A DNA stretch of 63,800 bases, the filler included, from an uncultured Methanosarcinales archaeon (GTDB lineage: Archaea; Nanobdellota; Nanobdellia; Woesearchaeales; CAZKBD01), in the NCBI GenBank assembly GCA_964550945.1. It is 3 parts of 3 records of this genome, joined end to end, with 100 filler letters (N's around TTAATTAATTAA, not from the genome) between each part and the next. Parts side by side here need not be neighbours in the genome. Positions count along the whole stretch, not along the records: positions 27,555 to 53,586 come from CAZKBD010000017.1; 2 more parts are not named here. One strand, written 5' to 3'. The position numbers were made by a program, and so were the translations under genes. The stretch's first letter is position 1. Every line of letters starts with the position of its first letter. A model generated the notes under the pieces. That model saw only the letters and a program-made list of their open reading frames with translations. It was not told where the DNA came from and did no database searches. Below are positions 1 to 63,800 of the stretch, one piece after another.

Positions 1-1
1 G

Positions 2-418
2 AGAGTCAGAGGCATTGCTATTAGAGATGAACTAACTGATGAATGGAAGAAAACAGACGTCAAAACAGAGAGAGAATACTCCATATTAACAGCAGAGATA
101 TCAAAAGCCACTTTTGGCATGACCCCCAGTGAATATAAAGAATTTAAGGGATTGAAAAAAGAGAACTTTAGAGACCATATGAACGATTTGGAGCTTATTT
201 TTACAATGCTTGGTGAAGCATCCACTACAAGAATTGCGAAAGATAAAGATGCGCAAGGGCTTATTGAGAATAAAGAAGCCGCAAAGAAGTGTGGAATAGT
301 TGCGGGTGTAGCAAGAAGAGAACTTGAACAGCAAAGCATTCGAAAAGTATCCACACCAGAGAACTATCTTTCTGAACCTGAAAAGAAGAAAAAGTTAGAA
401 TATAAGAGCAAGAAGTAA
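2..418 (+). CDS. Bro-N/antirepressor-like protein, C-terminal part (5'-truncated by window edge)
   Basis: Frame open from base 2 (RVRGIAIRDELTDEW...RDHMNDLELIFTMLGEASTT), resembling the C-terminal region of Bro-N antirepressor-family proteins. Confidence 0.65.
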   Translation, partial: RVRGIAIRDELTDEWKKTDVKTEREYSILTAEISKATFGMTPSEYKEFKGLKKENFRDHMNDLELIFTMLGEASTTRIAKDKDAQGLIENKEAAKKCGIVAGVARRELEQQSIRKVSTPENYLSEPEKKKKLEYKSKK

Positions 419-808
419 CTGAACTTCCCTAGTTTGCTGTTAGAAATGCCTGTCATCAGTCAGTTAGCCCTTTTTCTCTACTCTGCGGACGCAGATTTTC
501 AGAACTTCGTAACTGAAAACGAGTTTAACACCGCACGGATACATTTTGAAGAAAAACGACCTCTTTTTAATTGATTAATTGGTTTACCATTATTTCTTAA
601 AATTTATCTTTAAAATCATTTATTCAAAATTGATTTATTCTTTGATTTTTCAGTTTAATGGTGAATAATCAACCATTGATTTTAAAATTAAAGGCGCTTC
701 TTTTTATTTTATACTGATTCCGATATTTTGACTTTATTCTTGTTTGAATGATTATGATTATATTTTTTATTATTTACTGAAAATCTCATGCAAACTATTT
801 TAGAAAGG

Positions 809-840
809 TTTAAATAGGAGTTATAACTACTGTTATAACT
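809..840 (+). promoter_or_regulatory. TATA box followed by two GTTATAAC palindromes (putative autorepression operator of the TA pair)
   Basis: TTTAAATA 809-816; GTTATAAC at 820-827 and 832-839, just upstream of ORF 862. Confidence 0.5.
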
Positions 841-861
841 GATGTTAAAAGAGGCTGTCAA

Positions 862-1140
862 ATGTGGATAGATGAGCTGAATAACAGGCTGGACCGGAAA
901 AAAGCAGAGATTACTTTTGATCCACACTTATTTGACAGGAAAGAGTATAGGAACCTTGATTTGGACAAGGTTGAAGAAACCGTCAGAACGGGAGTTATAT
1001 CTGAAAACAAGTGTGAAAAACCAACTAAGGTATGCTTCAAAAGGTATTATGGCAAAGAGAATATTACTTATACAGTAATTGTGAGATATCATCAAAATTT
1101 TATCGAGGTGAAAACATCATGGCTAAACAAAGGAAGATAA
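862..1140 (+). CDS. Small putative toxin (DUF4258/BrnT-RelE-like)
   Basis: 92 aa with H..DR...R.L..VEE and a C-terminal VKTSW strand; overlaps a downstream AbrB-type gene. Confidence 0.5.
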   Translation: MWIDELNNRLDRKKAEITFDPHLFDRKEYRNLDLDKVEETVRTGVISENKCEKPTKVCFKRYYGKENITYTVIVRYHQNFIEVKTSWLNKGR

Positions 1141-1439
1141 GATGTGATTGTGGAGGGTATTTAGAAGAGAAACTTACCTTTTTTGATGGCATTGAAACTG
1201 AAGCAATGGTTTGTTCAAAATGCGGTTTTACTACACTGACTAAGGATCATGCAAAAAGATATGCAAAATTGAAGGAATTGCATCAAATAATAGACGCAGA
1301 AAGGAAGATAATCAGGATAGGGAATTCCATGGGCGTTACATTGCCAGACAGGCTGCAAGAATTTGGCGCAAAAGTTGGCAAAAAAATCAAGACAGAAGCG
1401 CTAACACCACATTCTTTTAAAGTAGAATTAATCCAATAA
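1119..1439 (+). CDS. Zinc-ribbon plus AbrB/MazE-type DNA-binding protein (putative antitoxin)
   Basis: CxC...CxxC, then RKIIRIGNSMGVTLP (AbrB signature); ATG 1119 follows GAGGTG. Confidence 0.7.
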   Translation: MAKQRKIRCDCGGYLEEKLTFFDGIETEAMVCSKCGFTTLTKDHAKRYAKLKELHQIIDAERKIIRIGNSMGVTLPDRLQEFGAKVGKKIKTEALTPHSFKVELIQ

Positions 1440-1487
1440 ACTTTTTTTAGAAACATTTAAAAAGCAGCTATAATTTTCAGGTATAAA

Positions 1488-2015
1488 ATGGCTAGATTAA
1501 GAAAGTTTGTGTCATACAGGAAATTGGAAAGGCCTTACACAAGAGTGTCTAAATTCAGGGCTAAATCCTACATCAGGACTAATTCCAAGTCTTTAGTGGT
1601 GAGGTATGAGAGCGGAGACGTGAAAAAGAGTTTTGATTACACCATAAGCCTTGCCTCAAAGAGGGATTTGAACATAAGGGATAATGCGCTTGAAAGCGCA
1701 AGGCAGACGTCGATGAAGGTATTAGAGCCATTAGGCGCAAGCAATTATTATATAAAGCTGATGGTCTATCCTTTTCAGGTCTTAAGGGAAAATCCGTTAG
1801 CAGCAGGCGCTGGCGCAGACAGGTTTTCAACAGGCATGCAGAAGGCATTTGGCAAGCCAACAGGCCGAGCTGCAAGAATAAAGAAAGACCAGGTAATCTT
1901 CAATGTTAATGTTGATAAGGCAAATATAGAGCTAGCAAAAAAGGCTTTGACAAGAGCTAAGACAAAACTGCCCTGCTCATGCAGGCTTGAAATAAAAGAA
2001 AACAAACATATTTAA
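1488..2015 (+). CDS. rpl10e: 50S ribosomal protein L10e (uL16)
   Basis: ALESAR, YPFQVLRENPLAAGAGADRFSTGMQKAFGKP, KLP motifs of archaeal/eukaryotic L10e. Confidence 0.96.
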   Translation: MARLRKFVSYRKLERPYTRVSKFRAKSYIRTNSKSLVVRYESGDVKKSFDYTISLASKRDLNIRDNALESARQTSMKVLEPLGASNYYIKLMVYPFQVLRENPLAAGAGADRFSTGMQKAFGKPTGRAARIKKDQVIFNVNVDKANIELAKKALTRAKTKLPCSCRLEIKENKHI

Positions 2016-2053
2016 ATAACGGATTTCTTTAATAGATTAGTTCCATCTTAAAA

Positions 2054-2512
2054 ATGAATGCAATAGCAAGATTCATTATACGCTATTTTTTCAAAATAGC
2101 ATACACAGCCGGGCTAGTTTTTATCATACTTTTCCTGTCAACAACAAAAGCCCCTTCTGAATTTGGATTGTGGAAAGGCACTCCAGCAACATTAGCAGGT
2201 ATTGCTTCAGTTTTAGTAGTCACAGGGATCATAGGAGTTTATTTCACGTGCCGAAAATCATTTGCAAAAACATTAAGAAGCATTGGCTTATGGACTTTAA
2301 TCCCAGGGATAATCGCATTATTAACCAGCGTATTTGGAATAAACATGATCTATTCGTTAACGCAAAAGATAGTTAGCTTAGATGTTGCAAAGCCAATAAT
2401 CAACAGCTATATTGACACGAGAGTGCCAAAGGTGTGGACATTAACTGTCGTGTACATCTTCGTTGGCCTCTTTTTGTACATTAGCGGCGTTATAAAGCAG
2501 TTCTCTTATTAG
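2054..2512 (+). CDS. Hypothetical membrane protein
   Basis: About four hydrophobic segments in 152 aa. Confidence 0.6.
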   Translation: MNAIARFIIRYFFKIAYTAGLVFIILFLSTTKAPSEFGLWKGTPATLAGIASVLVVTGIIGVYFTCRKSFAKTLRSIGLWTLIPGIIALLTSVFGINMIYSLTQKIVSLDVAKPIINSYIDTRVPKVWTLTVVYIFVGLFLYISGVIKQFSY

Positions 2513-3421
2513 GCCTTTAATATCCAAAGCAGAATATTTTTTTGAGAATTCGCTGAATTTACTTTTTTCAATAATATCCTGTTTTGACAGGTATATCAAA
2601 ATCTTCTTATCGTATTTTTTGGTGTTCTCAAGCAGTTTAAGCTGGTCAGCAAGAGGATATGGCTCTGTCAGGTCTATAACATAGACAATCAAGTCGCAGC
2701 AGTACTTTAAAGCAAGATAAGCCTGCTTTTCAATATTGTTCATCTTGTCAAACCTATCCAAAGTTCCTGGCACGTCAATAAACTGGATATCATCTTTGTA
2801 GGCAAGATTGATGTTTTTTGTCGTGAAAGGATAACTTTTGATTTCTGCCTTCGAGCCGGTGAGCTTATACAATAAAGTGGTCTTGCCAACATTAGGGAAG
2901 CCGATTATAACAGCGCTAAACATCGAGGTTTTTATTGAGGGATAGCCCTTCATTATCTTTCTTGACTCCTCAATATAAGAAAGATGGTCTTTTATCTGGT
3001 TTAAAACAGAAGAAACGCGGCCATTAAATTCCCTCCTGTACTGGTTGATCAGCTGGATATTGCCAGCATTCTTTATTTTATTTTTATAGATCATAAAGAA
3101 GCTGTGTATCCTACCAGTACACCAGTTTACAGAACCAAGCGAATTTTTCAATGCCGGATAATCCAATGTAACCTTGACTAATTCGTTGTAGAATCTGGGC
3201 AAGGAGTCTATTGAAGGAAAGCTGACTAAGATATGCTGGAGGCTGTTGACTAAAGAATTCCTAATTGTCTCTATCCTTAACAGCTCAAGCTCTTTTGATT
3301 TTTCGGTTTTTTTCTTTTTTATCCTTTGCCTTCCTAATTTCAGCTTTTCATTAGCCCTGCGAAAAGCAAGGTCAAGGTAAAAATTTGGAGCTGCAACAGC
3401 AACTAATGACTGGAAGTTCAT
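2441..3421 (-). CDS. NOG1/Obg-family GTPase
   Basis: GFPNVGKT (G1), YPFTT (G2), DVPG (G3), SKQD (G4) and helical N-domain with LPRFYNEL. Confidence 0.9.
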   Translation of the reverse strand: MNFQSLVAVAAPNFYLDLAFRRANEKLKLGRQRIKKKKTEKSKELELLRIETIRNSLVNSLQHILVSFPSIDSLPRFYNELVKVTLDYPALKNSLGSVNWCTGRIHSFFMIYKNKIKNAGNIQLINQYRREFNGRVSSVLNQIKDHLSYIEESRKIMKGYPSIKTSMFSAVIIGFPNVGKTTLLYKLTGSKAEIKSYPFTTKNINLAYKDDIQFIDVPGTLDRFDKMNNIEKQAYLALKYCCDLIVYVIDLTEPYPLADQLKLLENTKKYDKKILIYLSKQDIIEKSKFSEFSKKYSALDIKGLIRELLYNAANVQKEANEDVHDS

Positions 3422-3563
3422 GATAGAAGTATATCCTGCTGATTTATAAATCTTCCCAAAACCGCAAGTTTTAAATATCTCGAATAGAATCTAACCAGAT
3501 TATGAAATTGTATTACGAAAACACTGCGATAGCGTTTTGAATTCTTCATTGGTAGATATCTAA

Positions 3564-4625
3564 GTGGCCAAAATGGATAACCTCAAAAGCCCTTCAATTT
3601 TTATCGGAGTTTATGGCGATGGTTACATTAGCTTTGGCTCTGGCCAGCCTGACCTGCCGCCGCCAGAAAGGGTATTCAAGATCCTTCCTAACTACCGATC
3701 ATTCAGATACGGGCCTGTACAAGGACAGCAGAACCTAAGAAAAGCATTATCAAATCAGTTCAGAAATTCTGATGAGAACGATTTTGTCATAACTAATGGC
3801 GCTTCTGAAGCGATTGACCTGGTTTTCAGGACAGTGTGCAGGCCAGGCGATAAGGTTTTGGTGCATAAGCCTTTTTACTATTCATATATACCTCTGCTGA
3901 TAAATGTAGGATTAAAGCCGATTTACACAGAGACAGCTGCAGGAAAAATAGACATAGATGATTTCAATAAAAAAGTGGGAGATTGCAAAGCTGTTTTAAT
4001 AAATTCTCCGTCAAACCCAACTGGAAGGGTCCAGGATATAAAAACATTAAAGGAGATTGAGAAGGTAACAAAAGACCTTGACAAAGTCATAGTTTCAGAC
4101 GAGGTCTACAAGGACCTGATTTACGAGAGGGAAAATTACATGCTGCATGGGAACCATGTAATTACGATTAATTCTTTTTCAAAAACATTTGCAATGTGCG
4201 GGTTGAGAGTAGGGTATATGTACTCTAATGACCGGAAGATAGTTCAGGATGTGATTGAGCTAAAGACGCATACCTCAATGAACACAAACTCGTTAGCCCA
4301 GGAGATGGCTTATGAGGCTACAAAAGTGCCAAGGAAATTCGTTGATGACCAGGTAAAGGTCTGGAAAGAGAGAAGGGATATTATCTATAAAGGGATGTGT
4401 GATCTTGGCCTTGACCTATGGAAGCCAGAGGGCGCTTTCTATGTTTTGCCAAAAGTGCCTGAGCCAAGAAAGTTTGTTTGGGAGATGTTCAAGAAATATA
4501 AAGTCATCACTTATCTAGGCGAGTGGTTTGGATCTCCAAAAAGGGTAAGATTCAGCTATGCTCTTGATAAGGATAAGATTGAAAAAGGATTAAAGCTGGT
4601 TGGGAAGTATTTAAAAGGCTGCTAG
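3564..4625 (+). CDS. PLP-dependent aminotransferase class I/II
   Basis: NSPSNPTG, SDEVY, SFSKTFAMCGLRVGY, GAFY. Confidence 0.92.
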   Translation: MAKMDNLKSPSIFIGVYGDGYISFGSGQPDLPPPERVFKILPNYRSFRYGPVQGQQNLRKALSNQFRNSDENDFVITNGASEAIDLVFRTVCRPGDKVLVHKPFYYSYIPLLINVGLKPIYTETAAGKIDIDDFNKKVGDCKAVLINSPSNPTGRVQDIKTLKEIEKVTKDLDKVIVSDEVYKDLIYERENYMLHGNHVITINSFSKTFAMCGLRVGYMYSNDRKIVQDVIELKTHTSMNTNSLAQEMAYEATKVPRKFVDDQVKVWKERRDIIYKGMCDLGLDLWKPEGAFYVLPKVPEPRKFVWEMFKKYKVITYLGEWFGSPKRVRFSYALDKDKIEKGLKLVGKYLKGC

Positions 4626-4630
4626 TCAGT

Positions 4631-5362
4631 TTATCTTGATACATATTTTATACCGCTATTTCTTTGCGGCTTCGGCGTTGGAGCCTTTAGCGGAGGTAAA
4701 GCACCAGGGTTATATCTCTCACATGCTGCATACAATATAGGTAATGATCCCCAGGATAGGTATCGTGGATTAGAGTTATCTCCATGAGCCTCATCTCTAG
4801 TTTTCTTTGTGCCTACAAAATAAAAAACGCGATGAGCTCCTTCAACTTGCCTCATCTCATTGAACCTACTAGTTATGTCCATTAAACTGTCTTTTGATAA
4901 GCTCAGGAGATCAAAACCATAGACAAAAGAGCCAGTTTTATCATTGACCTTAGGCGGTAGAATATCCTCTAGCCTTAATTGCCCATTGGCTGGTTGAGGT
5001 GCGCAGTAAAGCAAGTACGCATCATGTGGAGTAGTACGTCCGGTAGTACGTGCTAATTCACGGCCTGCACGGTTTATTAGGCCTAAATCAGTAAGATATC
5101 TCTGCTGCCGCGTTTCATCTGAAGGTTTAGAAGCTCCAAAATATGTATCCTGAGGAGTAGTACCCCACTCAATCGTAATTGCAGAAGAAGGTGAAGGGGT
5201 TAAGGTTGATTGTGCTGGATCAGCAGATTGGTGTAATGGTATGCCTGAGGAGTGCACATGCTCAGCGATCTTTCTGTCTTCGTCTAATCTTCTTTGTATA
5301 GCCCTTAAACTAGAATTAGTACGGTGATTTTCAAGTACCCTATCCAATAATCCAAATCTCAT
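4631..5362 (-). CDS. Hypothetical protein
   Basis: 243-aa ORF with no recognised motif. Confidence 0.5.
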   Translation of the reverse strand: MRFGLLDRVLENHRTNSSLRAIQRRLDEDRKIAEHVHSSGIPLHQSADPAQSTLTPSPSSAITIEWGTTPQDTYFGASKPSDETRQQRYLTDLGLINRAGRELARTTGRTTPHDAYLLYCAPQPANGQLRLEDILPPKVNDKTGSFVYGFDLLSLSKDSLMDITSRFNEMRQVEGAHRVFYFVGTKKTRDEAHGDNSNPRYLSWGSLPILYAACERYNPGALPPLKAPTPKPQRNSGIKYVSR

Positions 5363-5546
5363 TTTAGCGCCATAACTTAAGCATAACTATGAAAGTTAAT
5401 TTCAAGATTACCCCTTTTGGCACATGTGATTAGATATTATTACGCAACTCTATGTGATTATTACATCTAGTTATAATAAAGTATTTAAATGTTTTGTCAC
5501 AAAAGGGTACTAAAGAAGGATATATGAGAGTTTACTGACCTTTTTG

Positions 5547-5700
5547 TGTCAAAAACCATCCAATCAGAGATGGGTGGCATGATTTTAGCGCAGCTAATAT
5601 CATTCAGGTGGTTTTTGAGCATGCTCAGAAATATACCATGACTACAAAGGGTGTTGGGATTTGTCCATCAGTCAAACAGACTGATGGAATATTTCTGACA
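5547..5700. repeat. Bipartite palindromic repeat element (MITE/REP-like)
   Basis: TGTCAAAAACCA...TGGTTTTTGAGCATGCTCAGAAATAT...ATATTTCTGACA: two inverted-repeat arms joined by GAGCATGCTC; related copies at 20865-21142. Confidence 0.75.
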
Positions 5701-5701
5701 T

Positions 5702-6037
5702 ATGAAAACAATGCTTGACCCTAAAACCTTCAAATGCAATAGATGCGGAGAGTGCTGCAATAAATACCAGATTAAACTATCAAACAAAGATATAAAAGAA
5801 ATCAAAAAATTAGGTTATGAAGAAGACAAGTTTGCTGAGTATGATTGTGCTATAGGATGCAAAGTCCTGAAAAAGCATAACAATGAATGCATTTTCATAA
5901 AAAAGAAAAAAAACGAATATTTCTGCCAGATCTACCTGTCAAGGCCATTGGTATGCAGGAGATATCCCTTCTTTAAAAAGAATGTTGAGAGCTGCAAACC
6001 GGTATTGTTTAAGGATATTATTCATAAAACTCCTTAA
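5702..6037 (+). CDS. YkgJ-family cysteine-cluster protein
   Basis: CNRCGECC...CIF...CQIYLSRPLVCRRYPF. Confidence 0.88.
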   Translation: MKTMLDPKTFKCNRCGECCNKYQIKLSNKDIKEIKKLGYEEDKFAEYDCAIGCKVLKKHNNECIFIKKKKNEYFCQIYLSRPLVCRRYPFFKKNVESCKPVLFKDIIHKTP

Positions 6038-6887
6038 GAAACTTGATAAGCTCGTTAGCCTTCTCAAAATCCATAAATTCCTTTTTTGTCATTGCTGGAA
6101 TGTCTTTTGGCTTTTTTTTATTAAATATCACTAAGTTATCGGCATCAACTAATTTAGAGATTGAATCACTATCTGGACGCCTTTTATCCCCTACTTCTGT
6201 CAATATGATCTCCTTGCCCCTTTTGGCGATTATGTCAAATGGAACTCTTTTAGTTTCAGCTGCATTGAAGCCAAGGTCTGAGAAATGTTTTGTTAGATCA
6301 GATTTCCTGTCTATGTCCATATGGCTGTCAACAGAAAATATATCAATTTTATTGAAAACCTCATGGCCGAAGATATCATAAATCTTGAATGCCTTGTTAA
6401 GGGTTATTTCGCTGTTCCCGTCTTCGTATTTTGAAACCATCCTTGCGCTAACGCCAATCTTTTTGGAAATATTGCTTAATGACAAGCCAAGCTCTTCTCT
6501 TTTTTCTTTTAGTTTTTTGCCGATTACTGAGGCGGTTAGCCCTGCCTGGCTGCTTTTAATGAACGGATATTTGTTATGTATGCTTGCCTTAAATGTGTTA
6601 AGATTTAGGGTATAAACATCAAACCTTGAATAAACAACATTATCCTCCAGCCTATTGCCTGCCTTCTCAGATAGTATGATAGGGGAGCCATTTACATAGC
6701 TGCTGATTTTCTTCATTTCCTCTGCAAACTCAGGGCCAATTGAGTTAGCATCTTCCAGAAGTTTAATTAAGAGTATTGTATCATTTTTCCTAGCTAATGC
6801 GTCAAAACAAGTCCTGGTTAATCTCTTTATTGTGAAGCCCTCTTTAAGCAAGAATACTGCAAGTTTGTCCAATAAATTCTCTTTCAT
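6018..6887 (-). CDS. Archaeal HTH transcriptional regulator (COG1395-like)
   Basis: CFDALARK N-domain, Xre-type HTH (LKEKREELGLSLSNISKKIGVSARMVSKYE), PFDIIA C-domain. Confidence 0.8.
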   Translation of the reverse strand: MKENLLDKLAVFLLKEGFTIKRLTRTCFDALARKNDTILLIKLLEDANSIGPEFAEEMKKISSYVNGSPIILSEKAGNRLEDNVVYSRFDVYTLNLNTFKASIHNKYPFIKSSQAGLTASVIGKKLKEKREELGLSLSNISKKIGVSARMVSKYEDGNSEITLNKAFKIYDIFGHEVFNKIDIFSVDSHMDIDRKSDLTKHFSDLGFNAAETKRVPFDIIAKRGKEIILTEVGDKRRPDSDSISKLVDADNLVIFNKKKPKDIPAMTKKEFMDFEKANELIKFLKEFYE

Positions 6888-7091
6888 GCAGATACATTAT
6901 TGCCAGCCAATAAAAAGCTTTCTTTCTGATGGCTCAAGTTCTTTCATTTGGCCAACAGCTAATCCAGTTGCCTTCTGAAACGCCAAGTAAAATGAGAGCA
7001 AGTTGGTATACACTAAAACCCCGCATATTTCATTTACAGACTAATCTGAGTTTAATATTTCCATCCCCCTAATACTCTTTCATTCATCCTT

Positions 7092-7742
7092 CTATTTAGA
7101 GAGAGTTTTTTTGACTCTATTGGGAAGTTCTGGCAGATTCATTATTGAATGCAAGTATATTTCATGGCTATGCGTATATTCCCAATCAACTTCGTAACAC
7201 AACTTATAGATTCTGAGGGCATCTGAGGGACGGTAGGTTATAGAATTTTCTGACGAGTCTCTTGGATTGGTTCCTGCATAACGCATGAGTAGATGATCGA
7301 ACCAAACTAAAAAAGAGGGATTATGATAATGTAACCTAAGAATGTTGTTTTTGTTGCCAAAATATCCATTATTCCTCTTTTGCTGGCTTTCCCTAAATCC
7401 CCTCACAAAATGAGGAACGAATTGCTCTTCTAAATCCTTTGGCGGCTGCCGTTCTGATTTAGGAACATTAAGGCCAAGTCTTCCCAATGATTCATATAGA
7501 TGATGTACATTTTTAATCTCAACCCAATGAGAGTTTCTTCTGTTATGGGACACTACAGCATGCCTGCTTTCTAATTCCCTTATAACAATATCCACAAGAT
7601 CTTTAGTGTGGTGAGTAAATTTAAAGCTATTTGGCTGAGATGGCTTATAACCGTTATAAAGACAGCCTATCAAATACCACATCACTCCTGTCGGTTCTCC
7701 ATCAAAATAGTGCTCATTAACAGCTTTTCTTGTCCTGCCCAT
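7092..7742 (-). CDS. Degenerate two-motif LAGLIDADG-like protein
   Basis: NEHYF...WYLIGCLYNG and HFVRGFRESQ match the LAGLIDADG helix positions but lack the catalytic DG. Confidence 0.55.
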   Translation of the reverse strand: MGRTRKAVNEHYFDGEPTGVMWYLIGCLYNGYKPSQPNSFKFTHHTKDLVDIVIRELESRHAVVSHNRRNSHWVEIKNVHHLYESLGRLGLNVPKSERQPPKDLEEQFVPHFVRGFRESQQKRNNGYFGNKNNILRLHYHNPSFLVWFDHLLMRYAGTNPRDSSENSITYRPSDALRIYKLCYEVDWEYTHSHEIYLHSIMNLPELPNRVKKTLSK

Positions 7743-7836
7743 TTCAACCAGTTTTAGAGGAGAATGCGGCTAAATTTAAATATGTTATGACTAAAAACTA
7801 AAAAATTTTATAAATAAGCTGTTTTTATTAATATGC

Positions 7837-8367
7837 ATGATAATAACTATAGCTGGAAGAGCAGGGTCTGGAAAAAGCACTGTCGCAAGATTATTGGCTA
7901 AAAAACTCAGGCTAAAGCATTACTCAATGGGAGACCTGCAGAGGGAGATTGCCAGAGAAAAGGGAATTACTCTAATCGAGCTTGGCAGATTAGAGGAGAA
8001 AGATGATTCTATTGACCGCGAGCTTGATAACAAGCAAAAAGAGCTAGGAAAAAAAGAGGACAATTTTGTTATTGATGGAAGGCTGCCTGCTTTCTTTATT
8101 CCTAACTCCATTAAGATATTTCTAGATGCTGATGAAGAAACAAGGGCAAAAAGGATATTAAAGGATGATAGAGTTGAGGAGAATAATATTGACCTGAAAA
8201 AAACGATTGAGAATACAAGGGCAAGAGAGGAATCTGAAAACAAAAGATACAAGCAATTTTACGGCTATGACTGCTATGACAAGAGCAAATATGACTATGT
8301 AATTGATACTTCTGACCTTTCTGTAAAAGAGGTTGTTGATGATGTTTTAGAGATTATTGGGAAATAA
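7837..8367 (+). CDS. cmk: Cytidylate kinase, archaeal type
   Basis: IITIAGRAGSGKST, IDRELD, VIDGRL, YDYVIDTS. Confidence 0.92.
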   Translation: MIITIAGRAGSGKSTVARLLAKKLRLKHYSMGDLQREIAREKGITLIELGRLEEKDDSIDRELDNKQKELGKKEDNFVIDGRLPAFFIPNSIKIFLDADEETRAKRILKDDRVEENNIDLKKTIENTRAREESENKRYKQFYGYDCYDKSKYDYVIDTSDLSVKEVVDDVLEIIGK

Positions 8368-8531
8368 AGTATGAAAAGTGCTTGTATCTATTATCTATCT
8401 TTAATGATTTTTTTGCTAAAGGTTAGTCAGTTTCAATCTGAGATTGTTAGTTGAATAAAAATAGATATTGATTTTTAATAGATAATCTCGCAACATAGCG
8501 CTCGATAAATAATACAAAAATAACCCAAGGG

Positions 8532-9056
8532 TTATCCTCTATAAGCTTCTAAAAACTGTTCTAAAGCTGGAGTTCTTTCACGATACATTTCTCCCCAGAA
8601 ATGATTTTTAGGCGAACCAGCTAATTCATATGCCCCCCAGACTGCAATTTCCTTAAATGCTCTTTCAACTTCTGCGTCTAGTGGATGTATTGCTTTCCTA
8701 GCGTCATCCATTAAGACTAAATCAAATTTGCTAAAAAAGGCGTCATCAAATGTTTCCTTGAGAACTCCACCAACAATGTTTGGCTGCCAGCGTTGCCTAT
8801 CTAATTGAAATGAAAAATATATCGCTGGATGATTTTTTTCTGGATCGCTTCCTATTGCTACGGTATAGATTGTTCCTGAAGGAAGAACATAACAACCTCC
8901 TGTCTGAGGTTCATTTCTAGGATTATATTCTCTTCCTTGGCTATCTTGACCAACAATTAGGATTCCACCTTCACATGGGACACCAACAAAATAATTAACT
9001 ATCGCAAGAACTTCATTATCTTTGGGGTAACCTTGTTTTGATATTATTGCTACCAT
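8532..9056 (-). CDS. Hypothetical protein
   Basis: 174-aa ORF with no recognised motif. Confidence 0.5.
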   Translation of the reverse strand: MVAIISKQGYPKDNEVLAIVNYFVGVPCEGGILIVGQDSQGREYNPRNEPQTGGCYVLPSGTIYTVAIGSDPEKNHPAIYFSFQLDRQRWQPNIVGGVLKETFDDAFFSKFDLVLMDDARKAIHPLDAEVERAFKEIAVWGAYELAGSPKNHFWGEMYRERTPALEQFLEAYRG

Positions 9057-9175
9057 TTTCCCTATTTATCGTGGATTACAATTAAAGTATATAAATCTTT
9101 CTATGTATAACTATCATATAGTGATTACGTTTGTAAACCAAAATTTTAAATAAAACGAGTCTTTATTAATTTGTT

Positions 9176-10507
9176 ATGGGTATTTTTAAAGCATATGACA
9201 TTAGGGGAGTATTCCCAGAAGAAATAAATGAAGAAGCTGCATATTCTATTGGAAGGGCTTTGGTTACGTTCCTAAAGTGCAAAAATGTGTTAGTTGCGCA
9301 AGATGTTCGCAAATCAAGCCCGGAGTTGGCTGAAGCGCTGATTAAAGGTGTAATAGACCAGGGAGCAGATGTCATTGATGTAGGCGTTTCTGGCACCGAT
9401 ATGTTCTATTATGCTGTATGGAAGTTAAAAGCTGAAGCAGGAGCAATGATTACAGCTTCGCATAATCCTAAGGGGTATAATGGGGTTAAGATCGTTAGAA
9501 AAAATGCAGTTCCAATTGGCAGCGGTTCAGGAATGGAAGAGATTGAGCAACTAGCTAAAAAAAATATTTTTAGAGATAATAAAAAAGGGAAAATAACTAA
9601 AAAAGAGGTATCAGCTGATTTTGTCGATTTTGTCCTTGGGTTTGTCCAAAAAGAAAAGATAAAGCCATTGAAAGTTGTATTGAATGCTTATAATGGCGCT
9701 GGCGGATTAATAGCGCCAAAGATATTTGAAAGATTAAAATGCAAATTGATTCCAATGCACTTTGATGCAAATGGAGAATTTCCTGGCGAAGCTCCAAATC
9801 CCCTATTAGACGAAAATAGAAAAGAGATTATTGCAAAAGTAAAAAAAGAAAAAGCTGATATTGGAATTGCGGTTGATGGCGATTGTGATAGGTGCTTTTT
9901 TATTGATAATAAAGGAAATTTTATTGAAGGCGATTTTATTCTTGGCTTGCTTTCCAAAAAGATGCTTGAAAAATACCCGAAAGCAACTATTCTTTATGAT
10001 GTGAGATGCTCATGGTACACTAAAGATTGCATTGAAAAGAATAATGGCAAAGCAATAAAACACAGGGTAGGACATGCTTTCTTCAAGAAAACAATGCATG
10101 AAACTAATGCTGTATTCGGAGGAGAGCTTTCAGGGCATTATTATTACAAATACAAAGAGTTGGCTACTGATAATGCTTGGATACCTGCTCTGCAGATTCT
10201 TGAGTTGATGTCTAGTGAGAACAAATCTCTTTATGATCTGATGGAGGAAGCAAGGCATTATTATACTACTGGTGAGATTAACTTTGATGTAAAGGATAAG
10301 GACGGGTTGTTGAAGAAAGCAGAAGAGAGGTACAAGGAAGGGAAAATTGATCATATTGATGGCGTTAGCATGGAATTTCCTGACTGGAAATTTAATTTAA
10401 GAGCAAGCAATACAGAGCCGTTTGTAAGATTGAATTTAGAGGGCAAGAGCAGAGAAATAATGGAAAAAAGGAAGAAAGAGATTGTTGAGATGATTAAAAA
10501 ATACTAA
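9176..10507 (+). CDS. Phosphomannomutase/phosphoglucomutase
   Basis: FKAYDIRG, ITASHNP, DGDCDR, GELSGH, RASNTEP. Confidence 0.95.
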   Translation: MGIFKAYDIRGVFPEEINEEAAYSIGRALVTFLKCKNVLVAQDVRKSSPELAEALIKGVIDQGADVIDVGVSGTDMFYYAVWKLKAEAGAMITASHNPKGYNGVKIVRKNAVPIGSGSGMEEIEQLAKKNIFRDNKKGKITKKEVSADFVDFVLGFVQKEKIKPLKVVLNAYNGAGGLIAPKIFERLKCKLIPMHFDANGEFPGEAPNPLLDENRKEIIAKVKKEKADIGIAVDGDCDRCFFIDNKGNFIEGDFILGLLSKKMLEKYPKATILYDVRCSWYTKDCIEKNNGKAIKHRVGHAFFKKTMHETNAVFGGELSGHYYYKYKELATDNAWIPALQILELMSSENKSLYDLMEEARHYYTTGEINFDVKDKDGLLKKAEERYKEGKIDHIDGVSMEFPDWKFNLRASNTEPFVRLNLEGKSREIMEKRKKEIVEMIKKY

Positions 10508-10550
10508 TGATTCCAATAACTTTATTAATAACTTAGTTTATTAAAATATC

Positions 10551-11378
10551 ATGTTTGAGCAGATATACACTCCTAAATGGCTGATATCCAAGCCAAGGTA
10601 TGGCTATTTGTTAGGATTAGTTTTTGCAATATTCGGGATATTCTCTGCAAAACTGATTTTTGGATCAAATCCAGGGATAATGAGCGTTGCTTTCACAAGC
10701 ATGTTGCTGATGCCTTTGCTGAACAGGCTGCTTAACGACGCTGAAAACAAAGAGATTCGCGAAAAAAAGCTTTCATTAAAAGGGCTTTTTTCAGATCATT
10801 GGGAATTGTTTAGGATTTACATCTACATATTTCTTGGCATATTGACTACTTATGCAATCCTGACTTTGGTTTGGAGCAATGCATTCTCATTAAACATATT
10901 CGCACCCCAGCTAAAGGTTGCTGGATTTGCTGGAAAGGCTTTCAGCGCGCAATCAAGCCAATTTGCCTCTATACTATGGAATAACCTGATAGTGCTTATT
11001 GTTTGTTTTCTTCTTTCATTTTTTTATGGCGCTGGCTCTATACTTTTTTTGGCATGGAATGCCTCTGTTTGGGGAACAGTGTTTGGGTTTGTGGCAAGGC
11101 AGTCAGCAGCTGCTTCTAATACAAATCCGTTTATTGGATTTATAACACTAATGATCCCAGTCATGCCTCATTTAATAACTGAAGCTGTAAGCTATTTTTC
11201 AGCTGCAATTGTTGGAGGGGTTGTTTCTGAGGCTGTGATTAAAGAGAAATGGATGTCAAGAAGATTCCAGCATGTTTTAACTGATGCTGTAATATTTTTT
11301 ATCTTGGCTTTGGCGCTTGTTGTTATTGCAGCTTATCTTGAGGTTTATGTTTTTCCCAGCTTAAGGGGCATGGTTTAA
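10551..11378 (+). CDS. SpoIIM/DUF95-like membrane protein
   Basis: Multi-TM with ILWNN, WNASVWG and PHLITE motifs. Confidence 0.75.
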   Translation: MFEQIYTPKWLISKPRYGYLLGLVFAIFGIFSAKLIFGSNPGIMSVAFTSMLLMPLLNRLLNDAENKEIREKKLSLKGLFSDHWELFRIYIYIFLGILTTYAILTLVWSNAFSLNIFAPQLKVAGFAGKAFSAQSSQFASILWNNLIVLIVCFLLSFFYGAGSILFLAWNASVWGTVFGFVARQSAAASNTNPFIGFITLMIPVMPHLITEAVSYFSAAIVGGVVSEAVIKEKWMSRRFQHVLTDAVIFFILALALVVIAAYLEVYVFPSLRGMV

Positions 11379-12073
11379 GGTTTGAATTTAGTTGTTGTAA
11401 TAGAGCTGCCTGATTTGATTTGCTGTAACATTATCTTTTCGCCTATTTTTCTTATTTTGCTCATTACTTCTTTAGGTATATCTACCTTAAAATCTTCTTT
11501 TAAGTCATACAGAAAATCAAACAAAAACACAGGAAAAACATCTCCGCCAATATTGGTCTGGGTTATACTTTCGTTTAATACTATATCCCAATCGATGTTG
11601 AATTTTTTTATTAATGAAACGGCATCATCCCTATCCTTTTGCCTTTCAGTAGCGCATTTTAGCAGTATTATGTCTTCTGGAGAGGCTAACTTTACTATTA
11701 AGCTACCAAATTCATGCACTTCCCTTATTCTTTCGATTATGGATTGTGAAATTTTGAAACAGATTACTTCATTTAAGAAAAGGTCAAATCTTGTATCCCT
11801 TCCTTCCATCATAACAGGCTTATTTGCGGCATAATCGTAATGCGCGAAAATATTGCTTATCCTCTTTTTTTCAGTAAAGCCTAAATCTTGAAGAGCATTT
11901 TTCGTAAGATTAAATGATTTTTTGTCAAGAAAAACTAAATCAATGTCTTTTGTCTCTGTTTTTGCGCCATAGAACATCATAGCAGTGCCCCCTATTGCCA
12001 TGCATTCAGCTTTTTCATCTAATTTAGTTCCTATTAATTTAAAAAGCTCATTTTGTCCGGTTATGCTTATCAT
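11375..12073 (-). CDS. Nucleotidyltransferase-fold protein (DUF6036/AbiEii-like)
   Basis: IGGTAM...TKDIDLV, PEDIILLK...RQKDRDD. Confidence 0.75.
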   Translation of the reverse strand: MISITGQNELFKLIGTKLDEKAECMAIGGTAMMFYGAKTETKDIDLVFLDKKSFNLTKNALQDLGFTEKKRISNIFAHYDYAANKPVMMEGRDTRFDLFLNEVICFKISQSIIERIREVHEFGSLIVKLASPEDIILLKCATERQKDRDDAVSLIKKFNIDWDIVLNESITQTNIGGDVFPVFLFDFLYDLKEDFKVDIPKEVMSKIRKIGEKIMLQQIKSGSSITTTKFKP

Positions 12074-12690
12074 TCTTTATACCTCATCAAATCTGCTTTG
12101 TTAAAAGGAATAAAAATATTCCATTCTTTCTCAATTTCCTGAAAGTTTTTTGATTTGATGTTTTCTATTATATGCCTTTTATTAATCTTTTTCTTTAAGG
12201 CTTTCTTGATCCTGTCATCAATCCTTCTCACTTTAACAATTGTTTTTGCAGTGTCATATAAAGCTCCCACTTCATTAGTCAGATTCGCTTCTTTTGCAAA
12301 TTTATACAGCAAAGTCCAGTCTTTTATTTTGTTAAACAATCCAAGGCTAGCCAGTATTGTTCTAAACTCCCTTGTTTTTATCGCCCTCACAATTGCCTCC
12401 TCAACTGTAAGCTTGTGGTCATGTATCCTATGCAATTCGCTTGCTAATAATTTTACTTTAGAATTCTCATTAATCACTTCATAAATGCCTTTGAATCCTA
12501 TATCTGGCTTTTTTATTGTTTTTATCCTGTACATCCTTATCCTACTGCCATGAATGTTTTCAACCAAACCATATTTTCTTAATCTCCAGACTATGTTAAT
12601 AGATGTTCTCCTTGAAACATCCAGTATTTTGGCTATTGTATCTATTGTCTGCAACCCTTCCAGTTTCTTTGCTGCTTCTTCTATGTCCAT
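12070..12690 (-). CDS. HTH protein, putative antitoxin partner of the NTase
   Basis: N-terminal wHTH; ATGA-coupled to 11375-12073; palindrome ACATCACT-N16-AGTGATGT at 12693-12724 directly upstream. Confidence 0.6.
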   Translation of the reverse strand: MDIEEAAKKLEGLQTIDTIAKILDVSRRTSINIVWRLRKYGLVENIHGSRIRMYRIKTIKKPDIGFKGIYEVINENSKVKLLASELHRIHDHKLTVEEAIVRAIKTREFRTILASLGLFNKIKDWTLLYKFAKEANLTNEVGALYDTAKTIVKVRRIDDRIKKALKKKINKRHIIENIKSKNFQEIEKEWNIFIPFNKADLMRYKE

Positions 12691-12875
12691 TTACATCACT
12701 TTTTTATTGTTGATTTAGTGATGTGAAAGAACTATTATATAAATTTTACTGTTTTTTTGGAGTTTTTTGGCTGTTTAACAAATGCAACAGTTGTTCTACA
12801 AAATATACATTATAGCACAATTGTATTTTTATATGCCCTTTTTCATAGGAATGAATTAATCCAAAGAGGTGTGGA

Positions 12876-15800
12876 ATGATTGAGAAACTATCAAAATACA
12901 TTCTTTTAACGTGGGTTTTGATTAACCTGTTAATGCTGCCTGTTGCTGTATTCGCAGAAGAGCCCGCTATTCTAAGCCAGAACATTGATTCTAATAAAAT
13001 AGCTTTAGCACAATTTGGCAAAGTAGTTCCTATAAGCTATTCAACTAATGCAAATGATATTATTTACAGCTCTACAGCAGCAGAGAATAACCCTATTTTC
13101 AGACATCTTAGCAATAATATAATATTAGCGCTTGTTTTAATTTTATACGCTATTATTGGCATTGTTTTTTATGGAGTCTATTCTCATGGCCTTAAGATTG
13201 GATTAAGCAGAAGGGCTGCATTAGATATGTCTGTGATATCACTGATTTCTATTGTTGCGATTGTTGCTGTTGTTGGGATTGTTTTTATGTTTATAGGGAA
13301 AGGAAATGGATTATCTAACTCATATTATGATTCAACCAATTTTAATAATGAAGAACAAATTTCAAGTTTTGATGAATCTGAAGAAGCATCTCAAGACTTA
13401 GCAGGACAAGTGATATAGGGGTATAATCCTTCAGGTGGTAATCAGTATGACTACCAAGATAGGGATTTTAATTATACCTACACCAATTATTTAAAAAATT
13501 ACCAAGGCCATCCAACAGGATCATTTAGTTATACCCCTGGAATAAGAGATTGTTCTTATACCAATAGGGGCACTGTAACGTCTAATGTATCATTGTTAGG
13601 TCCAATAGCCTCTGAATTTAATGCAAATGCGAAAGGAGATGTTTGGTTTACATATGGCTCATATGGTTATGTTAATTCCACTGATAGTTGTTTGAATAAT
13701 AACACATTAAGAGAGTATTTCTGCTATGGCCCTCATAAAGGATGGGTAGATAGGATCTGCTTAGGAGGCTGTTCAAGTGGTGCTTGCATTAAATCAATAG
13801 ACAATAAATTGGGAGTAGAAGAATTCTATTGGAATGTCATCAACGACGGATGGGGGTTTACCCCTCCTATTATACCTACCCTAATACCTTCCAGTTCAAA
13901 CAGACAAGGGCTTTATACAGATTATAAATTAAATCTTACTAATTTTAGTGGATTGAGCGTATCACCCCTTCTTCTTAATGTGACAAATCCAGGAAATTTT
14001 AATTTTTCAGTAGATTATCAAGGGTGTATAGCTGCTTCTTATTTTAGGCTACTCAACCAATCTAACAGCATTAAGGCAGGTATTTATCCCCCAGCAACAA
14101 GATCTGTAGTGGTAAACTTACCAGTTGGAAGATATAAAATAGAAGGGTATACTCTAGGCCAGCAGTCATGCATAATCGATAATCTGAAAGTTGTTAGAAC
14201 TTGTGGCAATAGGGTAGTTGATGCTGGTGAGCAGTGTGACGATGGTAATAATATAAATGGAGATGGCTGCAATGAAAATTGTTTAATAGAGGTTATCTGT
14301 AATGATTCTGATGGTGGGTTAAATTATTATGTTAAAGGGTTTGCTCAGGATTCATATGATAAGATACCATATAGCGATTATTGTACATTAAATGGTTTGC
14401 AAGTTGATAATTGCATTGATAAGACAAAAAATTGTGGATTAATAGAAAGATATTGTAGCACAAATAATAGAAGAAGTGGACGATATTTATATGGTTCTAA
14501 TTTTTGGTCAACGTGTCCAAATGGATGTCAAGATGGTGCTTGCAAAACAATTCCAGAATCTGAATATACTTGTCCTGGGGCGATATATGAGGGGCTTTGT
14601 TTTGCTAACAACAACCCACCAATTTTCAATAGAACTACATATGAAAACCAAAATGTAAAAATTTGGGCTAATGATTATCCCTTAAGAGTTGATAAAGGCC
14701 AAAATATTAATTTTACACTATACTTACAGAATAAACAGAATGCGCCATTCACTTTTGAATTTGGTTATGCAATTCCAGCAGATTATACAACAATTGTATC
14801 CTCAGATATGTTTGATAGCTACCTATCAAAAAATGAGAGTCTTGTCCTTAATCCTTTAGAAACAGTCCATTTTAACTCTCAATTTAGTGCCAAGAGAGAA
14901 AATTTCTTAGGTTTTAATTATCATTTGGTAAGCATTATAGATAAGATAACCTATGAACCAGCAACATTCCCTTTAATAATTGAGCCAAATAGTAATTATA
15001 CTTCTTGTGGCGGATTTAAATTTCCCAACCAATTTGATGACCTATTTCCTAATGATTATCTCTCTTGGGATTATACTAGCGCAAGATGCTGTAAGAATGT
15101 TTTCTATCCCTCATTTGAATGCTGTTCTGATAGTGATTGTGGTAGTGGAAGATGTGTAGACGGTTTATGTATAAATCGTATGTTTCAGGGAGTCTCTAGC
15201 GTAAAAGACCCTGCAATAGGAAATAAGAAAGTATTAATGATTATCAGTTCTAATGAAGCAAACACAGATCCCAACCCCTGCAGTAATAAAATACAAAATT
15301 ATCAAAATCTTACTAATGGTGTTGAGAACTATTATGATGCTCTAGCTAAAGAATATATTAATGAAAGCTCAAATTTTATAAATTTTAATTGGACTATAAT
15401 CGGCAATTTTAAGATACCTGATCTTGGGTTGGATGGAGAAGTAACCGGAATAGACATAGTTAATAAATCATCACAATACTGTAATATTAATCCTTATTTT
15501 TACGATGAGGTTGTAGTGTACAACCCTAACCAAAATAGTTGGTGTGATGGTGCACACGAAGCCTGCGCAGGCAATCCAATTTTAATACATTCTTATGAAA
15601 TGATTTCTGCAGGCACTCTAACCCATGAACTGGCGCATAATTTTGGATGTAGAGACCTTTATACTACGTTGGGTGGATTGTTTCAATGGTCGACTGATCT
15701 TATGACTTCAAGGGAAGGTCAAAATGGTTCGTTCAGTGGATTACAGGTTTGTAGGGGTGAAATGGGCTGGTTTGATTTAAATGGAAATGGAATAATTGAA

Positions 15801-16136
15801 GTTAAAGAATTCAAACACCCAACACAAATTAAGATTAATTATACTGGGATTCATGACGAAGAACGACCTAAGGGAAGATATATTATCTTTGAAAATTTGA
15901 GCGTTTTAGGATTGGATAATGATTCTAAGATATCCTTAGGTGTTAGACTGAGTATAATAATCCAGAGAGAGGGTAATGAGGAATACATCTGTGATGGTTC
16001 AGAAACTTGTGTACCCGTTCTTGCAACAGATATTATAATTCTTCGTGCTAAATATTCATATATAGATACTTCTATTGGAAGAATGATTGAACTTTCTGAT
16101 GAGATTAGACTTCTGGTATCGGATTTATCTATTTGA
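12876..16136 (+). pseudogene. Large membrane-anchored Cys-rich zinc metalloprotease interrupted by one in-frame TAG (13416-13418)
   Basis: ORFs 12876-13418 and 13593-16136 share a frame and the 58 codons between them are open; TM segments, CGNRVVDAGEQCDDGN and CNDSDGG repeats, HELAHNFGCRD zincin motif. Confidence 0.65.
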
Positions 16137-16291
16137 AATTATTTTTCTAATTATGAAATAAGGATGCCCCTTATAATCATCTGCTGCCCGTCATCTATTA
16201 TTGTTACGTTCTAGTGTAACATACCCCAATAGATGTTACGTTTTACTGTAACCTTTCTTGATTTTGTAGTGAGCATGATTAGGTTACTATT

Positions 16292-16350
16292 TGTCCCAAA
16301 CAAGACATCTTTGTCTAATCTATTTTCATTTAAGTCAATAAGTTTATAAA
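16292..16350 (+). promoter_or_regulatory. argF promoter with conserved upstream palindrome
   Basis: TGTCCCAAACAAGACA at 16292, TTTATAAA at 16343, ATG at 16375. Confidence 0.7.
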
Positions 16351-16374
16351 TGTAAACATATAGCTTTTGCTGCT

Positions 16375-17250
16375 ATGAAGCACTTAAGAAGCTTGTTGGA
16401 TCTGACAAAACAGGAATTGATTGATATTATAGATAAATCTATAGAAATCAAAAAGAATCCTAAGAAGTATTATGCTTCAATGGCTCATAAGACACTAGTC
16501 ATGTTGTTTGAGAAATCATCAACAAGAACAAGAGTTTCTTTTGAAGCTGGAATGAGCCAGCTTGGCGGACATGCAATTTATCTGGATTGGCAAACAACTC
16601 AACTTAAAAAAGCTAGCTTAAAGGATGAAATACAATGCATTGCTCGCTATGCTGATATTATTACAGCTCGCGTGTTTTCTCAAAAAACAATTGATGAGAT
16701 GGCTAAATATTCAACAAAGCCCGTTATAAACGCTTTATCGGATAAATATCATCCATGCCAGGTTATTGCAGATCTGATGACAATCAAGGAACATAAAGGA
16801 AAATTAAGTGGCTTAAAGTTAGCATATATTGGCGACGGAAATAATGTCTGCAATTCTCTTATTGTAGGCTGCACAATGGCTGGTATGAAGATAGCGGTTG
16901 CAACACCTAAAGGGTATGAGCCATTAAAGGAAGCTATTAAGTTTGCTGGTTCTAATTTGGAATTAATAAATGATCCTAAAAAAGCTGCTGCTGGTGCTGA
17001 TGTGGTTTATACAGACACCTGGGTTTCTATGGGGCAAGAGCAAGAAAAACAAAAGCGCTTGAAGGACTTTAAAGGCTATCAGGTAGATAAGAAACTATTA
17101 GGCAACGCCTTATTCATGCATTGCTTGCCTGCTATGAGGGGTGTAGAAGTGACAGATGAAGTTATGGATTCAAAGCAGAGTATTATATATGACCAGGCTG
17201 AAAACAGGATGCATGCTCAAAAAGCTGTTATGATTGAGTTGTGCAAATAA
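16375..17250 (+). CDS. argF: Ornithine carbamoyltransferase
   Basis: SSTRTR, HPCQ, GDGNNV, DTWVSMG, FMHCLP, QAENR. Confidence 0.96.
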   Translation: MKHLRSLLDLTKQELIDIIDKSIEIKKNPKKYYASMAHKTLVMLFEKSSTRTRVSFEAGMSQLGGHAIYLDWQTTQLKKASLKDEIQCIARYADIITARVFSQKTIDEMAKYSTKPVINALSDKYHPCQVIADLMTIKEHKGKLSGLKLAYIGDGNNVCNSLIVGCTMAGMKIAVATPKGYEPLKEAIKFAGSNLELINDPKKAAAGADVVYTDTWVSMGQEQEKQKRLKDFKGYQVDKKLLGNALFMHCLPAMRGVEVTDEVMDSKQSIIYDQAENRMHAQKAVMIELCK

Positions 17251-17255
17251 ATTTC

Positions 17256-17504
17256 TTATTCAAATTGCTTGATAAACTGGTAAACAGGCCTAACAGCAAG
17301 CGCAATAAATGCAAGCACCCAATAGCCAATATTATCCCGGACAGAATCTGATATGTAAGCTCCGATTATTATTCCAAAAGCAATTGCCCCCCATTTCAGC
17401 AATGCAATATCCCACACAGTAAATCTCTTAATCCTTCTTTTATAAGATCTATAACTTTTTTGAATTGATCTGATAGCTTTCTTGATTGTTCCCATGAATA
17501 CCAC
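17256..17504 (-). CDS. Small membrane protein
   Basis: Basic N-terminus and two TM helices. Confidence 0.55.
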   Translation of the reverse strand: MVFMGTIKKAIRSIQKSYRSYKRRIKRFTVWDIALLKWGAIAFGIIIGAYISDSVRDNIGYWVLAFIALAVRPVYQFIKQFE

Positions 17505-17555
17505 CTCTTTAATTTGATTTTAGGTTTTATTATTAATAAATCTTTCTTAAGTGTA

Positions 17556-17614
17556 AGTCCAAAATTGGACATCATTGTTTTTATTTGTTTTCTATGAAGC
17601 AATAAATTTATAAA
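17556..17614 (+). promoter_or_regulatory. argJ promoter with conserved upstream palindrome
   Basis: AGTCCAAAATTGGACA at 17556, TTTATAAA at 17607, ATG at 17639. Confidence 0.7.
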
Positions 17615-17638
17615 TAGTTTATGTGAGAGTAGTCTGCT

Positions 17639-18784
17639 ATGAAAAAATTGGCGAATGGGTTTGATAATGTAAAAGGAGTATATTGCTTAGGCAAGTATGC
17701 AGGCATTAAAAAAGGAAAAAAGGATTTTGCTGTTTTGTTCAGTGAGAAGATTTGCAATGCAGCTGCAGTATACACAAAAAACAAAGTAAAGGGAGCTGCA
17801 ATCTATGTGGATAAAAAGCATTTGGCAAATAATGAAGCCCAGGCAATTGCTGTAAATTCAGGGATAGCCAATGTGTGCACTGGTGAAAAAGGGATTGAAG
17901 ATGCTGAAGAGATCTGCAGCCTGGTTGCTGCTGAACTCAAAATAAAAAAAGAGGATGTTTTGGTCTCATCAACAGGCGTTATCGGGCATTACCTGCCGAT
18001 GAAAAAGATAAGGAAAGCTGTCAAAAAATTAAAGCTTGGAAAAAAATCCAGTGAATTTGCAGAAGCGATATCGACAACTGACAGCTACATAAAGCAGATA
18101 GCTGTCAAAGCTGGAAAGTGCAATATAGCGGGAGTTGCAAAAGGAGCTGGCATGATCCATCCGAATATGGCTACGATGCTTGCTTATATTGTGACAGATG
18201 CCTATATTCCCAAAGATAAAGCTTATGGAATGCTGAAGACTGCGGTGGATAAATCTTTTAATATGATTAGTGTTGATAGAGACACAAGTACCAGTGATAC
18301 TGTTGTTTTGATGGCAAATGGGCTAAACGGCAAAATAAGCCTGAAGAAGCTGCAGAAAGCGATAAACTTTGTTTGCCTTGAGCTTGCCAAGATGATAGCT
18401 GCTGATGGCGAAGGGGCTACAAAACTTATTGAGGCTAATGTTTATAATGCAAAAACAGAGAATGATGCAAAAAAGGCAGCTAAATCAATAATCAGCTCCA
18501 ATCTAGTTAAATGCGCAATGTTTGGCAATGACCCTAATTGGGGAAGGATAATGTGCGCTTTAGGCTACAGCGGCATAGATATGGATGAAAAAAAGATAAT
18601 AATAAGGCTGAATAAGGTTATGGTCTTCAATAAAGGCAAAGCAGTAAAATTCAAGAAGATAGATTTAGCCAAGAAAAAGGCAACAATAGATGTAAACCTG
18701 AATAATGGAAACAAGAAGGCAACTGCATTTGGATGCGATATGACTTATGATTATGTTGAGATAAATGCAGAGTACCATACATAG
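17639..18784 (+). CDS. argJ: Ornithine acetyltransferase / N-acetylglutamate synthase
   Basis: NSGIANVCTG, STGVIG, KGAGMIHPNMATML, DTSTSD, DGEGATK, DPNWGR, C-terminal INAEYHT. Confidence 0.96.
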   Translation: MKKLANGFDNVKGVYCLGKYAGIKKGKKDFAVLFSEKICNAAAVYTKNKVKGAAIYVDKKHLANNEAQAIAVNSGIANVCTGEKGIEDAEEICSLVAAELKIKKEDVLVSSTGVIGHYLPMKKIRKAVKKLKLGKKSSEFAEAISTTDSYIKQIAVKAGKCNIAGVAKGAGMIHPNMATMLAYIVTDAYIPKDKAYGMLKTAVDKSFNMISVDRDTSTSDTVVLMANGLNGKISLKKLQKAINFVCLELAKMIAADGEGATKLIEANVYNAKTENDAKKAAKSIISSNLVKCAMFGNDPNWGRIMCALGYSGIDMDEKKIIIRLNKVMVFNKGKAVKFKKIDLAKKKATIDVNLNNGNKKATAFGCDMTYDYVEINAEYHT

Positions 18785-18863
18785 ATGCGCTAAAATGATT
18801 TTCAATTAATAATTAAAAATGTTTAAATTAATAAAAAATTAAAAAATAAACTGAACGATAAAA

Positions 18864-19700
18864 ATGGAAAAACTAAAACAAAAAGCTGAAACATTAATCG
18901 AGGCATTGCCTTACATAAAGAAATACCACGGCAAGATTGTTGTGGTTAAATACGGCGGCAATGCTATGGTGAACAAAAAAATAAAGAATAATGTGATGGA
19001 AGACATTGTGCTTTTGAAGCATATTGGCATTAGCCCTGTCATTGTGCATGGAGGCGGCCCGGATATAAGCAAGGAGATGCTTAAGGCAAGGATAAAGCCA
19101 GTATTTGTAAGAGGCCAGAGAGTGACTGATAATGCAACATTGAATATTGTTGAGAGGGTTTTTGAAAGGATAAACAAGGAGATAGTGCTGCTATTAAAAA
19201 AGCATGGAGGAAAAGCGATAACAATATCAGGAAAAGACAATAAGCTTATTGAGGTTAAGCAGAAAGATCCCAGCTTAGGGTATGTTGGAGAGATAAAAAA
19301 CATCAATCCGCACATAATCAAGAGCCTGATAAAAGAAGGGTATATTCCCGTGATATCGACAATAGGAGTCGGCAAAAACAACCACAGCTATAATGTCAAT
19401 GCTGACTCTGCTGCTACTGCAATTGCAGTTGCCTTAAAGGCTGAAAAATTGACTATATTGACTGATGTGGAAGGAGTTTTTATCCATAACTCCAAGGTAT
19501 CTCACTTGCCGATAAAGGAAGCAAAAAAATACATCAAGAAAGGGATAATAAACAAAGGGATGATACCTAAAGTTGAGGCTTGCATGTATGCAGTAAAAAA
19601 AGGATGCCCAAAAGCGCACTTGATCAATGGAACAACAAAGCATGCCTTGCTGCTTGAGTTTTTCACTGACAAAGGAATTGGAACTGAGATTGTGAGATAA
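18864..19700 (+). CDS. argB: Acetylglutamate kinase
   Basis: VVKYGGNAM, VHGGGP, NVNAD, LTDVEGV, GMIPKV, GIGTEI. Confidence 0.96.
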   Translation: MEKLKQKAETLIEALPYIKKYHGKIVVVKYGGNAMVNKKIKNNVMEDIVLLKHIGISPVIVHGGGPDISKEMLKARIKPVFVRGQRVTDNATLNIVERVFERINKEIVLLLKKHGGKAITISGKDNKLIEVKQKDPSLGYVGEIKNINPHIIKSLIKEGYIPVISTIGVGKNNHSYNVNADSAATAIAVALKAEKLTILTDVEGVFIHNSKVSHLPIKEAKKYIKKGIINKGMIPKVEACMYAVKKGCPKAHLINGTTKHALLLEFFTDKGIGTEIVR

Positions 19701-19841
19701 TGTGTTTTTAATTAACATCAAAGGTTGAATAATGCTTCTTTGTTAAATTAAAACAAATGTTTTTTATTAACAGATAACCATGAATAAGCTAGATATGTTA
19801 AATAAAAACATTTAAATACTAGCTCTTATTATGAATGGTAT

Positions 19842-20195
19842 ATGGAAGAATTAAAAAAGACCTTTATTGAAGAATATGAAGGGGCTTTTGAACAGTTGGA
19901 AAAAGGAAGATACAAGAATGCAACAATATTATTCTCAAAAGCCCTTTTTGCTCTTTGCGATTATATTGTCTACTCAAAAATTCAAAAGTTGCCAAAAAAC
20001 CACGCAGAAAGATTCAGGATATTAGAAGAGTATTCTCCACAGATATATTCTGTAGTTGATATAATTTTTACCCATTATACTGATGCATATTCAAAACCAG
20101 CACTAAAAGAAACTTGCGAGAAGATTAAGAATGGAATTAAGAAAATTGCCACAACTGAAAAATTACCAGAAGAAATTAAAAACATTATTAGATAA
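19842..20195 (+). CDS. HEPN-domain protein
   Basis: Helical 117 aa with KALFALCDY...PKNHAERFRIL; paired with an MNT gene. Confidence 0.65.
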   Translation: MEELKKTFIEEYEGAFEQLEKGRYKNATILFSKALFALCDYIVYSKIQKLPKNHAERFRILEEYSPQIYSVVDIIFTHYTDAYSKPALKETCEKIKNGIKKIATTEKLPEEIKNIIR

Positions 20196-20688
20196 GAGCC
20201 TTATAGACATTATTTTATTTGGCTCATTTGTTAAGGGAGGGGTAACTCCCAAGGATATTGATGCAGCCTTTGTTGTTAAAGATAACCCCAATTTGGATGA
20301 AAAAAAGAAAAAACTGAGAGAGATATTAAAGGATGCGGATATTCAGGTTATTGATATAGAATCAATATACTCGCCAATTTGGCTGACCCTTATAAAGGAA
20401 GGATTTAGTGTTAAAAAAAATGAGTATATCCACAAATTGTATAATCTCCAACCAGTTTCACTCTTTAAATATTCACTTAAAAAACTAAACCCTGTCCAAA
20501 AGGTACAATTTGAGAGAGGATTAAAGAAAGTGATAGGAGACACAGGCATTGTTCTCACAAGATCAGTTATCCTTGTGCCCATTAGAATAAGAAATGAGAT
20601 GTTAGATTTTTTTAAGATGTGGAATATTTACTATGAAAGCAGAGAATATGAATTATTGCCTATCTTAAGAAAGGAAAACTTTCTATGA
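20131..20688 (+). CDS. Minimal nucleotidyltransferase (MNT) with C-terminal extension
   Basis: LFGSFVKG...KDIDAA. Confidence 0.8.
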   Translation: MELRKLPQLKNYQKKLKTLLDKSLIDIILFGSFVKGGVTPKDIDAAFVVKDNPNLDEKKKKLREILKDADIQVIDIESIYSPIWLTLIKEGFSVKKNEYIHKLYNLQPVSLFKYSLKKLNPVQKVQFERGLKKVIGDTGIVLTRSVILVPIRIRNEMLDFFKMWNIYYESREYELLPILRKENFL

Positions 20689-20695
20689 TTGGTAA

Positions 20696-20765
20696 AACAA
20701 CAAAACATGCCTTACTGCTTGAGTTTTTCACTGACAAAGGAATCGGGACTGATATCGTGAGATAA
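20696..20765 (+). repeat. Second copy of the last 70 bp of argB (19631-19700)
   Basis: 64/70 identical; all six differences are at third codon positions. Confidence 0.9.
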
Positions 20766-20864
20766 CATATTTTAAATAGGATAATCACTTACTAAATTCT
20801 ATGGTAAAACAACATATAAAAAACATTGCTTCAACTATTATAGGCCCCAATCTGGTTAAAACAA

Positions 20865-21142
20865 CAATATTCCACTCATCTGAGATGTGTCAGAAACCGC
20901 AAGGATTTATTATCAATAGTTGCGATTTCTGAGCATGCTCAAAAATGCTATGCATTTTTGACAAGTGGTTAAGTGGAATTTGTTGTGCTCAAAAACCACA
21001 TTTTATGAGTGGAATATTGAGTGTCAAAAACCACTTCATGTTGCGTAATAGCTAAAACATGCCACCCACGGAAACTAATGTTTCCTAGTGCAGTAAATGA
21101 CTGTGTCATTTATGCACCATCTCTGATGAGTGGTTTTTGACA
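20865..21142. repeat. Nested palindromic repeat cluster of the same family as 5547-5700
   Basis: TGTCAGAAA..TTTCTGAGCATGCTCAAAAA..TTTTTGACA (20888-20963) inside a 15-bp IR (20865-20879/21005-21019), then TGTCAAAAACCAC..GTGGTTTTTGACA (21022-21142). Confidence 0.75.
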
Positions 21143-21160
21143 AATACGAGAAGATGCTCC

Positions 21161-21349
21161 ATGGGCTTTAAAGAAGATAACGAAAAGGAGAGGATGAAGT
21201 TTGTAGATTACTGGTCTGATTATGTTTTAACGCATGAAGATAAAGTGTGGTCCAAGCAGCAGAACATAATTATTAATTCTTGCCTTAGGAGCACCAAGCT
21301 TAGCAGAGAAGACTATTTGAAGATGAAAGGAGAGAAGAGCTCTTATTGA
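21161..21349 (+). CDS. Small hypothetical protein
   Basis: MGFKEDNEKERMKFVDYW...WSKQQNIIINS; ATG 21161 preferred because the TTG at 21137 lies inside the repeat. Confidence 0.55.
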   Translation: MGFKEDNEKERMKFVDYWSDYVLTHEDKVWSKQQNIIINSCLRSTKLSREDYLKMKGEKSSY

Positions 21350-21350
21350 A

Positions 21351-21409
21351 TGTCCAAAATAGAACATTTATGTCTAATTATATTTTAATTAAGTCAATAG
21401 TTTTATAAA
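21351..21409 (+). promoter_or_regulatory. Promoter of the GDPD-orf-argD-argC unit with conserved upstream palindrome
   Basis: TGTCCAAAATAGAACA at 21351, TTTATAAA at 21402, ATG at 21433. Confidence 0.7.
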
Positions 21410-21432
21410 TAAGATATTTCTTTATTTTTGCT

Positions 21433-22134
21433 ATGCTAGTAATAGGCCATAGAGGAGCTGCAGCTTACGAGCCGGAGAACACTCTTTTGAGCATCAGGAA
21501 AGCTATTGAGTTAGGTGTTGATGCTGTTGAGATTGATGTGCATCTAAGCAAGGATAATGAAGTTGTGGTTATACATGATGATACATTAGAAAGAACGACT
21601 AATGGTTTTGGCAAGGTAAGTGATACCAACTTTAGCGCTTTGAGAAATTTAAACACAGGAAAAGGAGAAAAAATACCTTATCTACAGGAGGTGATAAACC
21701 AGGTCAAGGAAAAATGCATTTTGATAATTGAATTAAAAGGCATTAAAACTGAAAAAAAGGTTGTTGAGCTGATACAGAAAAATAAATTGCATGAGAAATG
21801 CTTTGTTATCTCATTTTGGCATAACATGGTAAAAAGAGTCAAGGATTTGGACCCGAACATCAAGACAGGTGTTTTATTTGTTGGCCATCCGGTAAAGCCA
21901 TACAGGTTGGCAAAAGATGCAAAAGCTGATGCTTTGGTCTTGAATTACAGGTTTATAAGCAAAAAATTAGTTGAAAAAGCGCATAAGCTTAATTTAAAAG
22001 TTTTTGTTTGGAATATTGACGAGAAGAGCGAGATAAAGGAAATTGCTGATTTGGGAGTGGATGGCATTGGCTCAAACAAGCCGGATATTTTGGTAGAGTA
22101 TGTAAAACAAAAAGAGGTGGAACAAAATGGCTAA
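21433..22134 (+). CDS. Glycerophosphodiester phosphodiesterase
   Basis: IGHRG...PENT, EIDV, VIHD...RTT, IELK. Confidence 0.92.
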   Translation: MLVIGHRGAAAYEPENTLLSIRKAIELGVDAVEIDVHLSKDNEVVVIHDDTLERTTNGFGKVSDTNFSALRNLNTGKGEKIPYLQEVINQVKEKCILIIELKGIKTEKKVVELIQKNKLHEKCFVISFWHNMVKRVKDLDPNIKTGVLFVGHPVKPYRLAKDAKADALVLNYRFISKKLVEKAHKLNLKVFVWNIDEKSEIKEIADLGVDGIGSNKPDILVEYVKQKEVEQNG

Positions 22135-22267
22135 AATAATCAGGAAGTTGGTGAAATTTGCAATAATTGCGTACTTGACTAATGTGGTAAGAAAAGCGGT
22201 ATATGGTGAAGCAAAAAAATTAGTTAAAAAAGAAGCTAAAAAGATAATAACTCGAAAAAAGAAATGA
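22127..22267 (+). CDS. 46-aa Lys-rich small protein (below the ORF-track cutoff)
   Basis: GAGGTG RBS, then MAKIIRKLVKFAIIAYLTNVVRKAVYGEAKKLVKKEAKKIITRKKK; its stop overlaps the argD start (ATGA). Confidence 0.55.
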   Translation: MAKIIRKLVKFAIIAYLTNVVRKAVYGEAKKLVKKEAKKIITRKKK

Positions 22268-23415
22268 ATTCAAAACAAATAATCGAGCTGGAAAAGAAAT
22301 ATATAATGCAAACTTATGGAAGATATCCGTTTGTGGTAGATAAGGGGCTGGGCTGCTATCTATTTGACAAAGAAGGGAAAAAATACCTTGACTTAGTTGG
22401 GGGATTGGCTACTGCAAGCATTGGCCACGGGAATAAAGGATTAGCAAAAGCTATTTCAGAACAAGCTGAAAAACTGATTAACATTACTGGGCTTTTTTAT
22501 ACAGAGCCACAAGTAATTTTAGCAGAAAAATTAGCGAAGCTAACTAAATTAGGGAAATGCTTTTTCTCTAACTCAGGAACAGAAGCAAATGAGGCTGCAA
22601 TTAAATTAGCAAGAGCTCATACAAAAAAAATAGAGATAATAGCAACAAAGTATGGCTTTCATGGGAGAACTTTTGGCAGTTTAGCTGCTACATGGAAAGA
22701 GAAGATAAAGCAGGATTTTAAGCCTTTAGTACCTGGATTTATTCATGTGGAGTATAATGATCCAGCTGCTATTGATGATGCGATTACATCAAATACTGCG
22801 GCTGTCATGGTTGAGCCAATACAAGGAGAAGCGGGGATAAACATTCCTGACAAAGGATACCTTGAGAATGTAGGCAAAATCTGCAAAGAAAAGAATGTGC
22901 TGCTTATCCTAGATGAGGTGCAGTCTGGCTGCTTCAGGACTGGAAAATTTTTGGCTTCACAATATGAGAATGTAGAGCCTGACATGATAACCTTAGCAAA
23001 AGGGCTTGCTAATGGCATCCCGATTGGAGTAACGATTGCTAAACAAGGGATAGATTTTGAAAAAGGGCAGCATGGAAGCACATTTGGAGGCAATAATCTA
23101 AGCTGTACAGCAGCTAGTTTTGTGATAGATTATGTGCTGAAGAACAAGTTGGATAATAATGCTAAGATTATGGGAGATTATTTTATCGATAAGCTAAAAA
23201 AATTAGATAAAAATGTAATAAAAGAGATTCGCGGCAAAGGATTGCTGATTGGTGTCGAGCTTAATAAAAAAGGAGATGAGTATGTCAATAAAGCGGCTGA
23301 GAAAGGGCTTTTGATCAATTGCGCTAATGAGAAGGTTTTACGTTTTTTGCCTCCTTTGATTATTAATAAACAAGAGATTGATTCAGCTCTTAAGATTTTG
23401 GATGAGATACTATGA
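22264..23415 (+). CDS. argD: Acetylornithine aminotransferase
   Basis: NSGTEANE, FHGRT, EPIQGE, DEVQ, LAKGL, HGSTFGGN; lies in arg context. Confidence 0.9.
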   Translation: MNSKQIIELEKKYIMQTYGRYPFVVDKGLGCYLFDKEGKKYLDLVGGLATASIGHGNKGLAKAISEQAEKLINITGLFYTEPQVILAEKLAKLTKLGKCFFSNSGTEANEAAIKLARAHTKKIEIIATKYGFHGRTFGSLAATWKEKIKQDFKPLVPGFIHVEYNDPAAIDDAITSNTAAVMVEPIQGEAGINIPDKGYLENVGKICKEKNVLLILDEVQSGCFRTGKFLASQYENVEPDMITLAKGLANGIPIGVTIAKQGIDFEKGQHGSTFGGNNLSCTAASFVIDYVLKNKLDNNAKIMGDYFIDKLKKLDKNVIKEIRGKGLLIGVELNKKGDEYVNKAAEKGLLINCANEKVLRFLPPLIINKQEIDSALKILDEIL

Positions 23416-24392
23416 AAAAGGTCGGTATAATAGGGGCTTCAGGATATACTGGCTATGAATTGATAAAGCTGCTGAAGAAAAATCCTGAAATTAAATTAAA
23501 AGTGTTAAATAGCCAGAGCTATAATGGAAAAACTGTTAAATCATTGTATGCTGATTTTTTTGATAGTGGATTGAGATTTACAAATTATTCTGTAGAAGAG
23601 ATCAATAAACTGGATCTTGATTTGCTGTTTTTAGCAATGCCTAATGGAGAGGCTATTAAGATAGTTCCTAAGCTAAATGCCAAGATAGTGGACCTAAGCG
23701 CTGATTATCGCTTTAAAGAGCATAAAGAATATGAAAATGTTTACGGGATAAAACATATTGACAAAGAAAATCTGAAAGATGCGGTTTATGGATCGCCAGA
23801 ATTGTTTAAAGAAAAGATAAAAAAAGCTAAGATAGTTGCTAACCCCGGCTGTTATGCGACTGTTTGCTTATTAACTGCGCTGCCCATCCAAAAGCTTGCG
23901 AAATATATTATCTTTGACTGCAAATCTGGGTGGAGCGGAGCTGGAAAAGAATCGGTTTATGCTAAAAATCATGATGCTATCAAGGACAATATCGTTGCTT
24001 ACAAATTAACCAATCACCGCCATAAATATGAGATTGAGCAGTTCATAAAAACAAAATTAAGCTTTACCCCTCATGTCATTGATACATTCCAAGGGATGAT
24101 GGCTACTGCTCATATAATATTAAAAAAACCAATAAAAAAAGACCAATTAATAAAATTATATAATGATTATTATAAAAAAGAGCCATTTGTAAAGATCATT
24201 ACAGACAAGATTCCAGAGATAAAGGATGTTCAGAAAACAAATTACTGCCATATTGGCGGTTTTGAATGCGATGAGAATAATCAGTTAGTTATTGTTTCTG
24301 TCATTGACAACTTAATAAAAGGGGCTTCAGGACAGGCTGTTCAGAATATGAATCTGATGTTTGGGGTTGAGGAAGGGAATGGGTTAAATTAA
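23412..24392 (+). CDS. argC: N-acetyl-gamma-glutamyl-phosphate reductase
   Basis: GASGYTG, DLSADYR, ANPGCY, SGAG, DNLIKGASGQAVQNMN. Confidence 0.96.
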   Translation: MKKVGIIGASGYTGYELIKLLKKNPEIKLKVLNSQSYNGKTVKSLYADFFDSGLRFTNYSVEEINKLDLDLLFLAMPNGEAIKIVPKLNAKIVDLSADYRFKEHKEYENVYGIKHIDKENLKDAVYGSPELFKEKIKKAKIVANPGCYATVCLLTALPIQKLAKYIIFDCKSGWSGAGKESVYAKNHDAIKDNIVAYKLTNHRHKYEIEQFIKTKLSFTPHVIDTFQGMMATAHIILKKPIKKDQLIKLYNDYYKKEPFVKIITDKIPEIKDVQKTNYCHIGGFECDENNQLVIVSVIDNLIKGASGQAVQNMNLMFGVEEGNGLN

Positions 24393-25230
24393 GTATGTGA
24401 TCCATTAAACTAGCATGATCTGATAACTCATTTCTTCCGATCTTGAAATACCCTACTCCTAATTTTACCATATCTGCAATAATCTGATCTGATGCGATAG
24501 TTTCCTTTTTTGAGTCGCAACCCATGCCTTGCTCTTCTTTTCTTCTTAATGCTTCTTCGAGCAAAGATTTGTAAATTTCGGCAGTATCTCCTTTATTAAA
24601 AAGAGATACGGCCATATAGTGCCAGTATGAGTTACAGCCAGCGACGCAAGGCGTGTTGACTAGGGCAGATAATCTAGCCCTGTGGGCTGGCTCAATCTGC
24701 CCTACAATTTCTGGCCTTCTGCTGTCCATAGGTGATAGTATTACAAGTTTATAATTGCCATTTCTTAAGGACTCATTGTAAAAATCAATCCTTTGGGATT
24801 CGCTTAGCATTTCTTTTTGCGAGTATAATCGAATACATGAGGAAGCTATTCTCAATTGAGGGTAATTTGTTCTTACAAACAGTTCTATCTCTGAGTTAGC
24901 AACTATGACTCCATTTTCCGGTGAATTATCTGCAAGATATTCTAATGCTGCTAGCGTCAATTCATCTTCAAGGTCTTCTGGAGCGCAGACAAGGTTTGTT
25001 AATGTGAGGTAAAAAGGTATCCCCTTTTCATTTAAATTCACAACATCTGAAAAAGATGCCAATAGCAACATGGCATCCAGCCTGGGATTGTTCAGTTGAT
25101 TATTCCTTCCGCCATTCAATGGTGAGTTGCAAAGTGAACCGTATGCGATTAGCGAATGGCCTTCTCTTGCTCGGGAGATCATTCTTTCAACCCCTACACT
25201 TACAGGGACTTCTAGAGTTATTTTAGCCAT
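24301..25230 (-). CDS. Putative U32-family-like TIM-barrel/Fe-S protein
   Basis: YLTLTN, GVIVAN, LVNTPCVAGC..H and GVGYFKIGR resemble U32 peptidase-like proteins. Confidence 0.5.
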   Translation of the reverse strand: MAKITLEVPVSVGVERMISRAREGHSLIAYGSLCNSPLNGGRNNQLNNPRLDAMLLLASFSDVVNLNEKGIPFYLTLTNLVCAPEDLEDELTLAALEYLADNSPENGVIVANSEIELFVRTNYPQLRIASSCIRLYSQKEMLSESQRIDFYNESLRNGNYKLVILSPMDSRRPEIVGQIEPAHRARLSALVNTPCVAGCNSYWHYMAVSLFNKGDTAEIYKSLLEEALRRKEEQGMGCDSKKETIASDQIIADMVKLGVGYFKIGRNELSDHASLMDHILNLTHSLPQPQTSDSYSEQPVLKPLLLSCQ

Positions 25231-25302
25231 TAGCCTTTAGGAATGTAAGGAGGTTTATAAAATTTTGTATTGGTTGTACTGAAATAGTGGTAACAATATG
25301 GT

Positions 25303-26529
25303 TTAGTTAGCGGAATAATGCTGAGGTGTTATTTCTATTAAAGAGAACTTTTTGTCTGGGTGTTGACTGTTCCATTCTGCAATATTGTCTTTTAAGGATA
25401 TTCTACCATTCGCTATAGGATATATATCTCCAAAAGATTGATTTCCTCCCCATAAATGGGCTCCGCCGTATACACACACCCAAAGCCCTGCATTTTGAGA
25501 GGCTATTTTTTGAAGAACAATATCTTCTCTATTTTCTACTACCACTTTGACCTTGTTGGGATCTTGTTCCCAACCTTCTTTTTCAACAATTAATCCAGCT
25601 AAATCATTAGACCTTATTTCTTCAACAGCCAATATTGACAGTTTGCCTTCAGCAACAAGTTTTTTTACTGCTGAATACCAGAACCTTTGATTTCTTTCTT
25701 GTAGTTGTTCTTCTCTTTCTTGGTTATATTTCTTATCTTTCTCCATTGCTTCTGGCAATTGAGCGGTTTTCCCTTCTATTTTGTCTTTTAAGTACAAGAT
25801 ATATTTATTTACAGCGTCGTTATCATTTGGAAACATATAATAAGCATCCAATGGAGTCAATTCTCCTTGGTTTATATCTAAGATTTCTCTTTCAAGTTGC
25901 CTTATCTCTTGATTTACTCTATCTTCCTCACTAACAGTTAGTTGGTGAACTAAATCGGAAAGTGAATCACTACTTCGTTCCACTTTTGCCACTATTTTGG
26001 GGATATCTTCCATACCAGGAACATACCCCTCATGGTATACCTCTTTCAATCCTTGCCTTCCAATTAAATAAGAAAGAATTTGATATATGTCAGATTGAAC
26101 AGCTGCTATGCTTTCCTTATCTTGTTCTGTAATTTTTTCTGTGATGTGCTCTTGGCGGATATGAACTAGGCAATATTTTGCATCTGGTGTGATGTATTTG
26201 TCCACTCCAGCTGCTCCAGGCATTTCGGAAGGGAAATTGACTAGCAACCTATTTGCTTCATTCGCAGATTCTAAATCATAATACCTAGGAGCAACAACAT
26301 TGGATTGCTGCCTGTAATCATATTCGTTCCTCCAAGAGCAATACCTAAATGCTGCCAGCCCAGCTGTAACTCCTAGAGTAACAGCTAAACCAATACGATT
26401 TATTCTTCTGATTTTTTGAGAAGAATATACCCTCTTATCTAAATTGTCTAATCTTCTCTTTAAATCTTTTAAAATGCCCATGTGCAAAATTAAGTGTAGG
26501 TGATATATAAATCTTTCTGTTTTAATCAC
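25303..26529 (-). CDS. Hypothetical membrane-anchored protein
   Basis: One TM near the N-terminus; VHIRQEH, YHEG and YGGAH motifs; start probably at the second Met. Confidence 0.6.
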   Translation of the reverse strand: MIKTERFIYHLHLILHMGILKDLKRRLDNLDKRVYSSQKIRRINRIGLAVTLGVTAGLAAFRYCSWRNEYDYRQQSNVVAPRYYDLESANEANRLLVNFPSEMPGAAGVDKYITPDAKYCLVHIRQEHITEKITEQDKESIAAVQSDIYQILSYLIGRQGLKEVYHEGYVPGMEDIPKIVAKVERSSDSLSDLVHQLTVSEEDRVNQEIRQLEREILDINQGELTPLDAYYMFPNDNDAVNKYILYLKDKIEGKTAQLPEAMEKDKKYNQEREEQLQERNQRFWYSAVKKLVAEGKLSILAVEEIRSNDLAGLIVEKEGWEQDPNKVKVVVENREDIVLQKIASQNAGLWVCVYGGAHLWGGNQSFGDIYPIANGRISLKDNIAEWNSQHPDKKFSLIEITPQHYSAN

Positions 26530-26576
26530 TTTAAAGTGACAATTTCAATTCAGAACTTCGGCAAAAACTTAATTGT

Positions 26577-26828
26577 TTATCTATTATAAATCTCTTTTCT
26601 ATGGCCTATCTTTTCGATAAAAATCTTATTTTCTTTGGTGTTTATGCTCATTATCGCCCTGTAATCCCCTATCCTCAGTTTCCAGCTTGGCAGCTCTTTT
26701 AATCTTTCAATATAATGGAGCGGATTTTCTTTTATGCTGTAGATTTTTTTTAAAATTATCTCGATATTTTGTTTCTCTAATTTTAGAAGCTGTTTTTTAG
26801 CTTTTGGCAAAATAATAATAGAAAACAT
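26577..26828 (-). CDS. relE: RelE/ParE-family toxin
   Basis: AKKQLLKL...WKLRIGDYRAI...IGHRKEIY. Confidence 0.9.
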   Translation of the reverse strand: MFSIIILPKAKKQLLKLEKQNIEIILKKIYSIKENPLHYIERLKELPSWKLRIGDYRAIMSINTKENKIFIEKIGHRKEIYNR

Positions 26829-26829
26829 C

Positions 26830-27063
26830 TTAGAGATTCATGCCTAATTCTTTAGCCAACTCTTCTATTCTTTGGCCTTTTCCTTCTCTTATCTCTTTTT
26901 TAGCCTCGATTATGTCGTTTAATGCTTCATCAGTAAGCTGGCCTTCTTCCATCTCGTCTAATACTTTGTTGATTAGTTCGTCATAGCTCTCTTTAGAGAA
27001 TTCCTTGAAATATTTTAACCGCTCTAATGTCTGCTCCTTTAGCTGTATGGTGGTGGTGTTCAT
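26830..27063 (-). CDS. Antitoxin (RHH-like)
   Basis: TTIQL...L...ESYDELI; directly upstream of relE. Confidence 0.8.
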   Translation of the reverse strand: MNTTTIQLKEQTLERLKYFKEFSKESYDELINKVLDEMEEGQLTDEALNDIIEAKKEIREGKGQRIEELAKELGMNL

Positions 27064-27070
27064 AAATTAT

Positions 27071-27090
27071 ATAGTTGTTATAGCAACTAT
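27071..27090. promoter_or_regulatory. Operator palindrome of the antitoxin-relE pair
   Basis: Near-perfect inverted repeat ATAGTTGTTATAGCAACTAT between the TATA region and the start codon. Confidence 0.6.
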
Positions 27091-27205
27091 ATAAATCTTG
27101 CTGTTTTTTGAGCCACTTGGAAACCGTCTTTAATTTAGTCGGTAACATCGTTTATTCCTACATAAGATTATTTTTATATCTTAAAGTTTACAAAGCGCCA
27201 GAAAA

Positions 27206-27410
27206 CTATTGATGAATGTTCCTTCGGTGACCTACCTTAATAATAAGGATAATCAGCTTTCCTTTGTCAATATCCATAATAACCCTATAATCTCCAACCT
27301 TTAATCTGTAGGCTGTGTCCCCAACCAGCTTAGTAACATATGCCTCAGGTCTAATCTTGATCCTGTCTAAAGAGTTGAGTATTCTTATTTGAATATCTTT
27401 TTCTAAATCC
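27206..27410 (-). pseudogene. relE: RelE-family toxin fragment with its 5' end replaced by a hairpin at the contig end
   Basis: YRLKVGDYRVI...KVGHRRNI present; the N-terminal strand is missing and the fragment abuts a GC-rich stem-loop at 27411-27454. Confidence 0.65.
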
Positions 27411-27454
27411 CGCCAAGAGTTCGTCATGGTCTGAAAGACCTGACGGTGAATTGG

Positions 27455-27554
27455 NNNNNNNNNNNNNNNNNNNNNNNNNNNNNNNNNNNNNNNNNNNNTT
27501 AATTAATTAANNNNNNNNNNNNNNNNNNNNNNNNNNNNNNNNNNNNNNNNNNNN
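27455..27554. other. Artificial contig linker
   Basis: N44-TTAATTAATTAA-N44 (stops in all six frames). Confidence 0.97.
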
Positions 27555-27653
27555 AAATTTAAAGAAAATACTTAATGAACAGGTTTTTGTAAAAAACGCA
27601 AAAGTCTATTCCGAAAGGTTTAAATAGTGGTTATATCTATATAATATTCCGAA

Positions 27654-28016
27654 ATGGCAAGCTTTGAAAAACATATTGAAAAATACAAACTATTCAAAAA
27701 AGACGCTGAGAACAAAACAGTTAGCCATATGAGTAGAATTGAAGCATATTTCTTCGCTAGCTTTCATTTAATAGAAGCGGTGATGGCAAAAAAGGAGAAG
27801 CACATCAACAAACATACTATGCTCAGGTCTGTTTTGACTAAAGAAACCGACATTTTCAAAGATGATACAGAAACTGTTTGGAGAGATTTTCAAACAATTG
27901 AAAACCAAATAAGGCCTGGACAAGAATATGGCGGAAAGATTAACGGAGAAGAACTCAAGAGAGCAGAAAAATTATTTGAGGATATAAGAAGAATATGCAA
28001 TGAAGCCCTAAAATGA
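27654..28016 (+). CDS. HEPN-like protein
   Basis: EAYFFASFHLIEA...HINKH...R...YG; ATGA-coupled to an MNT gene. Confidence 0.65.
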   Translation: MASFEKHIEKYKLFKKDAENKTVSHMSRIEAYFFASFHLIEAVMAKKEKHINKHTMLRSVLTKETDIFKDDTETVWRDFQTIENQIRPGQEYGGKINGEELKRAEKLFEDIRRICNEALK

Positions 28017-28621
28017 TACAGAAAGAGTTTAAAGATTTGGCGTTTGAATTTGCGAAGGAGATGAGCGGCTTAAATAACATTCTTTATGTGTTTTTATTTG
28101 GTTCTGTTGCTAGAGGCAGTGCTGATAAAAAAAGCGACATAGATTTTTGTGTTATAACCACCAACGAAGATAAACAAAAGATATCTTCTACTGCGTTAGA
28201 TCTGGAGAAGAAGTACGATAGGAATATACAGCTAGTCATCAGCAGGAATTTCACTAAGCTGGATGATTACTTTATGTCCCAGCTGTTTAAAGAGGGGATA
28301 ATCCTTTATGGTAAAGGGCCTTTAATCAGGGTCGGAAGCAAGTGTTTTAATGGTTATGCCTTGTTTTCATTCTCTTTAGAAAACTTAAGCCAGCCTGAGA
28401 AGATGAAAATCAAAAGGATATTGTATGGTTATTCTACAACCAAAAAGGGGAAGAAGCTCTATAAAAGCTCTTCTAAAGGGTTAGTTTTGGAATTGAATGG
28501 CCTTTTTGTCGGCAGAGGCGCCATTTTAATACCTCTGGGAAAGGCAAATGTCATAGAAGGCATATTCAATTCACGGAAGGTTAAATTCGAAATGCATGAG
28601 TTTTTTAAAGCCTTAATATAA
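28013..28621 (+). CDS. Minimal nucleotidyltransferase (MNT) with C-terminal extension
   Basis: LFGSVARG...SDIDFCV...EGIILYG. Confidence 0.85.
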   Translation: MIQKEFKDLAFEFAKEMSGLNNILYVFLFGSVARGSADKKSDIDFCVITTNEDKQKISSTALDLEKKYDRNIQLVISRNFTKLDDYFMSQLFKEGIILYGKGPLIRVGSKCFNGYALFSFSLENLSQPEKMKIKRILYGYSTTKKGKKLYKSSSKGLVLELNGLFVGRGAILIPLGKANVIEGIFNSRKVKFEMHEFFKALI

Positions 28622-28680
28622 TATTGCGAATATCATAATATCTATGATTCGTTATATAATATCACGAATAGATTGTAAAA

Positions 28681-28814
28681 TCTCATTTTCCACCGGTGTA
28701 TCTCACTGGCGGATTGCTGCCAGTTATGTAATCAAGGGAAAATGAGAACAAGAAAATCGGCCCGAGCGGAGAGAGCATACCGCCAGTCTATTGACTAGGG
28801 ATGGTCGTTTTTCT
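28681..28814. ncRNA. Candidate structured RNA or regulatory element
   Basis: GC-rich intergenic stretch with two closed multi-stem domains (28681-28747 and 28751-28814); no family recognised. Confidence 0.3.
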
Positions 28815-28894
28815 TTGATAAGATTCTTCATATACCCACTCAAAATCATTTTCAAAAATAAACAGAAACATTTATATATCTGTTTTCTGAAAGG

Positions 28895-30349
28895 TTGAGT
28901 ATAGATGGTGTTATATTGATGAACAAAAAACTGATTTTATTATTTATTGCTTTATCCTTACTTGCCTTGATAGCCCAGAATATCCATGCTGCAGAGGACG
29001 TTTTTAAGTTTGAAGATATCTTTGAGCCGCTGAAAGGCCTTGATATTCCAGCAGCGTATGGAAAATACCCTTATCTCATTGATTCCATCATTTATTTTAT
29101 ATTCTTTATTGGCATTGCCCAGCTTACCTTGGCCCAAAGATTTGCAGGCAGAGGAGGCAAAATTGTTATTATTGCCTTTGGCGTTGCTTTGTCAATAGCA
29201 ATGTCCTACTGGTCCAAATCAGTGGGCTTTAAATTAGGGAGTTTAGGGCCTTTGGCAGCAACTATATTTGCTGTTGCAGCCGCAATCCTTATCTGGCGCT
29301 TGTTTCATCACCAGGGCACTAAATTAGAAGCGGTTTGGATAGGATTTTTAGCTGTCTACCTTATGGTTCATATGTTTTTCCCGCAATTAATCACAGTATT
29401 CAAAGCCAATAAATATGGTAATATGGCTTACGGCATTTCACACTTGCTGTTTATCGTTGCAATTATAGCTGTTCTTTTCGGAATTGGTGGGATGCTAAGA
29501 AGAGGAAGCCCAGCTGATTTAGGCGGCGGCAATGTCTTAGGGCCAGGAACATCAAACTCACCAGTAGCTCCAGCAACACCAAGGCAAAGGAAAAGGAGAC
29601 TGCGCAACTTATTTAGTGGGATGAGGAGTGCCAAAGGAGCAGAAGGTGCAACTAGGAAAGCAGAAGAAGTAACAAAAAGTGTTGAAAAAAGCACAGTAGC
29701 AGAAATTAAGGGCGAAGAACAAATTCTTAAAATACTTGATAACCTTATTAAAGATCTCTTGCAGAGATTTCCAGACAGAAATTCACAGCAGATAACAATA
29801 CCTGATGAAGACCGCAAGAGAGTAGAGGGAGTTCTTGCAAAGGTTAGTCAATGGCTACAAGAGAGGGCTAATGATAGTAGGACAAGAAAGTTATTATTTG
29901 ACTTCAAGCATGAGCTAACTTATATTGGTGATCGTATCACAACATTAATTGGAGGAATATCTGACCCTCAGTTTCATCAAATTCTAAATCAACTAAAACA
30001 AGAAGGTAATGCTACAATAGCTAATCTTGAAAAATATGAATTCACACTTATTGAAAGAATTGGGGGGTTATCAAAATTAGAAGCCCAAACCTCGGCTTTT
30101 ATCAAAAAAATTATTACTAACATCGGAACCCTTATGATATCTCAGTCGATTGACTTATTAAGAAATGTGCAGGGTCACGTCACTTACTTACTAAATGAAG
30201 AGATAAACAATGAAAAATTAGAAGAAGAGATTGGGAGGAATCTAGAAAAATTGGACGAGGAGATAATAAAGATGTATAGTGGGCTAGCAAAGGAAGAAAA
30301 AAAGGAAGCTCAGGCAACAGACTATCTGTCTTACGAAGGTATGGAATAA
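28895..30349 (+). CDS. Multi-pass membrane protein with long C-terminal helical/coiled-coil region
   Basis: About six hydrophobic segments followed by a charged helical tail; start probably at MNKKL. Confidence 0.7.
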   Translation: MSIDGVILMNKKLILLFIALSLLALIAQNIHAAEDVFKFEDIFEPLKGLDIPAAYGKYPYLIDSIIYFIFFIGIAQLTLAQRFAGRGGKIVIIAFGVALSIAMSYWSKSVGFKLGSLGPLAATIFAVAAAILIWRLFHHQGTKLEAVWIGFLAVYLMVHMFFPQLITVFKANKYGNMAYGISHLLFIVAIIAVLFGIGGMLRRGSPADLGGGNVLGPGTSNSPVAPATPRQRKRRLRNLFSGMRSAKGAEGATRKAEEVTKSVEKSTVAEIKGEEQILKILDNLIKDLLQRFPDRNSQQITIPDEDRKRVEGVLAKVSQWLQERANDSRTRKLLFDFKHELTYIGDRITTLIGGISDPQFHQILNQLKQEGNATIANLEKYEFTLIERIGGLSKLEAQTSAFIKKIITNIGTLMISQSIDLLRNVQGHVTYLLNEEINNEKLEEEIGRNLEKLDEEIIKMYSGLAKEEKKEAQATDYLSYEGME

Positions 30350-30366
30350 TTGTAAGAAATTTTATG

Positions 30367-31770
30367 TCAGCATCTTGCAAGTTCATCAAGTCTTGTTTGC
30401 ATCTTTCTAATCTCATTATGGCATGCCTTTGATTGCAGGCCATCAGGGCATGTTTCAAGAGCTTGTTCAGCATATCTAATAGCTACGGTATAATGGTCTC
30501 TTGCCTCTTTTTTAAGGCCTTTTTCCATCAATATCCTAGCCTCTACCCCATAGGTTCCGGATAAATTATGGTACATGCATGCTAGGGACTCTTGTTCCAA
30601 TATTAACCCTTTTTTTTGGATTAAACCATCACAAGCCTCTCTTGCGTGTCTGATTCCATCCAAAGAATCAGTTTTGCAGCTTGACCAGCATAACCCATTA
30701 ACAGAAAGTACAAACAGCATGGCATCGGTTATTCCTCCTCCAACTTCATGCCCGATAATAAGCCTATACTCTTCTATTGCTTCTAAATAACTTTCTTGTT
30801 CTCTAAAGGTCTTTGCTCTCCCATAAGAGCCTATTTTTGCTGGGTTAGGTTGTTCACTTACAGTCTTTTTTACCAACTCTGGCTTTATTACTATTGCAGT
30901 CGCATCATCTCTTGCAGTCAGCTCTTCTTGTATCTCTTCTCTTGTGTGTTGGTCTTTGTATTGTCTGCAATAAAATTCAAGAACTTCCTGAGGGTTATGA
31001 GCACGCTCTACCAATCGTTGAGCAGTTGTATCTAACAGCTCAGATGTAATTATTTGCATTATCTCTCTTTGTGTTGCATAATCAAACACACCATCAGTAG
31101 CCATTAAAAGATAACTATATTTATTTGCTGGGAAAACACTAGTTTGAATTTCCAATTTTCCATTCACAATTCTCAAGGAGTCATCTTCTTCATTTTTAAT
31201 CACTTCTGTATCCCCTATGAAACAATCCAACCTATTCCTCGACCCATGAGTAAGTTGTTGTTCTTCAGTAAGACCATCTTCTATTGCCTGACTCTTCCAT
31301 GGAGACTGTTCTATGCTTAATTCCACATAATCGCCATTTTGAGTTATTCCGATTGTTTTGCTATCACCAACATGAGCTAACACAAATTTTTGTTGATTTT
31401 CTAAATAAACTAGAACTTCTAAAGTTGTTCCTCCTACTTCTTCTCTTGTATATTTGTGTTGTTTTGTTGGATTTTCAGTAAGATATTTTATATTTTCTTC
31501 ACAAAGTGCAGAATCAATCCTTCCTATCAAGGATCGTAGTGAGGCCTCAACATCTTGGACAGAAGCTGGATTCGAAAGCAATTCATCAAGTCCTGATGCC
31601 ATATTTCCAACAGCTTCCTCACTTCGCTCTCTTCCAAAATCACCCAAACCATCTGCAACAATAAAGAATCTTCTGGAAGGGTCAACATAATATCTATCTT
31701 GGCTGTAATTCTCATCACCATCTACATGTTTTCTGGCTGGTTTTGTGTCAATAAAAGCTTGAATTTCCAT
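30367..31770 (-). CDS. PP2C/PPM-family Ser/Thr phosphatase with C-terminal TPR-like region
   Basis: QDRY, VADGLG, GTT, HVGDS, MATDGV, DDATAIV; helical repeats at the C-terminus. Confidence 0.88.
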   Translation of the reverse strand: MEIQAFIDTKPARKHVDGDENYSQDRYYVDPSRRFFIVADGLGDFGRERSEEAVGNMASGLDELLSNPASVQDVEASLRSLIGRIDSALCEENIKYLTENPTKQHKYTREEVGGTTLEVLVYLENQQKFVLAHVGDSKTIGITQNGDYVELSIEQSPWKSQAIEDGLTEEQQLTHGSRNRLDCFIGDTEVIKNEEDDSLRIVNGKLEIQTSVFPANKYSYLLMATDGVFDYATQREIMQIITSELLDTTAQRLVERAHNPQEVLEFYCRQYKDQHTREEIQEELTARDDATAIVIKPELVKKTVSEQPNPAKIGSYGRAKTFREQESYLEAIEEYRLIIGHEVGGGITDAMLFVLSVNGLCWSSCKTDSLDGIRHAREACDGLIQKKGLILEQESLACMYHNLSGTYGVEARILMEKGLKKEARDHYTVAIRYAEQALETCPDGLQSKACHNEIRKMQTRLDELARC

Positions 31771-31988
31771 TTTACTCCATGTAACCGAACTTAGTTACCT
31801 ATTTTACAAAATCCTTTAACCACCTATTAAGGTCTTCAACTGCTTTTTGGTTCATTATTATATCACTTTACTCTTATGTCACAAGAACTATTATTTAAAT
31901 CTTTTCTTTTTTACTATTATATAGTAGCAAAATACATTCATCATTTGATGACTTATTGACATTTTGTGTTGGCATTTTTATTTACTTT

Positions 31989-33548
31989 TTATGGAAACAC
32001 AGACTTAAAAAAATTCCTCACACCTCTCTTAATTTTCTTTCCTACTTCTCTGCTGTGATAAGATTCTGAAGATTCTGAGGAACTAACACGCTGGTATGGT
32101 TTTGGATATTCTGATTTAGAAAGGGGTTCTGTTGTAACTTTTTGCTCTATTGATTCAGCCCTCTCTCGAGTAAGAGCAAAATTGCCATCACTCCAGTCCT
32201 CACCAGTTCCTGATGTCCTTGCAACATTAACCCAATAGTCTGAATCCTGGCCATACATGCTTGGATCAATAAACCAATCATAAGATGTGGCATCTTCGCT
32301 TGTATGATAAGTGGTTATCCTTCTTGATCTGTTCCAGTCACCTGGAATACCTTTCATCATTTGGATTTTAATAGAAGAGTCGACACGCTCATTGATTTTC
32401 CACCTGATTGTTTGAGTTGTTCCAAGTTGCCATACTTCACCACCATTTGGGCTTAGGACTGCATATGGTCCAGAACTTTCAGGCACTTTTTGAATAGGCG
32501 GTTGTTTTATATATTCACTATCTTTTTTTTGCCATACTTCAAATGATTTCCTTATTATCTCAGACTCCAAACCAAATTCATCAACTGCTTTTACAGCAAC
32601 AGCGTAATTTCCTACCGGCATATTTGTGACCAGCTGCCTGCCATGATTTATTCTATTCCATTTTCCTTCAGGACTTTGCATATAAACTGTAACATCATGG
32701 CCGTCGGGGTCTCTTGCATCTGTTGTAAGAAAGACTTGCTCGCCAACATCTACTCTCTCTTTATTTAACGATGCTGTAAGTGCAGGCCTCTGGTTTTGTT
32801 TGACCTGCACTGTAGCAGACTGAATTTTTGATTCAAGACCTTTTGAGTCTATTGCTTTCAAATATAGTGTATGGTTTCCTATTGACAATCCAGAAACGCT
32901 ATCTATCGCCTTAGTAGATAATGTCCATGCTCCATCATCAATTTTATAATAATGCCTCATCAAATCATTTGGATCTGAGAAAATAGCAGTAAATTGTAGT
33001 GATTCACCCTCAATTATAACCGCACCATATTTTACAACATTTGACTCTACAAACTCAGGAGGCATGTTCGGCATTTCTGTCAGAACAGGCGTTTGTCCTT
33101 CTTCTTTTGCTGATTTTATTCGTTCAGCATCTTTCTGTAAATCTGACTCTATGTTATTTGGTTCAGCTTGCACTTCTGGTATAGGCTGTTGGTAAACCGC
33201 TTGTTGTTGAGTTACCTGTGCTTTCGTTTCATAATCTCCTTTTTGATAACTATGCACTAGATAGATACTTGGTAAACCCACTGCCATTATTATTGTAAAC
33301 ATTATCGCATCTATCAAATTTGGATGCCTTCTTCCAAATTCATAACCTTTGTCATAATACTTTGAGCTAAGATTTGTTTTATGTAACATACCAGCCAAAG
33401 TAGGGGCATTATAAGAATAAGTTTGCTGCTGTATTGAAAGCAAAGGATTAATGTTTGCTTTTTTTTCTGGTAATAGTTTTCTGTCTATCTCCCTTACAAG
33501 TTGATTTGCAGTTCTAATATTTCCATCAATAATTTGTTCCAATTCCAT
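31989..33548 (-). CDS. Membrane-anchored protein with Ig-like beta-sandwich domains
   Basis: One TM; two repeats ending GNHTLYLKAIDSKGLES / GNYAVAVKAVDEFGLES; VLSPNGGEVWQLG domain. Confidence 0.7.
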   Translation of the reverse strand: MELEQIIDGNIRTANQLVREIDRKLLPEKKANINPLLSIQQQTYSYNAPTLAGMLHKTNLSSKYYDKGYEFGRRHPNLIDAIMFTIIMAVGLPSIYLVHSYQKGDYETKAQVTQQQAVYQQPIPEVQAEPNNIESDLQKDAERIKSAKEEGQTPVLTEMPNMPPEFVESNVVKYGAVIIEGESLQFTAIFSDPNDLMRHYYKIDDGAWTLSTKAIDSVSGLSIGNHTLYLKAIDSKGLESKIQSATVQVKQNQRPALTASLNKERVDVGEQVFLTTDARDPDGHDVTVYMQSPEGKWNRINHGRQLVTNMPVGNYAVAVKAVDEFGLESEIIRKSFEVWQKKDSEYIKQPPIQKVPESSGPYAVLSPNGGEVWQLGTTQTIRWKINERVDSSIKIQMMKGIPGDWNRSRRITTYHTSEDATSYDWFIDPSMYGQDSDYWVNVARTSGTGEDWSDGNFALTRERAESIEQKVTTEPLSKSEYPKPYQRVSSSESSESYHSREVGKKIKRGVRNFFKSVFP

Positions 33549-33561
33549 TATAATTGATCAC

Positions 33562-34338
33562 CTAACCACCAGGGCAACTATGACCATGAAGCAGCCCGGG
33601 CCATTCTCCTTTCGGAACATAATGTTCCCCGTTATAATTCCTTATAAATCGATTATACTCCCCAATTAATGTGTTAAAGTCTTGCCTAAAATCCTCAAGC
33701 GATGACTGCATGGATGAGACTGCAGATAGCGAATCTGTACCTGCTAATTTATCTGTTAATCTTTCTAGTCTAGCATCAACTTTTTTTTCTATATTTGCAA
33801 CACTATTTTCAATATATTTGACGAACCTTCTTATTGACCCGTTACAGCAATCATGGTATTCATGATTATACAAATCACTTTCAAGGTCATCCTGCATTTT
33901 ACGCAAGCTATCTTTAATATCTTCCAAACGCCCTTCATAGTGCGATATCCTTTCTTCTATTTCGCTTTTTTTCTTTTCTAATCTTCTTTCCTCTTCCCTT
34001 CTTCTTTGGTCTTCATATGGGCCTGTATGATGGTACCACGCATTGTTAAGTACGGTTCCTGCAAAAGGATCTGTTATTAGGTGCCATTTTTGATCGCCGT
34101 ATGTACTGAGGGGCACGGTTAGAGTTTGGCTTGGAGTATAGCTTTTTAGTTCTCCCTGCAGTTTGGAAACTTCTTCAGTTAGTCTCTGAATTGTAGACTC
34201 TTTGTTAGTCACCATCCTCGTTATTCCAGCTATTCGTTCATTGAATTCGTGCTTTGTCTGCTCATCATTGATCTGGCTAACCAGTTCCTGAGCTCTTCGT
34301 ATATTTTCTCGTATTATATCATCTAATTCCATTTTCAA
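33562..34338 (-). CDS. Coiled-coil protein
   Basis: Heptad-rich; first ~22 aa resemble those of 31989-33548. Confidence 0.65.
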   Translation of the reverse strand: MKMELDDIIRENIRRAQELVSQINDEQTKHEFNERIAGITRMVTNKESTIQRLTEEVSKLQGELKSYTPSQTLTVPLSTYGDQKWHLITDPFAGTVLNNAWYHHTGPYEDQRRREEERRLEKKKSEIEERISHYEGRLEDIKDSLRKMQDDLESDLYNHEYHDCCNGSIRRFVKYIENSVANIEKKVDARLERLTDKLAGTDSLSAVSSMQSSLEDFRQDFNTLIGEYNRFIRNYNGEHYVPKGEWPGLLHGHSCPGG

Positions 34339-35342
34339 GAGTAGAGAACCTCTGTTTGTTTAACCAATTGAAGCTCACCTAGGTAAGATTGCAGCCTTTC
34401 TTTCATTTGCTGAAGCCTTTCTTTCTTGCCACTAGCTTGTTGTGTGCTCACTTCACGAGAAATTTGCTCTAGCTCTTTTGTTATCCTTTGATTTCTTGCG
34501 TATAGAGCAGCTTGGATTCCTTGTTTTGCTTCCTGAACTGCTACTAATCCCTGATCGATTAATGGTTGAGTTTGTGGATTAGAGTAGAGAGCAGGATCTG
34601 ATTTATATTCCTCACATTCTCTTTTGTAATCATCTAATAATTGCATAGCTGCAGATAATCTAGCAATATCTTGCTCTTTAAGGTACTCAGCTTTAAATAA
34701 GGGGCTGGTTTGTGATCTTTGGCTTTTTGCTGTTTCAGGCAACTGCATTAACATATCTCTAATTGCAACTGGCATATATGCCTTTAGAAATTTAACTGCT
34801 TTTTGTTCTAAATTTCCCTCTTCTCCAATAATTGGATCTCTCTCTGAATTGCTAATCCTAGAATATGCTATACTTATCATTAGAACTGATTTAAGATCAT
34901 TTTTATCTTTTGCTTCTGTTAATAAGCGCCTTACCTCTACATTTTCTAACATATGCAAGTATGCCAAAGCAGATATATTTATTTGAGGATCAACGCTATA
35001 TCTTGGCTGTGATGTTATATCCTCTTTTTTTCCAACAGTTTTCTTTTTTAATCTTCTATTAAAATATTGAAGAGATTTTTCGAATGATAAGGTCAATAAA
35101 TCATCAGGCCTTGCTTTTGGAGTATACCCTAAAAGGTAATCGCTAATAACCAGCTCTGTTAAGGTTTTGCCATTTTTTACCGCAGCACTTAAGAAATCAT
35201 CTGAAAGATTATCAATAAAATAATCTAAAATTAATAAATCACTTATACATCTATTAAATTCGATATTTCTAGTTTTATGGGTAGTGTGTGCTAATATTGT
35301 TTCAATAATAGATACCAAGGATTCTGCATTTTCAGGTGCCAT
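34335..35342 (-). CDS. Hypothetical helical protein
   Basis: 335 aa, overlaps both neighbours, C-terminal coiled coil. Confidence 0.65.
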   Translation of the reverse strand: MAPENAESLVSIIETILAHTTHKTRNIEFNRCISDLLILDYFIDNLSDDFLSAAVKNGKTLTELVISDYLLGYTPKARPDDLLTLSFEKSLQYFNRRLKKKTVGKKEDITSQPRYSVDPQINISALAYLHMLENVEVRRLLTEAKDKNDLKSVLMISIAYSRISNSERDPIIGEEGNLEQKAVKFLKAYMPVAIRDMLMQLPETAKSQRSQTSPLFKAEYLKEQDIARLSAAMQLLDDYKRECEEYKSDPALYSNPQTQPLIDQGLVAVQEAKQGIQAALYARNQRITKELEQISREVSTQQASGKKERLQQMKERLQSYLGELQLVKQTEVLYS

Positions 35343-36033
35343 GATAGTACCTGTATTTTAATTCTGGAACTGATTCAAGTATATGTAAGGCATTGTACCC
35401 ATCTTTTGCTATATCCATCTTATAAGTAGACAATAAGCTGCTGACTGCAGCAACCCTTTCTCTCACTGATTTAGGAACATCTTTCAGGTTGGCTTCCCCT
35501 AATGGTAATGTCAATAAATTATTGCAAAGCACCAAAAGATTGTATTCCTCATTTCTCACTAGCATTCGCTGGTATGCAGCCAAATCAAAATCAAGAATCT
35601 GCTGGATTGTTTGCTCTAGTATAGAATCCAATGGTTTTCTTTCTGCTTGTGGTTGCCTTCTGTAAAGGGATCTTGTAAAAGAGACTACTTCAACCCTTAA
35701 AGAAGTTGTAACATAAGCAGTCCAAGCATTAAGGCCAATGGTTTGATCTTCAAGGAAGGTATAAATCCCTGTATCTCCATGTTTTGCAACATAAGAATCT
35801 GCCATCAAAAGCTTTTTAACAGTTTCTGGATTTGGATTTTTAAGGTATTCTCTTACTTTTTCTGGATCTAAATTCCCAAGAAAATTGTCCATTAGTAATA
35901 TTTCTCTTAGACCCAATCCTTCATATCCAGAGTCTGTTTTTGAAATTGTAGGGGTTAAAATAACAGTACTCTTGTTGTTTCTAGCACTGCCTCTTCTTCT
36001 TAATCTTTCAAGTACAATATCCATGGATATCAC
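35332..36033 (-). CDS. Hypothetical protein
   Basis: 233 aa; shares VLExLxRRGxAR and GLREIxL with 46076-47233. Confidence 0.65.
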   Translation of the reverse strand: MISMDIVLERLRRRGSARNNKSTVILTPTISKTDSGYEGLGLREILLMDNFLGNLDPEKVREYLKNPNPETVKKLLMADSYVAKHGDTGIYTFLEDQTIGLNAWTAYVTTSLRVEVVSFTRSLYRRQPQAERKPLDSILEQTIQQILDFDLAAYQRMLVRNEEYNLLVLCNNLLTLPLGEANLKDVPKSVRERVAAVSSLLSTYKMDIAKDGYNALHILESVPELKYRYYHGT

Positions 36034-36539
36034 CGTCTAAATTTAGAATTTCTCAACATCTAACCGAATTAATAAAGCTTATTTGAGAAAAAGCAGGTAA
36101 ATTTCGGGGGTGGCGGAAATGTTGCAGATTTTTTGCAGATATAGTTTAGCTATACATATTAGTCTACTACAAGTTCAATCAGATTATAGGGTGTTTTCTG
36201 TCCACTTATCTCTTCCTCTTCTGTTTTAATTATTAATGCAGCGTAATCTGATAATCTATCAGTAAGTTCCATCTCTAGTTCCCGCCCATCATTTGTCCTC
36301 GCTATAAAATGGACTTTGCAAGAATGGGGGATTAATGCCATTTCAAAGCGTGTTTGAATCTGTTGTGATATACTTCTATCCTGAGCATTGTATGCTTGAT
36401 TATATTCATCTGCTTCAGGATCAAGCAATTTTTGTACTACATCACTAACAGACTTCCCTAAATATACTTCATCAACTCTTTTTGCTAATACTCCTCCACA
36501 TTCACCATCTGGCCTCAGTTTAAATTCTAAAGTTACATA

Positions 36540-37642
36540 TAGATAACTGCACGGTTTAGGTGACAAAGTTTATATACTAGTTCCTTAAATATAGTAGATT
36601 GTGAGCCAAAAAGAGATAAATGACGGAAGATCATATTCGCATGAGATTTTAGAGAATTATAGATTTCGTGCCATAGAACTGTATAAAGAAGGTAAAAAGA
36701 TAAATGAGATTGCTTATTTCTTTGGGGTGCACAGAGGCAGTGTATCTCGGTGGATAACTACCTACAAGAGAGAAGGTAAAGAAAAACTAAAAAGCAAAAA
36801 AGCTCCTGGTCCATCGTGTAAATTAGTCAATGCCGAAATGGAGGAACTACTACAGGTACTTGAAGATGAAGCTACACAGCACGGATTTGAAACCCCACTG
36901 TGGACATGCAAAAGATTACAGCAGGTTATCTATAAGAAGACAGGCAAAAAACTCCATCCCACTAATGTTATGCGCTGGCTAAAACGCTGGAAGATAACAA
37001 ACCAGAAGCCAGAAAGGCAGGCAAAAGAGCGTGACGAAAAAGCAGTTAAAAAATGGCTGAAGGAAGAATGGCCAAAAATTAAGGAGCATACCCGTCGGTG
37101 GCAGGCTATTCTATACTTCCAAGATGAGTCTGGAGTCTCCCTCACCGCCGTCTTAGGAAAAAGATGGGCTCCACAAGGAAAAACTCCGATTGTCAAAGTT
37201 ACTGGAAAAAGAGGAGGTTTATGTGTAACCTCTGCAATCAGTCCCGCTGGAAAGATGGTTTTTAGAATTGAAAAAAAGAAAGTGAATGCAGATAAGCATA
37301 TTGAGTTCTTAAAACAAATATTAAAGCATCATGGAAAAAGAAAAATAATTGTGATAGAAGATCGTGCGCCCCCTCACAGAGCAAAAAAGGTAGATAGGTT
37401 TGTTGAAGAAAATGATAGGAGACTAGCAGTATACCGCCTACCTTCCTATGCGCCCGAACTAAACCCAGATGAACATGTATGGGAATACTTAAAGGCATAC
37501 CAGCTGAAATCCCATCAAGCGCAAACTACCGATGAACTAAAGAAGCTTGTAAAGAAAAAGATGCAGAGTATACAGCGGAAGAAGGGATTGGTTAACTCTT
37601 TCTTTATTGGGACTTATGTAACCTAAGCTATGCAGTTATCTA
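36540..37642 (+). mobile_element. IS630-family insertion sequence (1103 bp)
   Basis: Terminal IRs TAGATAACTGCAcgGtTTAGGT / TAGATAACTGCAtaGcTTAGGT; TA target duplication at 36538-36539 and 37643-37644. Confidence 0.93.
36601..37626 (+). CDS. IS630 transposase
   Basis: N-terminal HTH, FQDESG, EDRAPPH, LPSYAPELNPDEHVW (DDE). Confidence 0.95.
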   Translation: MSQKEINDGRSYSHEILENYRFRAIELYKEGKKINEIAYFFGVHRGSVSRWITTYKREGKEKLKSKKAPGPSCKLVNAEMEELLQVLEDEATQHGFETPLWTCKRLQQVIYKKTGKKLHPTNVMRWLKRWKITNQKPERQAKERDEKAVKKWLKEEWPKIKEHTRRWQAILYFQDESGVSLTAVLGKRWAPQGKTPIVKVTGKRGGLCVTSAISPAGKMVFRIEKKKVNADKHIEFLKQILKHHGKRKIIVIEDRAPPHRAKKVDRFVEENDRRLAVYRLPSYAPELNPDEHVWEYLKAYQLKSHQAQTTDELKKLVKKKMQSIQRKKGLVNSFFIGTYVT

Positions 37643-37660
37643 TACATGGGGTTTGCCATA

Positions 37661-37781
37661 TTTACATCCCTCCATAAATTTGTTGATTTTTTGAAAACAA
37701 ATTCCTTTAATAAGGCTTATGGTAAAAAAAGGCTTGAATTTCCGTTGGTGTTGGAAAAAATTAGTGAAAAGTCGGAAAAGT
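37661..37781 (-). promoter_or_regulatory. Upstream region of the Ubl paralogue, duplicate of 45180-45300
   Basis: 72 bp identical (37661-37732 = 45180-45251), then the GAATTTCCG...TCGGAAAA motif. Confidence 0.85.
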
Positions 37782-37816
37782 AACGAATAGCAATCAGAAG
37801 CTATATAAACTCTATA

Positions 37817-38593
37817 ATGATTCTCAACATTAAAAAAATGGATGAATTGTTGAGGATATTAAAAACAAGACGAACAGCAGATTCAGAAAGATATTCAAAA
37901 AGGGCTTCCTCGGTTGAAGCTTGGAGAGATTATTGGAACAATAAAAATCATAGAACAGCCATTTCTGGTATAGACGGAAAACTTTACAGTGCATATAACT
38001 GGATTGACGGGAGGGAAATAAGAATGTTCTGTATGCCAGGGGTAGACGAGAGAGTCATACCTTATGTAGAAGCAGGAATTCAAGATATGGTTCAACAGAT
38101 AGGATTGGATTTCTCAATGAATTATTATGGTTCTCATGTTTCTGCAGTAGAGCAGGTTAAACAATCTGCAAGAAAAGATGGAACTATTGATGGACATAAA
38201 CTTTTAAAGATACTTATTGCAGAAACTTGGAGGAATCCTAGCTATGGAGGAAGGCCTCATGCTGATGTGATGATAATTGACAGATTTCTAGCGAGTGGAG
38301 ACGAAAATTGGGGGCAATCAGAATTTTCCGAAGGTTATATGATTTTGGCTTTACCTAATACTAGGCAAAGGTCTTTTGAGTTTATAAGAAACATTTCAAA
38401 ACATGAAACTGGACATTTATTTGGTCTTGGAGAGCACCATGACACAACTAATGTGGATGGTTACAGGCATGTTCCAAAGTGTAATATGTTATGGGAAGTA
38501 CCTATAGATTATACGTGTGATAAATGTGCTGATGCAATAACTTATTTTTGGAGAGGAATTGAAACTAGGACAGGAGAAAAGTTCTTCAGATGA
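37817..38593 (+). CDS. Zinc metalloprotease (metzincin/archaemetzincin-like)
   Basis: HETGHLFGLGEH followed by CNM and CDKC. Confidence 0.75.
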   Translation: MILNIKKMDELLRILKTRRTADSERYSKRASSVEAWRDYWNNKNHRTAISGIDGKLYSAYNWIDGREIRMFCMPGVDERVIPYVEAGIQDMVQQIGLDFSMNYYGSHVSAVEQVKQSARKDGTIDGHKLLKILIAETWRNPSYGGRPHADVMIIDRFLASGDENWGQSEFSEGYMILALPNTRQRSFEFIRNISKHETGHLFGLGEHHDTTNVDGYRHVPKCNMLWEVPIDYTCDKCADAITYFWRGIETRTGEKFFR

Positions 38594-38705
38594 ACGATTC
38601 TTTCCAGTTACCACTTACAATTTATTATTAAACAAATTGTTAAGAAGGGCATCACCTGATTTTATATCTGTAAGTGCTCCTTAGTATAGTATTGAACAAC
38701 ATATA

Positions 38706-40172
38706 TCAAGAAAACAACTGTTTCACTTCATTAATCTGTTGTCCATACATCCTATTTGCATACCTGTTATTGCCTATTATATCCCATAGGGGGTTCAAGA
38801 GTTCGCGTCTTGCCATAAGTTCGCCTTTATGGTGAACGTAGATAGATATTACCGCTTCTAATCGATCTGACCATTTATTTAATTTATTAGCCGAGGAATC
38901 TTCAACAACATTTCCATCTCTAATTGACGCCAAATTAGCTCTATAATCACCTGCTAGAATTTTTCCTATTGTGCCCACTATATTTTCATCGTTATTTTCT
39001 GAAGAGAATAAAGGAGTATAATATTCCTGCATTCTATGTCCATAGTTAGATGTCCTTCTTTTAAGAGATTCAATTATCGGGTCACTATAACCATTGTTAG
39101 GGCTTATGTGGACAGCTGGTTGTGTTCTAGCTCCTCTATCAGTAGGCAAGGTGTAATTTGACGGCGGTCTCTCAACACCAGTATACTTATCACTAAGTCT
39201 TTCTCCATTTGGAAGAATTATTCTCCCTATCAAATCTTCATCAATTCTGTCTGTATCTAAACTGCATGTATCTGCTCCTTCAACAAATTCAATTCTAGGA
39301 GCAATCCCGTGTAGATCTGTATGATTCTCCTCTATTACTCTTTTAATAGTATCACCTTCGATTACTAATCTTGGATGTTTAGCCTGTACCCTTAGGGCAG
39401 GAGCATCTCTGTTCGCATTCACAATAAAAGTAGGAGTATAAGTAAAACCTTCATATCTTAGACTAATATCTCCCCACGGGATATATACTGTTTTTTTTGC
39501 CCCCCAACTATTTAAGATGTCCCTTAATCTTGATTTATCTTCATGGGAAAATTCATTTGAAATATTTCCATGAGAATGAGCCCACCCTATTATTTCTTTC
39601 CTTAGCCTGTCTTTTATATCATGATGGGATCTTATTGCTCCAAAACCAGTTATTTCGCAGTGGTCGTGTCTTACTTCTTGTTCGTGACCTATGTAAACAT
39701 CAGTTATTATTGGTTCTCCGTTAGTTTTATGACCAATTAAAAAGAAACTTACTTCATAAGGAACACTATCATTTAACACATGCCTTGTAAGTTCACCAAA
39801 TCTCTGTGCTATATATTGTGATTTATCCCAAGCTTCTTGCGTGATTTTTATTGTGCTTGTCTCTTGTCTGACAACATCTTCGATATTTCTATTGATTTCA
39901 GCCACAATCAACCTTCTAATTTTTCGTTCTGCCATGGCTGTCCTTTGCCTATATAAATCACTTCTAAGATAACTATGGAAATCAAAAGAACCATCGCTTC
40001 TGAAGAAATCAGCCATTCTTTGACCTCTCAGTCGGTATCTCCCTAAATCTATAATTCTTGTGGATTTGGTTGTAGGAGTACCATTGTGTAGTTCCTCTCC
40101 TAAATTAACATCGCCTGGAAAAACGTGATTATCTACTTCTTCAACAACAGCGTCTAAAGTTGCAGTCGGCAT
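38706..40172 (-). CDS. JAB/MPN+ metalloisopeptidase 2 with N- and C-terminal extensions
   Basis: EVSFFLIG...GWAHSHGNISNEFSHED, an intact E...HxH-x7-S-x2-D JAMM motif. Confidence 0.85.
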   Translation of the reverse strand: MPTATLDAVVEEVDNHVFPGDVNLGEELHNGTPTTKSTRIIDLGRYRLRGQRMADFFRSDGSFDFHSYLRSDLYRQRTAMAERKIRRLIVAEINRNIEDVVRQETSTIKITQEAWDKSQYIAQRFGELTRHVLNDSVPYEVSFFLIGHKTNGEPIITDVYIGHEQEVRHDHCEITGFGAIRSHHDIKDRLRKEIIGWAHSHGNISNEFSHEDKSRLRDILNSWGAKKTVYIPWGDISLRYEGFTYTPTFIVNANRDAPALRVQAKHPRLVIEGDTIKRVIEENHTDLHGIAPRIEFVEGADTCSLDTDRIDEDLIGRIILPNGERLSDKYTGVERPPSNYTLPTDRGARTQPAVHISPNNGYSDPIIESLKRRTSNYGHRMQEYYTPLFSSENNDENIVGTIGKILAGDYRANLASIRDGNVVEDSSANKLNKWSDRLEAVISIYVHHKGELMARRELLNPLWDIIGNNRYANRMYGQQINEVKQLFS

Positions 40173-40266
40173 TTTTACTGTTCATACCCTCTTATACAGG
40201 TTATATATCATATTAAGTATTAATATTTTATTACTGTTTTTTTGGTTTTACCGAAAATTTTGCGAA

Positions 40267-42108
40267 TCAACACGTATGTGGATTATTTGTCTTCTTTTTA
40301 TTTCTCATATAAATTCTAGGATTTCCAAAAGATGAATATTGAAAAGCAGTAGTGATAGGATTATTATTCAGATGAGGATTAAAAAAATTGATAGATTCGG
40401 CTACCATTTGACTTGCAATAATTATATTAGGTATTATCGTACTTGCTTGTACATCTCCACAGGGGTTGCTTTCTGGAAAGTCTCTCAGGTTTAATTGACA
40501 ATTTACACATTTTGTTTTCCCAGGCATATATGCTGCTAACTGTCCACCCCTTGGATCGGTGCCTCCGTCTATATAAGGTACTCTGTTTCTTACTGCGAAC
40601 TCATTTAACCAGTTCCTTGCATATTTGTTATCAAAGCAGCCAAAAATTATGTCATAATTTCCTCTTAAAAGACGATCATAAGTGACTAACTCAACTCCTT
40701 TTTCTTGTTCTCTAGGACTCAAGCTAAATTTATTACTCGCATAATCTTCATACTTATCTGAAACGCCACTTGCCTGCATCATCTCTATTATCCATCCTTT
40801 ATCTCTTTCCAAATCAACTACTCCAATTTTTCCAAAAATAAAATCTGAATGAACATTTGGATTAATCTCTATTACTCTTTCAGCAACAACTTCAGCTTTC
40901 CTATCAAGAACCCTTCCTCTTAATAGCACCTGCCTTGCAAGATTATGGTTTTCGATATAGTCCATATCTAAAATGTCTATCCTACCAACACCCATAGTTG
41001 CAAGTTCTAAAGCAACAAAATTGCCTAGTGCTCCCCCACCTGCAACTAGGACTTTAAAGTCTTGATAGACTCCTATCCTATCCTGTTTTAGATCAGATTC
41101 AAAGCCCCTTCTGCTTCGAGAGCATGAGTTATAGACAAATCGCCTGTTTGAGGGCATAGGATCGTCTGTACCATCCTTTATATATCTAAATTTAAATCTC
41201 CTGAACTCTTCTGATACAAGCCCTGCTATTACTCCGCTGGGAAATGATCCTTGTTGCAAACCTTCAAACTCTGCATGAACCATAGCATCTAAATCTACAT
41301 TTTCTGATACAACTCTTACTTTGCCGTTCTGAGGCCAATAGCATGTGTAGGCTCCTTTTGTTCTATCGCTTGATGCTGAAATTACAGGTATGTTGTAGCC
41401 AGATGCGCCTAAAGCATATTCTAGTACCGCTCTTTTGGATATTGTATCATTTGTAGCTTCAATTATTATTTCAGGTCTGAATCTATAAGCAAATGCCTCA
41501 ACAAATCTGGCATGTCTAGAGATTAAATTTCCTGAGCTGTTTAGCTCTCTTAATGCTGCTTCAATATGCCTGACTTTTTTTTGGCCTTTATGCATTATAT
41601 CATGGCTGCATAAAAAGTCATGCCTATCACTATCGCTTATTCTTTTATTGTCCATAAATGCAAGAACACCACCATATCTGTTGCCTGCAACACCCATCCC
41701 AGTTAAACAGCATAATATCATCTGGGCTAAAACATCTGAGCCAACTACTAGGACTCTAGAATTATACAAAATCTCTTGTCTTTTTTTTCCTAATTCCCAT
41801 AGCACAACATCATAAATTTCTTTAAGAGCTTCTTTAGGGTCTTTGCTTCTATCTGGGTTTTTGCATACACGATTGAATGTTTCTCTTGGCAATCCTTCTT
41901 GATTCATGTATCTTGTTAACTCTTTTTCAATAGCTTTTATTTTCCGATCAATACTAGTGCCGCTCTCCACATCATGAATATCTCTGGCGTATCCAGAAAA
42001 TAGTTCTGGATCATAACCCCATGCTCTTGCATTTCTATCATCCCTATCATTTATAACAAGCTGGGTCATGTTTGGCCTCATTAGGAGTATCTCTTTTGGA
42101 TTTATCAA
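40267..42108 (-). CDS. E1-like activating enzyme with tandem ThiF/UBA domains
   Basis: Domain 1 degenerate (RVLVVGSDVLA); domain 2 GGGALG, DMDYIENHNLARQ, RKAE, CFDN, CVNC, then NPC; real start may be ATG 42069. Confidence 0.92.
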   Translation of the reverse strand: MINPKEILLMRPNMTQLVINDRDDRNARAWGYDPELFSGYARDIHDVESGTSIDRKIKAIEKELTRYMNQEGLPRETFNRVCKNPDRSKDPKEALKEIYDVVLWELGKKRQEILYNSRVLVVGSDVLAQMILCCLTGMGVAGNRYGGVLAFMDNKRISDSDRHDFLCSHDIMHKGQKKVRHIEAALRELNSSGNLISRHARFVEAFAYRFRPEIIIEATNDTISKRAVLEYALGASGYNIPVISASSDRTKGAYTCYWPQNGKVRVVSENVDLDAMVHAEFEGLQQGSFPSGVIAGLVSEEFRRFKFRYIKDGTDDPMPSNRRFVYNSCSRSRRGFESDLKQDRIGVYQDFKVLVAGGGALGNFVALELATMGVGRIDILDMDYIENHNLARQVLLRGRVLDRKAEVVAERVIEINPNVHSDFIFGKIGVVDLERDKGWIIEMMQASGVSDKYEDYASNKFSLSPREQEKGVELVTYDRLLRGNYDIIFGCFDNKYARNWLNEFAVRNRVPYIDGGTDPRGGQLAAYMPGKTKCVNCQLNLRDFPESNPCGDVQASTIIPNIIIASQMVAESINFFNPHLNNNPITTAFQYSSFGNPRIYMRNKKKTNNPHTC

Positions 42109-43351
42109 TCATTTCAAGAATATTGCTATAAACTTCACTCAATTTTTTTAACCAAAAACTTTTGGAACATGGTATGTGGCTTAATATACCTGATGATCTT
42201 TCGATTTCTGCATTTATAGCACTTAATAATTGACAATAACGATCCTTTTGGGAAGCTAGCTCACCTAAAAGATCTTCCTGTAGATTCCTCATACATTCAA
42301 TATATTTTCTGTGCCTTTCTGATTCTTCGTCATTACCTGTTATTGTCTTTCTGTCATATCTTCTTACTGTTTCATCCAGCTGTCTAGCTCTATTGTACAG
42401 CTCACTTGCCAGACAAAAGTGGTCTTCAATACTGTCTGCGTCTCTTAGAACATCTTCTACGCCTCTAGAACTTAACCTCCTGCTGATTTGCTTGCAGGAA
42501 ATAAGACCATTTCGAGCATTTTCATAGTCTCCTTCGATATCTGGTGCGGATGTTTCATATCTGCGCCTAAGATTTACTACACGCTCAACCAGTTCTTGGT
42601 CAATTTTTTCTCTGTCCAAGATACTTCTATCTCCATCTTCAACAATCTCATAGCCTGCATTTTTTACCATTCCATTCTTGCCATCCAATTGGTAGGCAAT
42701 AACACAAAAAGGATTATCTGCATTCGCATTAAATGTTATGCCATAAGTGTATCTTATTTCTCTAGCGGACAAGGTACTCAATATTATAGGATAGCCAGAA
42801 ATAACTTCAAAATCTAGAAATCCAAAAGATTCATGATGAAGTCTGAACTTATCATCACCTAAACTGATTTCCAAATATCTGCCTATTTCATCAATAACAA
42901 ACCTAGCAGAAGCATTTCTTGGTGGAACAGTTAAACCTACTATTTTTTTCATACCCAAATTACTTAAAACTTCAATAATTGTATTATCATCTATATCAGA
43001 ATAGAATGTAGACATTTTCCCATGCGAATGGCCCCAGCCGACAATTCTTCTCTTTGATTCTCTTTTTATACTATGATAGGATTTTATTACTCCAAATCCA
43101 CTAATATCACATCGTGTTGGGGTGACATCCTGTTCATGACCTATACAAACATCTTCTATTACTCTGTTCTCTGTGCTTTGTTCAACGTCGCCTAACAGAA
43201 AAAACCCCACTTCCATACCTCCTTCAAATAATTCACATATCCTCTTAGAGACATAATTAGCTTTATCAAACGCTTGCTTTGTTATTCTGACTGGTGCCAG
43301 CTCTCTCCTAACCTGTTCCTCTAAACTTAATATAACTTTTTGTTTAGCCAT
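42047..43351 (-). CDS. JAB/MPN+ metalloisopeptidase 1 with C-terminal helical region
   Basis: EVGFFLLG...GWGHSHGKMSTFYSDID, intact JAMM motif. Confidence 0.87.
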   Translation of the reverse strand: MAKQKVILSLEEQVRRELAPVRITKQAFDKANYVSKRICELFEGGMEVGFFLLGDVEQSTENRVIEDVCIGHEQDVTPTRCDISGFGVIKSYHSIKRESKRRIVGWGHSHGKMSTFYSDIDDNTIIEVLSNLGMKKIVGLTVPPRNASARFVIDEIGRYLEISLGDDKFRLHHESFGFLDFEVISGYPIILSTLSAREIRYTYGITFNANADNPFCVIAYQLDGKNGMVKNAGYEIVEDGDRSILDREKIDQELVERVVNLRRRYETSAPDIEGDYENARNGLISCKQISRRLSSRGVEDVLRDADSIEDHFCLASELYNRARQLDETVRRYDRKTITGNDEESERHRKYIECMRNLQEDLLGELASQKDRYCQLLSAINAEIERSSGILSHIPCSKSFWLKKLSEVYSNILEMIDKSKRDTPNEAKHDPACYK

Positions 43352-44666
43352 TTTGGAAAATCCTCTCTTTGGCTATTCCGTGGGCAGAACAATAAGACTC
43401 AGCAGATGTTCTGCTAGTGGCTATTGGTGTAAATTCCTCAAGCCAATGTACTGGCCTGTCATTTCCTATACGGTCTCTGCTGTGGATTGGATAGCAATAA
43501 TATCCTGTTTCCAGATTTTTTTCAGCTTGTCGCATGACTTGGGCAATTTTTTTTGCCAGTGTTTTTGGTTTTTTTAGGCTGTACATATCATTAAATTTAA
43601 CTTGAAGATCGTCCCACCTGTTTCTTGTACCCCCAGTGTAACAGATACTGCCGTTGCTATGAACAAAAGGATGCCTATAATGCATGTTAAGAACTACTGC
43701 TGGAGCAACAATTTGCAGGCTGTTATTACACACCTCTAGATCTATCCCTAAATCTACGTTTCCGAAAGCAAAATATTTTCCTTCTTTTTCTATCAGAAAA
43801 GGATTTACACTAATTGATATTCTGTATCTATTTGAGCCTGATTTCTGGAACCCAATTTTACCCCTATGAGAACTAGTAATCCCAGAATATCTACTTTTAC
43901 TGCTTATCCCTTGTTCCAACGCTGATTTAAAACTCAATAATCTTTTTATGTAATCAATATGCACTTTTCCATGTTCTAATGCTTTAGCTTCAATTCTATT
44001 TAGTAATCTTTGTTCATATTCCCCCATCAAATCAGAAAGATCACGCCAATAACTGATGGCCATTTGACAACCTGCGAATTTAACATGACCACTAGCAGTT
44101 TCATTCCCACAATCCCTAAGGCGAAATACCCTGCCTCCAAGAACAATGATCCTATTATTCTGTAATAGAATACCCTCTAGGCTGGTTAACGAGGAGTTTA
44201 AATCCTCTATTCCCGGGATGTGCTCTAGAGTAGGAATATCATCAAATTGAGAAACATCTGGAACTTCTGGTTCGTTGCTATTTCTATTCTCATGATTATA
44301 TGCATTGAAAACATCAACCATAATAAAGCGTTCAACTGAGTTATCTTGAATAGAATCATAGACATTACCAAGGGACTGTACCTGTGATTTAAGTTCGTCA
44401 ATTTTACTTAAAATCTTTGATTGTATGACCCAACTCATGTAATCTGTAATTTGCGCTTTATACTCTTCAAATAATTCTTGTTCTAATACATGGATTTCTT
44501 CAGCTTCTTCTAATGCGTATTTCTTTCCTAGATATTGAAGAAAATTTTCGCCGCTGAAATGACCATTGGTCATATGTAATGTATGCACTCTTCCGTCTAG
44601 TATAGCGAATGAATCTTTACTTAATAAAAACTCTTTTAAAAAATTTGAATCAAGGGACAGATTCAT
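43344..44666 (-). CDS. E2/UBC-like conjugating enzyme with long N-terminal extension
   Basis: APAVVLNMHYRHPFVHSNGSICY resembles the UBC signature PPxVxF...HPNVxxxGxIC; Cys codon at 43641-43643; sits between the Ubl and JAB/E1 genes. Confidence 0.72.
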   Translation of the reverse strand: MNLSLDSNFLKEFLLSKDSFAILDGRVHTLHMTNGHFSGENFLQYLGKKYALEEAEEIHVLEQELFEEYKAQITDYMSWVIQSKILSKIDELKSQVQSLGNVYDSIQDNSVERFIMVDVFNAYNHENRNSNEPEVPDVSQFDDIPTLEHIPGIEDLNSSLTSLEGILLQNNRIIVLGGRVFRLRDCGNETASGHVKFAGCQMAISYWRDLSDLMGEYEQRLLNRIEAKALEHGKVHIDYIKRLLSFKSALEQGISSKSRYSGITSSHRGKIGFQKSGSNRYRISISVNPFLIEKEGKYFAFGNVDLGIDLEVCNNSLQIVAPAVVLNMHYRHPFVHSNGSICYTGGTRNRWDDLQVKFNDMYSLKKPKTLAKKIAQVMRQAEKNLETGYYCYPIHSRDRIGNDRPVHWLEEFTPIATSRTSAESYCSAHGIAKERIFQNG

Positions 44667-44707
44667 TTTTAAAAAGATATTTTACTGCTAGTTTAATTAG
44701 CATATTG

Positions 44708-45178
44708 TTAGCCGTCAGTTTTTGGAGATGGGTTGCTATGATTCATCAAGCTATCTAACCCACCCCCATAAGGTGGAGAAACACATAGTTCAATCAGATT
44801 ATAAGGTACTCTTTGTCCATCTTCTTCTTGTTCTCTTGTTTTAAGTATTCTATCAGAGTAATCAGAAAGAACTTTGTTAAGGTCTAAGGGTATCTCATTT
44901 GGAGGCACATCATTTGTATATGCAGAAACCTGAACTTTTTTCCTTGGGTCCATCGTTGTTTCGTGAAACCACCTCTGGATTTGATTTGCCATACCCTTTT
45001 CATAAGCATTATATTCTGGGTTATATTCGTCTGAATCAGGATCAAGTAATTTTTGCACTGCATCCCTAACAGGTCTCCCTAAATAAGCTTCATCCACTTT
45101 TTTTGCTAACCTATCATCTACATTTTCATTTTCTGCTCCTAAAACAGGCTCTAGTGTTATAAACATTGGCTTAGCCAT
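44708..45178 (-). CDS. Ubiquitin-like protein precursor (GGG at residues 138-140 plus 16-aa tail)
   Basis: LDLNKVLSDY...NLIELCVSPPYGGG parallels ubiquitin LEDGRTLSDY...TLHLVLRLRGG; first gene of the E2-JAB-E1-JAB run. Confidence 0.75.
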   Translation of the reverse strand: MAKPMFITLEPVLGAENENVDDRLAKKVDEAYLGRPVRDAVQKLLDPDSDEYNPEYNAYEKGMANQIQRWFHETTMDPRKKVQVSAYTNDVPPNEIPLDLNKVLSDYSDRILKTREQEEDGQRVPYNLIELCVSPPYGGGLDSLMNHSNPSPKTDG

Positions 45179-45179
45179 T

Positions 45180-45300
45180 TTTACATCCCTCCATAAATTT
45201 GTTGATTTTTTGAAAACAAATTCCTTTAATAAGGCTTATGGTAAAAAAAGGTCTGAATTTCCGTCGATGTTAGAAAAAATTAGTGAAGAATCGGAAAAGC
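45180..45300 (-). promoter_or_regulatory. Promoter, RBS and operator-like region of the Ubl cluster
   Basis: Minus-strand GGAGG before the ATG and a TTATTAAA TATA-like box; GAATTTCCG...TCGGAAAA motif shared with 37722-37781 and 48201-48260. Confidence 0.75.
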
Positions 45301-45308
45301 TACGAAAA

Positions 45309-46064
45309 CTACCTCCACTGATTAAACCTTTCTAATACATCCATATCTGTAAGCACCTTGTATTCCTTGTGTTCTATACCAAATGTGTGGTATGCTGGGT
45401 CTACCATGATATCGCGACTTAATGTATGAACCATTGCACATGCATGATGTACTTTCTTTCTATGGCAATCTCTTGTTACGCTTACGTAACTTGCTCTTAG
45501 GTTTACACTTCTTGCCATGGTTATATAAAGAAAAGCCATTTCTCCGCAAACACCTTGTTGATTCTGTAAGACTTCTGTTGAGTTGCTATAGCCGTAAAGC
45601 CTTCTCGAATCTCCATATTGGATATTAGCTTCAATCCAGTCATAGATAGCTCTTGCCTTTTCTTCATCAGTTCTTGCAGTTCTTGTATGCCTTTTTATGA
45701 TTTGCACAAGCTGAGGGCTTATCGCAAATGGATTTTTGATACTGCCATCATTCACAAAAACCTGATAGTCATCGCTTATTTGGCTTATATCAAGAGAAGG
45801 ATCAACAACTTGCTTTTTATGTTGATTCTTAATCTGGGTAATAATTAATGCTGTACTATAGCGATCCGGCTTTGGAGTTTCTAGAGTGTCACCAGTTCGG
45901 TATTTTCTCTCTGTTTTTAACCTCTCTAGAAGATTTTGTTCATGAGAAGCGGATGATCTAATAGTTCTTTGCCTTAGTGATGCAATTGTTCTATCCTTAA
46001 AGTGGTCCCCTCTTTGGTGTCTTGCCTTATTTTTTAATTCTTGGACAATTCTATCCAAAGCCAT
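45309..46064 (-). CDS. Transglutaminase-like protein
   Basis: AIYDWI, GVCGEMAFLY...R, HACAMV, VDPA (Cys-His-Asp triad). Confidence 0.88.
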   Translation of the reverse strand: MALDRIVQELKNKARHQRGDHFKDRTIASLRQRTIRSSASHEQNLLERLKTERKYRTGDTLETPKPDRYSTALIITQIKNQHKKQVVDPSLDISQISDDYQVFVNDGSIKNPFAISPQLVQIIKRHTRTARTDEEKARAIYDWIEANIQYGDSRRLYGYSNSTEVLQNQQGVCGEMAFLYITMARSVNLRASYVSVTRDCHRKKVHHACAMVHTLSRDIMVDPAYHTFGIEHKEYKVLTDMDVLERFNQWR

Positions 46065-46075
46065 TATACAATCCC

Positions 46076-47233
46076 CTACTTATGTGAAGGGAGTTCAGCA
46101 GCTCTTAATGGCTCGTAAGCTAGCTCTGATCTATAAACTCCAGAATGTACCTCTTGGACTAGTCTTCTTAGATTGGCATTTGTTGATTGGATAATCTTTG
46201 GCGTAGGATGATTATTGACTACTTCTGTGATATCTCTTACACTCTGGATATAGCTATCATTCAATTGCCTGTTAAAGTCAGAAAGCACCAAAACACCAGC
46301 CCCAACTCTTTTAACACCCTCTGATAAGGTTGAAACCGCTCTCCATACCCCCTCATTGTTGTCTAATGTATCCTGATATAATTTAGTAATAAATGCCATT
46401 TCCATAACCCTATAAAGAACAGTTGCAAAAAGATCTTCCTGCATTAATAGGTTATCGATATCTTGGACATGATGTTCATCTCCGATTATGGCTACCCTTC
46501 TTTCGTAACCCATCTGTCTTACTGTTCTTTTGCTTTGGATTACTTTTCTGAGCATCTCAAAATATTGAAGATCATCTCTATCCATTTCGCTTAATTTTTT
46601 GCAAACTTCTTCATAATTTTCAATTTCTGGTGGAAGTACTTTGACTTCCAAAGCTTGCCTTGTTGCCCGTTCTCTCTCATTTTGCTCTATCAATCTATCC
46701 AAAGCATTTGTTGTAACTTTTAGGTCTGTCCCATAGCTTGCAGTCATATGTACTAAAATGTAATTTAGCTCCCCTACATTTTGCTGCTGTTGGATAAATA
46801 ACTCATGGATTGACCTATATGCTGGTTTTTTTCCTATTAACCCTCTTATAGCATCTATTAATGCAACCTCAGCCCTATAAACCCCAGAATCCCTCATCCT
46901 AAGAATCTTATCTAATTCTCTTTGACCAGCATTTACGTCATCTACTATCAGCTGAATTTCTCTTAACCCAGCATCGTCGCCATATGCTCTTGTTGGTTTT
47001 CCAGGCAAGGTTATTGCTGCTTCATAAAGCCTTCTGCTAATAGGAGTTTGAGGCTCTCTAACGACTACAGGATGTTGTGTTTTTTTATTTGGGGTAGGAG
47101 CTTTTCTAGCACCACCTCTTCTCTTCAGATTTTCTAAAACTGGATCATTATCTTTGTCCATTATTACCACCGCCATTTCTTCTTTAATATTGTTCTGTAT
47201 CTCAATGCCATGTTTAGTTTCATCTTTACTCAA
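46076..47233 (-). CDS. Coiled-coil hypothetical protein
   Basis: Long amphipathic helices; overlaps 47226-47513. Confidence 0.65.
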   Translation of the reverse strand: MSKDETKHGIEIQNNIKEEMAVVIMDKDNDPVLENLKRRGGARKAPTPNKKTQHPVVVREPQTPISRRLYEAAITLPGKPTRAYGDDAGLREIQLIVDDVNAGQRELDKILRMRDSGVYRAEVALIDAIRGLIGKKPAYRSIHELFIQQQQNVGELNYILVHMTASYGTDLKVTTNALDRLIEQNERERATRQALEVKVLPPEIENYEEVCKKLSEMDRDDLQYFEMLRKVIQSKRTVRQMGYERRVAIIGDEHHVQDIDNLLMQEDLFATVLYRVMEMAFITKLYQDTLDNNEGVWRAVSTLSEGVKRVGAGVLVLSDFNRQLNDSYIQSVRDITEVVNNHPTPKIIQSTNANLRRLVQEVHSGVYRSELAYEPLRAAELPSHK

Positions 47234-47513
47234 ACAAATTCCTTAATTCACCTTTTTCTTCATAAGGGGGAGCAGGAGCTGGAGTTTGTACAGGTTTGTA
47301 TGGCTTAAGCCTTAATCTGTCAAAGTCCACAACATACTCATTTTGATTTTCAGGATTTGTAAGGATCAACTTATCTGCGATTTGCTCAAGTTGAGATGTA
47401 CCAGCAGGTTTAGACAGTTCGGTACTTGTTTTCCCAGCATAATATCCGACACCAAGTCCTGCTAAAAAACCAATTCCACCATAGAAAACCAGCCTTCTGG
47501 CTATTTTGAACAT
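47226..47513 (-). CDS. Small single-TM protein
   Basis: Gly-rich TM GGIGFLAGLGVGYYAG. Confidence 0.65.
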   Translation of the reverse strand: MFKIARRLVFYGGIGFLAGLGVGYYAGKTSTELSKPAGTSQLEQIADKLILTNPENQNEYVVDFDRLRLKPYKPVQTPAPAPPYEEKGELRNLFE

Positions 47514-48154
47514 TATTGCTCACCTTTTTGTTCTTGGCCATTTGTTTTGAATATGTTTCTTAAGCCTTCAATAAGGCTATTGTAACTTTTTCTAACATAC
47601 TCATTCTCTTTTATATCAGCAATCCCCTCTTCCAGCTTTTCTCTGCCTTTTCTGAAAGCTTCTTCTAGTTTTTGACTGTATTTTCTCAAATATCTATTTT
47701 CCTGATATTCTAATGCTTTAGGGCCAAAATGATCCATTATTTCAGGATTTTGTTCAGCTTTTTCCCTTATTTGTTCAAACATGGCTAGATAAGTATCGGG
47801 CTCTAATCTTTCACCACTTCTTTCAAGAGCTGAGATAGACTCTCTAACTGCCTTGTTTGCAACATCTGGGTGAGACTCTAGGCCTTCTATTGCTATATTA
47901 ACAAATCTTGTATATTGCCTTTCCATTTCATAGCTGTCTCTTCTGAGTTCTTCGAGAACACCATCAAGCCTTCTTTCTATCCCATCTTGAGCAGTAATTT
48001 GTTCTACAACATTTTGATGCCTTGCTTGATATTGCTGAAACCCGAAATAGGCAGAACCTAGAGTCAGCAGAGCCAATCCTCCAATAAGGATCCTAGTTCC
48101 AAGGTATCTTGGCCTATTTTTTCCTTCAGTTATATAGTGCACCATATTAACCAC
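47513..48154 (-). CDS. Single-TM helical protein
   Basis: N-terminal TM followed by charged helices. Confidence 0.65.
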   Translation of the reverse strand: MVNMVHYITEGKNRPRYLGTRILIGGLALLTLGSAYFGFQQYQARHQNVVEQITAQDGIERRLDGVLEELRRDSYEMERQYTRFVNIAIEGLESHPDVANKAVRESISALERSGERLEPDTYLAMFEQIREKAEQNPEIMDHFGPKALEYQENRYLRKYSQKLEEAFRKGREKLEEGIADIKENEYVRKSYNSLIEGLRNIFKTNGQEQKGEQ

Positions 48155-48200
48155 TTCAAAAGTAGAAATAAACAGTATAATGGGTTTAAAAAAGATTTCC

Positions 48201-48260
48201 TATAAAAAAGCCACGAATTTCCGTCTTTGCTGAAAAAATCAGGTATCAGTTCGGAAAATC
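48201..48260 (-). promoter_or_regulatory. Third copy of the island operator-like motif
   Basis: AAAAAAG-N4-GAATTTCCGT...AAAAAAT...TCGGAAAA with the same spacing as 45241-45300. Confidence 0.65.
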
Positions 48261-48749
48261 GTTAAAAACGTGTGGAATCAGGCCAATATGGTCTTTTTTT
48301 GTAAGGAATGATTCTCGCTTTAGTTCTTCAACAACAAAATGTTCGCTTATTTTTTCAATTCCGAAAATTGTTAGGCTTTCCAGAAATTCTTGAGATTCCT
48401 TTAAATTTTTAAAAACCCCCTCAACAAAAAAATCTGAACCGTTGTTTGTTCTATAAACTGTATTAACATTTTTATGGTCGATTAGGAAATTTCTCAAAGT
48501 GTCTTTTTTTTCTGCCTTTATTATATAGTTCACTTTAATGTTATAACCCATCTTAGGAAAATCCATGATAGTAATATGCTTTTTTATTAATTTCTTATTA
48601 AGCGAGTTAATCTTATCAAATACTGTGCTAGTTGGAATATCTATCTTTCTTGATATTTCAGCAAGGCTTATCCTAGAGTTCTTCCTCAGCTCATGCAAAA
48701 TCAGAAGTTCGTTATAGCTTAGGCTTGCTTTTGTTTGGTCGGGTTTCAT
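48246..48749 (-). CDS. Lrp/AsnC-family transcriptional regulator
   Basis: ILHELRKNSRISLAEISRKIDIPTSTV HTH plus RAM domain. Confidence 0.9.
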   Translation of the reverse strand: MKPDQTKASLSYNELLILHELRKNSRISLAEISRKIDIPTSTVFDKINSLNKKLIKKHITIMDFPKMGYNIKVNYIIKAEKKDTLRNFLIDHKNVNTVYRTNNGSDFFVEGVFKNLKESQEFLESLTIFGIEKISEHFVVEELKRESFLTKKDHIGLIPHVFNDFPN

Positions 48750-48929
48750 AGCTGTTTTTAATAATTAAGAAAGCTGTTTAAAAGGGTTTGTGAGAAAAAA
48801 AGTTATTTTTTTCAGGGATGTCAGAAAATATGCGGAATAATTAATGGAAAAGATAGCCTTATGAAACCGTTTCCAACGAAAAACAAAAAGCTTTATAAAC
48901 AATAAACTCCATAATTAGGTTATACTATA

Positions 48930-50453
48930 ATGGTCAATCAGCAACTTGTCGATTATATCAAAGCACAGAAAGCTCAAGGATATGCTCCTCAACAATCGAG
49001 AGATTATCTAGTTAAACAAGGGTACGATCCTAGTGAAGTTGAAGAAGCAATTAAAAATGCTAAAACCATAATATCTCCGCTTTTTGTATTTCTTGGCTTT
49101 TCCTTGGCAATCTTGATTACAGGATCTATCATATTTCTTCAACTCCCAGATAACGATGTTAAAGAACTAAGCGGGTCTAATCTTCTACTCCAAGATAAAG
49201 GTAGTATAGATACTGGTATTGAAGAGACAAGTATTGAGGATGTCCCTACGAAAGATACAATTATTGAGGAAACGGGTATTAGGGATGCCATTATTGAGAA
49301 TGCGACTATGGGAGGTACAATTATTGGGGAGCCAGGTATTGAAAATACCACTATGGAAAATACAAGTATTGAAGAAGAACCAACGGCGTCTAGTCAATGT
49401 ATTGAAGTAGAAAACCCAAAACCCATAAATGGAATTCTTTCAGAGGAATTTTTTAATTCAGAAGACCAGTACTCAAAGTTTTTTATTTCAAAACAACAGG
49501 ATAATATTAGTTTAACTGAAGAATGTTTGCCTGTTTTTAATTTAGACGAAATATCTATTATGATTGGCAGTTTTGGTGGAAGTGATTTTTATATTGAAAA
49601 GCCAGATGGCGAAAAAATAACAGAATTCCCACAAGATCTTGAAATTGTTAAGATGTATAATGAAACCAATCCTTTGGATGGAATCTGGAAAATTGGCATT
49701 GATAATAAAGAAGCATCTAATTCCCAAATTTCCATTAATATTTTCGGTAAAGTGTCTGATATTAGTATTGTAGCTGACATGGATAAAGCAGGGTACAAAC
49801 CCAACGAACTTGCATCATTAAGAGCAAAGGTATATTTCAATCAAGATTATATTCTAAATGGAAAAGTTGAAGCTATTATTTTCTCTACTCCCCAAGATTC
49901 TGCTAATGTCCCAATATCTAGCATAGTGATAAAACCAATAAAAAAAGTAGAATTACTCGATGACGGAAAACATAATGATGGAAATGCTAAAGATGGAATC
50001 TTTGCGAATACTGTAAAGCTGGCAGAAGAAGGAAATTATCCAATTCAATTCAGACTAGCAGGCTCTATTAATAATAAGGAGATTTTAAGGGAAGATCATA
50101 TTGAAACTTGGGTTAAAACATTCCCTGACCTAACTGTAACTGATATTTCTTTCTCAAATAATAATCCTAAGTCGGGTGATAACATAATACTATCTGCAAT
50201 TATTGAAAATATAGGGAATAAGGATGCAAATGACGTTGAGGTTGAGTTTTACTATCCTGGGAACTATGAAGATGTCCTCATAGGTACTGATACCATTGAT
50301 GTGCAAACATCAGAAAAAAAGACTGCTTCAGTAGAATGGAAAGATATTCCTCAAGGAACCCATGATGTATCTGCCGTAGTATCTCCATTTGGCGATTTTT
50401 TGGAAGAAAATTATGAAAACAATAGAAAAAACATTCAAATTACTGTGAGTTAG
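48930..50453 (+). CDS. Membrane-anchored surface protein with C-terminal CARDB-like domain
   Basis: TM; LLDDGKHNDGNAKDGIFAN Ca-binding-like motif; PDLTVTDISFS...ENIGN...EENYENN. Confidence 0.78.
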   Translation: MVNQQLVDYIKAQKAQGYAPQQSRDYLVKQGYDPSEVEEAIKNAKTIISPLFVFLGFSLAILITGSIIFLQLPDNDVKELSGSNLLLQDKGSIDTGIEETSIEDVPTKDTIIEETGIRDAIIENATMGGTIIGEPGIENTTMENTSIEEEPTASSQCIEVENPKPINGILSEEFFNSEDQYSKFFISKQQDNISLTEECLPVFNLDEISIMIGSFGGSDFYIEKPDGEKITEFPQDLEIVKMYNETNPLDGIWKIGIDNKEASNSQISINIFGKVSDISIVADMDKAGYKPNELASLRAKVYFNQDYILNGKVEAIIFSTPQDSANVPISSIVIKPIKKVELLDDGKHNDGNAKDGIFANTVKLAEEGNYPIQFRLAGSINNKEILREDHIETWVKTFPDLTVTDISFSNNNPKSGDNIILSAIIENIGNKDANDVEVEFYYPGNYEDVLIGTDTIDVQTSEKKTASVEWKDIPQGTHDVSAVVSPFGDFLEENYENNRKNIQITVS

Positions 50454-51033
50454 ATAGATAGGATCATTGAGTTTAGAATAAGTTATTTACATACCTAGAA
50501 TGGGATGATTAATGCAGCTATAACAGGAACAATTAATATAATTTCGATAGGGGCTTGTGTTAATGATGTCATTAATCCAGTCATTGTTTCTATTAATATC
50601 GGATCATAACCCCTTTAATCCTGTCTTAAGGAGCATAACTTCCTAGGTACTGTGATTATGATCACAAACAGCAAATAAAGCCCAAATTTCCTGAAATAAA
50701 AAATTTCTTAATATCTTCAAGTTTTACATCAAGTGTTTGCCAAAGTGTATAGAAACCAGCGTAGATAGCGGCTTTGCTCATTATAATATTCTCAATTTCA
50801 CTCTCACTTTCAAAATATATTCTCAGTCATCCTTAGAATCCCACCATTTCTCTTCAATCATCTCATCCAATTCAGCTTCATATGGCATTTTGACCTTTGA
50901 TTATCCTGCAGAAAGATTTAATCTTCGTGTGGTTGTTCCTGACATTAACCTCCTTAAGGTAAACAAGAACATGAACATCTTTCTCGCCGTCATTCAATAT
51001 TACGTCTCTTTTATTGATCATTTTTATTTAGTC

Positions 51034-51498
51034 TCACATAACTATATCAATAAGGGAAGAGTCTGACATGAATGCCTCTTTCTTTACATCTTCAATAAGG
51101 TAGTAAACCTGCGTTTGCTCTAATTTAAACTTTCCACCAAACATATCGATAAAGTCTTCAACATCCTTTACATTTTTAAAAATGCCCTCAATAAGAAAAT
51201 CAAAGCCATTGCTTATTTTAAATACTGAATTTATATTCTGATGGCTTAATAGAAATTTCTTTGCTTCTTCTCTTAAATTTCTGTCTACTCTAACCATAAT
51301 ATTCACCCTTGCATTGAAGCCAAGCTTCGAGAAATCTATCAGTGTTGTATGCTTTGTTATCAAGTTCCCTTGATAGCATTTTATTTTGTCAAAAATAGTT
51401 GAGATAGGCACATTTGTATGTTTGCTTATTTGTGTTAATGTTTCGCGAGCATTGTTTCTAAGCTCACTTAGTATTAGCAAGTCCTTTTTTGAAAGCAT
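51034..51498 (-). CDS. Lrp/AsnC-family transcriptional regulator (paralogue of 48246-48749)
   Basis: ILSELRNNARETLTQISKHTNVPISTIFDKI...KHTTLIDFSKLGF. Confidence 0.9.
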   Translation of the reverse strand: MLSKKDLLILSELRNNARETLTQISKHTNVPISTIFDKIKCYQGNLITKHTTLIDFSKLGFNARVNIMVRVDRNLREEAKKFLLSHQNINSVFKISNGFDFLIEGIFKNVKDVEDFIDMFGGKFKLEQTQVYYLIEDVKKEAFMSDSSLIDIVM

Positions 51499-51614
51499 TT
51501 TTGTCTACCCCATTCTTTTTTTGTTTGCACCGAAAAACAGTAATTAAATCAGAAGAGTTGCTATTTAAATGTTATTCAGAATCTAGGAAGAGGTTTACCT
51601 GCGGGGGTAAAAGT

Positions 51615-52292
51615 TTACCTTTTAGATTGGCAGAACTTTTGTTCGTATTCGCTCAGATCAGACAGCAGCTTGTACACCTTAGCCCCATCCTTTTGGTCGA
51701 CATACAAAGAAAATTCTGACTGATATGAAGAGACATCATAGATGTTGATCTGATTAAGCGATATCTGGCCCATTATCAAAAAATAAACGCCCTGAGTGTA
51801 TTTAACACTGGAGTCGAGATGTATATTAATGGAAGATATGTCCTTCTGGATAGACAAAATATTTTCATTTTTGATCAGCGCTGCTGTTTTATCTAAATCT
51901 TCCTCTCTTATAAACAAAATAAATGAAGAGCCATTATTTGATACTCTTATAAATCTGTCAGCCTCTGAAGATAATTCACCAATTATTCTGAGAATATTTT
52001 TAATGTCTGCATTCTTGCTTGTTTCAATAGAGGCTAATTTGCTTCTTACATCAACATAAGAGCCTCTAAATGCAGTATATGCATTTCTGAATTCAAACAA
52101 AGGAACGATTTCATCTGTGTATTTTCTAACTGCATTCCTGACATCATCAAAACTGCCTCTGAATTCGCGTTCTTCTTCAATAATGTGCTTTGTAAGAACT
52201 CTGCTTGTTATCAGGCCGCGTTGCAGGCCAACTTGTATTGTGGGATCTCCCTCAATATACTTTTTAACATAAAAACTAACGCGTTGACTCAT
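51615..52292 (-). CDS. Archaeal tandem ACT-like domain putative regulator
   Basis: VKKYI..P.I..L.RGLI helical N-domain; TQGVY...INIYDVSS..SE ACT-like C-domain. Confidence 0.65.
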   Translation of the reverse strand: MSQRVSFYVKKYIEGDPTIQVGLQRGLITSRVLTKHIIEEEREFRGSFDDVRNAVRKYTDEIVPLFEFRNAYTAFRGSYVDVRSKLASIETSKNADIKNILRIIGELSSEADRFIRVSNNGSSFILFIREEDLDKTAALIKNENILSIQKDISSINIHLDSSVKYTQGVYFLIMGQISLNQINIYDVSSYQSEFSLYVDQKDGAKVYKLLSDLSEYEQKFCQSKR

Positions 52293-52497
52293 TCAACGAC
52301 CCCCATATTGCTTTAAATATACTCAATCTTTATAAAAATGGAGTTCTCTATATAAATTTTTCGATTGTTTATAAAAAAATTTTTACCCATTTTTCTGATT
52401 TTTTTAAATATTTGAACAAATTTTTACCCAAATTTTTAGTTAGGTTATTATACAAAAAACGGTTTCCGGTATAATAGGAAATATCGGGGGTGTCAAA

Positions 52498-52791
52498 ATG
52501 AGTGAAGGAATAGAAGCTGTTAGGCCAGGAGGCACACACGAACATTGCCTTTCAGAGCTGCTACAAAGCCATACTGCGGAAAAAGCTAAAGACGAAAAAT
52601 CATTATATAGGCGGCTCTTGGAATCCGCTGCCTCTTACTTAAAGGCAGCAGGAATAATGATACCATACGCAACTCTTGAAGTTAGAGATACTGAAGTAGT
52701 TATGCATGGAGCGCCTAATTGCGGTGAAGTATTGGTTTGCGCTTTTGAAGGCCAAGGTGTTGAAGGCCCAGGAATACAAAATTACCTTTGA
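52498..52791 (+). CDS. Hypothetical protein
   Basis: 97-aa ORF after a G-rich RBS. Confidence 0.45.
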   Translation: MSEGIEAVRPGGTHEHCLSELLQSHTAEKAKDEKSLYRRLLESAASYLKAAGIMIPYATLEVRDTEVVMHGAPNCGEVLVCAFEGQGVEGPGIQNYL

Positions 52792-52815
52792 GTATTTAGA
52801 TTATGGGGGGTTTGT

Positions 52816-53364
52816 ATGCGTAATATAGCTATATTTTCAACAAGCGATGAGAATATTGTCAGGTCAATATTGAACTGCAAAAACGCAAAAATAAAGCTGA
52901 TTATAACAAATATGCCTAATTCTCCTATTGCTGATATTGCAAAAAGATATAATGTAACCTACAAATGTTTTGATCATAAGGAATACCAAGACAGAGTAAG
53001 TCATGAGAAGGACATTGTTAGATACCTCAAAAAAGAAAGGATTAAATTAATCATTTTTGCGCATTACATGAGGTTAGTTTCTAAGTATTTTGTTGACAGA
53101 TACAGGAATAAAATTCTCAATATCCACCCAAGCTTATTGCCTGATTTTAAAGGAGCAAATGGCTACAAAGATGCGTTTGAAGCTGGTGTAAGAGAAAGCG
53201 GCTGCACAATACACTATGTAGATGAAGGATTAGATACTGGAGAGATTATTTGCCAAAAAACAGTCCCCAGATTTGAAAATGATAATTTTGATTCCTTTAA
53301 ATGCAGAGTCCATGACGCAGAATGCGATGCAATAAGAAGCGTTATTGAAGATTCGGTTGTTTAA
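52816..53364 (+). CDS. purN: Phosphoribosylglycinamide formyltransferase-like protein
   Basis: YMRL, NIHPSLLPDFKG, SGCTIHYVDEGLDTGEII. Confidence 0.85.
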   Translation: MRNIAIFSTSDENIVRSILNCKNAKIKLIITNMPNSPIADIAKRYNVTYKCFDHKEYQDRVSHEKDIVRYLKKERIKLIIFAHYMRLVSKYFVDRYRNKILNIHPSLLPDFKGANGYKDAFEAGVRESGCTIHYVDEGLDTGEIICQKTVPRFENDNFDSFKCRVHDAECDAIRSVIEDSVV

Positions 53365-53550
53365 TTAGTTATATCCGGTTGGTTCATTAGCTCTTTTACC
53401 TGTTTTTATCCAATTCAACAGCAAATACACAAACCTAATTCTGATTCAAACTTTTTTATTGTATATAAAGTTTAGAATTCAACTACTTCCATAAGAAGTA
53501 GACCCCTTATACTATATACAGTAAAGTATAGCTTTATTCCCATTTGGGTT

Positions 53551-53573
53551 TAATACCCCGCAGCTTGCTGCGG
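53551..53573. repeat. GC hairpin at contig end, possibly an IS200/IS605-type end
   Basis: CCGCAGC-TT-GCTGCGG at 53558-53573. Confidence 0.35.
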
Positions 53574-53586
53574 TAGTTTAATAAAT

Positions 53587-53686
53587 NNNNNNNNNNNNNN
53601 NNNNNNNNNNNNNNNNNNNNNNNNNNNNNNTTAATTAATTAANNNNNNNNNNNNNNNNNNNNNNNNNNNNNNNNNNNNNNNNNNNN
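53587..53686. other. Artificial contig linker
   Basis: N44-TTAATTAATTAA-N44. Confidence 0.97.
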
Positions 53687-54064
53687 TTTGCAAACAAAAA
53701 GGATACTGAAGACCTCTTAGCCAAGTTCAATAATTTCGAAAAGCATGTCAGCGGAATAATGTCTCTGGTAAACAGAAAATTTGAAAGTTTGGAAAAAGAT
53801 CTAAAAGATAAATTTGATGAAAAAACAGACAAAATATCAAAATTGCTTAAAGGTTTTGAGACTTTAGCTCAAAAAACGCCCGATCTAAACAAGTATTTTA
53901 ATCTATTGGAGGAAGAGGCAAAAAAATCCCCTCAACAGGAAGCAAAGGTAGAAAAGATAAAAGTTCCTGGGCAAGAAGAAGAGCCTGAAAAAGAGGAAGA
54001 AAAAAAGGCGGGGCTGATGGGTAAATTAAAAGGATTAAAAGACAAGATTGGAAAAAAAGAGTAA
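53687..54064 (+). CDS. Coiled-coil protein, C-terminal fragment
   Basis: Frame open from the contig start; Lys/Glu-rich. Confidence 0.6.
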   Translation, partial: FANKKDTEDLLAKFNNFEKHVSGIMSLVNRKFESLEKDLKDKFDEKTDKISKLLKGFETLAQKTPDLNKYFNLLEEEAKKSPQQEAKVEKIKVPGQEEEPEKEEEKKAGLMGKLKGLKDKIGKKE

Positions 54065-54188
54065 CAAAAGTAGATGCTAAATCAGATTTTCGTTTTGTAT
54101 TCTTAGTAGATTATATGCATCGCTACAGTGGCCTTTGCTATTGTAACATGACACCAAATGTTTAAATACGCCCTATGGATGTATTTTA

Positions 54189-54830
54189 ATGGGGGTTAAC
54201 AAATTGAAAAAAAATCTCATTATCCTGCTGGCGGTTATATTCCTTTTTTCTATTCCAGCGCAAGCCGCAATAATATTAAAGATAGGCCCAGACGCCATCG
54301 CCTACTTCCACAAAGAGATTAAGGACAATCCCGACCTCGTGTATTTGAAGCTAGGAAACTATTTTTTTGGGCACAACCAAATTGAGAAATCTATAAAATT
54401 GTATAATAAATCCATTAACATAAACCCCAATTTTGCTCCTGCGCATCATAATCTGGGCATTGTTTATTATAAGGAAGGTAAGTTTGACAAGGCAATAGAA
54501 GAGTTTAAAAAAGCTATAGAAAATGATAAATCTTACGCAAAAGCGTATGATTCATTGGCATTGCTATATTTTGAATTAGATGAGTTTGACAATGCAATAG
54601 AATACTTCCAAATGCTCACAAGATTAGAGCCAGATAATCCTAAAACTAATTTTGATCTGGCTCAAAGCTATGTTGCCAGATTTCGAAGAGATGAACAAAA
54701 AGAAAATTTAGAAGACCTTAAAAAAGCATTATCTTACTTTAAAAGTGCAGTTGAACTCGAGCCAGAGTTTCCATATGCCTCAAACAACATTAAAATTGTC
54801 GAGGGAGTCATAAAAACTTACGAGGATTGA
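54189..54830 (+). CDS. Secreted TPR protein
   Basis: Signal-like N-terminus; TPRs (AHHNLGIVYY...AIEEFKKAI). Confidence 0.88.
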   Translation: MGVNKLKKNLIILLAVIFLFSIPAQAAIILKIGPDAIAYFHKEIKDNPDLVYLKLGNYFFGHNQIEKSIKLYNKSININPNFAPAHHNLGIVYYKEGKFDKAIEEFKKAIENDKSYAKAYDSLALLYFELDEFDNAIEYFQMLTRLEPDNPKTNFDLAQSYVARFRRDEQKENLEDLKKALSYFKSAVELEPEFPYASNNIKIVEGVIKTYED

Positions 54831-55166
54831 GAATGTTTAGCTGATTAAAGAGCACGCCATACAAGCTATACGATTTTCCTTTTATTCTCGCTTATGAGTT
54901 TAGCTTCACAATCAATTCAGTTTATCGTAAATCCCTACAGCATGCTGGCATGGCTTTTGATCCCAAGAGCAATTATTCACACAGCAGCCTAAATGGACAA
55001 CGCCTTCTTTGTGCCCACATAACAAAATAGAATCAGGACTCTCCTTAAAGCCTACGCTGCATATCTTGCAATCCATTATATCACCCTTTTGTTTTTTTGT
55101 TTTATATGCTTAAATTTGCTGGTTTACTATTTAAATATTTGTATTTTTTGTTTTTTAGATGCTATC

Positions 55167-55571
55167 TTAAACACAATTTTTGCAATCCAGCTCGCACTGG
55201 TATTTTTGTCCTGCCATGGCAGAAATGCACTTGGTTCCTATCCTGATAAAAAAAGGTTTAGAGCTTCTCTTATCCATCATCCCGGCATGATAGGTTGAGC
55301 TTCCCAACAAATTGCTTTTGTCATCTAATAGCTTGCAGCTGATGCTAACTTCCTCTGCATAGCTAAACCCTTCATTATACAGAGTCCCTTCTAGATTTGA
55401 GTGACATGATGGAGAGCTTCCATAAAAGGATTGAACACTTAAAATTTCAAAGCTAAGCATAGGTGCTCCATTAACAATAGCATAACCAGTAAGGTTTCCT
55501 CTGAGTGGTATAAAAAAATACACGAATAATACTAACATCAATACAATTCCGATAACCTTGGTTTTTCCCAT
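55167..55571 (-). CDS. Small exported protein (FxLYD-like beta domain)
   Basis: N-terminal TM, then GTLYNEG...VSISCKLLDDKSNLLG. Confidence 0.6.
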   Translation of the reverse strand: MGKTKVIGIVLMLVLFVYFFIPLRGNLTGYAIVNGAPMLSFEILSVQSFYGSSPSCHSNLEGTLYNEGFSYAEEVSISCKLLDDKSNLLGSSTYHAGMMDKRSSKPFFIRIGTKCISAMAGQKYQCELDCKNCV

Positions 55572-55618
55572 AATACCTATTTAACATATAGTAAACAAGA
55601 CTTATATTTAAATCTGCC

Positions 55619-58105
55619 CTATTGCTTAGAGCGCTCCATTTCTTTTATTGAGTCAAAAAGCTCCTGCCTTTTTTTATAATGATTAAACAGGTCTACAAGG
55701 CTATTGTATAGGGAAGCATATTTTGTATTCGCTTTAATATTTTCAATAACTTGAGGATTCTTGGTTATTTCATTAATCTTTTTAGAGAATAATGCTTCTG
55801 TCTTTACTAACTCCTCTTCTTTTTCTTTGATGCTATCAAACTGTGCTTTGAAATTTTCATAGGCTTCAACAAGCTGGTTGTATAGCTTAACCCAGGATTC
55901 GCGGGATTTTGCCACACTGATAAGATGATTATCTGCTGCAATATCCACCATATTCACAAGATATCCCTCTCTGTCCTCAATCTTTTCCTCTTTCTTTTTA
56001 AAGCCTTCAGCTAACGCCTTAAGTGTATTTAGAACACTTTTAAATTCAGGATACTCCTTAGACAACTCTAATAATTCGCTGTTATTGGACAGTTCCATAA
56101 TTAAGTTTTTTGTATTTTCATCTGCTTTTGAAGGCTCCATTTTTATTTTCCTGTCCTCAACTAAACTGCTCAATAATTTTAGAACATCATCCATTTCCTT
56201 GCCTAAATCATCATCAAATATCTTATTTTTTGAGTGCTCTTTGATTTTATTGGCTATTTTTACCTCCAATGCAGATAAAATATCGTCTTCCATCTTGATT
56301 AAATTTCTTTTTTCTCTTTTATGTGTCAATAGGAACTGTTTTTCTTTTTCCCTCTTTTTATATTCATAGTATTTAAAGTGCCTGATAATGAAGAGAGTTA
56401 CTGCAGGTGGGACAAGTACCAGCAAACAAGGTATCCAAATAAGCTTAACCATCAGCTCAGTTTTATTGCTCAATAGATACATGTAAAAAGTCAGAACCAG
56501 AGCCGCAAATGCAAGAAAAGAGCTTGCAGTATAGACGCCTTTCCTTATTCTCTTGTATTTTTTAATCTTTGCTCTATACTCTTCAATTTCTTTCTTTGTT
56601 AATCTTCTGACATAAGCCTTGTCACCAATATAAGTTGATGAGAGCAAAATAACTGCTAAAGCCAATAACATCCAGGGAAATTGTCTCGCAAATGGCGCTA
56701 ATTTTGTAAGCTCTGGCAGCTTTGCAAATTTTGTAATCTCACAAGGCTCGCATGGGCCTCCGCAATCAACACCATTCTCATTTTGGTTTTGTATTCTGTC
56801 TGAGCAGCTTGGCAGAGTGATACAAGGATTACAAATACCGCCACAATCAACCCCTTCCTCATCACCATTTTGGATGTCATCAGAGCATGTTGGAATATAC
56901 TCGCAAACCTGAATTTCTGTTGGCTTTTTCTTTTTAGTGCCGCATTGGTTTATATCCACGCACTTCCTTTTTTGAAACCCATCAACTGAGCAGGCAGGCC
57001 AATCAGAGCATTTCCAATTTTCATGACAAACCGTAAAACGCCCTACAACAGCTCCTTCTTCGGCTTCTTCAGCCGCTGTGCCAGCCCCTGCACCAGTGCC
57101 TGTGCCTGCAGGGCATGCCCCGCAATCCTGGGAGCAGCTAGAGCAATCTTCAGCAGATCCGCATGAGCTATCTCCGCAATAAGGCCCTCTAACAATCCTA
57201 AAAGATACAGTTTCAGAATCATTTAAATTTCCATCACTCACAGAAAAATTTACAGAGTAATTGCCAACCTGTGAAAGAGTTGGCGTAAAACTAAAGACAC
57301 CTGTGCTTGAATTTAGTGTAAACAAGCTGCTATTGCTAGAATATGCCAATGTATCATTATCAGCATCTGTAGCATTAACATCATAAACAAATAATGTGCC
57401 TTCTACAGCTATTAAAGATCCGATAGAACCTAATACGGGGGGGTTGTTTATGTCATATACTGTAATCCTCAATACGCCAGTAGTATTGGTTATGTTGTCA
57501 CTGCAAGTTATGGTTACATCATTAATTCCAGTATCATCGTTTGCTGGAGTCCAGCTGAAAATGCCAGTGTCAATATCTATATTAAATTCTGTGGTATTAT
57601 CATAATAGGTTATATCGTCACCATTGGCATCAGAACAGTTGACATCATAAACCAATGTCGAGCTTTCATTAACTTCTTGGTTGGTTAGATTATGGCCAAA
57701 TGTTGGAGCTATATTGCCTCCAGTAAGATTGACTTCATGAAAAACACCTGACTCCCAAGTTACGTTACCGTCAGTTACCGCCATAGACCCATTGACATAA
57801 AATGTGATTGAATCGCCTGATTCAGCTCCCTCATCTACTGCAGTTTCTGTATCATCCCCATTACATGAGAGCAGCCCGTAATAACCTTCAGCGCTAACAA
57901 TAAAATTACCGCATAGAACGCTGTCAGGATCATACGCTGATATGTTTACTCCAGCAGAGATGTTTGCAGTTATATTTATGATTGCAATTCCATAGAACTC
58001 AGCAGCAGGGTTAGGTAAAGCTATAATTACTCTTGAAGTCACAACCAGCAAAATAATTAGTAAAAAGCACCTCAATATCCTATTATTCTTATTTTGATTG
58101 ATCAT
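55619..58105 (-). CDS. Surface protein with cadherin/Ig-like and Cys-rich repeats, three TMs and a cytoplasmic helical tail
   Basis: DANGDDITY / DADNDTLAY repeats with TGxFSxTP; TCSDDIQNGDEEGVDCGG-type repeat twice; three TM segments. Confidence 0.8.
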   Translation of the reverse strand: MINQNKNNRILRCFLLIILLVVTSRVIIALPNPAAEFYGIAIINITANISAGVNISAYDPDSVLCGNFIVSAEGYYGLLSCNGDDTETAVDEGAESGDSITFYVNGSMAVTDGNVTWESGVFHEVNLTGGNIAPTFGHNLTNQEVNESSTLVYDVNCSDANGDDITYYDNTTEFNIDIDTGIFSWTPANDDTGINDVTITCSDNITNTTGVLRITVYDINNPPVLGSIGSLIAVEGTLFVYDVNATDADNDTLAYSSNSSLFTLNSSTGVFSFTPTLSQVGNYSVNFSVSDGNLNDSETVSFRIVRGPYCGDSSCGSAEDCSSCSQDCGACPAGTGTGAGAGTAAEEAEEGAVVGRFTVCHENWKCSDWPACSVDGFQKRKCVDINQCGTKKKKPTEIQVCEYIPTCSDDIQNGDEEGVDCGGICNPCITLPSCSDRIQNQNENGVDCGGPCEPCEITKFAKLPELTKLAPFARQFPWMLLALAVILLSSTYIGDKAYVRRLTKKEIEEYRAKIKKYKRIRKGVYTASSFLAFAALVLTFYMYLLSNKTELMVKLIWIPCLLVLVPPAVTLFIIRHFKYYEYKKREKEKQFLLTHKREKRNLIKMEDDILSALEVKIANKIKEHSKNKIFDDDLGKEMDDVLKLLSSLVEDRKIKMEPSKADENTKNLIMELSNNSELLELSKEYPEFKSVLNTLKALAEGFKKKEEKIEDREGYLVNMVDIAADNHLISVAKSRESWVKLYNQLVEAYENFKAQFDSIKEKEEELVKTEALFSKKINEITKNPQVIENIKANTKYASLYNSLVDLFNHYKKRQELFDSIKEMERSKQ

Positions 58106-58641
58106 ATACCCTCAAACATTTTATTTCTGATGCCCATTAAGATAAAAACAAAAACCCCCAAAATCAGGAGAATAGTAATTAAAAACTGAGCAGGCAAACG
58201 TTCCTGTTCTGGTGATAAAATCTTAGGCGATAAGTTTGCATTTGGGATTGTATCTTGATTTGTTTTGAAGTTGACATCAATATTTTGGAAACTGCCCCCG
58301 TGCCACTTAATATCGGGGTAGGATGTAAGATTATTAACCATAAAAGAAATGCTCTCATCCTCATTAGCTCCTTCGTCATTTCCTGTATCAGGGTTATCGC
58401 CTCTACATGATATTATATATTCGCCGTTTTTCTCTGTAATAAACATCCCGCATAGCACCCTATTCTTGTCGTAAACAGCTATCTCTGTACCAGCAGGCGC
58501 ATGCTCCCCATCTATTGTGAGTTTCCCATAAAATTGAGATGGCAGCAGAGAAAATGCAACAGCACTATAGCACAAAATGTTTATGAAAAATAACAATATC
58601 CCTATTTTAATCATTATTTTATATTTCATGTTACCCACCAA
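58102..58641 (-). CDS. Exported protein paralogous to the N-domain of 55619-58105, with C-terminal TM
   Basis: P.QFYG...LCG...GEY..SCRGDNPDT..DEGA matches P.EFYG...LCG...GYY..SCNGDDTET..DEGA. Confidence 0.75.
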   Translation of the reverse strand: MVGNMKYKIMIKIGILLFFINILCYSAVAFSLLPSQFYGKLTIDGEHAPAGTEIAVYDKNRVLCGMFITEKNGEYIISCRGDNPDTGNDEGANEDESISFMVNNLTSYPDIKWHGGSFQNIDVNFKTNQDTIPNANLSPKILSPEQERLPAQFLITILLILGVFVFILMGIRNKMFEGI

Positions 58642-59315
58642 GTATCATCTTCAGTCATATTAATCCAATAACCTCTATTTGGGCTTATTTGGCCTAAAGT
58701 TCCACTGCCAAGAGAGGGGTTATAGTAGTAATATGTGCTCTCAGAGGTGTTATACGCCCATACTATGCTATAACTTCCGCTTATTGAAGAGAAAGCATCA
58801 GCAGGGGTTTTGGCAGTGCTCGCAGGATAACCAACCAGATTCCATCCATTTTCTAAACTTACTGAGGTTGGCACACTTACCGTGCCATTCACAACCAGAA
58901 TATCTTGGCCAGTAACCTTAATCCAATATCCCTTTTTTTCGCTTATAGAATCAAGATCCTGAACAACCCATGAAGGCATGCTAGGATCGTAAGCTTTCCA
59001 ATAGTCCAATTCAACTGACGCATTGTACGTATGGATTGAACTGTAATTCCCGCTAATAGAAGCAAGAACAAAATCTACCGAAGTATTTTGAGGCACACAA
59101 GATGTTGATACAAGATTCCACCCTTCTGCTAAATCTATGCTGCATGTTTGATTAGAAGCCAAGCTTCTTACAAAAACCTTAGAAACAACTGCGCCAAGGA
59201 TTGATGGTTTTCCAACCATCTTCTCCAATGGAATGATAAATAATAATATTATAATCGCTATTAAGATAATTATTAATAATGTTCTGCTGGATATTTGCCT
59301 ATATTTCAGTTTCAT
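58626..59315 (-). CDS. Exported protein with two LxxGWNLV repeats
   Basis: LAEGWNLVS / LENGWNLVG, each followed by GYWI. Confidence 0.75.
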   Translation of the reverse strand: MKLKYRQISSRTLLIIILIAIIILLFIIPLEKMVGKPSILGAVVSKVFVRSLASNQTCSIDLAEGWNLVSTSCVPQNTSVDFVLASISGNYSSIHTYNASVELDYWKAYDPSMPSWVVQDLDSISEKKGYWIKVTGQDILVVNGTVSVPTSVSLENGWNLVGYPASTAKTPADAFSSISGSYSIVWAYNTSESTYYYYNPSLGSGTLGQISPNRGYWINMTEDDTWWVT

Positions 59316-62300
59316 TGAAAATCCCTTTGGTAAGATTCAAACATAAGGAAAGGCAATCATTATCATTACAATCAGTTAAATCATCGCAATCATCATCTAT
59401 TCCATCATCACAAACAGATTCATTTTGGCTTGTTGGAAAAAAGAGCTTAGCTTCTTTGTAACAAAGCTCGCACATATCCCCTTTTTTATCACCGTCATAA
59501 TTTTCTTGCAAAGGATTGAAAATATCAGGGCAATTATCATTATAATCGCATATTTTATCTTCATCAGTATTGGTGCAACATACATCCCCAGCATCATCCC
59601 AAGAACACTTGCCTAAGCTGCAATAGTCATTAATACAGTTGTTGGCATTATAACCATAATCCTCGCACACATACAACAATGAACAAGGAGAGCAGATACC
59701 ATATCCAAAAAAAAGCTCTTCAAAGAAACAGCCTTGTTTCAAACTACTGCATTGTTGCTCTCCGCAAAGATTAAATAAGCCATGCCCGCAATCTGAGCAG
59801 TAATGCCATACACAGTCTTTCTCATCAACAACACCATTATCATTATCATCTAGTTTATTACCGCAAAGCTCTATACCACATTTATCATCTACGCCGTTGT
59901 TATTAACATCCTTTGAATAAGTATCATCACAAACACATTCATTGCATTTCCCGCTAGAACACCCTGCATAATAGTCGTCTGGATAGGCAACATAGTTGTT
60001 GTTCAAACAATTATCTTTAAGGTTGTCCTGGCAGTCGCAGTAACAGTCATCAATTAACATATCTGATCCAATGCCATTATCAAAGAAGTTGCAATTATTG
60101 CATATATCTACTTGCTTGTATAGCTTGCCCTCTCTGCATATTGCTCCTCTGCTTATGGTCCCATTCTCACACGCCTCATTACAATTAGGTGCATTATCGC
60201 CGCAATGCTCACAACTATCACAATATAACCCATCACTGCGCTCTGACCACCTGTCTATACCACAATCACAATTATTGCAATATTCCTCAATATCATACCT
60301 TTGGTTTGCATAATCGCAGCCAGCCGAATGCCTGCAAATGCCGCTGCCATCACAAACTTCACCTGCTTCAACAATACCATTGCCGCATTCACTTTTCTCA
60401 GGCGGCTCAGTAAGATTTGGAGGTATAGTCCTGTATATTCTGCGTGTTTCCTTCTTAGCAGTCTGTACAGTATCTTTTGAATGAGCTTCCTTTTTAACTA
60501 TAAATTCTGCAATGCCGCTATCTACCCTAACATCACATCCAGTTACATAAGTCCTAACAACATATTTATAAGTCCCTGAATCCATAGATTCTGTTACTGT
60601 CCCAGTTACAGCATAGATTCCTTCATCGCCAGTAGAGTAAGCAGTTGATCCAATCACCTCATTATCCTTAAGAATATCCAAGTAAAATTTAATACTGGGC
60701 ATTATTTTATTGTGTAGATTATAGGCTGTTATTTTAGCTGCAAACTCATTACCTATGTAATATTGCTGCTTGTTAAAATTGATGTCTACTCTGGAAGGGC
60801 AGTCCTCTGAAATGTTTTCAGAAAGATCATTTTTAGTCGTTATTACAGATTTATAACATTTGCAATCAGTCAGATTGCAAAATTCGCCTTTTCTGCAGCC
60901 AGCATCATCAAAGCCACATTCAGCGCCGCATTCTCCTTTTACACATTGATAGGTAAATAAATCATTAATGCATCCGCAAGCATTATTGCAATCTCCAAAC
61001 TTATCCCTTACGCTTAATTTTGTGCCTAAACAGCTGATAGTTGTTTGGTTGCAGTATATATTGTTTGTATAATTTGGTGGCTCGCATTGCTCTTTATCCT
61101 CTAATAGGCTATTTCCACATGACTCGCATATGCTGCATTTGCCATTTGTAACGCAGCTAGTTTCAAATTCGCAGCACGCTACTGTTCCATCTTTTCCTCC
61201 AATATAATATTCATCTTTATCATCTCCACAGCACTCCTGCTCATTAGGAATCCAATCAAAACTGCATTTCATGCAGTAATACTCATTGCTATCTAGCTGG
61301 TACCACTCGCTGTTGTCGCAATAATAAGAGCCTTGGAGTAAGCTATCAGGATCAGAGAAGAAATAACAACCTTTATCAGATCCATTCCCGTTTTTGGGTA
61401 AACTGCATTTAGATTTATCATCAACACAATAATACTCCCCGGTATGGATTGCGCTGGTTGTATTATGGAACACAAATTCATTATAATAAATTCCCTCGTT
61501 TTTATCATCACCGCAACATATCCCTCCTGTCCAAGCTTTTTTTCCCATGCATTCTTTGCAATAGTTCTCATCTAAATCTATCCAGCTATTTGTGGTCCCA
61601 TCACAATAAGCATATCTGCTAGCATTTTTATCTGCTAGCTCAGCGCATCCACTTGGATAACATCTTCCTTTGTAAACACATCTATTTGCTTCGCAGCAGC
61701 TAAGATCATTTTCACCACAAAACCACCCATTGCACTTGATAAGCTGTTCACTTTCTTCATCTCCACAGCAAAACGCATTTTTTTTATCGTAAGTTTTATT
61801 ATCATAACTGTTTACACCATGAGCGCATTCACTTTTGTTGCAGTCAAACCAATAAAAACCAGCCTTAGTGCAGCTTTCATTACTCTGGTCTGGATCCATC
61901 CAAAGAGTTTCATTATAATATGTAAGGCACACTTTTTTTTGCCCATTCCCTTCCACATCATCTACATCAAACAAGCTATAGCATTTATTGTTGTTAACAC
62001 AATTATTTGGCCCGCAACACGCCATGTCATTTTTATCGCTTTTGCAGCTGTCTGCCAAACACTCTTTGGCTGCTACTTTGCTTATGCCCGCTATATAATC
62101 CTCTTTTCTATTGCATGGCGGCCCGCACCAATGTTTAGTTATACTCTTTTTATCAGATTCATATGTGATCAAGCAGCAATCGTAACATGCCCCGTCATCA
62201 ACATCCCCTAATCTAGCATCCATTCCTCTTATATTTTTTTCAACTTTGAGATTGCTGCAAAAATCTGGTGGGTCCTCCAATAAATCACATATAAGGGAGG

Positions 62301-62718
62301 ATAATATCATACCAGAACAAGCTCCAATACCATCAATTATGTTTCTCTGATCACTATCTGTTCCCTTCAGCACAACAAATGGGGAACCTATATTTTCCTT
62401 AAATATATCTATCCCCTTATCAGCACCCTTTCTTAATATCAAACGATTGCCAAATTTTTTACTGATATCATTTAAAATATGCGGACATGAATGATTATCA
62501 ATATATGTATCTAATATTAGTTGATTATACTCCTGTTCCTCGATGTTTCCCAATTGTACAATTCCATGTTCTCTAAATGACTCCTCAACTTCATCAATTA
62601 GGGTTTGGTTCTCTATCCGGTTTACCCTATTTTCTTTAAGCACCATGCTTATTATTAAAAAAGCTACAAGAAACACACAAAAAATGCAAAATATTACTAT
62701 CGTTCTTTTTTTAGCCAT
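59299..62718 (-). CDS. Large Cys-rich membrane-anchored surface protein
   Basis: N-terminal TM; CCGD(D/E), CGN and thrombospondin-3-like DNCPDIFNPLQENYDGDKKGDMC repeats. Confidence 0.8.
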   Translation of the reverse strand: MAKKRTIVIFCIFCVFLVAFLIISMVLKENRVNRIENQTLIDEVEESFREHGIVQLGNIEEQEYNQLILDTYIDNHSCPHILNDISKKFGNRLILRKGADKGIDIFKENIGSPFVVLKGTDSDQRNIIDGIGACSGMILSSLICDLLEDPPDFCSNLKVEKNIRGMDARLGDVDDGACYDCCLITYESDKKSITKHWCGPPCNRKEDYIAGISKVAAKECLADSCKSDKNDMACCGPNNCVNNNKCYSLFDVDDVEGNGQKKVCLTYYNETLWMDPDQSNESCTKAGFYWFDCNKSECAHGVNSYDNKTYDKKNAFCCGDEESEQLIKCNGWFCGENDLSCCEANRCVYKGRCYPSGCAELADKNASRYAYCDGTTNSWIDLDENYCKECMGKKAWTGGICCGDDKNEGIYYNEFVFHNTTSAIHTGEYYCVDDKSKCSLPKNGNGSDKGCYFFSDPDSLLQGSYYCDNSEWYQLDSNEYYCMKCSFDWIPNEQECCGDDKDEYYIGGKDGTVACCEFETSCVTNGKCSICESCGNSLLEDKEQCEPPNYTNNIYCNQTTISCLGTKLSVRDKFGDCNNACGCINDLFTYQCVKGECGAECGFDDAGCRKGEFCNLTDCKCYKSVITTKNDLSENISEDCPSRVDINFNKQQYYIGNEFAAKITAYNLHNKIMPSIKFYLDILKDNEVIGSTAYSTGDEGIYAVTGTVTESMDSGTYKYVVRTYVTGCDVRVDSGIAEFIVKKEAHSKDTVQTAKKETRRIYRTIPPNLTEPPEKSECGNGIVEAGEVCDGSGICRHSAGCDYANQRYDIEEYCNNCDCGIDRWSERSDGLYCDSCEHCGDNAPNCNEACENGTISRGAICREGKLYKQVDICNNCNFFDNGIGSDMLIDDCYCDCQDNLKDNCLNNNYVAYPDDYYAGCSSGKCNECVCDDTYSKDVNNNGVDDKCGIELCGNKLDDNDNGVVDEKDCVWHYCSDCGHGLFNLCGEQQCSSLKQGCFFEELFFGYGICSPCSLLYVCEDYGYNANNCINDYCSLGKCSWDDAGDVCCTNTDEDKICDYNDNCPDIFNPLQENYDGDKKGDMCELCYKEAKLFFPTSQNESVCDDGIDDDCDDLTDCNDNDCLSLCLNLTKGIFNETEI

Positions 62719-63447
62719 TCAAATCAGCTCCACATAAAAGTAATAGGCAGTTGAGCTTGCCCAGCCGTCTAGCCCATTCTCAGGCACTATCATCTGGAAA
62801 TCATAAGTTTGGCTGGGTGTATAGCCCATTGTATCATTTTCAAGCAGAGTAGTATAAACCATGTATCCTCCATCATGCAATAGCATCTCCTCAAAGTCTG
62901 AACTTTGGTTGGTATTATTTTTGTATGTATGCAAAGAAGAACATCCGTTAGCAGCTATCTGTACAGTGCCAACATAAAATGAAGCATGTTCCTGCTCATT
63001 GAATGTCGCTGAAATATTATCGCTGGGGTTAGATGTGTGATTTATTGCCTTTTCCTCTGCTGTAGTATTAACTGGTGTTGAACAATTTATGTTAGCCCAA
63101 CTAATGGAATTAGGCGTCCTTGTAGCATAAACCTCCCCAGTGAATTCGCTAATTGACCAATCAAATATTGTGTAGCCATTAGCATCATCTAAACTAAGTG
63201 AGCCCGTGACATTTCCAACATAAGCCTTCCACCTTAAATCCTGCGTTGTTGCGTTTAGAACCATTGTTGTTATTGAGCCGCCAGTTGTATTAATCATGCC
63301 TGCGCTTTGGAGAGCGGCCGTTTCATTTTTAATGTAAGTTATATTAGGCCCTATGGGTGCTGCAGCTATTATTATCGTATTAGCTAAAGCTATTGCTATT
63401 AAAATCAGCAAAAGTGCTGTCTTAAGCTTGTTATGGTGATATTCCAT
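62719..63447 (-). CDS. Secreted beta-rich putative cell-surface glycoprotein
   Basis: Signal peptide, many NxS/T sequons, WKAYVGNVTG, C-terminal YYFYVEL. Confidence 0.65.
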   Translation of the reverse strand: MEYHHNKLKTALLLILIAIALANTIIIAAAPIGPNITYIKNETAALQSAGMINTTGGSITTMVLNATTQDLRWKAYVGNVTGSLSLDDANGYTIFDWSISEFTGEVYATRTPNSISWANINCSTPVNTTAEEKAINHTSNPSDNISATFNEQEHASFYVGTVQIAANGCSSLHTYKNNTNQSSDFEEMLLHDGGYMVYTTLLENDTMGYTPSQTYDFQMIVPENGLDGWASSTAYYFYVELI

Positions 63448-63800
63448 TAGCTCTCATAGCCCTCCTCTTTTTTTTGGCTCTATGGTATACAGTCCAAATT
63501 GTCCTGTCATCCCTATTAAGCAAAGATGCTATTTGGCAATATCTGAACTGCAGCTCGTCTCTTAGGTATTCTGCAATAGCCTCCAAAACACCTAACGATC
63601 TATCTTTAAACAGAGAAGATGGAATAAAGAAAGCAGCATTTTCAATTGCAAATCTGCTTTGCATTTTTCTTTTAGAGCTGTGATAACTTCCCCATATTGT
63701 GCGTTCATCCCTGTTTAAGAAAAAAGCTATATCCCTATATCTAAGGTCAAGATCTTCTTTCATGTATTTTGTAATTGCCTCTAAAGCGCTAAGCCCGCTA
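63431..63800 (-). CDS. Tandem-HTH DNA-binding protein (5' end beyond the window)
   Basis: Repeated LRYxxIAxxLNRDxRTIW. Confidence 0.7.
   Translation of the reverse strand, partial: SGLSALEAITKYMKEDLDLRYRDIAFFLNRDERTIWGSYHSSKRKMQSRFAIENAAFFIPSSLFKDRSLGVLEAIAEYLRDELQFRYCQIASLLNRDDRTIWTVYHRAKKKRRAMRANGISP

Follow-up and report, generated by a model that had tools for sequence, protein, structure and literature searches.

A predicted E3-less ubiquitin-like conjugation cluster in an archaeon of the phylum Nanobdellota

An uncultured archaeon of the phylum Nanobdellota carries a cluster of five genes that probably encodes an E3-less ubiquitin-like conjugation cascade, proceeding from JAB trimming of a ubiquitin-like protein (Ubl) through E1 and E2 to target lysines. 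In this phylum of reduced archaea about one genome in seven has a full E1-E2-Ubl-JAB set, which widens the range of archaeal E2-dependent tagging and bears on the origin of canonical ubiquitination. The Ubl and the E2 are both invisible to Pfam, NCBIfam and PADLOC, and a literature search found no published description of this Nanobdellota system. The E1 is of the IAD-AAD type without a mobile CYS domain, which raises the question of how the Ubl passes from E1 to E2; one possible answer, suggested by our model, is that the E2 is tethered and sits on a helical arm. All of the core parts are of reconstitutable size.

The cluster and its island

The window, meaning the whole 63,800-nt stretch analyzed here, consists of three contigs joined by spacers, and the cluster lies entirely within one of them, C17 (window 27555-53586). 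A preliminary description of this DNA listed five consecutive minus-strand genes for a Ubl, an E2, a JAB, an E1 and a second JAB, with the middle three overlapping, in a "DPANN-like" archaeon. All five ORFs were found with intact frames (Table 1). E2 and JAB1 overlap by 8 nt and JAB1 and E1 by 23 nt (62 nt if E1 starts at TTG), with spacings of 41 nt between Ubl and E2 and 94 nt between E1 and JAB2. The E1 probably starts at the ATG at 42069, which we prefer over the TTG because the homologue starts fit it better. The assignment of the organism was borne out by its kin, which are named Woesearchaeota. An assembly artefact was ruled out, as the single contig C17 carries the cluster and each bin of the stretch is covered by public contigs, among them those of run X1, which may be the source sample; no RNA run was listed as carrying it.

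Table 1 Features of the cluster and its surroundings (window coordinates)
Feature	Position	Strand	Description
385-aa helical/coiled-coil protein	46076-47233	-	recurrent upstream gene
Transglutaminase-like peptidase	45309-46064	-	C173-H207-D222 triad; Pfam Transglut_core E 9.5e-16; recurrent accessory gene
Upstream region of Ubl gene	45179-45306	-	probable promoter; duplicated before second Ubl, 37660-37787
Ubl precursor	44708-45178	-	156 aa; enlarged beta-grasp 1-137, Gly-Gly 139-140, 16-residue tail
E2-like protein	43344-44666	-	440 aa; split UBC domain, His332, Cys342
JAB1, JAB/JAMM metallopeptidase 1	42047-43351	-	434 aa; helical C-terminal extension
E1	40267-42108	-	613 aa from TTG; ~600 aa from ATG at 42069
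JAB2, JAB/JAMM metallopeptidase 2	38706-40172	-	488 aa; JAB1 paralogue
Zinc metallopeptidase-like protein	37817-38593	+	HExxHxxG motif; divergent from second Ubl promoter
Second Ubl paralogue	36159-37659	-	47% identical to Ubl; broken after six codons by IS630 element
IS630-family element	36540-37642	+	transposase 36601-37626, Pfam DDE_3 E 5e-36; inserted at duplicated TA
233-aa protein	35332-36033	-	L033 homologue directly 3' of last JAB
335-aa helical protein	34335-35342	-	recurrent downstream of last JAB; homologues in L032, L033, L036, L037, L066

The unit extends beyond these five genes: the cluster is part of a larger island that includes the transglutaminase-like peptidase and the IS630-broken second Ubl. 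The latter ends ahead of the Gly-Gly motif and is probably a pseudogene. The terminal inverted repeats of the IS630 element are imperfect (20/24 matching), and the insertion is spanned by a contig of run X1, with no joint that skips it. The duplicated upstream stretch covers 147 bp at 90% identity (45160-45306 versus 37641-37787). No counterpart of this element was found in 59 other loci, and a scan for sigma-70 promoters, a consensus that does not suit archaea, gave matches at chance level.

Among the neighboring genes, the transglutaminase-like triad is invariant in 7/7 sequences, and 19 of the 31 genomes with this subfamily carry the E2 family too. Homologues of the 385-aa protein, for which no family or PDB match was found, adjoin Ubl or E2 genes in eight other loci. 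The zinc metallopeptidase-like protein had no significant family or PDB match either; in locus L036 its homologue is likewise divergent from a Ubl gene. A PP2C gene also lies in the window, downstream of the cluster.

The Ubl precursor and the E2-like protein

In the small protein, described beforehand as GGG-bearing, the GGG occupies residues 138-140. Its AF2 model (pLDDT 91) is a beta-grasp, and all 50 rows listed in the comparison with known structures (VIA) were ubiquitin-like or beta-grasp-bearing entries by title, the best of those listed having Z 7.5 and rmsd 2.3 over 82 aligned residues; BilA (8tyz_B) gave Z 6.6 and rmsd 3.1 over 83. Foldseek returned 0 matches at E<=0.001, the family profile found no ubiquitin in the PDB at E<=10, and the atlas comparison gave leads only, with all matches <0.9. 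Gly140 is kept in 32 of 38 homologues and the GG in 23. The combination of a conserved Gly with a variable tail suggests that the tail would be removable by a JAB peptidase. In one relative (L039, 5411-6637) a GG-less Ubl domain is fused to a hydrophobic stretch plus an additional domain.

The UBC-like motif HPFVHSNGSIC lies at residues 332-342 of the 440-aa protein. In the AF2 model (pLDDT 93.8), the UBC domain is split into a helix (~110-124) and a later portion (~260-430), and a module of a beta-hairpin and a long helix occurs as two repeats (residues 5-107 and 157-258; hhalign 98%, E 1e-13). The VIA comparison for this protein, which re-examined the chains that Foldseek itself had ranked highest, listed UBC-fold entries in 50/50 rows (Z 5.8-6.5, rmsd 3.6-5.3, 117-131 aligned). 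In an unbiased structure search helical bundles ranked above the E2s, which appeared at ranks 30, 41 and 48; Foldseek gave no match at E<=0.001, and the N-terminal module, searched within the whole E2, matched no known fold beyond helical bundles. With the family profile, 14 of the 15 PDB matches were E2s aligned on the HP..IC motif (E 0.14-0.72). The protein was not detected by UQ_con, and the positive controls of the PF00179 search were silent. The domain atlas provided leads only: a first match of 0.91 to a partly viral cluster without a name, and another of 0.80 to a cluster of which 13% is UQ_con. Taken singly, each match of the Ubl and the E2 is weak, whether by fold or by sequence, and all Z values for their relevant folds are <8.

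The catalytic-position Cys is present in all 53 long homologues (19/19 of those from loci fetched later) and in 138 of 146 ungapped rows of library representatives; it is absent from all five short homologues, which have no N-terminal module. The long E2 of L058, which apparently has no first module, nevertheless retains the Cys. A conserved His precedes the Cys (H332-P333...C342) and no conserved His follows it. The motif reads HPF in the window E2 versus HPN in the canonical E2s of the alignment, and therefore the Asn that aids isopeptide formation in canonical E2s is absent. Identity between family members is 17-36%. We predict that the 440-aa protein is a UBC-fold member with its catalytic Cys after His-Pro, each structural score being modest (rmsd ~4, ~120 aligned). 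Given a beta-grasp in the small protein and a UBC fold within the 440-aa one, an E2-dependent modifier system, as proposed in the preliminary description, is the best reading; both fold tests that the description offered for refuting it leave it standing.

The JAB peptidases, the E1 and a modeled E1:E2 complex

The two genes described as JAMM proteases proved to be so to different degrees in the Prok-JAB search, which JAB2 passed (E 1.1e-5) and in which JAB1 was weak (E 0.0097, below the cut-off). The JAMM residues E47, H108, H110 and D121 (JAB1 numbering) are invariant in 34/34 aligned family members, both window copies included. Against the PDB, the family profile matched 6fjv best (E 2.6e-11), which we take to be Caldiarchaeum Rpn11, followed by JAMM1, BRCC36 and Rpn11. 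JAB1 and JAB2 are paralogues (35-38% identity over ~150 aa), and the JAB extensions vary across the family. Two JABs, put forward as part of the architecture of the system, are indeed present in the window, but this is a minority variant found in 5 of 30 complete loci.

The E1 was correctly recognized as a double-ThiF protein: Pfam ThiF matched it in two stretches (E 3.9e-47), an inactive adenylation domain (~104-335) and an active domain. Residues D381, D383, N389, R392, Q393, K404, D493, R498 and C550 are invariant in 31/31 homologues, in all of which the crossover loop is short, with 13-28 residues from residue 535 to the catalytic Cys. The protein has neither a CYS nor a UFD domain, and C534, C537, H611 and C613 likely form a Zn site. 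The inactive domain is closest to ThiF, Uba4 and MoeB (ThiF/MoeB E 3e-16 versus E ~1e-6 for eukaryotic inactive domains), and therefore its sequence suggests that this IAD-AAD E1 arose by a duplication independent of that of the eukaryotic E1.

We modeled the E1:E2 complex and obtained a score of 0.71, with 0.01 for the best of three controls; among solved complexes 116 of 157 attain the score mark, among mismatched pairs 2 of 215, a calibration that holds only roughly here, where our own alignments were used. The runs agree in >=93% of contacts, with a partner pLDDT of >=79. E1:E2 is a textbook pair, so the model may pass through likeness to known pairs. In the modeled interface, E1 residues 154, 198-209 and 223-227, which are only moderately conserved, meet E2 residues 7-60, and the E2 is thereby predicted to dock via a novel N-terminal module on the inactive E1 domain. 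The UBC domain lies outside the confident interface, and the model names no Cys-Cys contact.

Spread and linkage of the family

The E2 family is present in 59 of 401 genomes of the phylum (~15%), usually with E1, Ubl and JAB adjoining. Exhaustive HMMER searches retrieved 768 homologous proteins, versus 1-3 by word-based searches. Among the 40 first-set loci, which were chosen by E2 or Ubl matches and from which the profiles were built, 30 hold Ubl, E2 and E1 together, 28 of them with a JAB; among 18 further E2 loci, 16 have E1 next to E2. This recurrent grouping, for which the preliminary description had called for a neighborhood survey, means that the cluster is more than chance. The gene order varies, the commonest being Ubl-E2-E1-JAB (14/40 loci). 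The genomes G036 and G194 have linked genes without E1, which is elsewhere in the genome, and the L062 locus comprises Ubl, JAB and E1 genes but no E2 gene. In a quick E1 tree with long branches, several clades are family-coherent. Pattern scans found one relative in genome contigs, one generic ThiF stretch in metagenomes and no match in viral contigs; the best phage tblastn match had an E of only 0.5.

Proposed mechanism and role

In the proposed cascade, a JAB peptidase would first cut the 16-residue tail after Gly140, as the conserved Gly, the variable tail and the precedents of Bil and Caldiarchaeum suggest. The single-chain E1 would adenylate the Ubl in its active domain and form a thioester on Cys550, chemistry consistent with the conserved residues. 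The E2, whose N-terminal module anchors it to the inactive E1 domain in the model, could then swing UBC Cys342 on a helical arm to Cys550 for transfer. It would go on to attach the Ubl to target lysines with no RING E3 involved, recognition possibly being provided by the second E2 module or accessory helical proteins. The second JAB and the transglutaminase-like peptidase may remove or edit the tag. No RING pattern was found in 59 loci, and 16,543 genome frames (genome 92% complete) gave one low-complexity Cys-rich match; the PF12678 (RING) search, whose positive controls were silent too, had no match.

As to the role, we lean tentatively toward a conflict or stress response, in which the system would tag viral or infection-related proteins as Bil does. 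We count for it the patchy spread, the low identity between E2s, the shuffled gene order, the variable JAB extensions, the decayed second Ubl and the precedent of Bil (PMC10557695). Evidence against a defence role comes from the dispersal of the genes over the chromosome in two genomes, the family-coherent E1 clades and the 150 flanking proteins, among which there was no defence-specific match; the earlier suggestion of a role in defence or host interaction was supported by no test.

Almost as probable is that the same chemistry has been domesticated, in which case cellular proteins would be marked with the Ubl, either for the proteasome and an AAA unfoldase or for signalling in concert with kinases and phosphatases. 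In 9 of 60 loci the cluster contains, or has close by, a gene for an ARC/Mpa-like, ClpX-like or CDC48-like ATPase, but the ATPase-linked operons fall mostly in E1 subclades other than that of the window (quick tree), and no ATPase gene adjoins the window cluster. The Ser/Thr kinase genes at four loci, the PP2C gene of the window, the Rpn11-type likeness of the JAB profile, the dispersed genes of G036 and G194 and the lack of defence neighbors fit tagging of own proteins, as do the 20S subunits of the genome and its strong AAA matches of a size that suggests PAN and CDC48. However, ~85% of the sampled genomes have no match, and the fast divergence is unlike that of housekeeping genes. A wider proposal, which we consider doubtful, is that Nanobdellota (Woesearchaeota and kin) possess their own ubiquitination pathway acting on own proteins, a third archaeal tagging route beside SAMP and Caldiarchaeum/Asgard. 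Its IAD-AAD E1 would stem from an independent ThiF/MoeB duplication; the duplicated E2 arm would replace UFD and E3, one copy holding the E2 on the inactive E1 domain and the second selecting targets; and Cys-less short E2s, extra peptidases and dedicated unfoldases would form a regulatory layer.

That the activated Ubl C-terminus goes to something other than a protein (a lipid, a metabolite, or sulfur as thiocarboxylate), or that the Ubl is itself a peptide precursor, appears unlikely. The short, MoeB-like crossover loop, the inactive domain nearest to ThiF, Uba4 and MoeB, and a RimK-like ATP-grasp gene in L033 would suit it, but sulfur relay does not require a conserved E2 Cys, a ThiS/MoeB sulfur operon is present separately on another contig of the genome, and no sulfur or biosynthetic genes recur among the neighbors. 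Still less probable is a host-directed system of an ectosymbiont, whose cascade would modify proteins of the host cell or the attachment apparatus: Woesearchaeota, the kin of this archaeon, are presumed symbionts, and the L039 fusion would fit, but by eye the five core proteins have no signal peptide or membrane segment and no secretion genes recur nearby. That the UBC likeness is superficial, or the window copy a decaying relic, is very improbable, for despite the weak individual E2 scores and the broken Ubl paralogue, E2s emerge from three kinds of comparison, the Cys tracks the operon type, and the five frames and catalytic residues are intact.

Comparison with known systems

The architecture had been described as unlike any recognized. 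That view needs amending: the cluster belongs to a family with members in about 15% of the sampled genomes of the phylum, and its first four genes follow the bilABCD order, Ubl-E2-JAB-E1.

ThiS/MoaD sulfur relay and SAMPylation share the ThiF-type adenylation domain, a beta-grasp protein and a JAMM enzyme, but lack an E2. Bub, with Tyr/Ser oxyesters and fused genes, and Type II CBASS, whose Cap2 fuses E2 with E1 and acts on a cyclase (PMC11601596), likewise have prokaryotic E1, E2 and JAB modules. Unlike in Bub, both cysteines are kept in the window family (C550 31/31, C342 53/53) and the genes are separate; the Bub gene DUF6527 had no match among the window neighbors. Unlike in CBASS, separate genes encode E1 and E2, the match to E1-E2 models is confined to the ThiF stretch, and no CD-NTase/cyclase was matched among 12 window proteins or the 150 flanking proteins. 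The eukaryotic cascades (Uba1, NAE1-Uba3 and Rad6/UbcH5/UbcH10-type E2s) resemble it in the IAD and AAD, the UBC fold and the His-Pro upstream of Cys, whereas the window E1 has no FCCH, SCCH or UFD and the window E2 is predicted to dock via its own added module.

BilABCD (Type I/II Bil, formerly 6C/CEHH) are bacterial antiphage ubiquitination operons with a reportedly constant gene order (PMC10557695). Their antiphage activity works through conjugation to a virion protein. The window shares with them a Ubl precursor with Gly and tail, a separate E2 and JAB, a gene set in which no E3 was found, and a single-chain tandem IAD-AAD E1 without UFD; the gene order was rejected as proof of membership, since it varies across the family. 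The crossover loop has no ~80-aa helical CYS domain, the E2 has HP..IC with an upstream His whereas BilB is CEHH with a Cys and a downstream His, and the E2 is three times larger than BilB, with a split UBC domain. The second JAB, the accessory genes and flanking proteins without defence-island context also set it apart. In a Bil-model profile search none of 38 Ubls and none of 30 E2s matched at E<=0.05, one of 34 JABs matched BilC (E 0.003), the only component seen by name, and 25 of 32 E1 matches were listed; BilB and BilD were not among the structure or PDB sequence matches listed.

For archaea, E2-dependent tagging has been shown with the Caldiarchaeum subterraneum operon and reported for Asgard archaea (PMC5654768). 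The ubiquitin and E2 of such operons resemble the eukaryotic proteins in sequence, and the operons include a small RING-finger E3, for which the RING scans described above gave one low-complexity Cys-rich match. The window differs from these in a Ubl of ~140 aa without sequence likeness to ubiquitin, an E2 invisible to UQ_con and a tandem IAD-AAD E1 with no C-terminal UBL domain. It shares the archaeal setting, a pro-Ubl tail after Gly-Gly with a linked JAMM enzyme (trimming being predicted here), the E1 and E2 cysteines and a JAB profile whose best PDB match is 6fjv. The system would work like Bil or Caldiarchaeum ubiquitination, yet it departs from the defining features of each.

A conserved cluster of probable ubiquitin-like conjugation genes

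The preliminary description had placed five consecutive minus-strand genes, encoding a ubiquitin-like protein (Ubl), an E2, two JAMM metallopeptidases (JABs) and an E1, in a DPANN-like archaeon. We found these genes at the claimed coordinates with every frame open, entirely within contig C17, although the window itself consists of three contigs and spacers. The E2/JAB1 and JAB1/E1 overlaps were also borne out (8 nt and 23 nt, respectively), the latter with the ATG at 42069 as the E1 start, which was adopted because the starts of homologues suggest it. The DPANN label stood as well, since 2 of 10 proteins looked up, from two same-order genomes, carry the source name Candidatus Woesearchaeota. 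Only two of the five core proteins passed against curated families, E1 with ThiF (E 3.9e-47) and JAB2 with Prok-JAB (E 1.1e-5); neither Pfam nor NCBIfam gave a match to the Ubl or the 440-aa E2, and PADLOC gave no meaningful one.

Across the 401 genomes of the phylum, a search with the single E2 protein matched 24 and the Ubl profile 32, and a 150-row E2 profile matched 59 (2 of them weakly) in 54 of 281 genera and one class. The E2 family comprises 768 representatives at 50% identity. In the gene-neighbourhood survey, Ubl, E2 and E1 occurred together in 30 of an initial 40 loci (the window and 39 others, picked by E2 or Ubl matches and also used to build the profiles), accompanied by a JAB in 28. 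The commonest gene order, Ubl-E2-E1-JAB, was found in 14 of the 40, and two JABs in 5 of the 30. A further 18 E2 loci had an adjacent E1 in 16 cases, an adjacent JAB in 14 and a profile-detectable Ubl in 9. Two genomes (G036 and G194) hold the same gene set, but scattered over distant places. The cluster is real and conserved, and most likely encodes a functioning E1-E2-Ubl cascade of an undescribed archaeal family.

Coordinates of the core genes and of related features (positions without a locus label are in the window; L-numbers are loci from relatives' genomes unless stated)
Feature	Location	Remarks
Ubl	44708-45178 (-)	156 aa
E2	43344-44666 (-)	440 aa
JAB1	42047-43351 (-)	
E1	40267-42108 (-)	double-ThiF protein
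JAB2	38706-40172 (-)	
Zinc peptidase gene	37817-38593; L036:10118-11005	divergent from Ubl promoter
PP2C-type phosphatase (weak TPR match) and PKD/Ig-domain surface protein	30367-33548 (-)	downstream continuation of the run
Lrp/AsnC-type regulator genes	48246-48749; 51034-51498	upstream of island; similar genes near L031, L032, L040, L049, L066
Contig-end repeats	27395-27454; 27555-27628; 53532-53586	55-75 bp, common to many other contig ends
Probable sulfur-relay operon	L073:439-3093 (contig C8 of the present genome, G000)	ThiS/MoaD-like protein ending Gly-Gly, MoeB-like E1, PLP-enzyme-like gene
Ubl domain fusion	L039:5411-6637	no Gly-Gly; fused to hydrophobic stretch and further domain; directly 3' of E1; two more Ubl copies in locus
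Short stand-alone E2 homologues	L043:6452-7081; L045:8170-8769; L047:3620-4396; L055:1699-2244; L066:12308-12964	no N-terminal module or catalytic Cys; resemble inactive E2 variants; E1 in each source genome
Four paralogous genes in operon	L062:3995-8875	no E2 in locus; some share N-terminal stretch with extensions of E2s from other loci
JABs with unrecognised extensions	L032:1618-4719; L064:5240-8188; L066:4209-6752; L042:5240-7489	extensions of 750-1030 aa
ARC/Mpa-like or ClpX-like ATPase genes	L062:10289-11770; L069:3135-4607; L102:9157; L066:13175-15202; L067:2473-3627; L090; L091	adjoin operons of other E1 subclades

Predicted folds of the Ubl and the E2

The predicted model of the small protein (pLDDT 91) matches ubiquitin-like domains, in agreement with its proposed beta-grasp fold. 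Its best structural match had Z 7.5 (rmsd 2.3, 82 aligned), with no Z of 8 or more among the matches listed, and the BilA chain 8tyz_B gave Z 6.6; Foldseek returned the same ubiquitin-like class (best E 0.0035). The structural scores of this model are middling, yet its match list is uniform. A Gly at column 140 is present in 32 of 38 Ubl homologues and Gly-Gly in 23, and the tails beyond measure 0-18 residues. The island carries a second Ubl, 47% identical to the first; the two genes share an upstream region at 90% identity. An IS630 element inserted at a duplicated TA interrupts this second Ubl, which stops short of Gly-Gly.

The E2 model (pLDDT 93.8) has its UBC domain in two pieces (first helix ~110-124, remainder ~260-430), with one repeat module inserted between them and one in front, a repeat supported by hhalign at 98%. 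The claim of a UBC fold held in the second-look structural alignment, a re-alignment of Foldseek's own top chains, where every one of the 50 matches listed had a UBC fold, with Z of 5.8-6.5 and 117-131 residues aligned. In a separate, unbiased structure search, helical bundles ranked first and E2s scored Z 6.0-6.3. The top Foldseek match was Rad6b (E 0.25), and the family profile retrieved at least 15 sequences from the PDB at E<=10; of the 15 listed, 14 are E2s, which align through the HP..IC motif, the lowest E being 0.14. For the predicted UBC domain, no single score is significant, but taken as a whole the scores agree. Cys342 is kept in all 53 E2 homologues longer than 270 aa, and is replaced by Ala or Asp in all 5 shorter ones, which are without the N-terminal module. 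Among library representatives, it is kept in 138 of 146 ungapped rows, and in 7 of 14 for those below 270 aa, some of which are probably fragments.

The E1, its predicted complex with the E2, and the JABs

In the C-terminal E1 domain, the ATP-site residues and Cys550 are conserved in 31 of 31 homologues; the N-terminal domain has lost both. The stretch leading up to the catalytic Cys is just 13-28 residues long, which leaves no room for a CYS domain, and the E1 lacks a UFD behind it. The inactive domain is nearest to ThiF, Uba4 and MoeB among the matches listed (E 3e-16) and more distant from eukaryotic inactive domains (E ~1e-6). We infer from these sequence comparisons that an independent duplication may lie behind the two domains.

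Modelled together with full-length E2, E1 (62-613) reached a score of 0.71, where the best control had 0.01. Among solved complexes 116 of 157 attain this mark, and among mismatched pairs 2 of 215, counts that are only roughly valid with our own alignments. The runs had at least 93% of contacts in common, with partner pLDDT of at least 79. E1 and E2 are a textbook pair, and such pairs can pass complex prediction by likeness. The contacts predicted with confidence lie between the inactive E1 domain (154, 198-209, 223-227) and E2 7-60, outside the UBC domain, and no contact between Cys550 and Cys342 was named; to our knowledge, no solved E1-E2 complex has an interface between the inactive E1 domain and a non-UBC part of the E2. 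The model supports, rather than demonstrates, a tethering of the E2 to the inactive E1 domain.

All 34 JABs compared keep the JAMM residues unchanged, and a profile search of the PDB gave Rpn11-type enzymes as the nearest solved relatives. The very long JAB extensions in some loci are candidates for target recognition.

Genomic surroundings

Upstream of the cluster are genes for a transglutaminase-like peptidase, whose triad is intact, and for a helical protein of 385 aa; downstream are genes for two helical proteins of no recognised family. All four recur beside relatives' operons. The E2 family is present in 19 of 31 genomes with this peptidase subfamily, and in 13 of 25 once the six seed genomes are set aside, counts that omit one unpublished genome and include kin genomes that are not independent. 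A RING pattern was not found in the 59 loci searched. The divergent placing of the zinc peptidase gene at a Ubl promoter recalls capP beside bil operons, though no Peptidase_M78 match was found for it. The genome also encodes proteasome subunits and AAA ATPases, and has a ThiS/MoeB operon apart from the cluster; contig C8 has a further weak JAB match. The shared contig-end repeats are probably ends of mobile elements at which the assembly broke off.

Possible cellular roles

A role in conflict, to which we give a little less than an even chance, is favored by the patchy distribution, the fast divergence and the precedent of Bil, the bacterial BilABCD antiphage ubiquitination operons. PADLOC, which may cover DPANN defences poorly, was searched with 150 of the 174 proteins encoded up to three genes away from the operons; 7 matched at E<=1e-15, all via generic domains, among them kinase, helicase, ATPase and permease. 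A role in regulation or proteostasis is possible, with a slightly lower chance: the genes are dispersed in G036 and G194, the E1 clades are family-coherent in a quick tree, and AAA ATPase genes, as unfoldase partners, lie near 9 of 60 loci, although the ATPase-linked operons belong mostly to other E1 subclades of that tree than the window's. Kinase genes lie near 4 of 60 loci.

Comparison with known systems

We compared the cascade with Bil (PMC10557695), Bub and Type II CBASS (PMC11601596) and the Caldiarchaeum/Asgard systems (PMC5654768), as presented in the portions of these papers covered here. No published description of the present family was found in the mainly open-access literature, in which supplementary operon tables could list archaeal members; ISG15-like systems are described, in the portion covered, from only one archaeal taxon (10.1101/2024.10.26.620412). 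In contrast to Bil, as far as the covered portion describes it, the present E1 has no CYS domain and the present E2 is not CEHH-type (PMC10557695). Unlike the Caldiarchaeum proteins in the corresponding portion, the present Ubl and E2 are not recognisable by sequence as ubiquitin and E2, and no RING was found in the loci searched (PMC5654768). The cascade would work like the Bil and Caldiarchaeum systems, yet belongs to neither.

Follow-up and report, generated by a model that had tools for sequence, protein, structure and literature searches.

A DPANN archaeal operon probably encodes a JAB-matured, E1/E2-conjugated ubiquitin-like tag enlarged by inserts within its own domain

In the Type II Bil systems, a JAB protease trims a ubiquitin-like protein (Ubl) precursor in which the terminal glycine is masked by a tail of up to 9 aa (10.1101/2023.09.26.559546, 10.1101/2023.09.04.556158). 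Likewise, in Caldiarchaeum subterraneum, CsRpn11 is reported to cut the ubiquitin precursor of this organism after GG, removing a 9-aa tail, and the corresponding operon brings together an archaeal Ub, an E1, an E2 and a JAMM protease, as does the locus described below (PMC6043591). The trimming of such precursors by a JAB is known biology, and the trimming logic that we propose is not new.

The present analysis concerns a Ubl precursor gene of a woesearchaeal DPANN archaeon (assembly GCA_964550945.1). It is found in a stretch of DNA of 63,800 nucleotides, which was analysed as a whole and is called here the window. The window consists of three contigs separated by N spacers at 27455-27554 and 53587-53686, at which the gene neighbourhood ends. 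The operon lies on contig C17 (window positions 27555-53586), where the Ubl gene is followed downstream, on the minus strand, by the genes of an E2-like protein, JAB 1, an E1 and JAB 2. The positions of these genes and of the elements discussed below are collected in Table 1. An original prediction made from the DNA alone had proposed that the gene encodes an enlarged Ubl precursor whose GG is masked by a tail and exposed by a JAB. We consider that the operon produces a JAB-matured, E1/E2-conjugated and internally enlarged Ubl tag, and we give this reading a probability of roughly 0.72.

Table 1. Features of the Ubl operon and of the paralogous copy, numbered along the window
Feature	Positions	Strand	Basis
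Ubl precursor gene (P0001)	44708..45178	minus	156-aa ORF, fold prediction, family search
Predicted mature Ubl, residues 1-140, end Gly140	44759..45178	minus	terminal Gly position, ubiquitin alignment
Gly138-Gly139-Gly140, predicted conjugation end	44759..44767	minus	alignment conservation
16-residue tail and stop; tail starts L-D-x-x-M (loose tail motif)	44708..44758	minus	sequence
Insert 1, residues 45-76: D-x-x-N-x-x-Y loop and 19-residue helix, between main helix and strand 3	44951..45046	minus	model
LSDY, residues 104-107	44858..44869	minus	short helix after 36-103 beta-bridge, DSSP
Insert 2, residues 108-125: short helix and acidic hairpin lengthening the last strand	44804..44857	minus	model
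E2-like protein, 440 aa, invariant His332 and Cys342	43344..44666	minus	alignment, structure comparison
JAB/JAMM protease 1 (E47, H108, H110, S118, D121)	42047..43351	minus	profile match, motif
Single-chain E1, 613 aa: degenerate and active ThiF domains, invariant Cys550 in short crossover loop	40267..42108	minus	two ThiF stretches
JAB/JAMM protease 2 (H199, H201, S209, D212; catalytic Glu column invariant)	38706..40172	minus	profile match, motif
Paralogous Ubl domain, 47% identical, no Gly-Gly or tail, severed from its start by IS630	36159..36566	minus	
IS630 element interrupting codon 6 of the paralogue, with 28-nt inverted ends and a transposase gene (36601-37626)	36538..37644	plus	
Duplicated region 5' of the paralogue with its initial codons (start codon 37659)	37634..37787	minus	direct repeat
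Second copy of the 154-nt repeat, spanning the region 5' of the Ubl gene and its initial codons	45153..45306	minus	

The Ubl reading frame is preceded by a GGAGG-type ribosome site just 5' of its start, and a groundwater contig, possibly from the source sample itself, shows 0 differences from window positions 44382-45209. An AlphaFold2 model computed with 81 sequences (mean pLDDT 91, pTM 0.80) comprises strands 5-11 and 24-28, a helix at 37-44, a loop at 45-57, a second helix at 58-76, a strand at 81-87 and a hairpin 113-119/122-137. The strands, helix, inserts, LSDY, GGG and 16-residue tail that had been picked out from the DNA are all present and match this secondary structure. When the model was compared with 48,161 chains in a VIA structure search, all 50 of the 50 matches listed were beta-grasp domains (Z 6.0-7.5). 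Whole ubiquitin was aligned over 75 of its 75 residues with an rmsd of 2.6 and a Z of 6.0, residues 1-75 (8q7r_U) spreading over model residues 5-139, and ISG15, FAT10, SUMO, SAMP1 and BilA were aligned as well; the PB1, DIX and FERM domains scored equal to true modifiers. Foldseek gave no match at E<=0.001, most of its rows being ubiquitin-like domains at E 0.003-0.2, and the Caldiarchaeum ubiquitin CsUb appears among them. The beta-grasp fold claimed by the original prediction is thus borne out by AlphaFold, Foldseek and VIA at the level of a predicted ubiquitin-like structure, with middling Z scores (below 8) and complete agreement of the rows.

The added length comes from insert 1 (45-76), from insert 2 (108-125), which is poorly conserved in the family, and from a variable loop at residues 12-23. 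The mature length near 140 aa, nearly twice that of ubiquitin, that had been anticipated proved to be typical, the full-length family members measuring 128-158 aa when mature. Moreover, twenty regions retrieved at weaker E2-like matches showed Ubl candidates immediately upstream that are more divergent and measure 127-205 aa, so that the enlarged size is general. In the model, residues 36 and 103 also form a beta-bridge, after which comes a short helix (104-106). We take this to be the same arrangement as the 22/55 bridge and the 56-59 helix of ubiquitin, so that LSDY would occupy the ubiquitin-equivalent place. The four letters are found exactly in 5 of the 87 family members, in the form [LIVM][SA]D[YH] in 27, and Tyr107 is present in 72. 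The proposal of a ubiquitin LSDY motif is therefore sound as regards a structurally equivalent site, whereas the four-letter identity is largely luck. Two further interpretations of the D50-N53-Y56 loop of insert 1 were discarded: that it is the most conserved feature of the family, since 17 of 17 distant candidates do without it, which makes it either specific to a subfamily or the product of a search bias, and that it is an EF-hand, since its spacing does not fit the consensus.

The Ubl family was collected with HMMER from 1.84 billion representatives, a profile of the protein and its paralogue yielding 87 hits, both of these included. A word-index protein search returned the query alone and a pattern scan of genome contigs confirmed 0 of 110 stretches. 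Neither the Ubl nor the E2-like protein falls into a Pfam, NCBIfam or PADLOC family, and we found no sequence-level link of the Ubl to ubiquitin. A consistent Pfam family match was obtained for 0 of the 81 aligned members, the ubiquitin family PF00240 matched neither P0001 nor any of these 81 members nor, at E<=1, anything in the genome, the Ubl profile produced noise alone at E>0.7 against PDB sequences, and a search of the ESM Atlas with homologue P0010 gave no usable match. Among 401 sampled genomes of the phylum, at least 25 contain a match to the Ubl profile and 55 a match to the E2-like profile; the relatives of the E1 are labelled Woesearchaeota and two relatives of the Ubl Nanoarchaeota, labels that point to a DPANN host.

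Counting from the Leu of the last strand (the Leu131 column), 52 of the 87 members have GG within the next 14 residues, at offsets 6-9. Such a fixed placing, compared to a background of 23 GG per 9004 positions, is more than chance would give. A single-Gly variant was seen in 17 members, and 18 have neither GG nor a single Gly. At the position equivalent to G140, Gly is present in 62 members and GG in 48, and in the 87 alignment rows G139 is found in 57 and G140 in 66; the tails beyond this position measure 0-28 aa and five members end exactly at the Gly. The Gly position, these tail-less members and the alignment of ubiquitin Gly75 with Ubl residue 139 make Gly140 the likely point after which the precursor is cleaved, the computed masses being 17,594 Da for the precursor and 15,900 Da for residues 1-140 without Met. 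A Gly-type end is also found in 14 of the 17 distant Ubl candidates, mostly with a short tail. The alignment of homologues thus agrees with the original prediction in that GG is conserved at a fixed place and the tail is variable, but GG is not invariant.

The relatives lacking Gly include proteins with Cys-rich ends, one tandem repeat, one membrane-helix fusion and the paralogue in the window, suggesting that the domain also works unconjugated. In P0012, P0040, P0071, P0089 and P0090, Cys-rich ends take the place of Gly-Gly and are possibly metal-binding or lipidated. Other architectures are seen in P0007, P0013 and L043:5911-7137, where the domain is joined to predicted membrane helices, repeated in tandem with GG absent, or placed first in a 408-aa protein. 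At L069:6420-7367, a complete E2-E1-JAB set is headed by two Ubl candidates that are nearly identical, lack a terminal Gly and carry the tail motif described below. The paralogue of the window lies 8 kb from the Ubl gene and ends without reaching a Gly. Its upstream region and initial codons were part of the duplication, as a direct repeat of 154 nt (89%) shows, and one contig, possibly from the source sample, bridges its arrangement with IS630 at 36024-37690. It should also be noted that the paralogue heads a second run of orphan genes (35332-36033 and 34335-35342), the relatives of which follow the JAB in 5 other loci.

The genomic context was compared over 48 regions, consisting of the window, 27 regions found by Ubl matches and 20 found by E2-like matches. 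The Ubl, E2-like, E1 and JAB genes occur together in 32 of the 48, in varying order (Ubl-E2-E1-JAB in 15 versus Ubl-E2-JAB-E1 in 8, with variants). In five genomes that were checked, including those with a tailed Ubl lacking an adjacent JAB, a JAB and an E1 of the family were present in 5 of 5. A scan of the 48 regions with one RING pattern, which may miss divergent RINGs, gave no match to a RING E3; DUF6527 had no match among the 16 proteins scanned, and PADLOC run on the operon returned generic E1 and JAB matches alone. Around the operon, we also observed two Lrp/AsnC regulators upstream (48246-48749 and 51034-51498), a transglutaminase-like gene (45309-46064) and a coiled-coil gene (46076-47233), whose families are found near the operon in 9, 6 and 3 of 28 regions, respectively.

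Among 33 E1s, the GxGxxG motif, D381, R392, K404, D493 and C550 are invariant in all, the first ThiF domain being degenerate (G-S-D) and the second carrying the invariant GxGxxG. In their crossover loop, the invariant Cys is preceded by 10-25 residues and followed by 7-12, and the helical CYS domain of about 80 aa is absent from all 33; with regard to the four-Cys structural zinc of the Bil E1, CxxC is present in 21 and a terminal Cys in 23. The nine best rows obtained with the E1 profile against the PDB are eukaryote-type E1s. A viral scan with the E1 alignment gave three weak ThiF matches, of which L058 was inspected and has no E2-like, JAB or Ubl neighbour. Regarding the proteases, the catalytic E/H/H/D residues are conserved in 19 of 19 JABs, and Caldiarchaeum Rpn11 (6fjv) is the PDB entry that the JAB profile matches best (E 9.7e-11). 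The two JABs of the operon are both equipped with complete JAMM motifs.

The E2-like protein is less easily classified. H332 and C342, within the motif HPF-x-IC, are invariant in 25 of 25 sequences and form the sole invariant pair. Its profile weakly matches an E2 (E 0.62), the top two Foldseek rows of its model are E2 entries at E of about 0.2, and VIA aligned UbcH10 over 123 residues with a Z of 6.4 and an rmsd of 4.3, the E2 matches (Z 5.7-6.4) ranking under unrelated helical bundles. Its architecture consists of a duplicated N-terminal module and coiled helices inserted into a UBC-like fold. The first UBC helix (about 109-124) is split from the rest by a large insertion, and the duplicated beta-rich module, with no recognised fold, is a candidate built-in target selector. 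In three loci (L081, L031 and L077), E2-like genes are found paired or single with no E1 or JAB in the region fetched.

A model of the complex between the E1 and Ubl residues 1-140 scored 0.62 (median of three runs) compared to 0.01 for the best of three controls; the runs share at least 78% of their contacts, with a partner pLDDT of at least 80. The corresponding pass mark is reached by 116 of 157 solved pairs and by 2 of 215 mismatched pairs, counts that are only rough for custom alignments, and the pass may reflect likeness because E1-Ubl complexes have already been solved. In the model, Ubl residues 134-139 contact the E1 at D493, 516-518 and 543-549, and Gly140 and Cys550 are absent from the confident contacts. 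The most confident contacts connect the helix of insert 1 (66-76) to E1 residues 34-44, 96 and 99. The N-terminal E1 insert contacted in this way is present in 9 of the 33 E1s, and the contact residues of the Ubl are poorly conserved. Insert 1 is therefore predicted to be a binding surface for the E1 in this lineage and not family-wide, which gives the idea that the inserts serve as binding surfaces a lineage-specific backing for insert 1. It likely adds a specificity contact with the matching E1 insert.

The tail is variable yet not random in sequence. The motif L[DE]xx[LIV], which was picked after inspection of the 33 tails of at least 5 aa, is found in 8 of them compared to a shuffle mean of 1.07, a count reached in 0 of 2000 shuffles. 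A looser motif, fitted by the P0001 tail, is found in 14 of the 33 (shuffle mean 2.4). Among held-out distant Ubls, 4 of the 7 tails of this length have L[DE]xx[LIV] (shuffle mean 0.13, 0 of 5000 shuffles), and it also ends two Gly-less Ubl copies. As kin are not independent, all these shuffles overstate the significance. The same motif is found at the N-termini of 13 of 42 JABs, versus 2.6 expected, and is not enriched at those of the E1s (2 of 40) and E2-like proteins (3 of 46); other genes in the loci carry it in just 25 cases versus 15.7. On C17, five minus-strand genes open with it (31989, 33562, both JABs and 45309). Many orphan genes elsewhere in the genome also start with L[DE]xx[LIV], and a genome-wide N-terminal excess is not clear (58 of 1588 ORFs carry the motif among their first 15 aa, versus 41 and 46 in control windows). 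Also speaking against a general signal, the tail and JAB motifs occur together in just 4 of 33 loci. A ribosome-binding-site artefact is an unlikely source of the tail motif, as GGAG underlies 2 of 7 true tail motifs. One might imagine that the tail acts as an address label: L[DE]xx[LIVM], shared with the N-termini of the JABs and several orphan neighbours, would be a signal that these symbiotic archaea use at protein ends for sorting or docking. We hold this suggestion to be speculative and unlikely. Were it true, precursor and protease would converge on one partner or be directed to the host cell, and removal of the tail would arm the enlarged tag while erasing its address.

Taken together, these results are consistent with the following sequence of events. 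The Ubl would be made as the 156-aa precursor that its reading frame spells out, and one or both JAMM proteases would cut after Gly140, freeing the 16-aa tail, as suggested by the Gly position, the tail-less relatives and the known systems. The single-chain E1 is predicted to bind the Ubl and, judging from its invariant residues, would adenylate Gly140 and load it onto Cys550, from which the Ubl would be handed to Cys342 of the E2-like protein. In what is the weakest step of this scheme, the N-terminal module of the E2-like protein might choose targets without an E3, the tag being joined to lysines or other amines. The JABs would also take the tag off.

The maturation step could be assigned differently. 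The same tag might be matured by another protease, either the transglutaminase-like protein or a zincin-like protein (37817-38593), the JABs merely removing conjugates; of 28 regions, 6 have the first family in the vicinity of the operon and 2 have the second, and the two JABs of the operon may point to a split of labour between them. However, JABs are found with the operon in many more regions (22 of 28), and JAB relatives take on both tasks in Bil (10.1101/2023.09.26.559546) and in Caldiarchaeum (PMC6043591), so that we regard maturation by another protease as very unlikely. The fate of the exposed Gly could differ too. As the E1 belongs to the ThiF/MoeB family, the Ubl might be a sulfur carrier of the ThiS/MoaD/SAMP type, with the trimmed Gly turned into a thiocarboxylate that serves in biosynthesis or in a tRNA reaction, the Cys of the E2-like protein acting as a sulfur relay. 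This seems improbable given that the genome has its own separate ThiS gene beside a second ThiF gene on contig C8, that the Ubl has no ThiS match and is adjoined by the E2-like gene, that the E1 profile is closest to eukaryote-type E1s among its nine best PDB rows, and that no sulfur enzyme gene was recognised beside the operon.

Another alternative, to which we attach just as little weight as to the sulfur carrier, is that the protein is never conjugated and serves as a beta-grasp adaptor or oligomerising module, its tail being kept and GG being a flexible linker. The GG-less, tandem and membrane-fused relatives would fit such a role, as would the PB1, DIX and FERM domains that score as high as true modifiers and the conserved motif of the tail. 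Against it stand the constant spacing between the last strand and the Gly, with five relatives ending at this residue, the position of the gene at the head of an E1-E2-JAB operon and the model in which the Ubl C-terminal segment is set at the E1 adenylation site. We thus retain the JAB-matured and conjugated tag as the preferred reading. By analogy with Bil, the operon would most likely play a role in defence or conflict.

Among the open-access papers listed in our literature searches, we found none that describes a DPANN E1-E2-JAB-Ubl operon or an enlarged Ubl family of this kind. Should conjugation be confirmed, DPANN archaea would offer a third prokaryotic route to a complete pathway of E1, E2, Ubl and DUB. 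The nearest known arrangement is that of the Type II BilABCD of Ensifer aridi (10.1101/2023.09.26.559546; PDB 8TYZ), which has the same order, Ubl-E2-DUB-E1, as the operon of the window. Bil also has, as in the window, a single-chain E1 with inactive and active adenylation domains and a precursor with a conserved Gly and a tail (JAB-cut in Bil), and it includes no E3. BilA itself aligned with the Ubl model over 83 residues (Z 6.6, rmsd 3.3). From the same account, BilA is a plain beta-grasp with tails of at most 9 aa, whereas the window family has two internal inserts and tails of up to 28 aa. The Bil E1 is described with a CYS domain of about 80 aa where the window E1 has a 10-25-aa loop instead, and the Bil E2 with a CEHH motif in which His follows Cys, whereas in the E2-like protein His precedes Cys (HPF-x-IC) and a 260-aa extra module is present. 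Two large JABs and DPANN archaeal hosts also set the window operon apart from Bil as it is described there. The system thus would work like Bil yet lacks two of its defining features, the CYS domain and the CEHH-type E2.

The Caldiarchaeum system, in the account cited above (PMC6043591), differs in that the CsUb precursor has 87 aa, the usual size for ubiquitin, and is encoded in an operon with RING E3s, whereas the window tag measures about 140 aa, has no Pfam match and is found in an operon with no RING pattern seen. Enlarged Ubls are also known from the Bub operons and the multi-domain bacterial Ubls (10.1101/2024.11.21.623966), for which oligomerisation is proposed or shown. According to this source, Bub operons have fused AB/CD or BD genes and DUF6527, whereas the genes of the window are separate and DUF6527 is lacking from the proteins scanned. 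The bacterial enlarged Ubls described there grow by tandem beta-grasp repeats or N-terminal extensions, whereas the window Ubl has grown by inserts within one domain. Growth inside one beta-grasp domain, with an insert predicted in this lineage to meet a matching E1 insert, would represent a simple case of tag-enzyme specificity arising.
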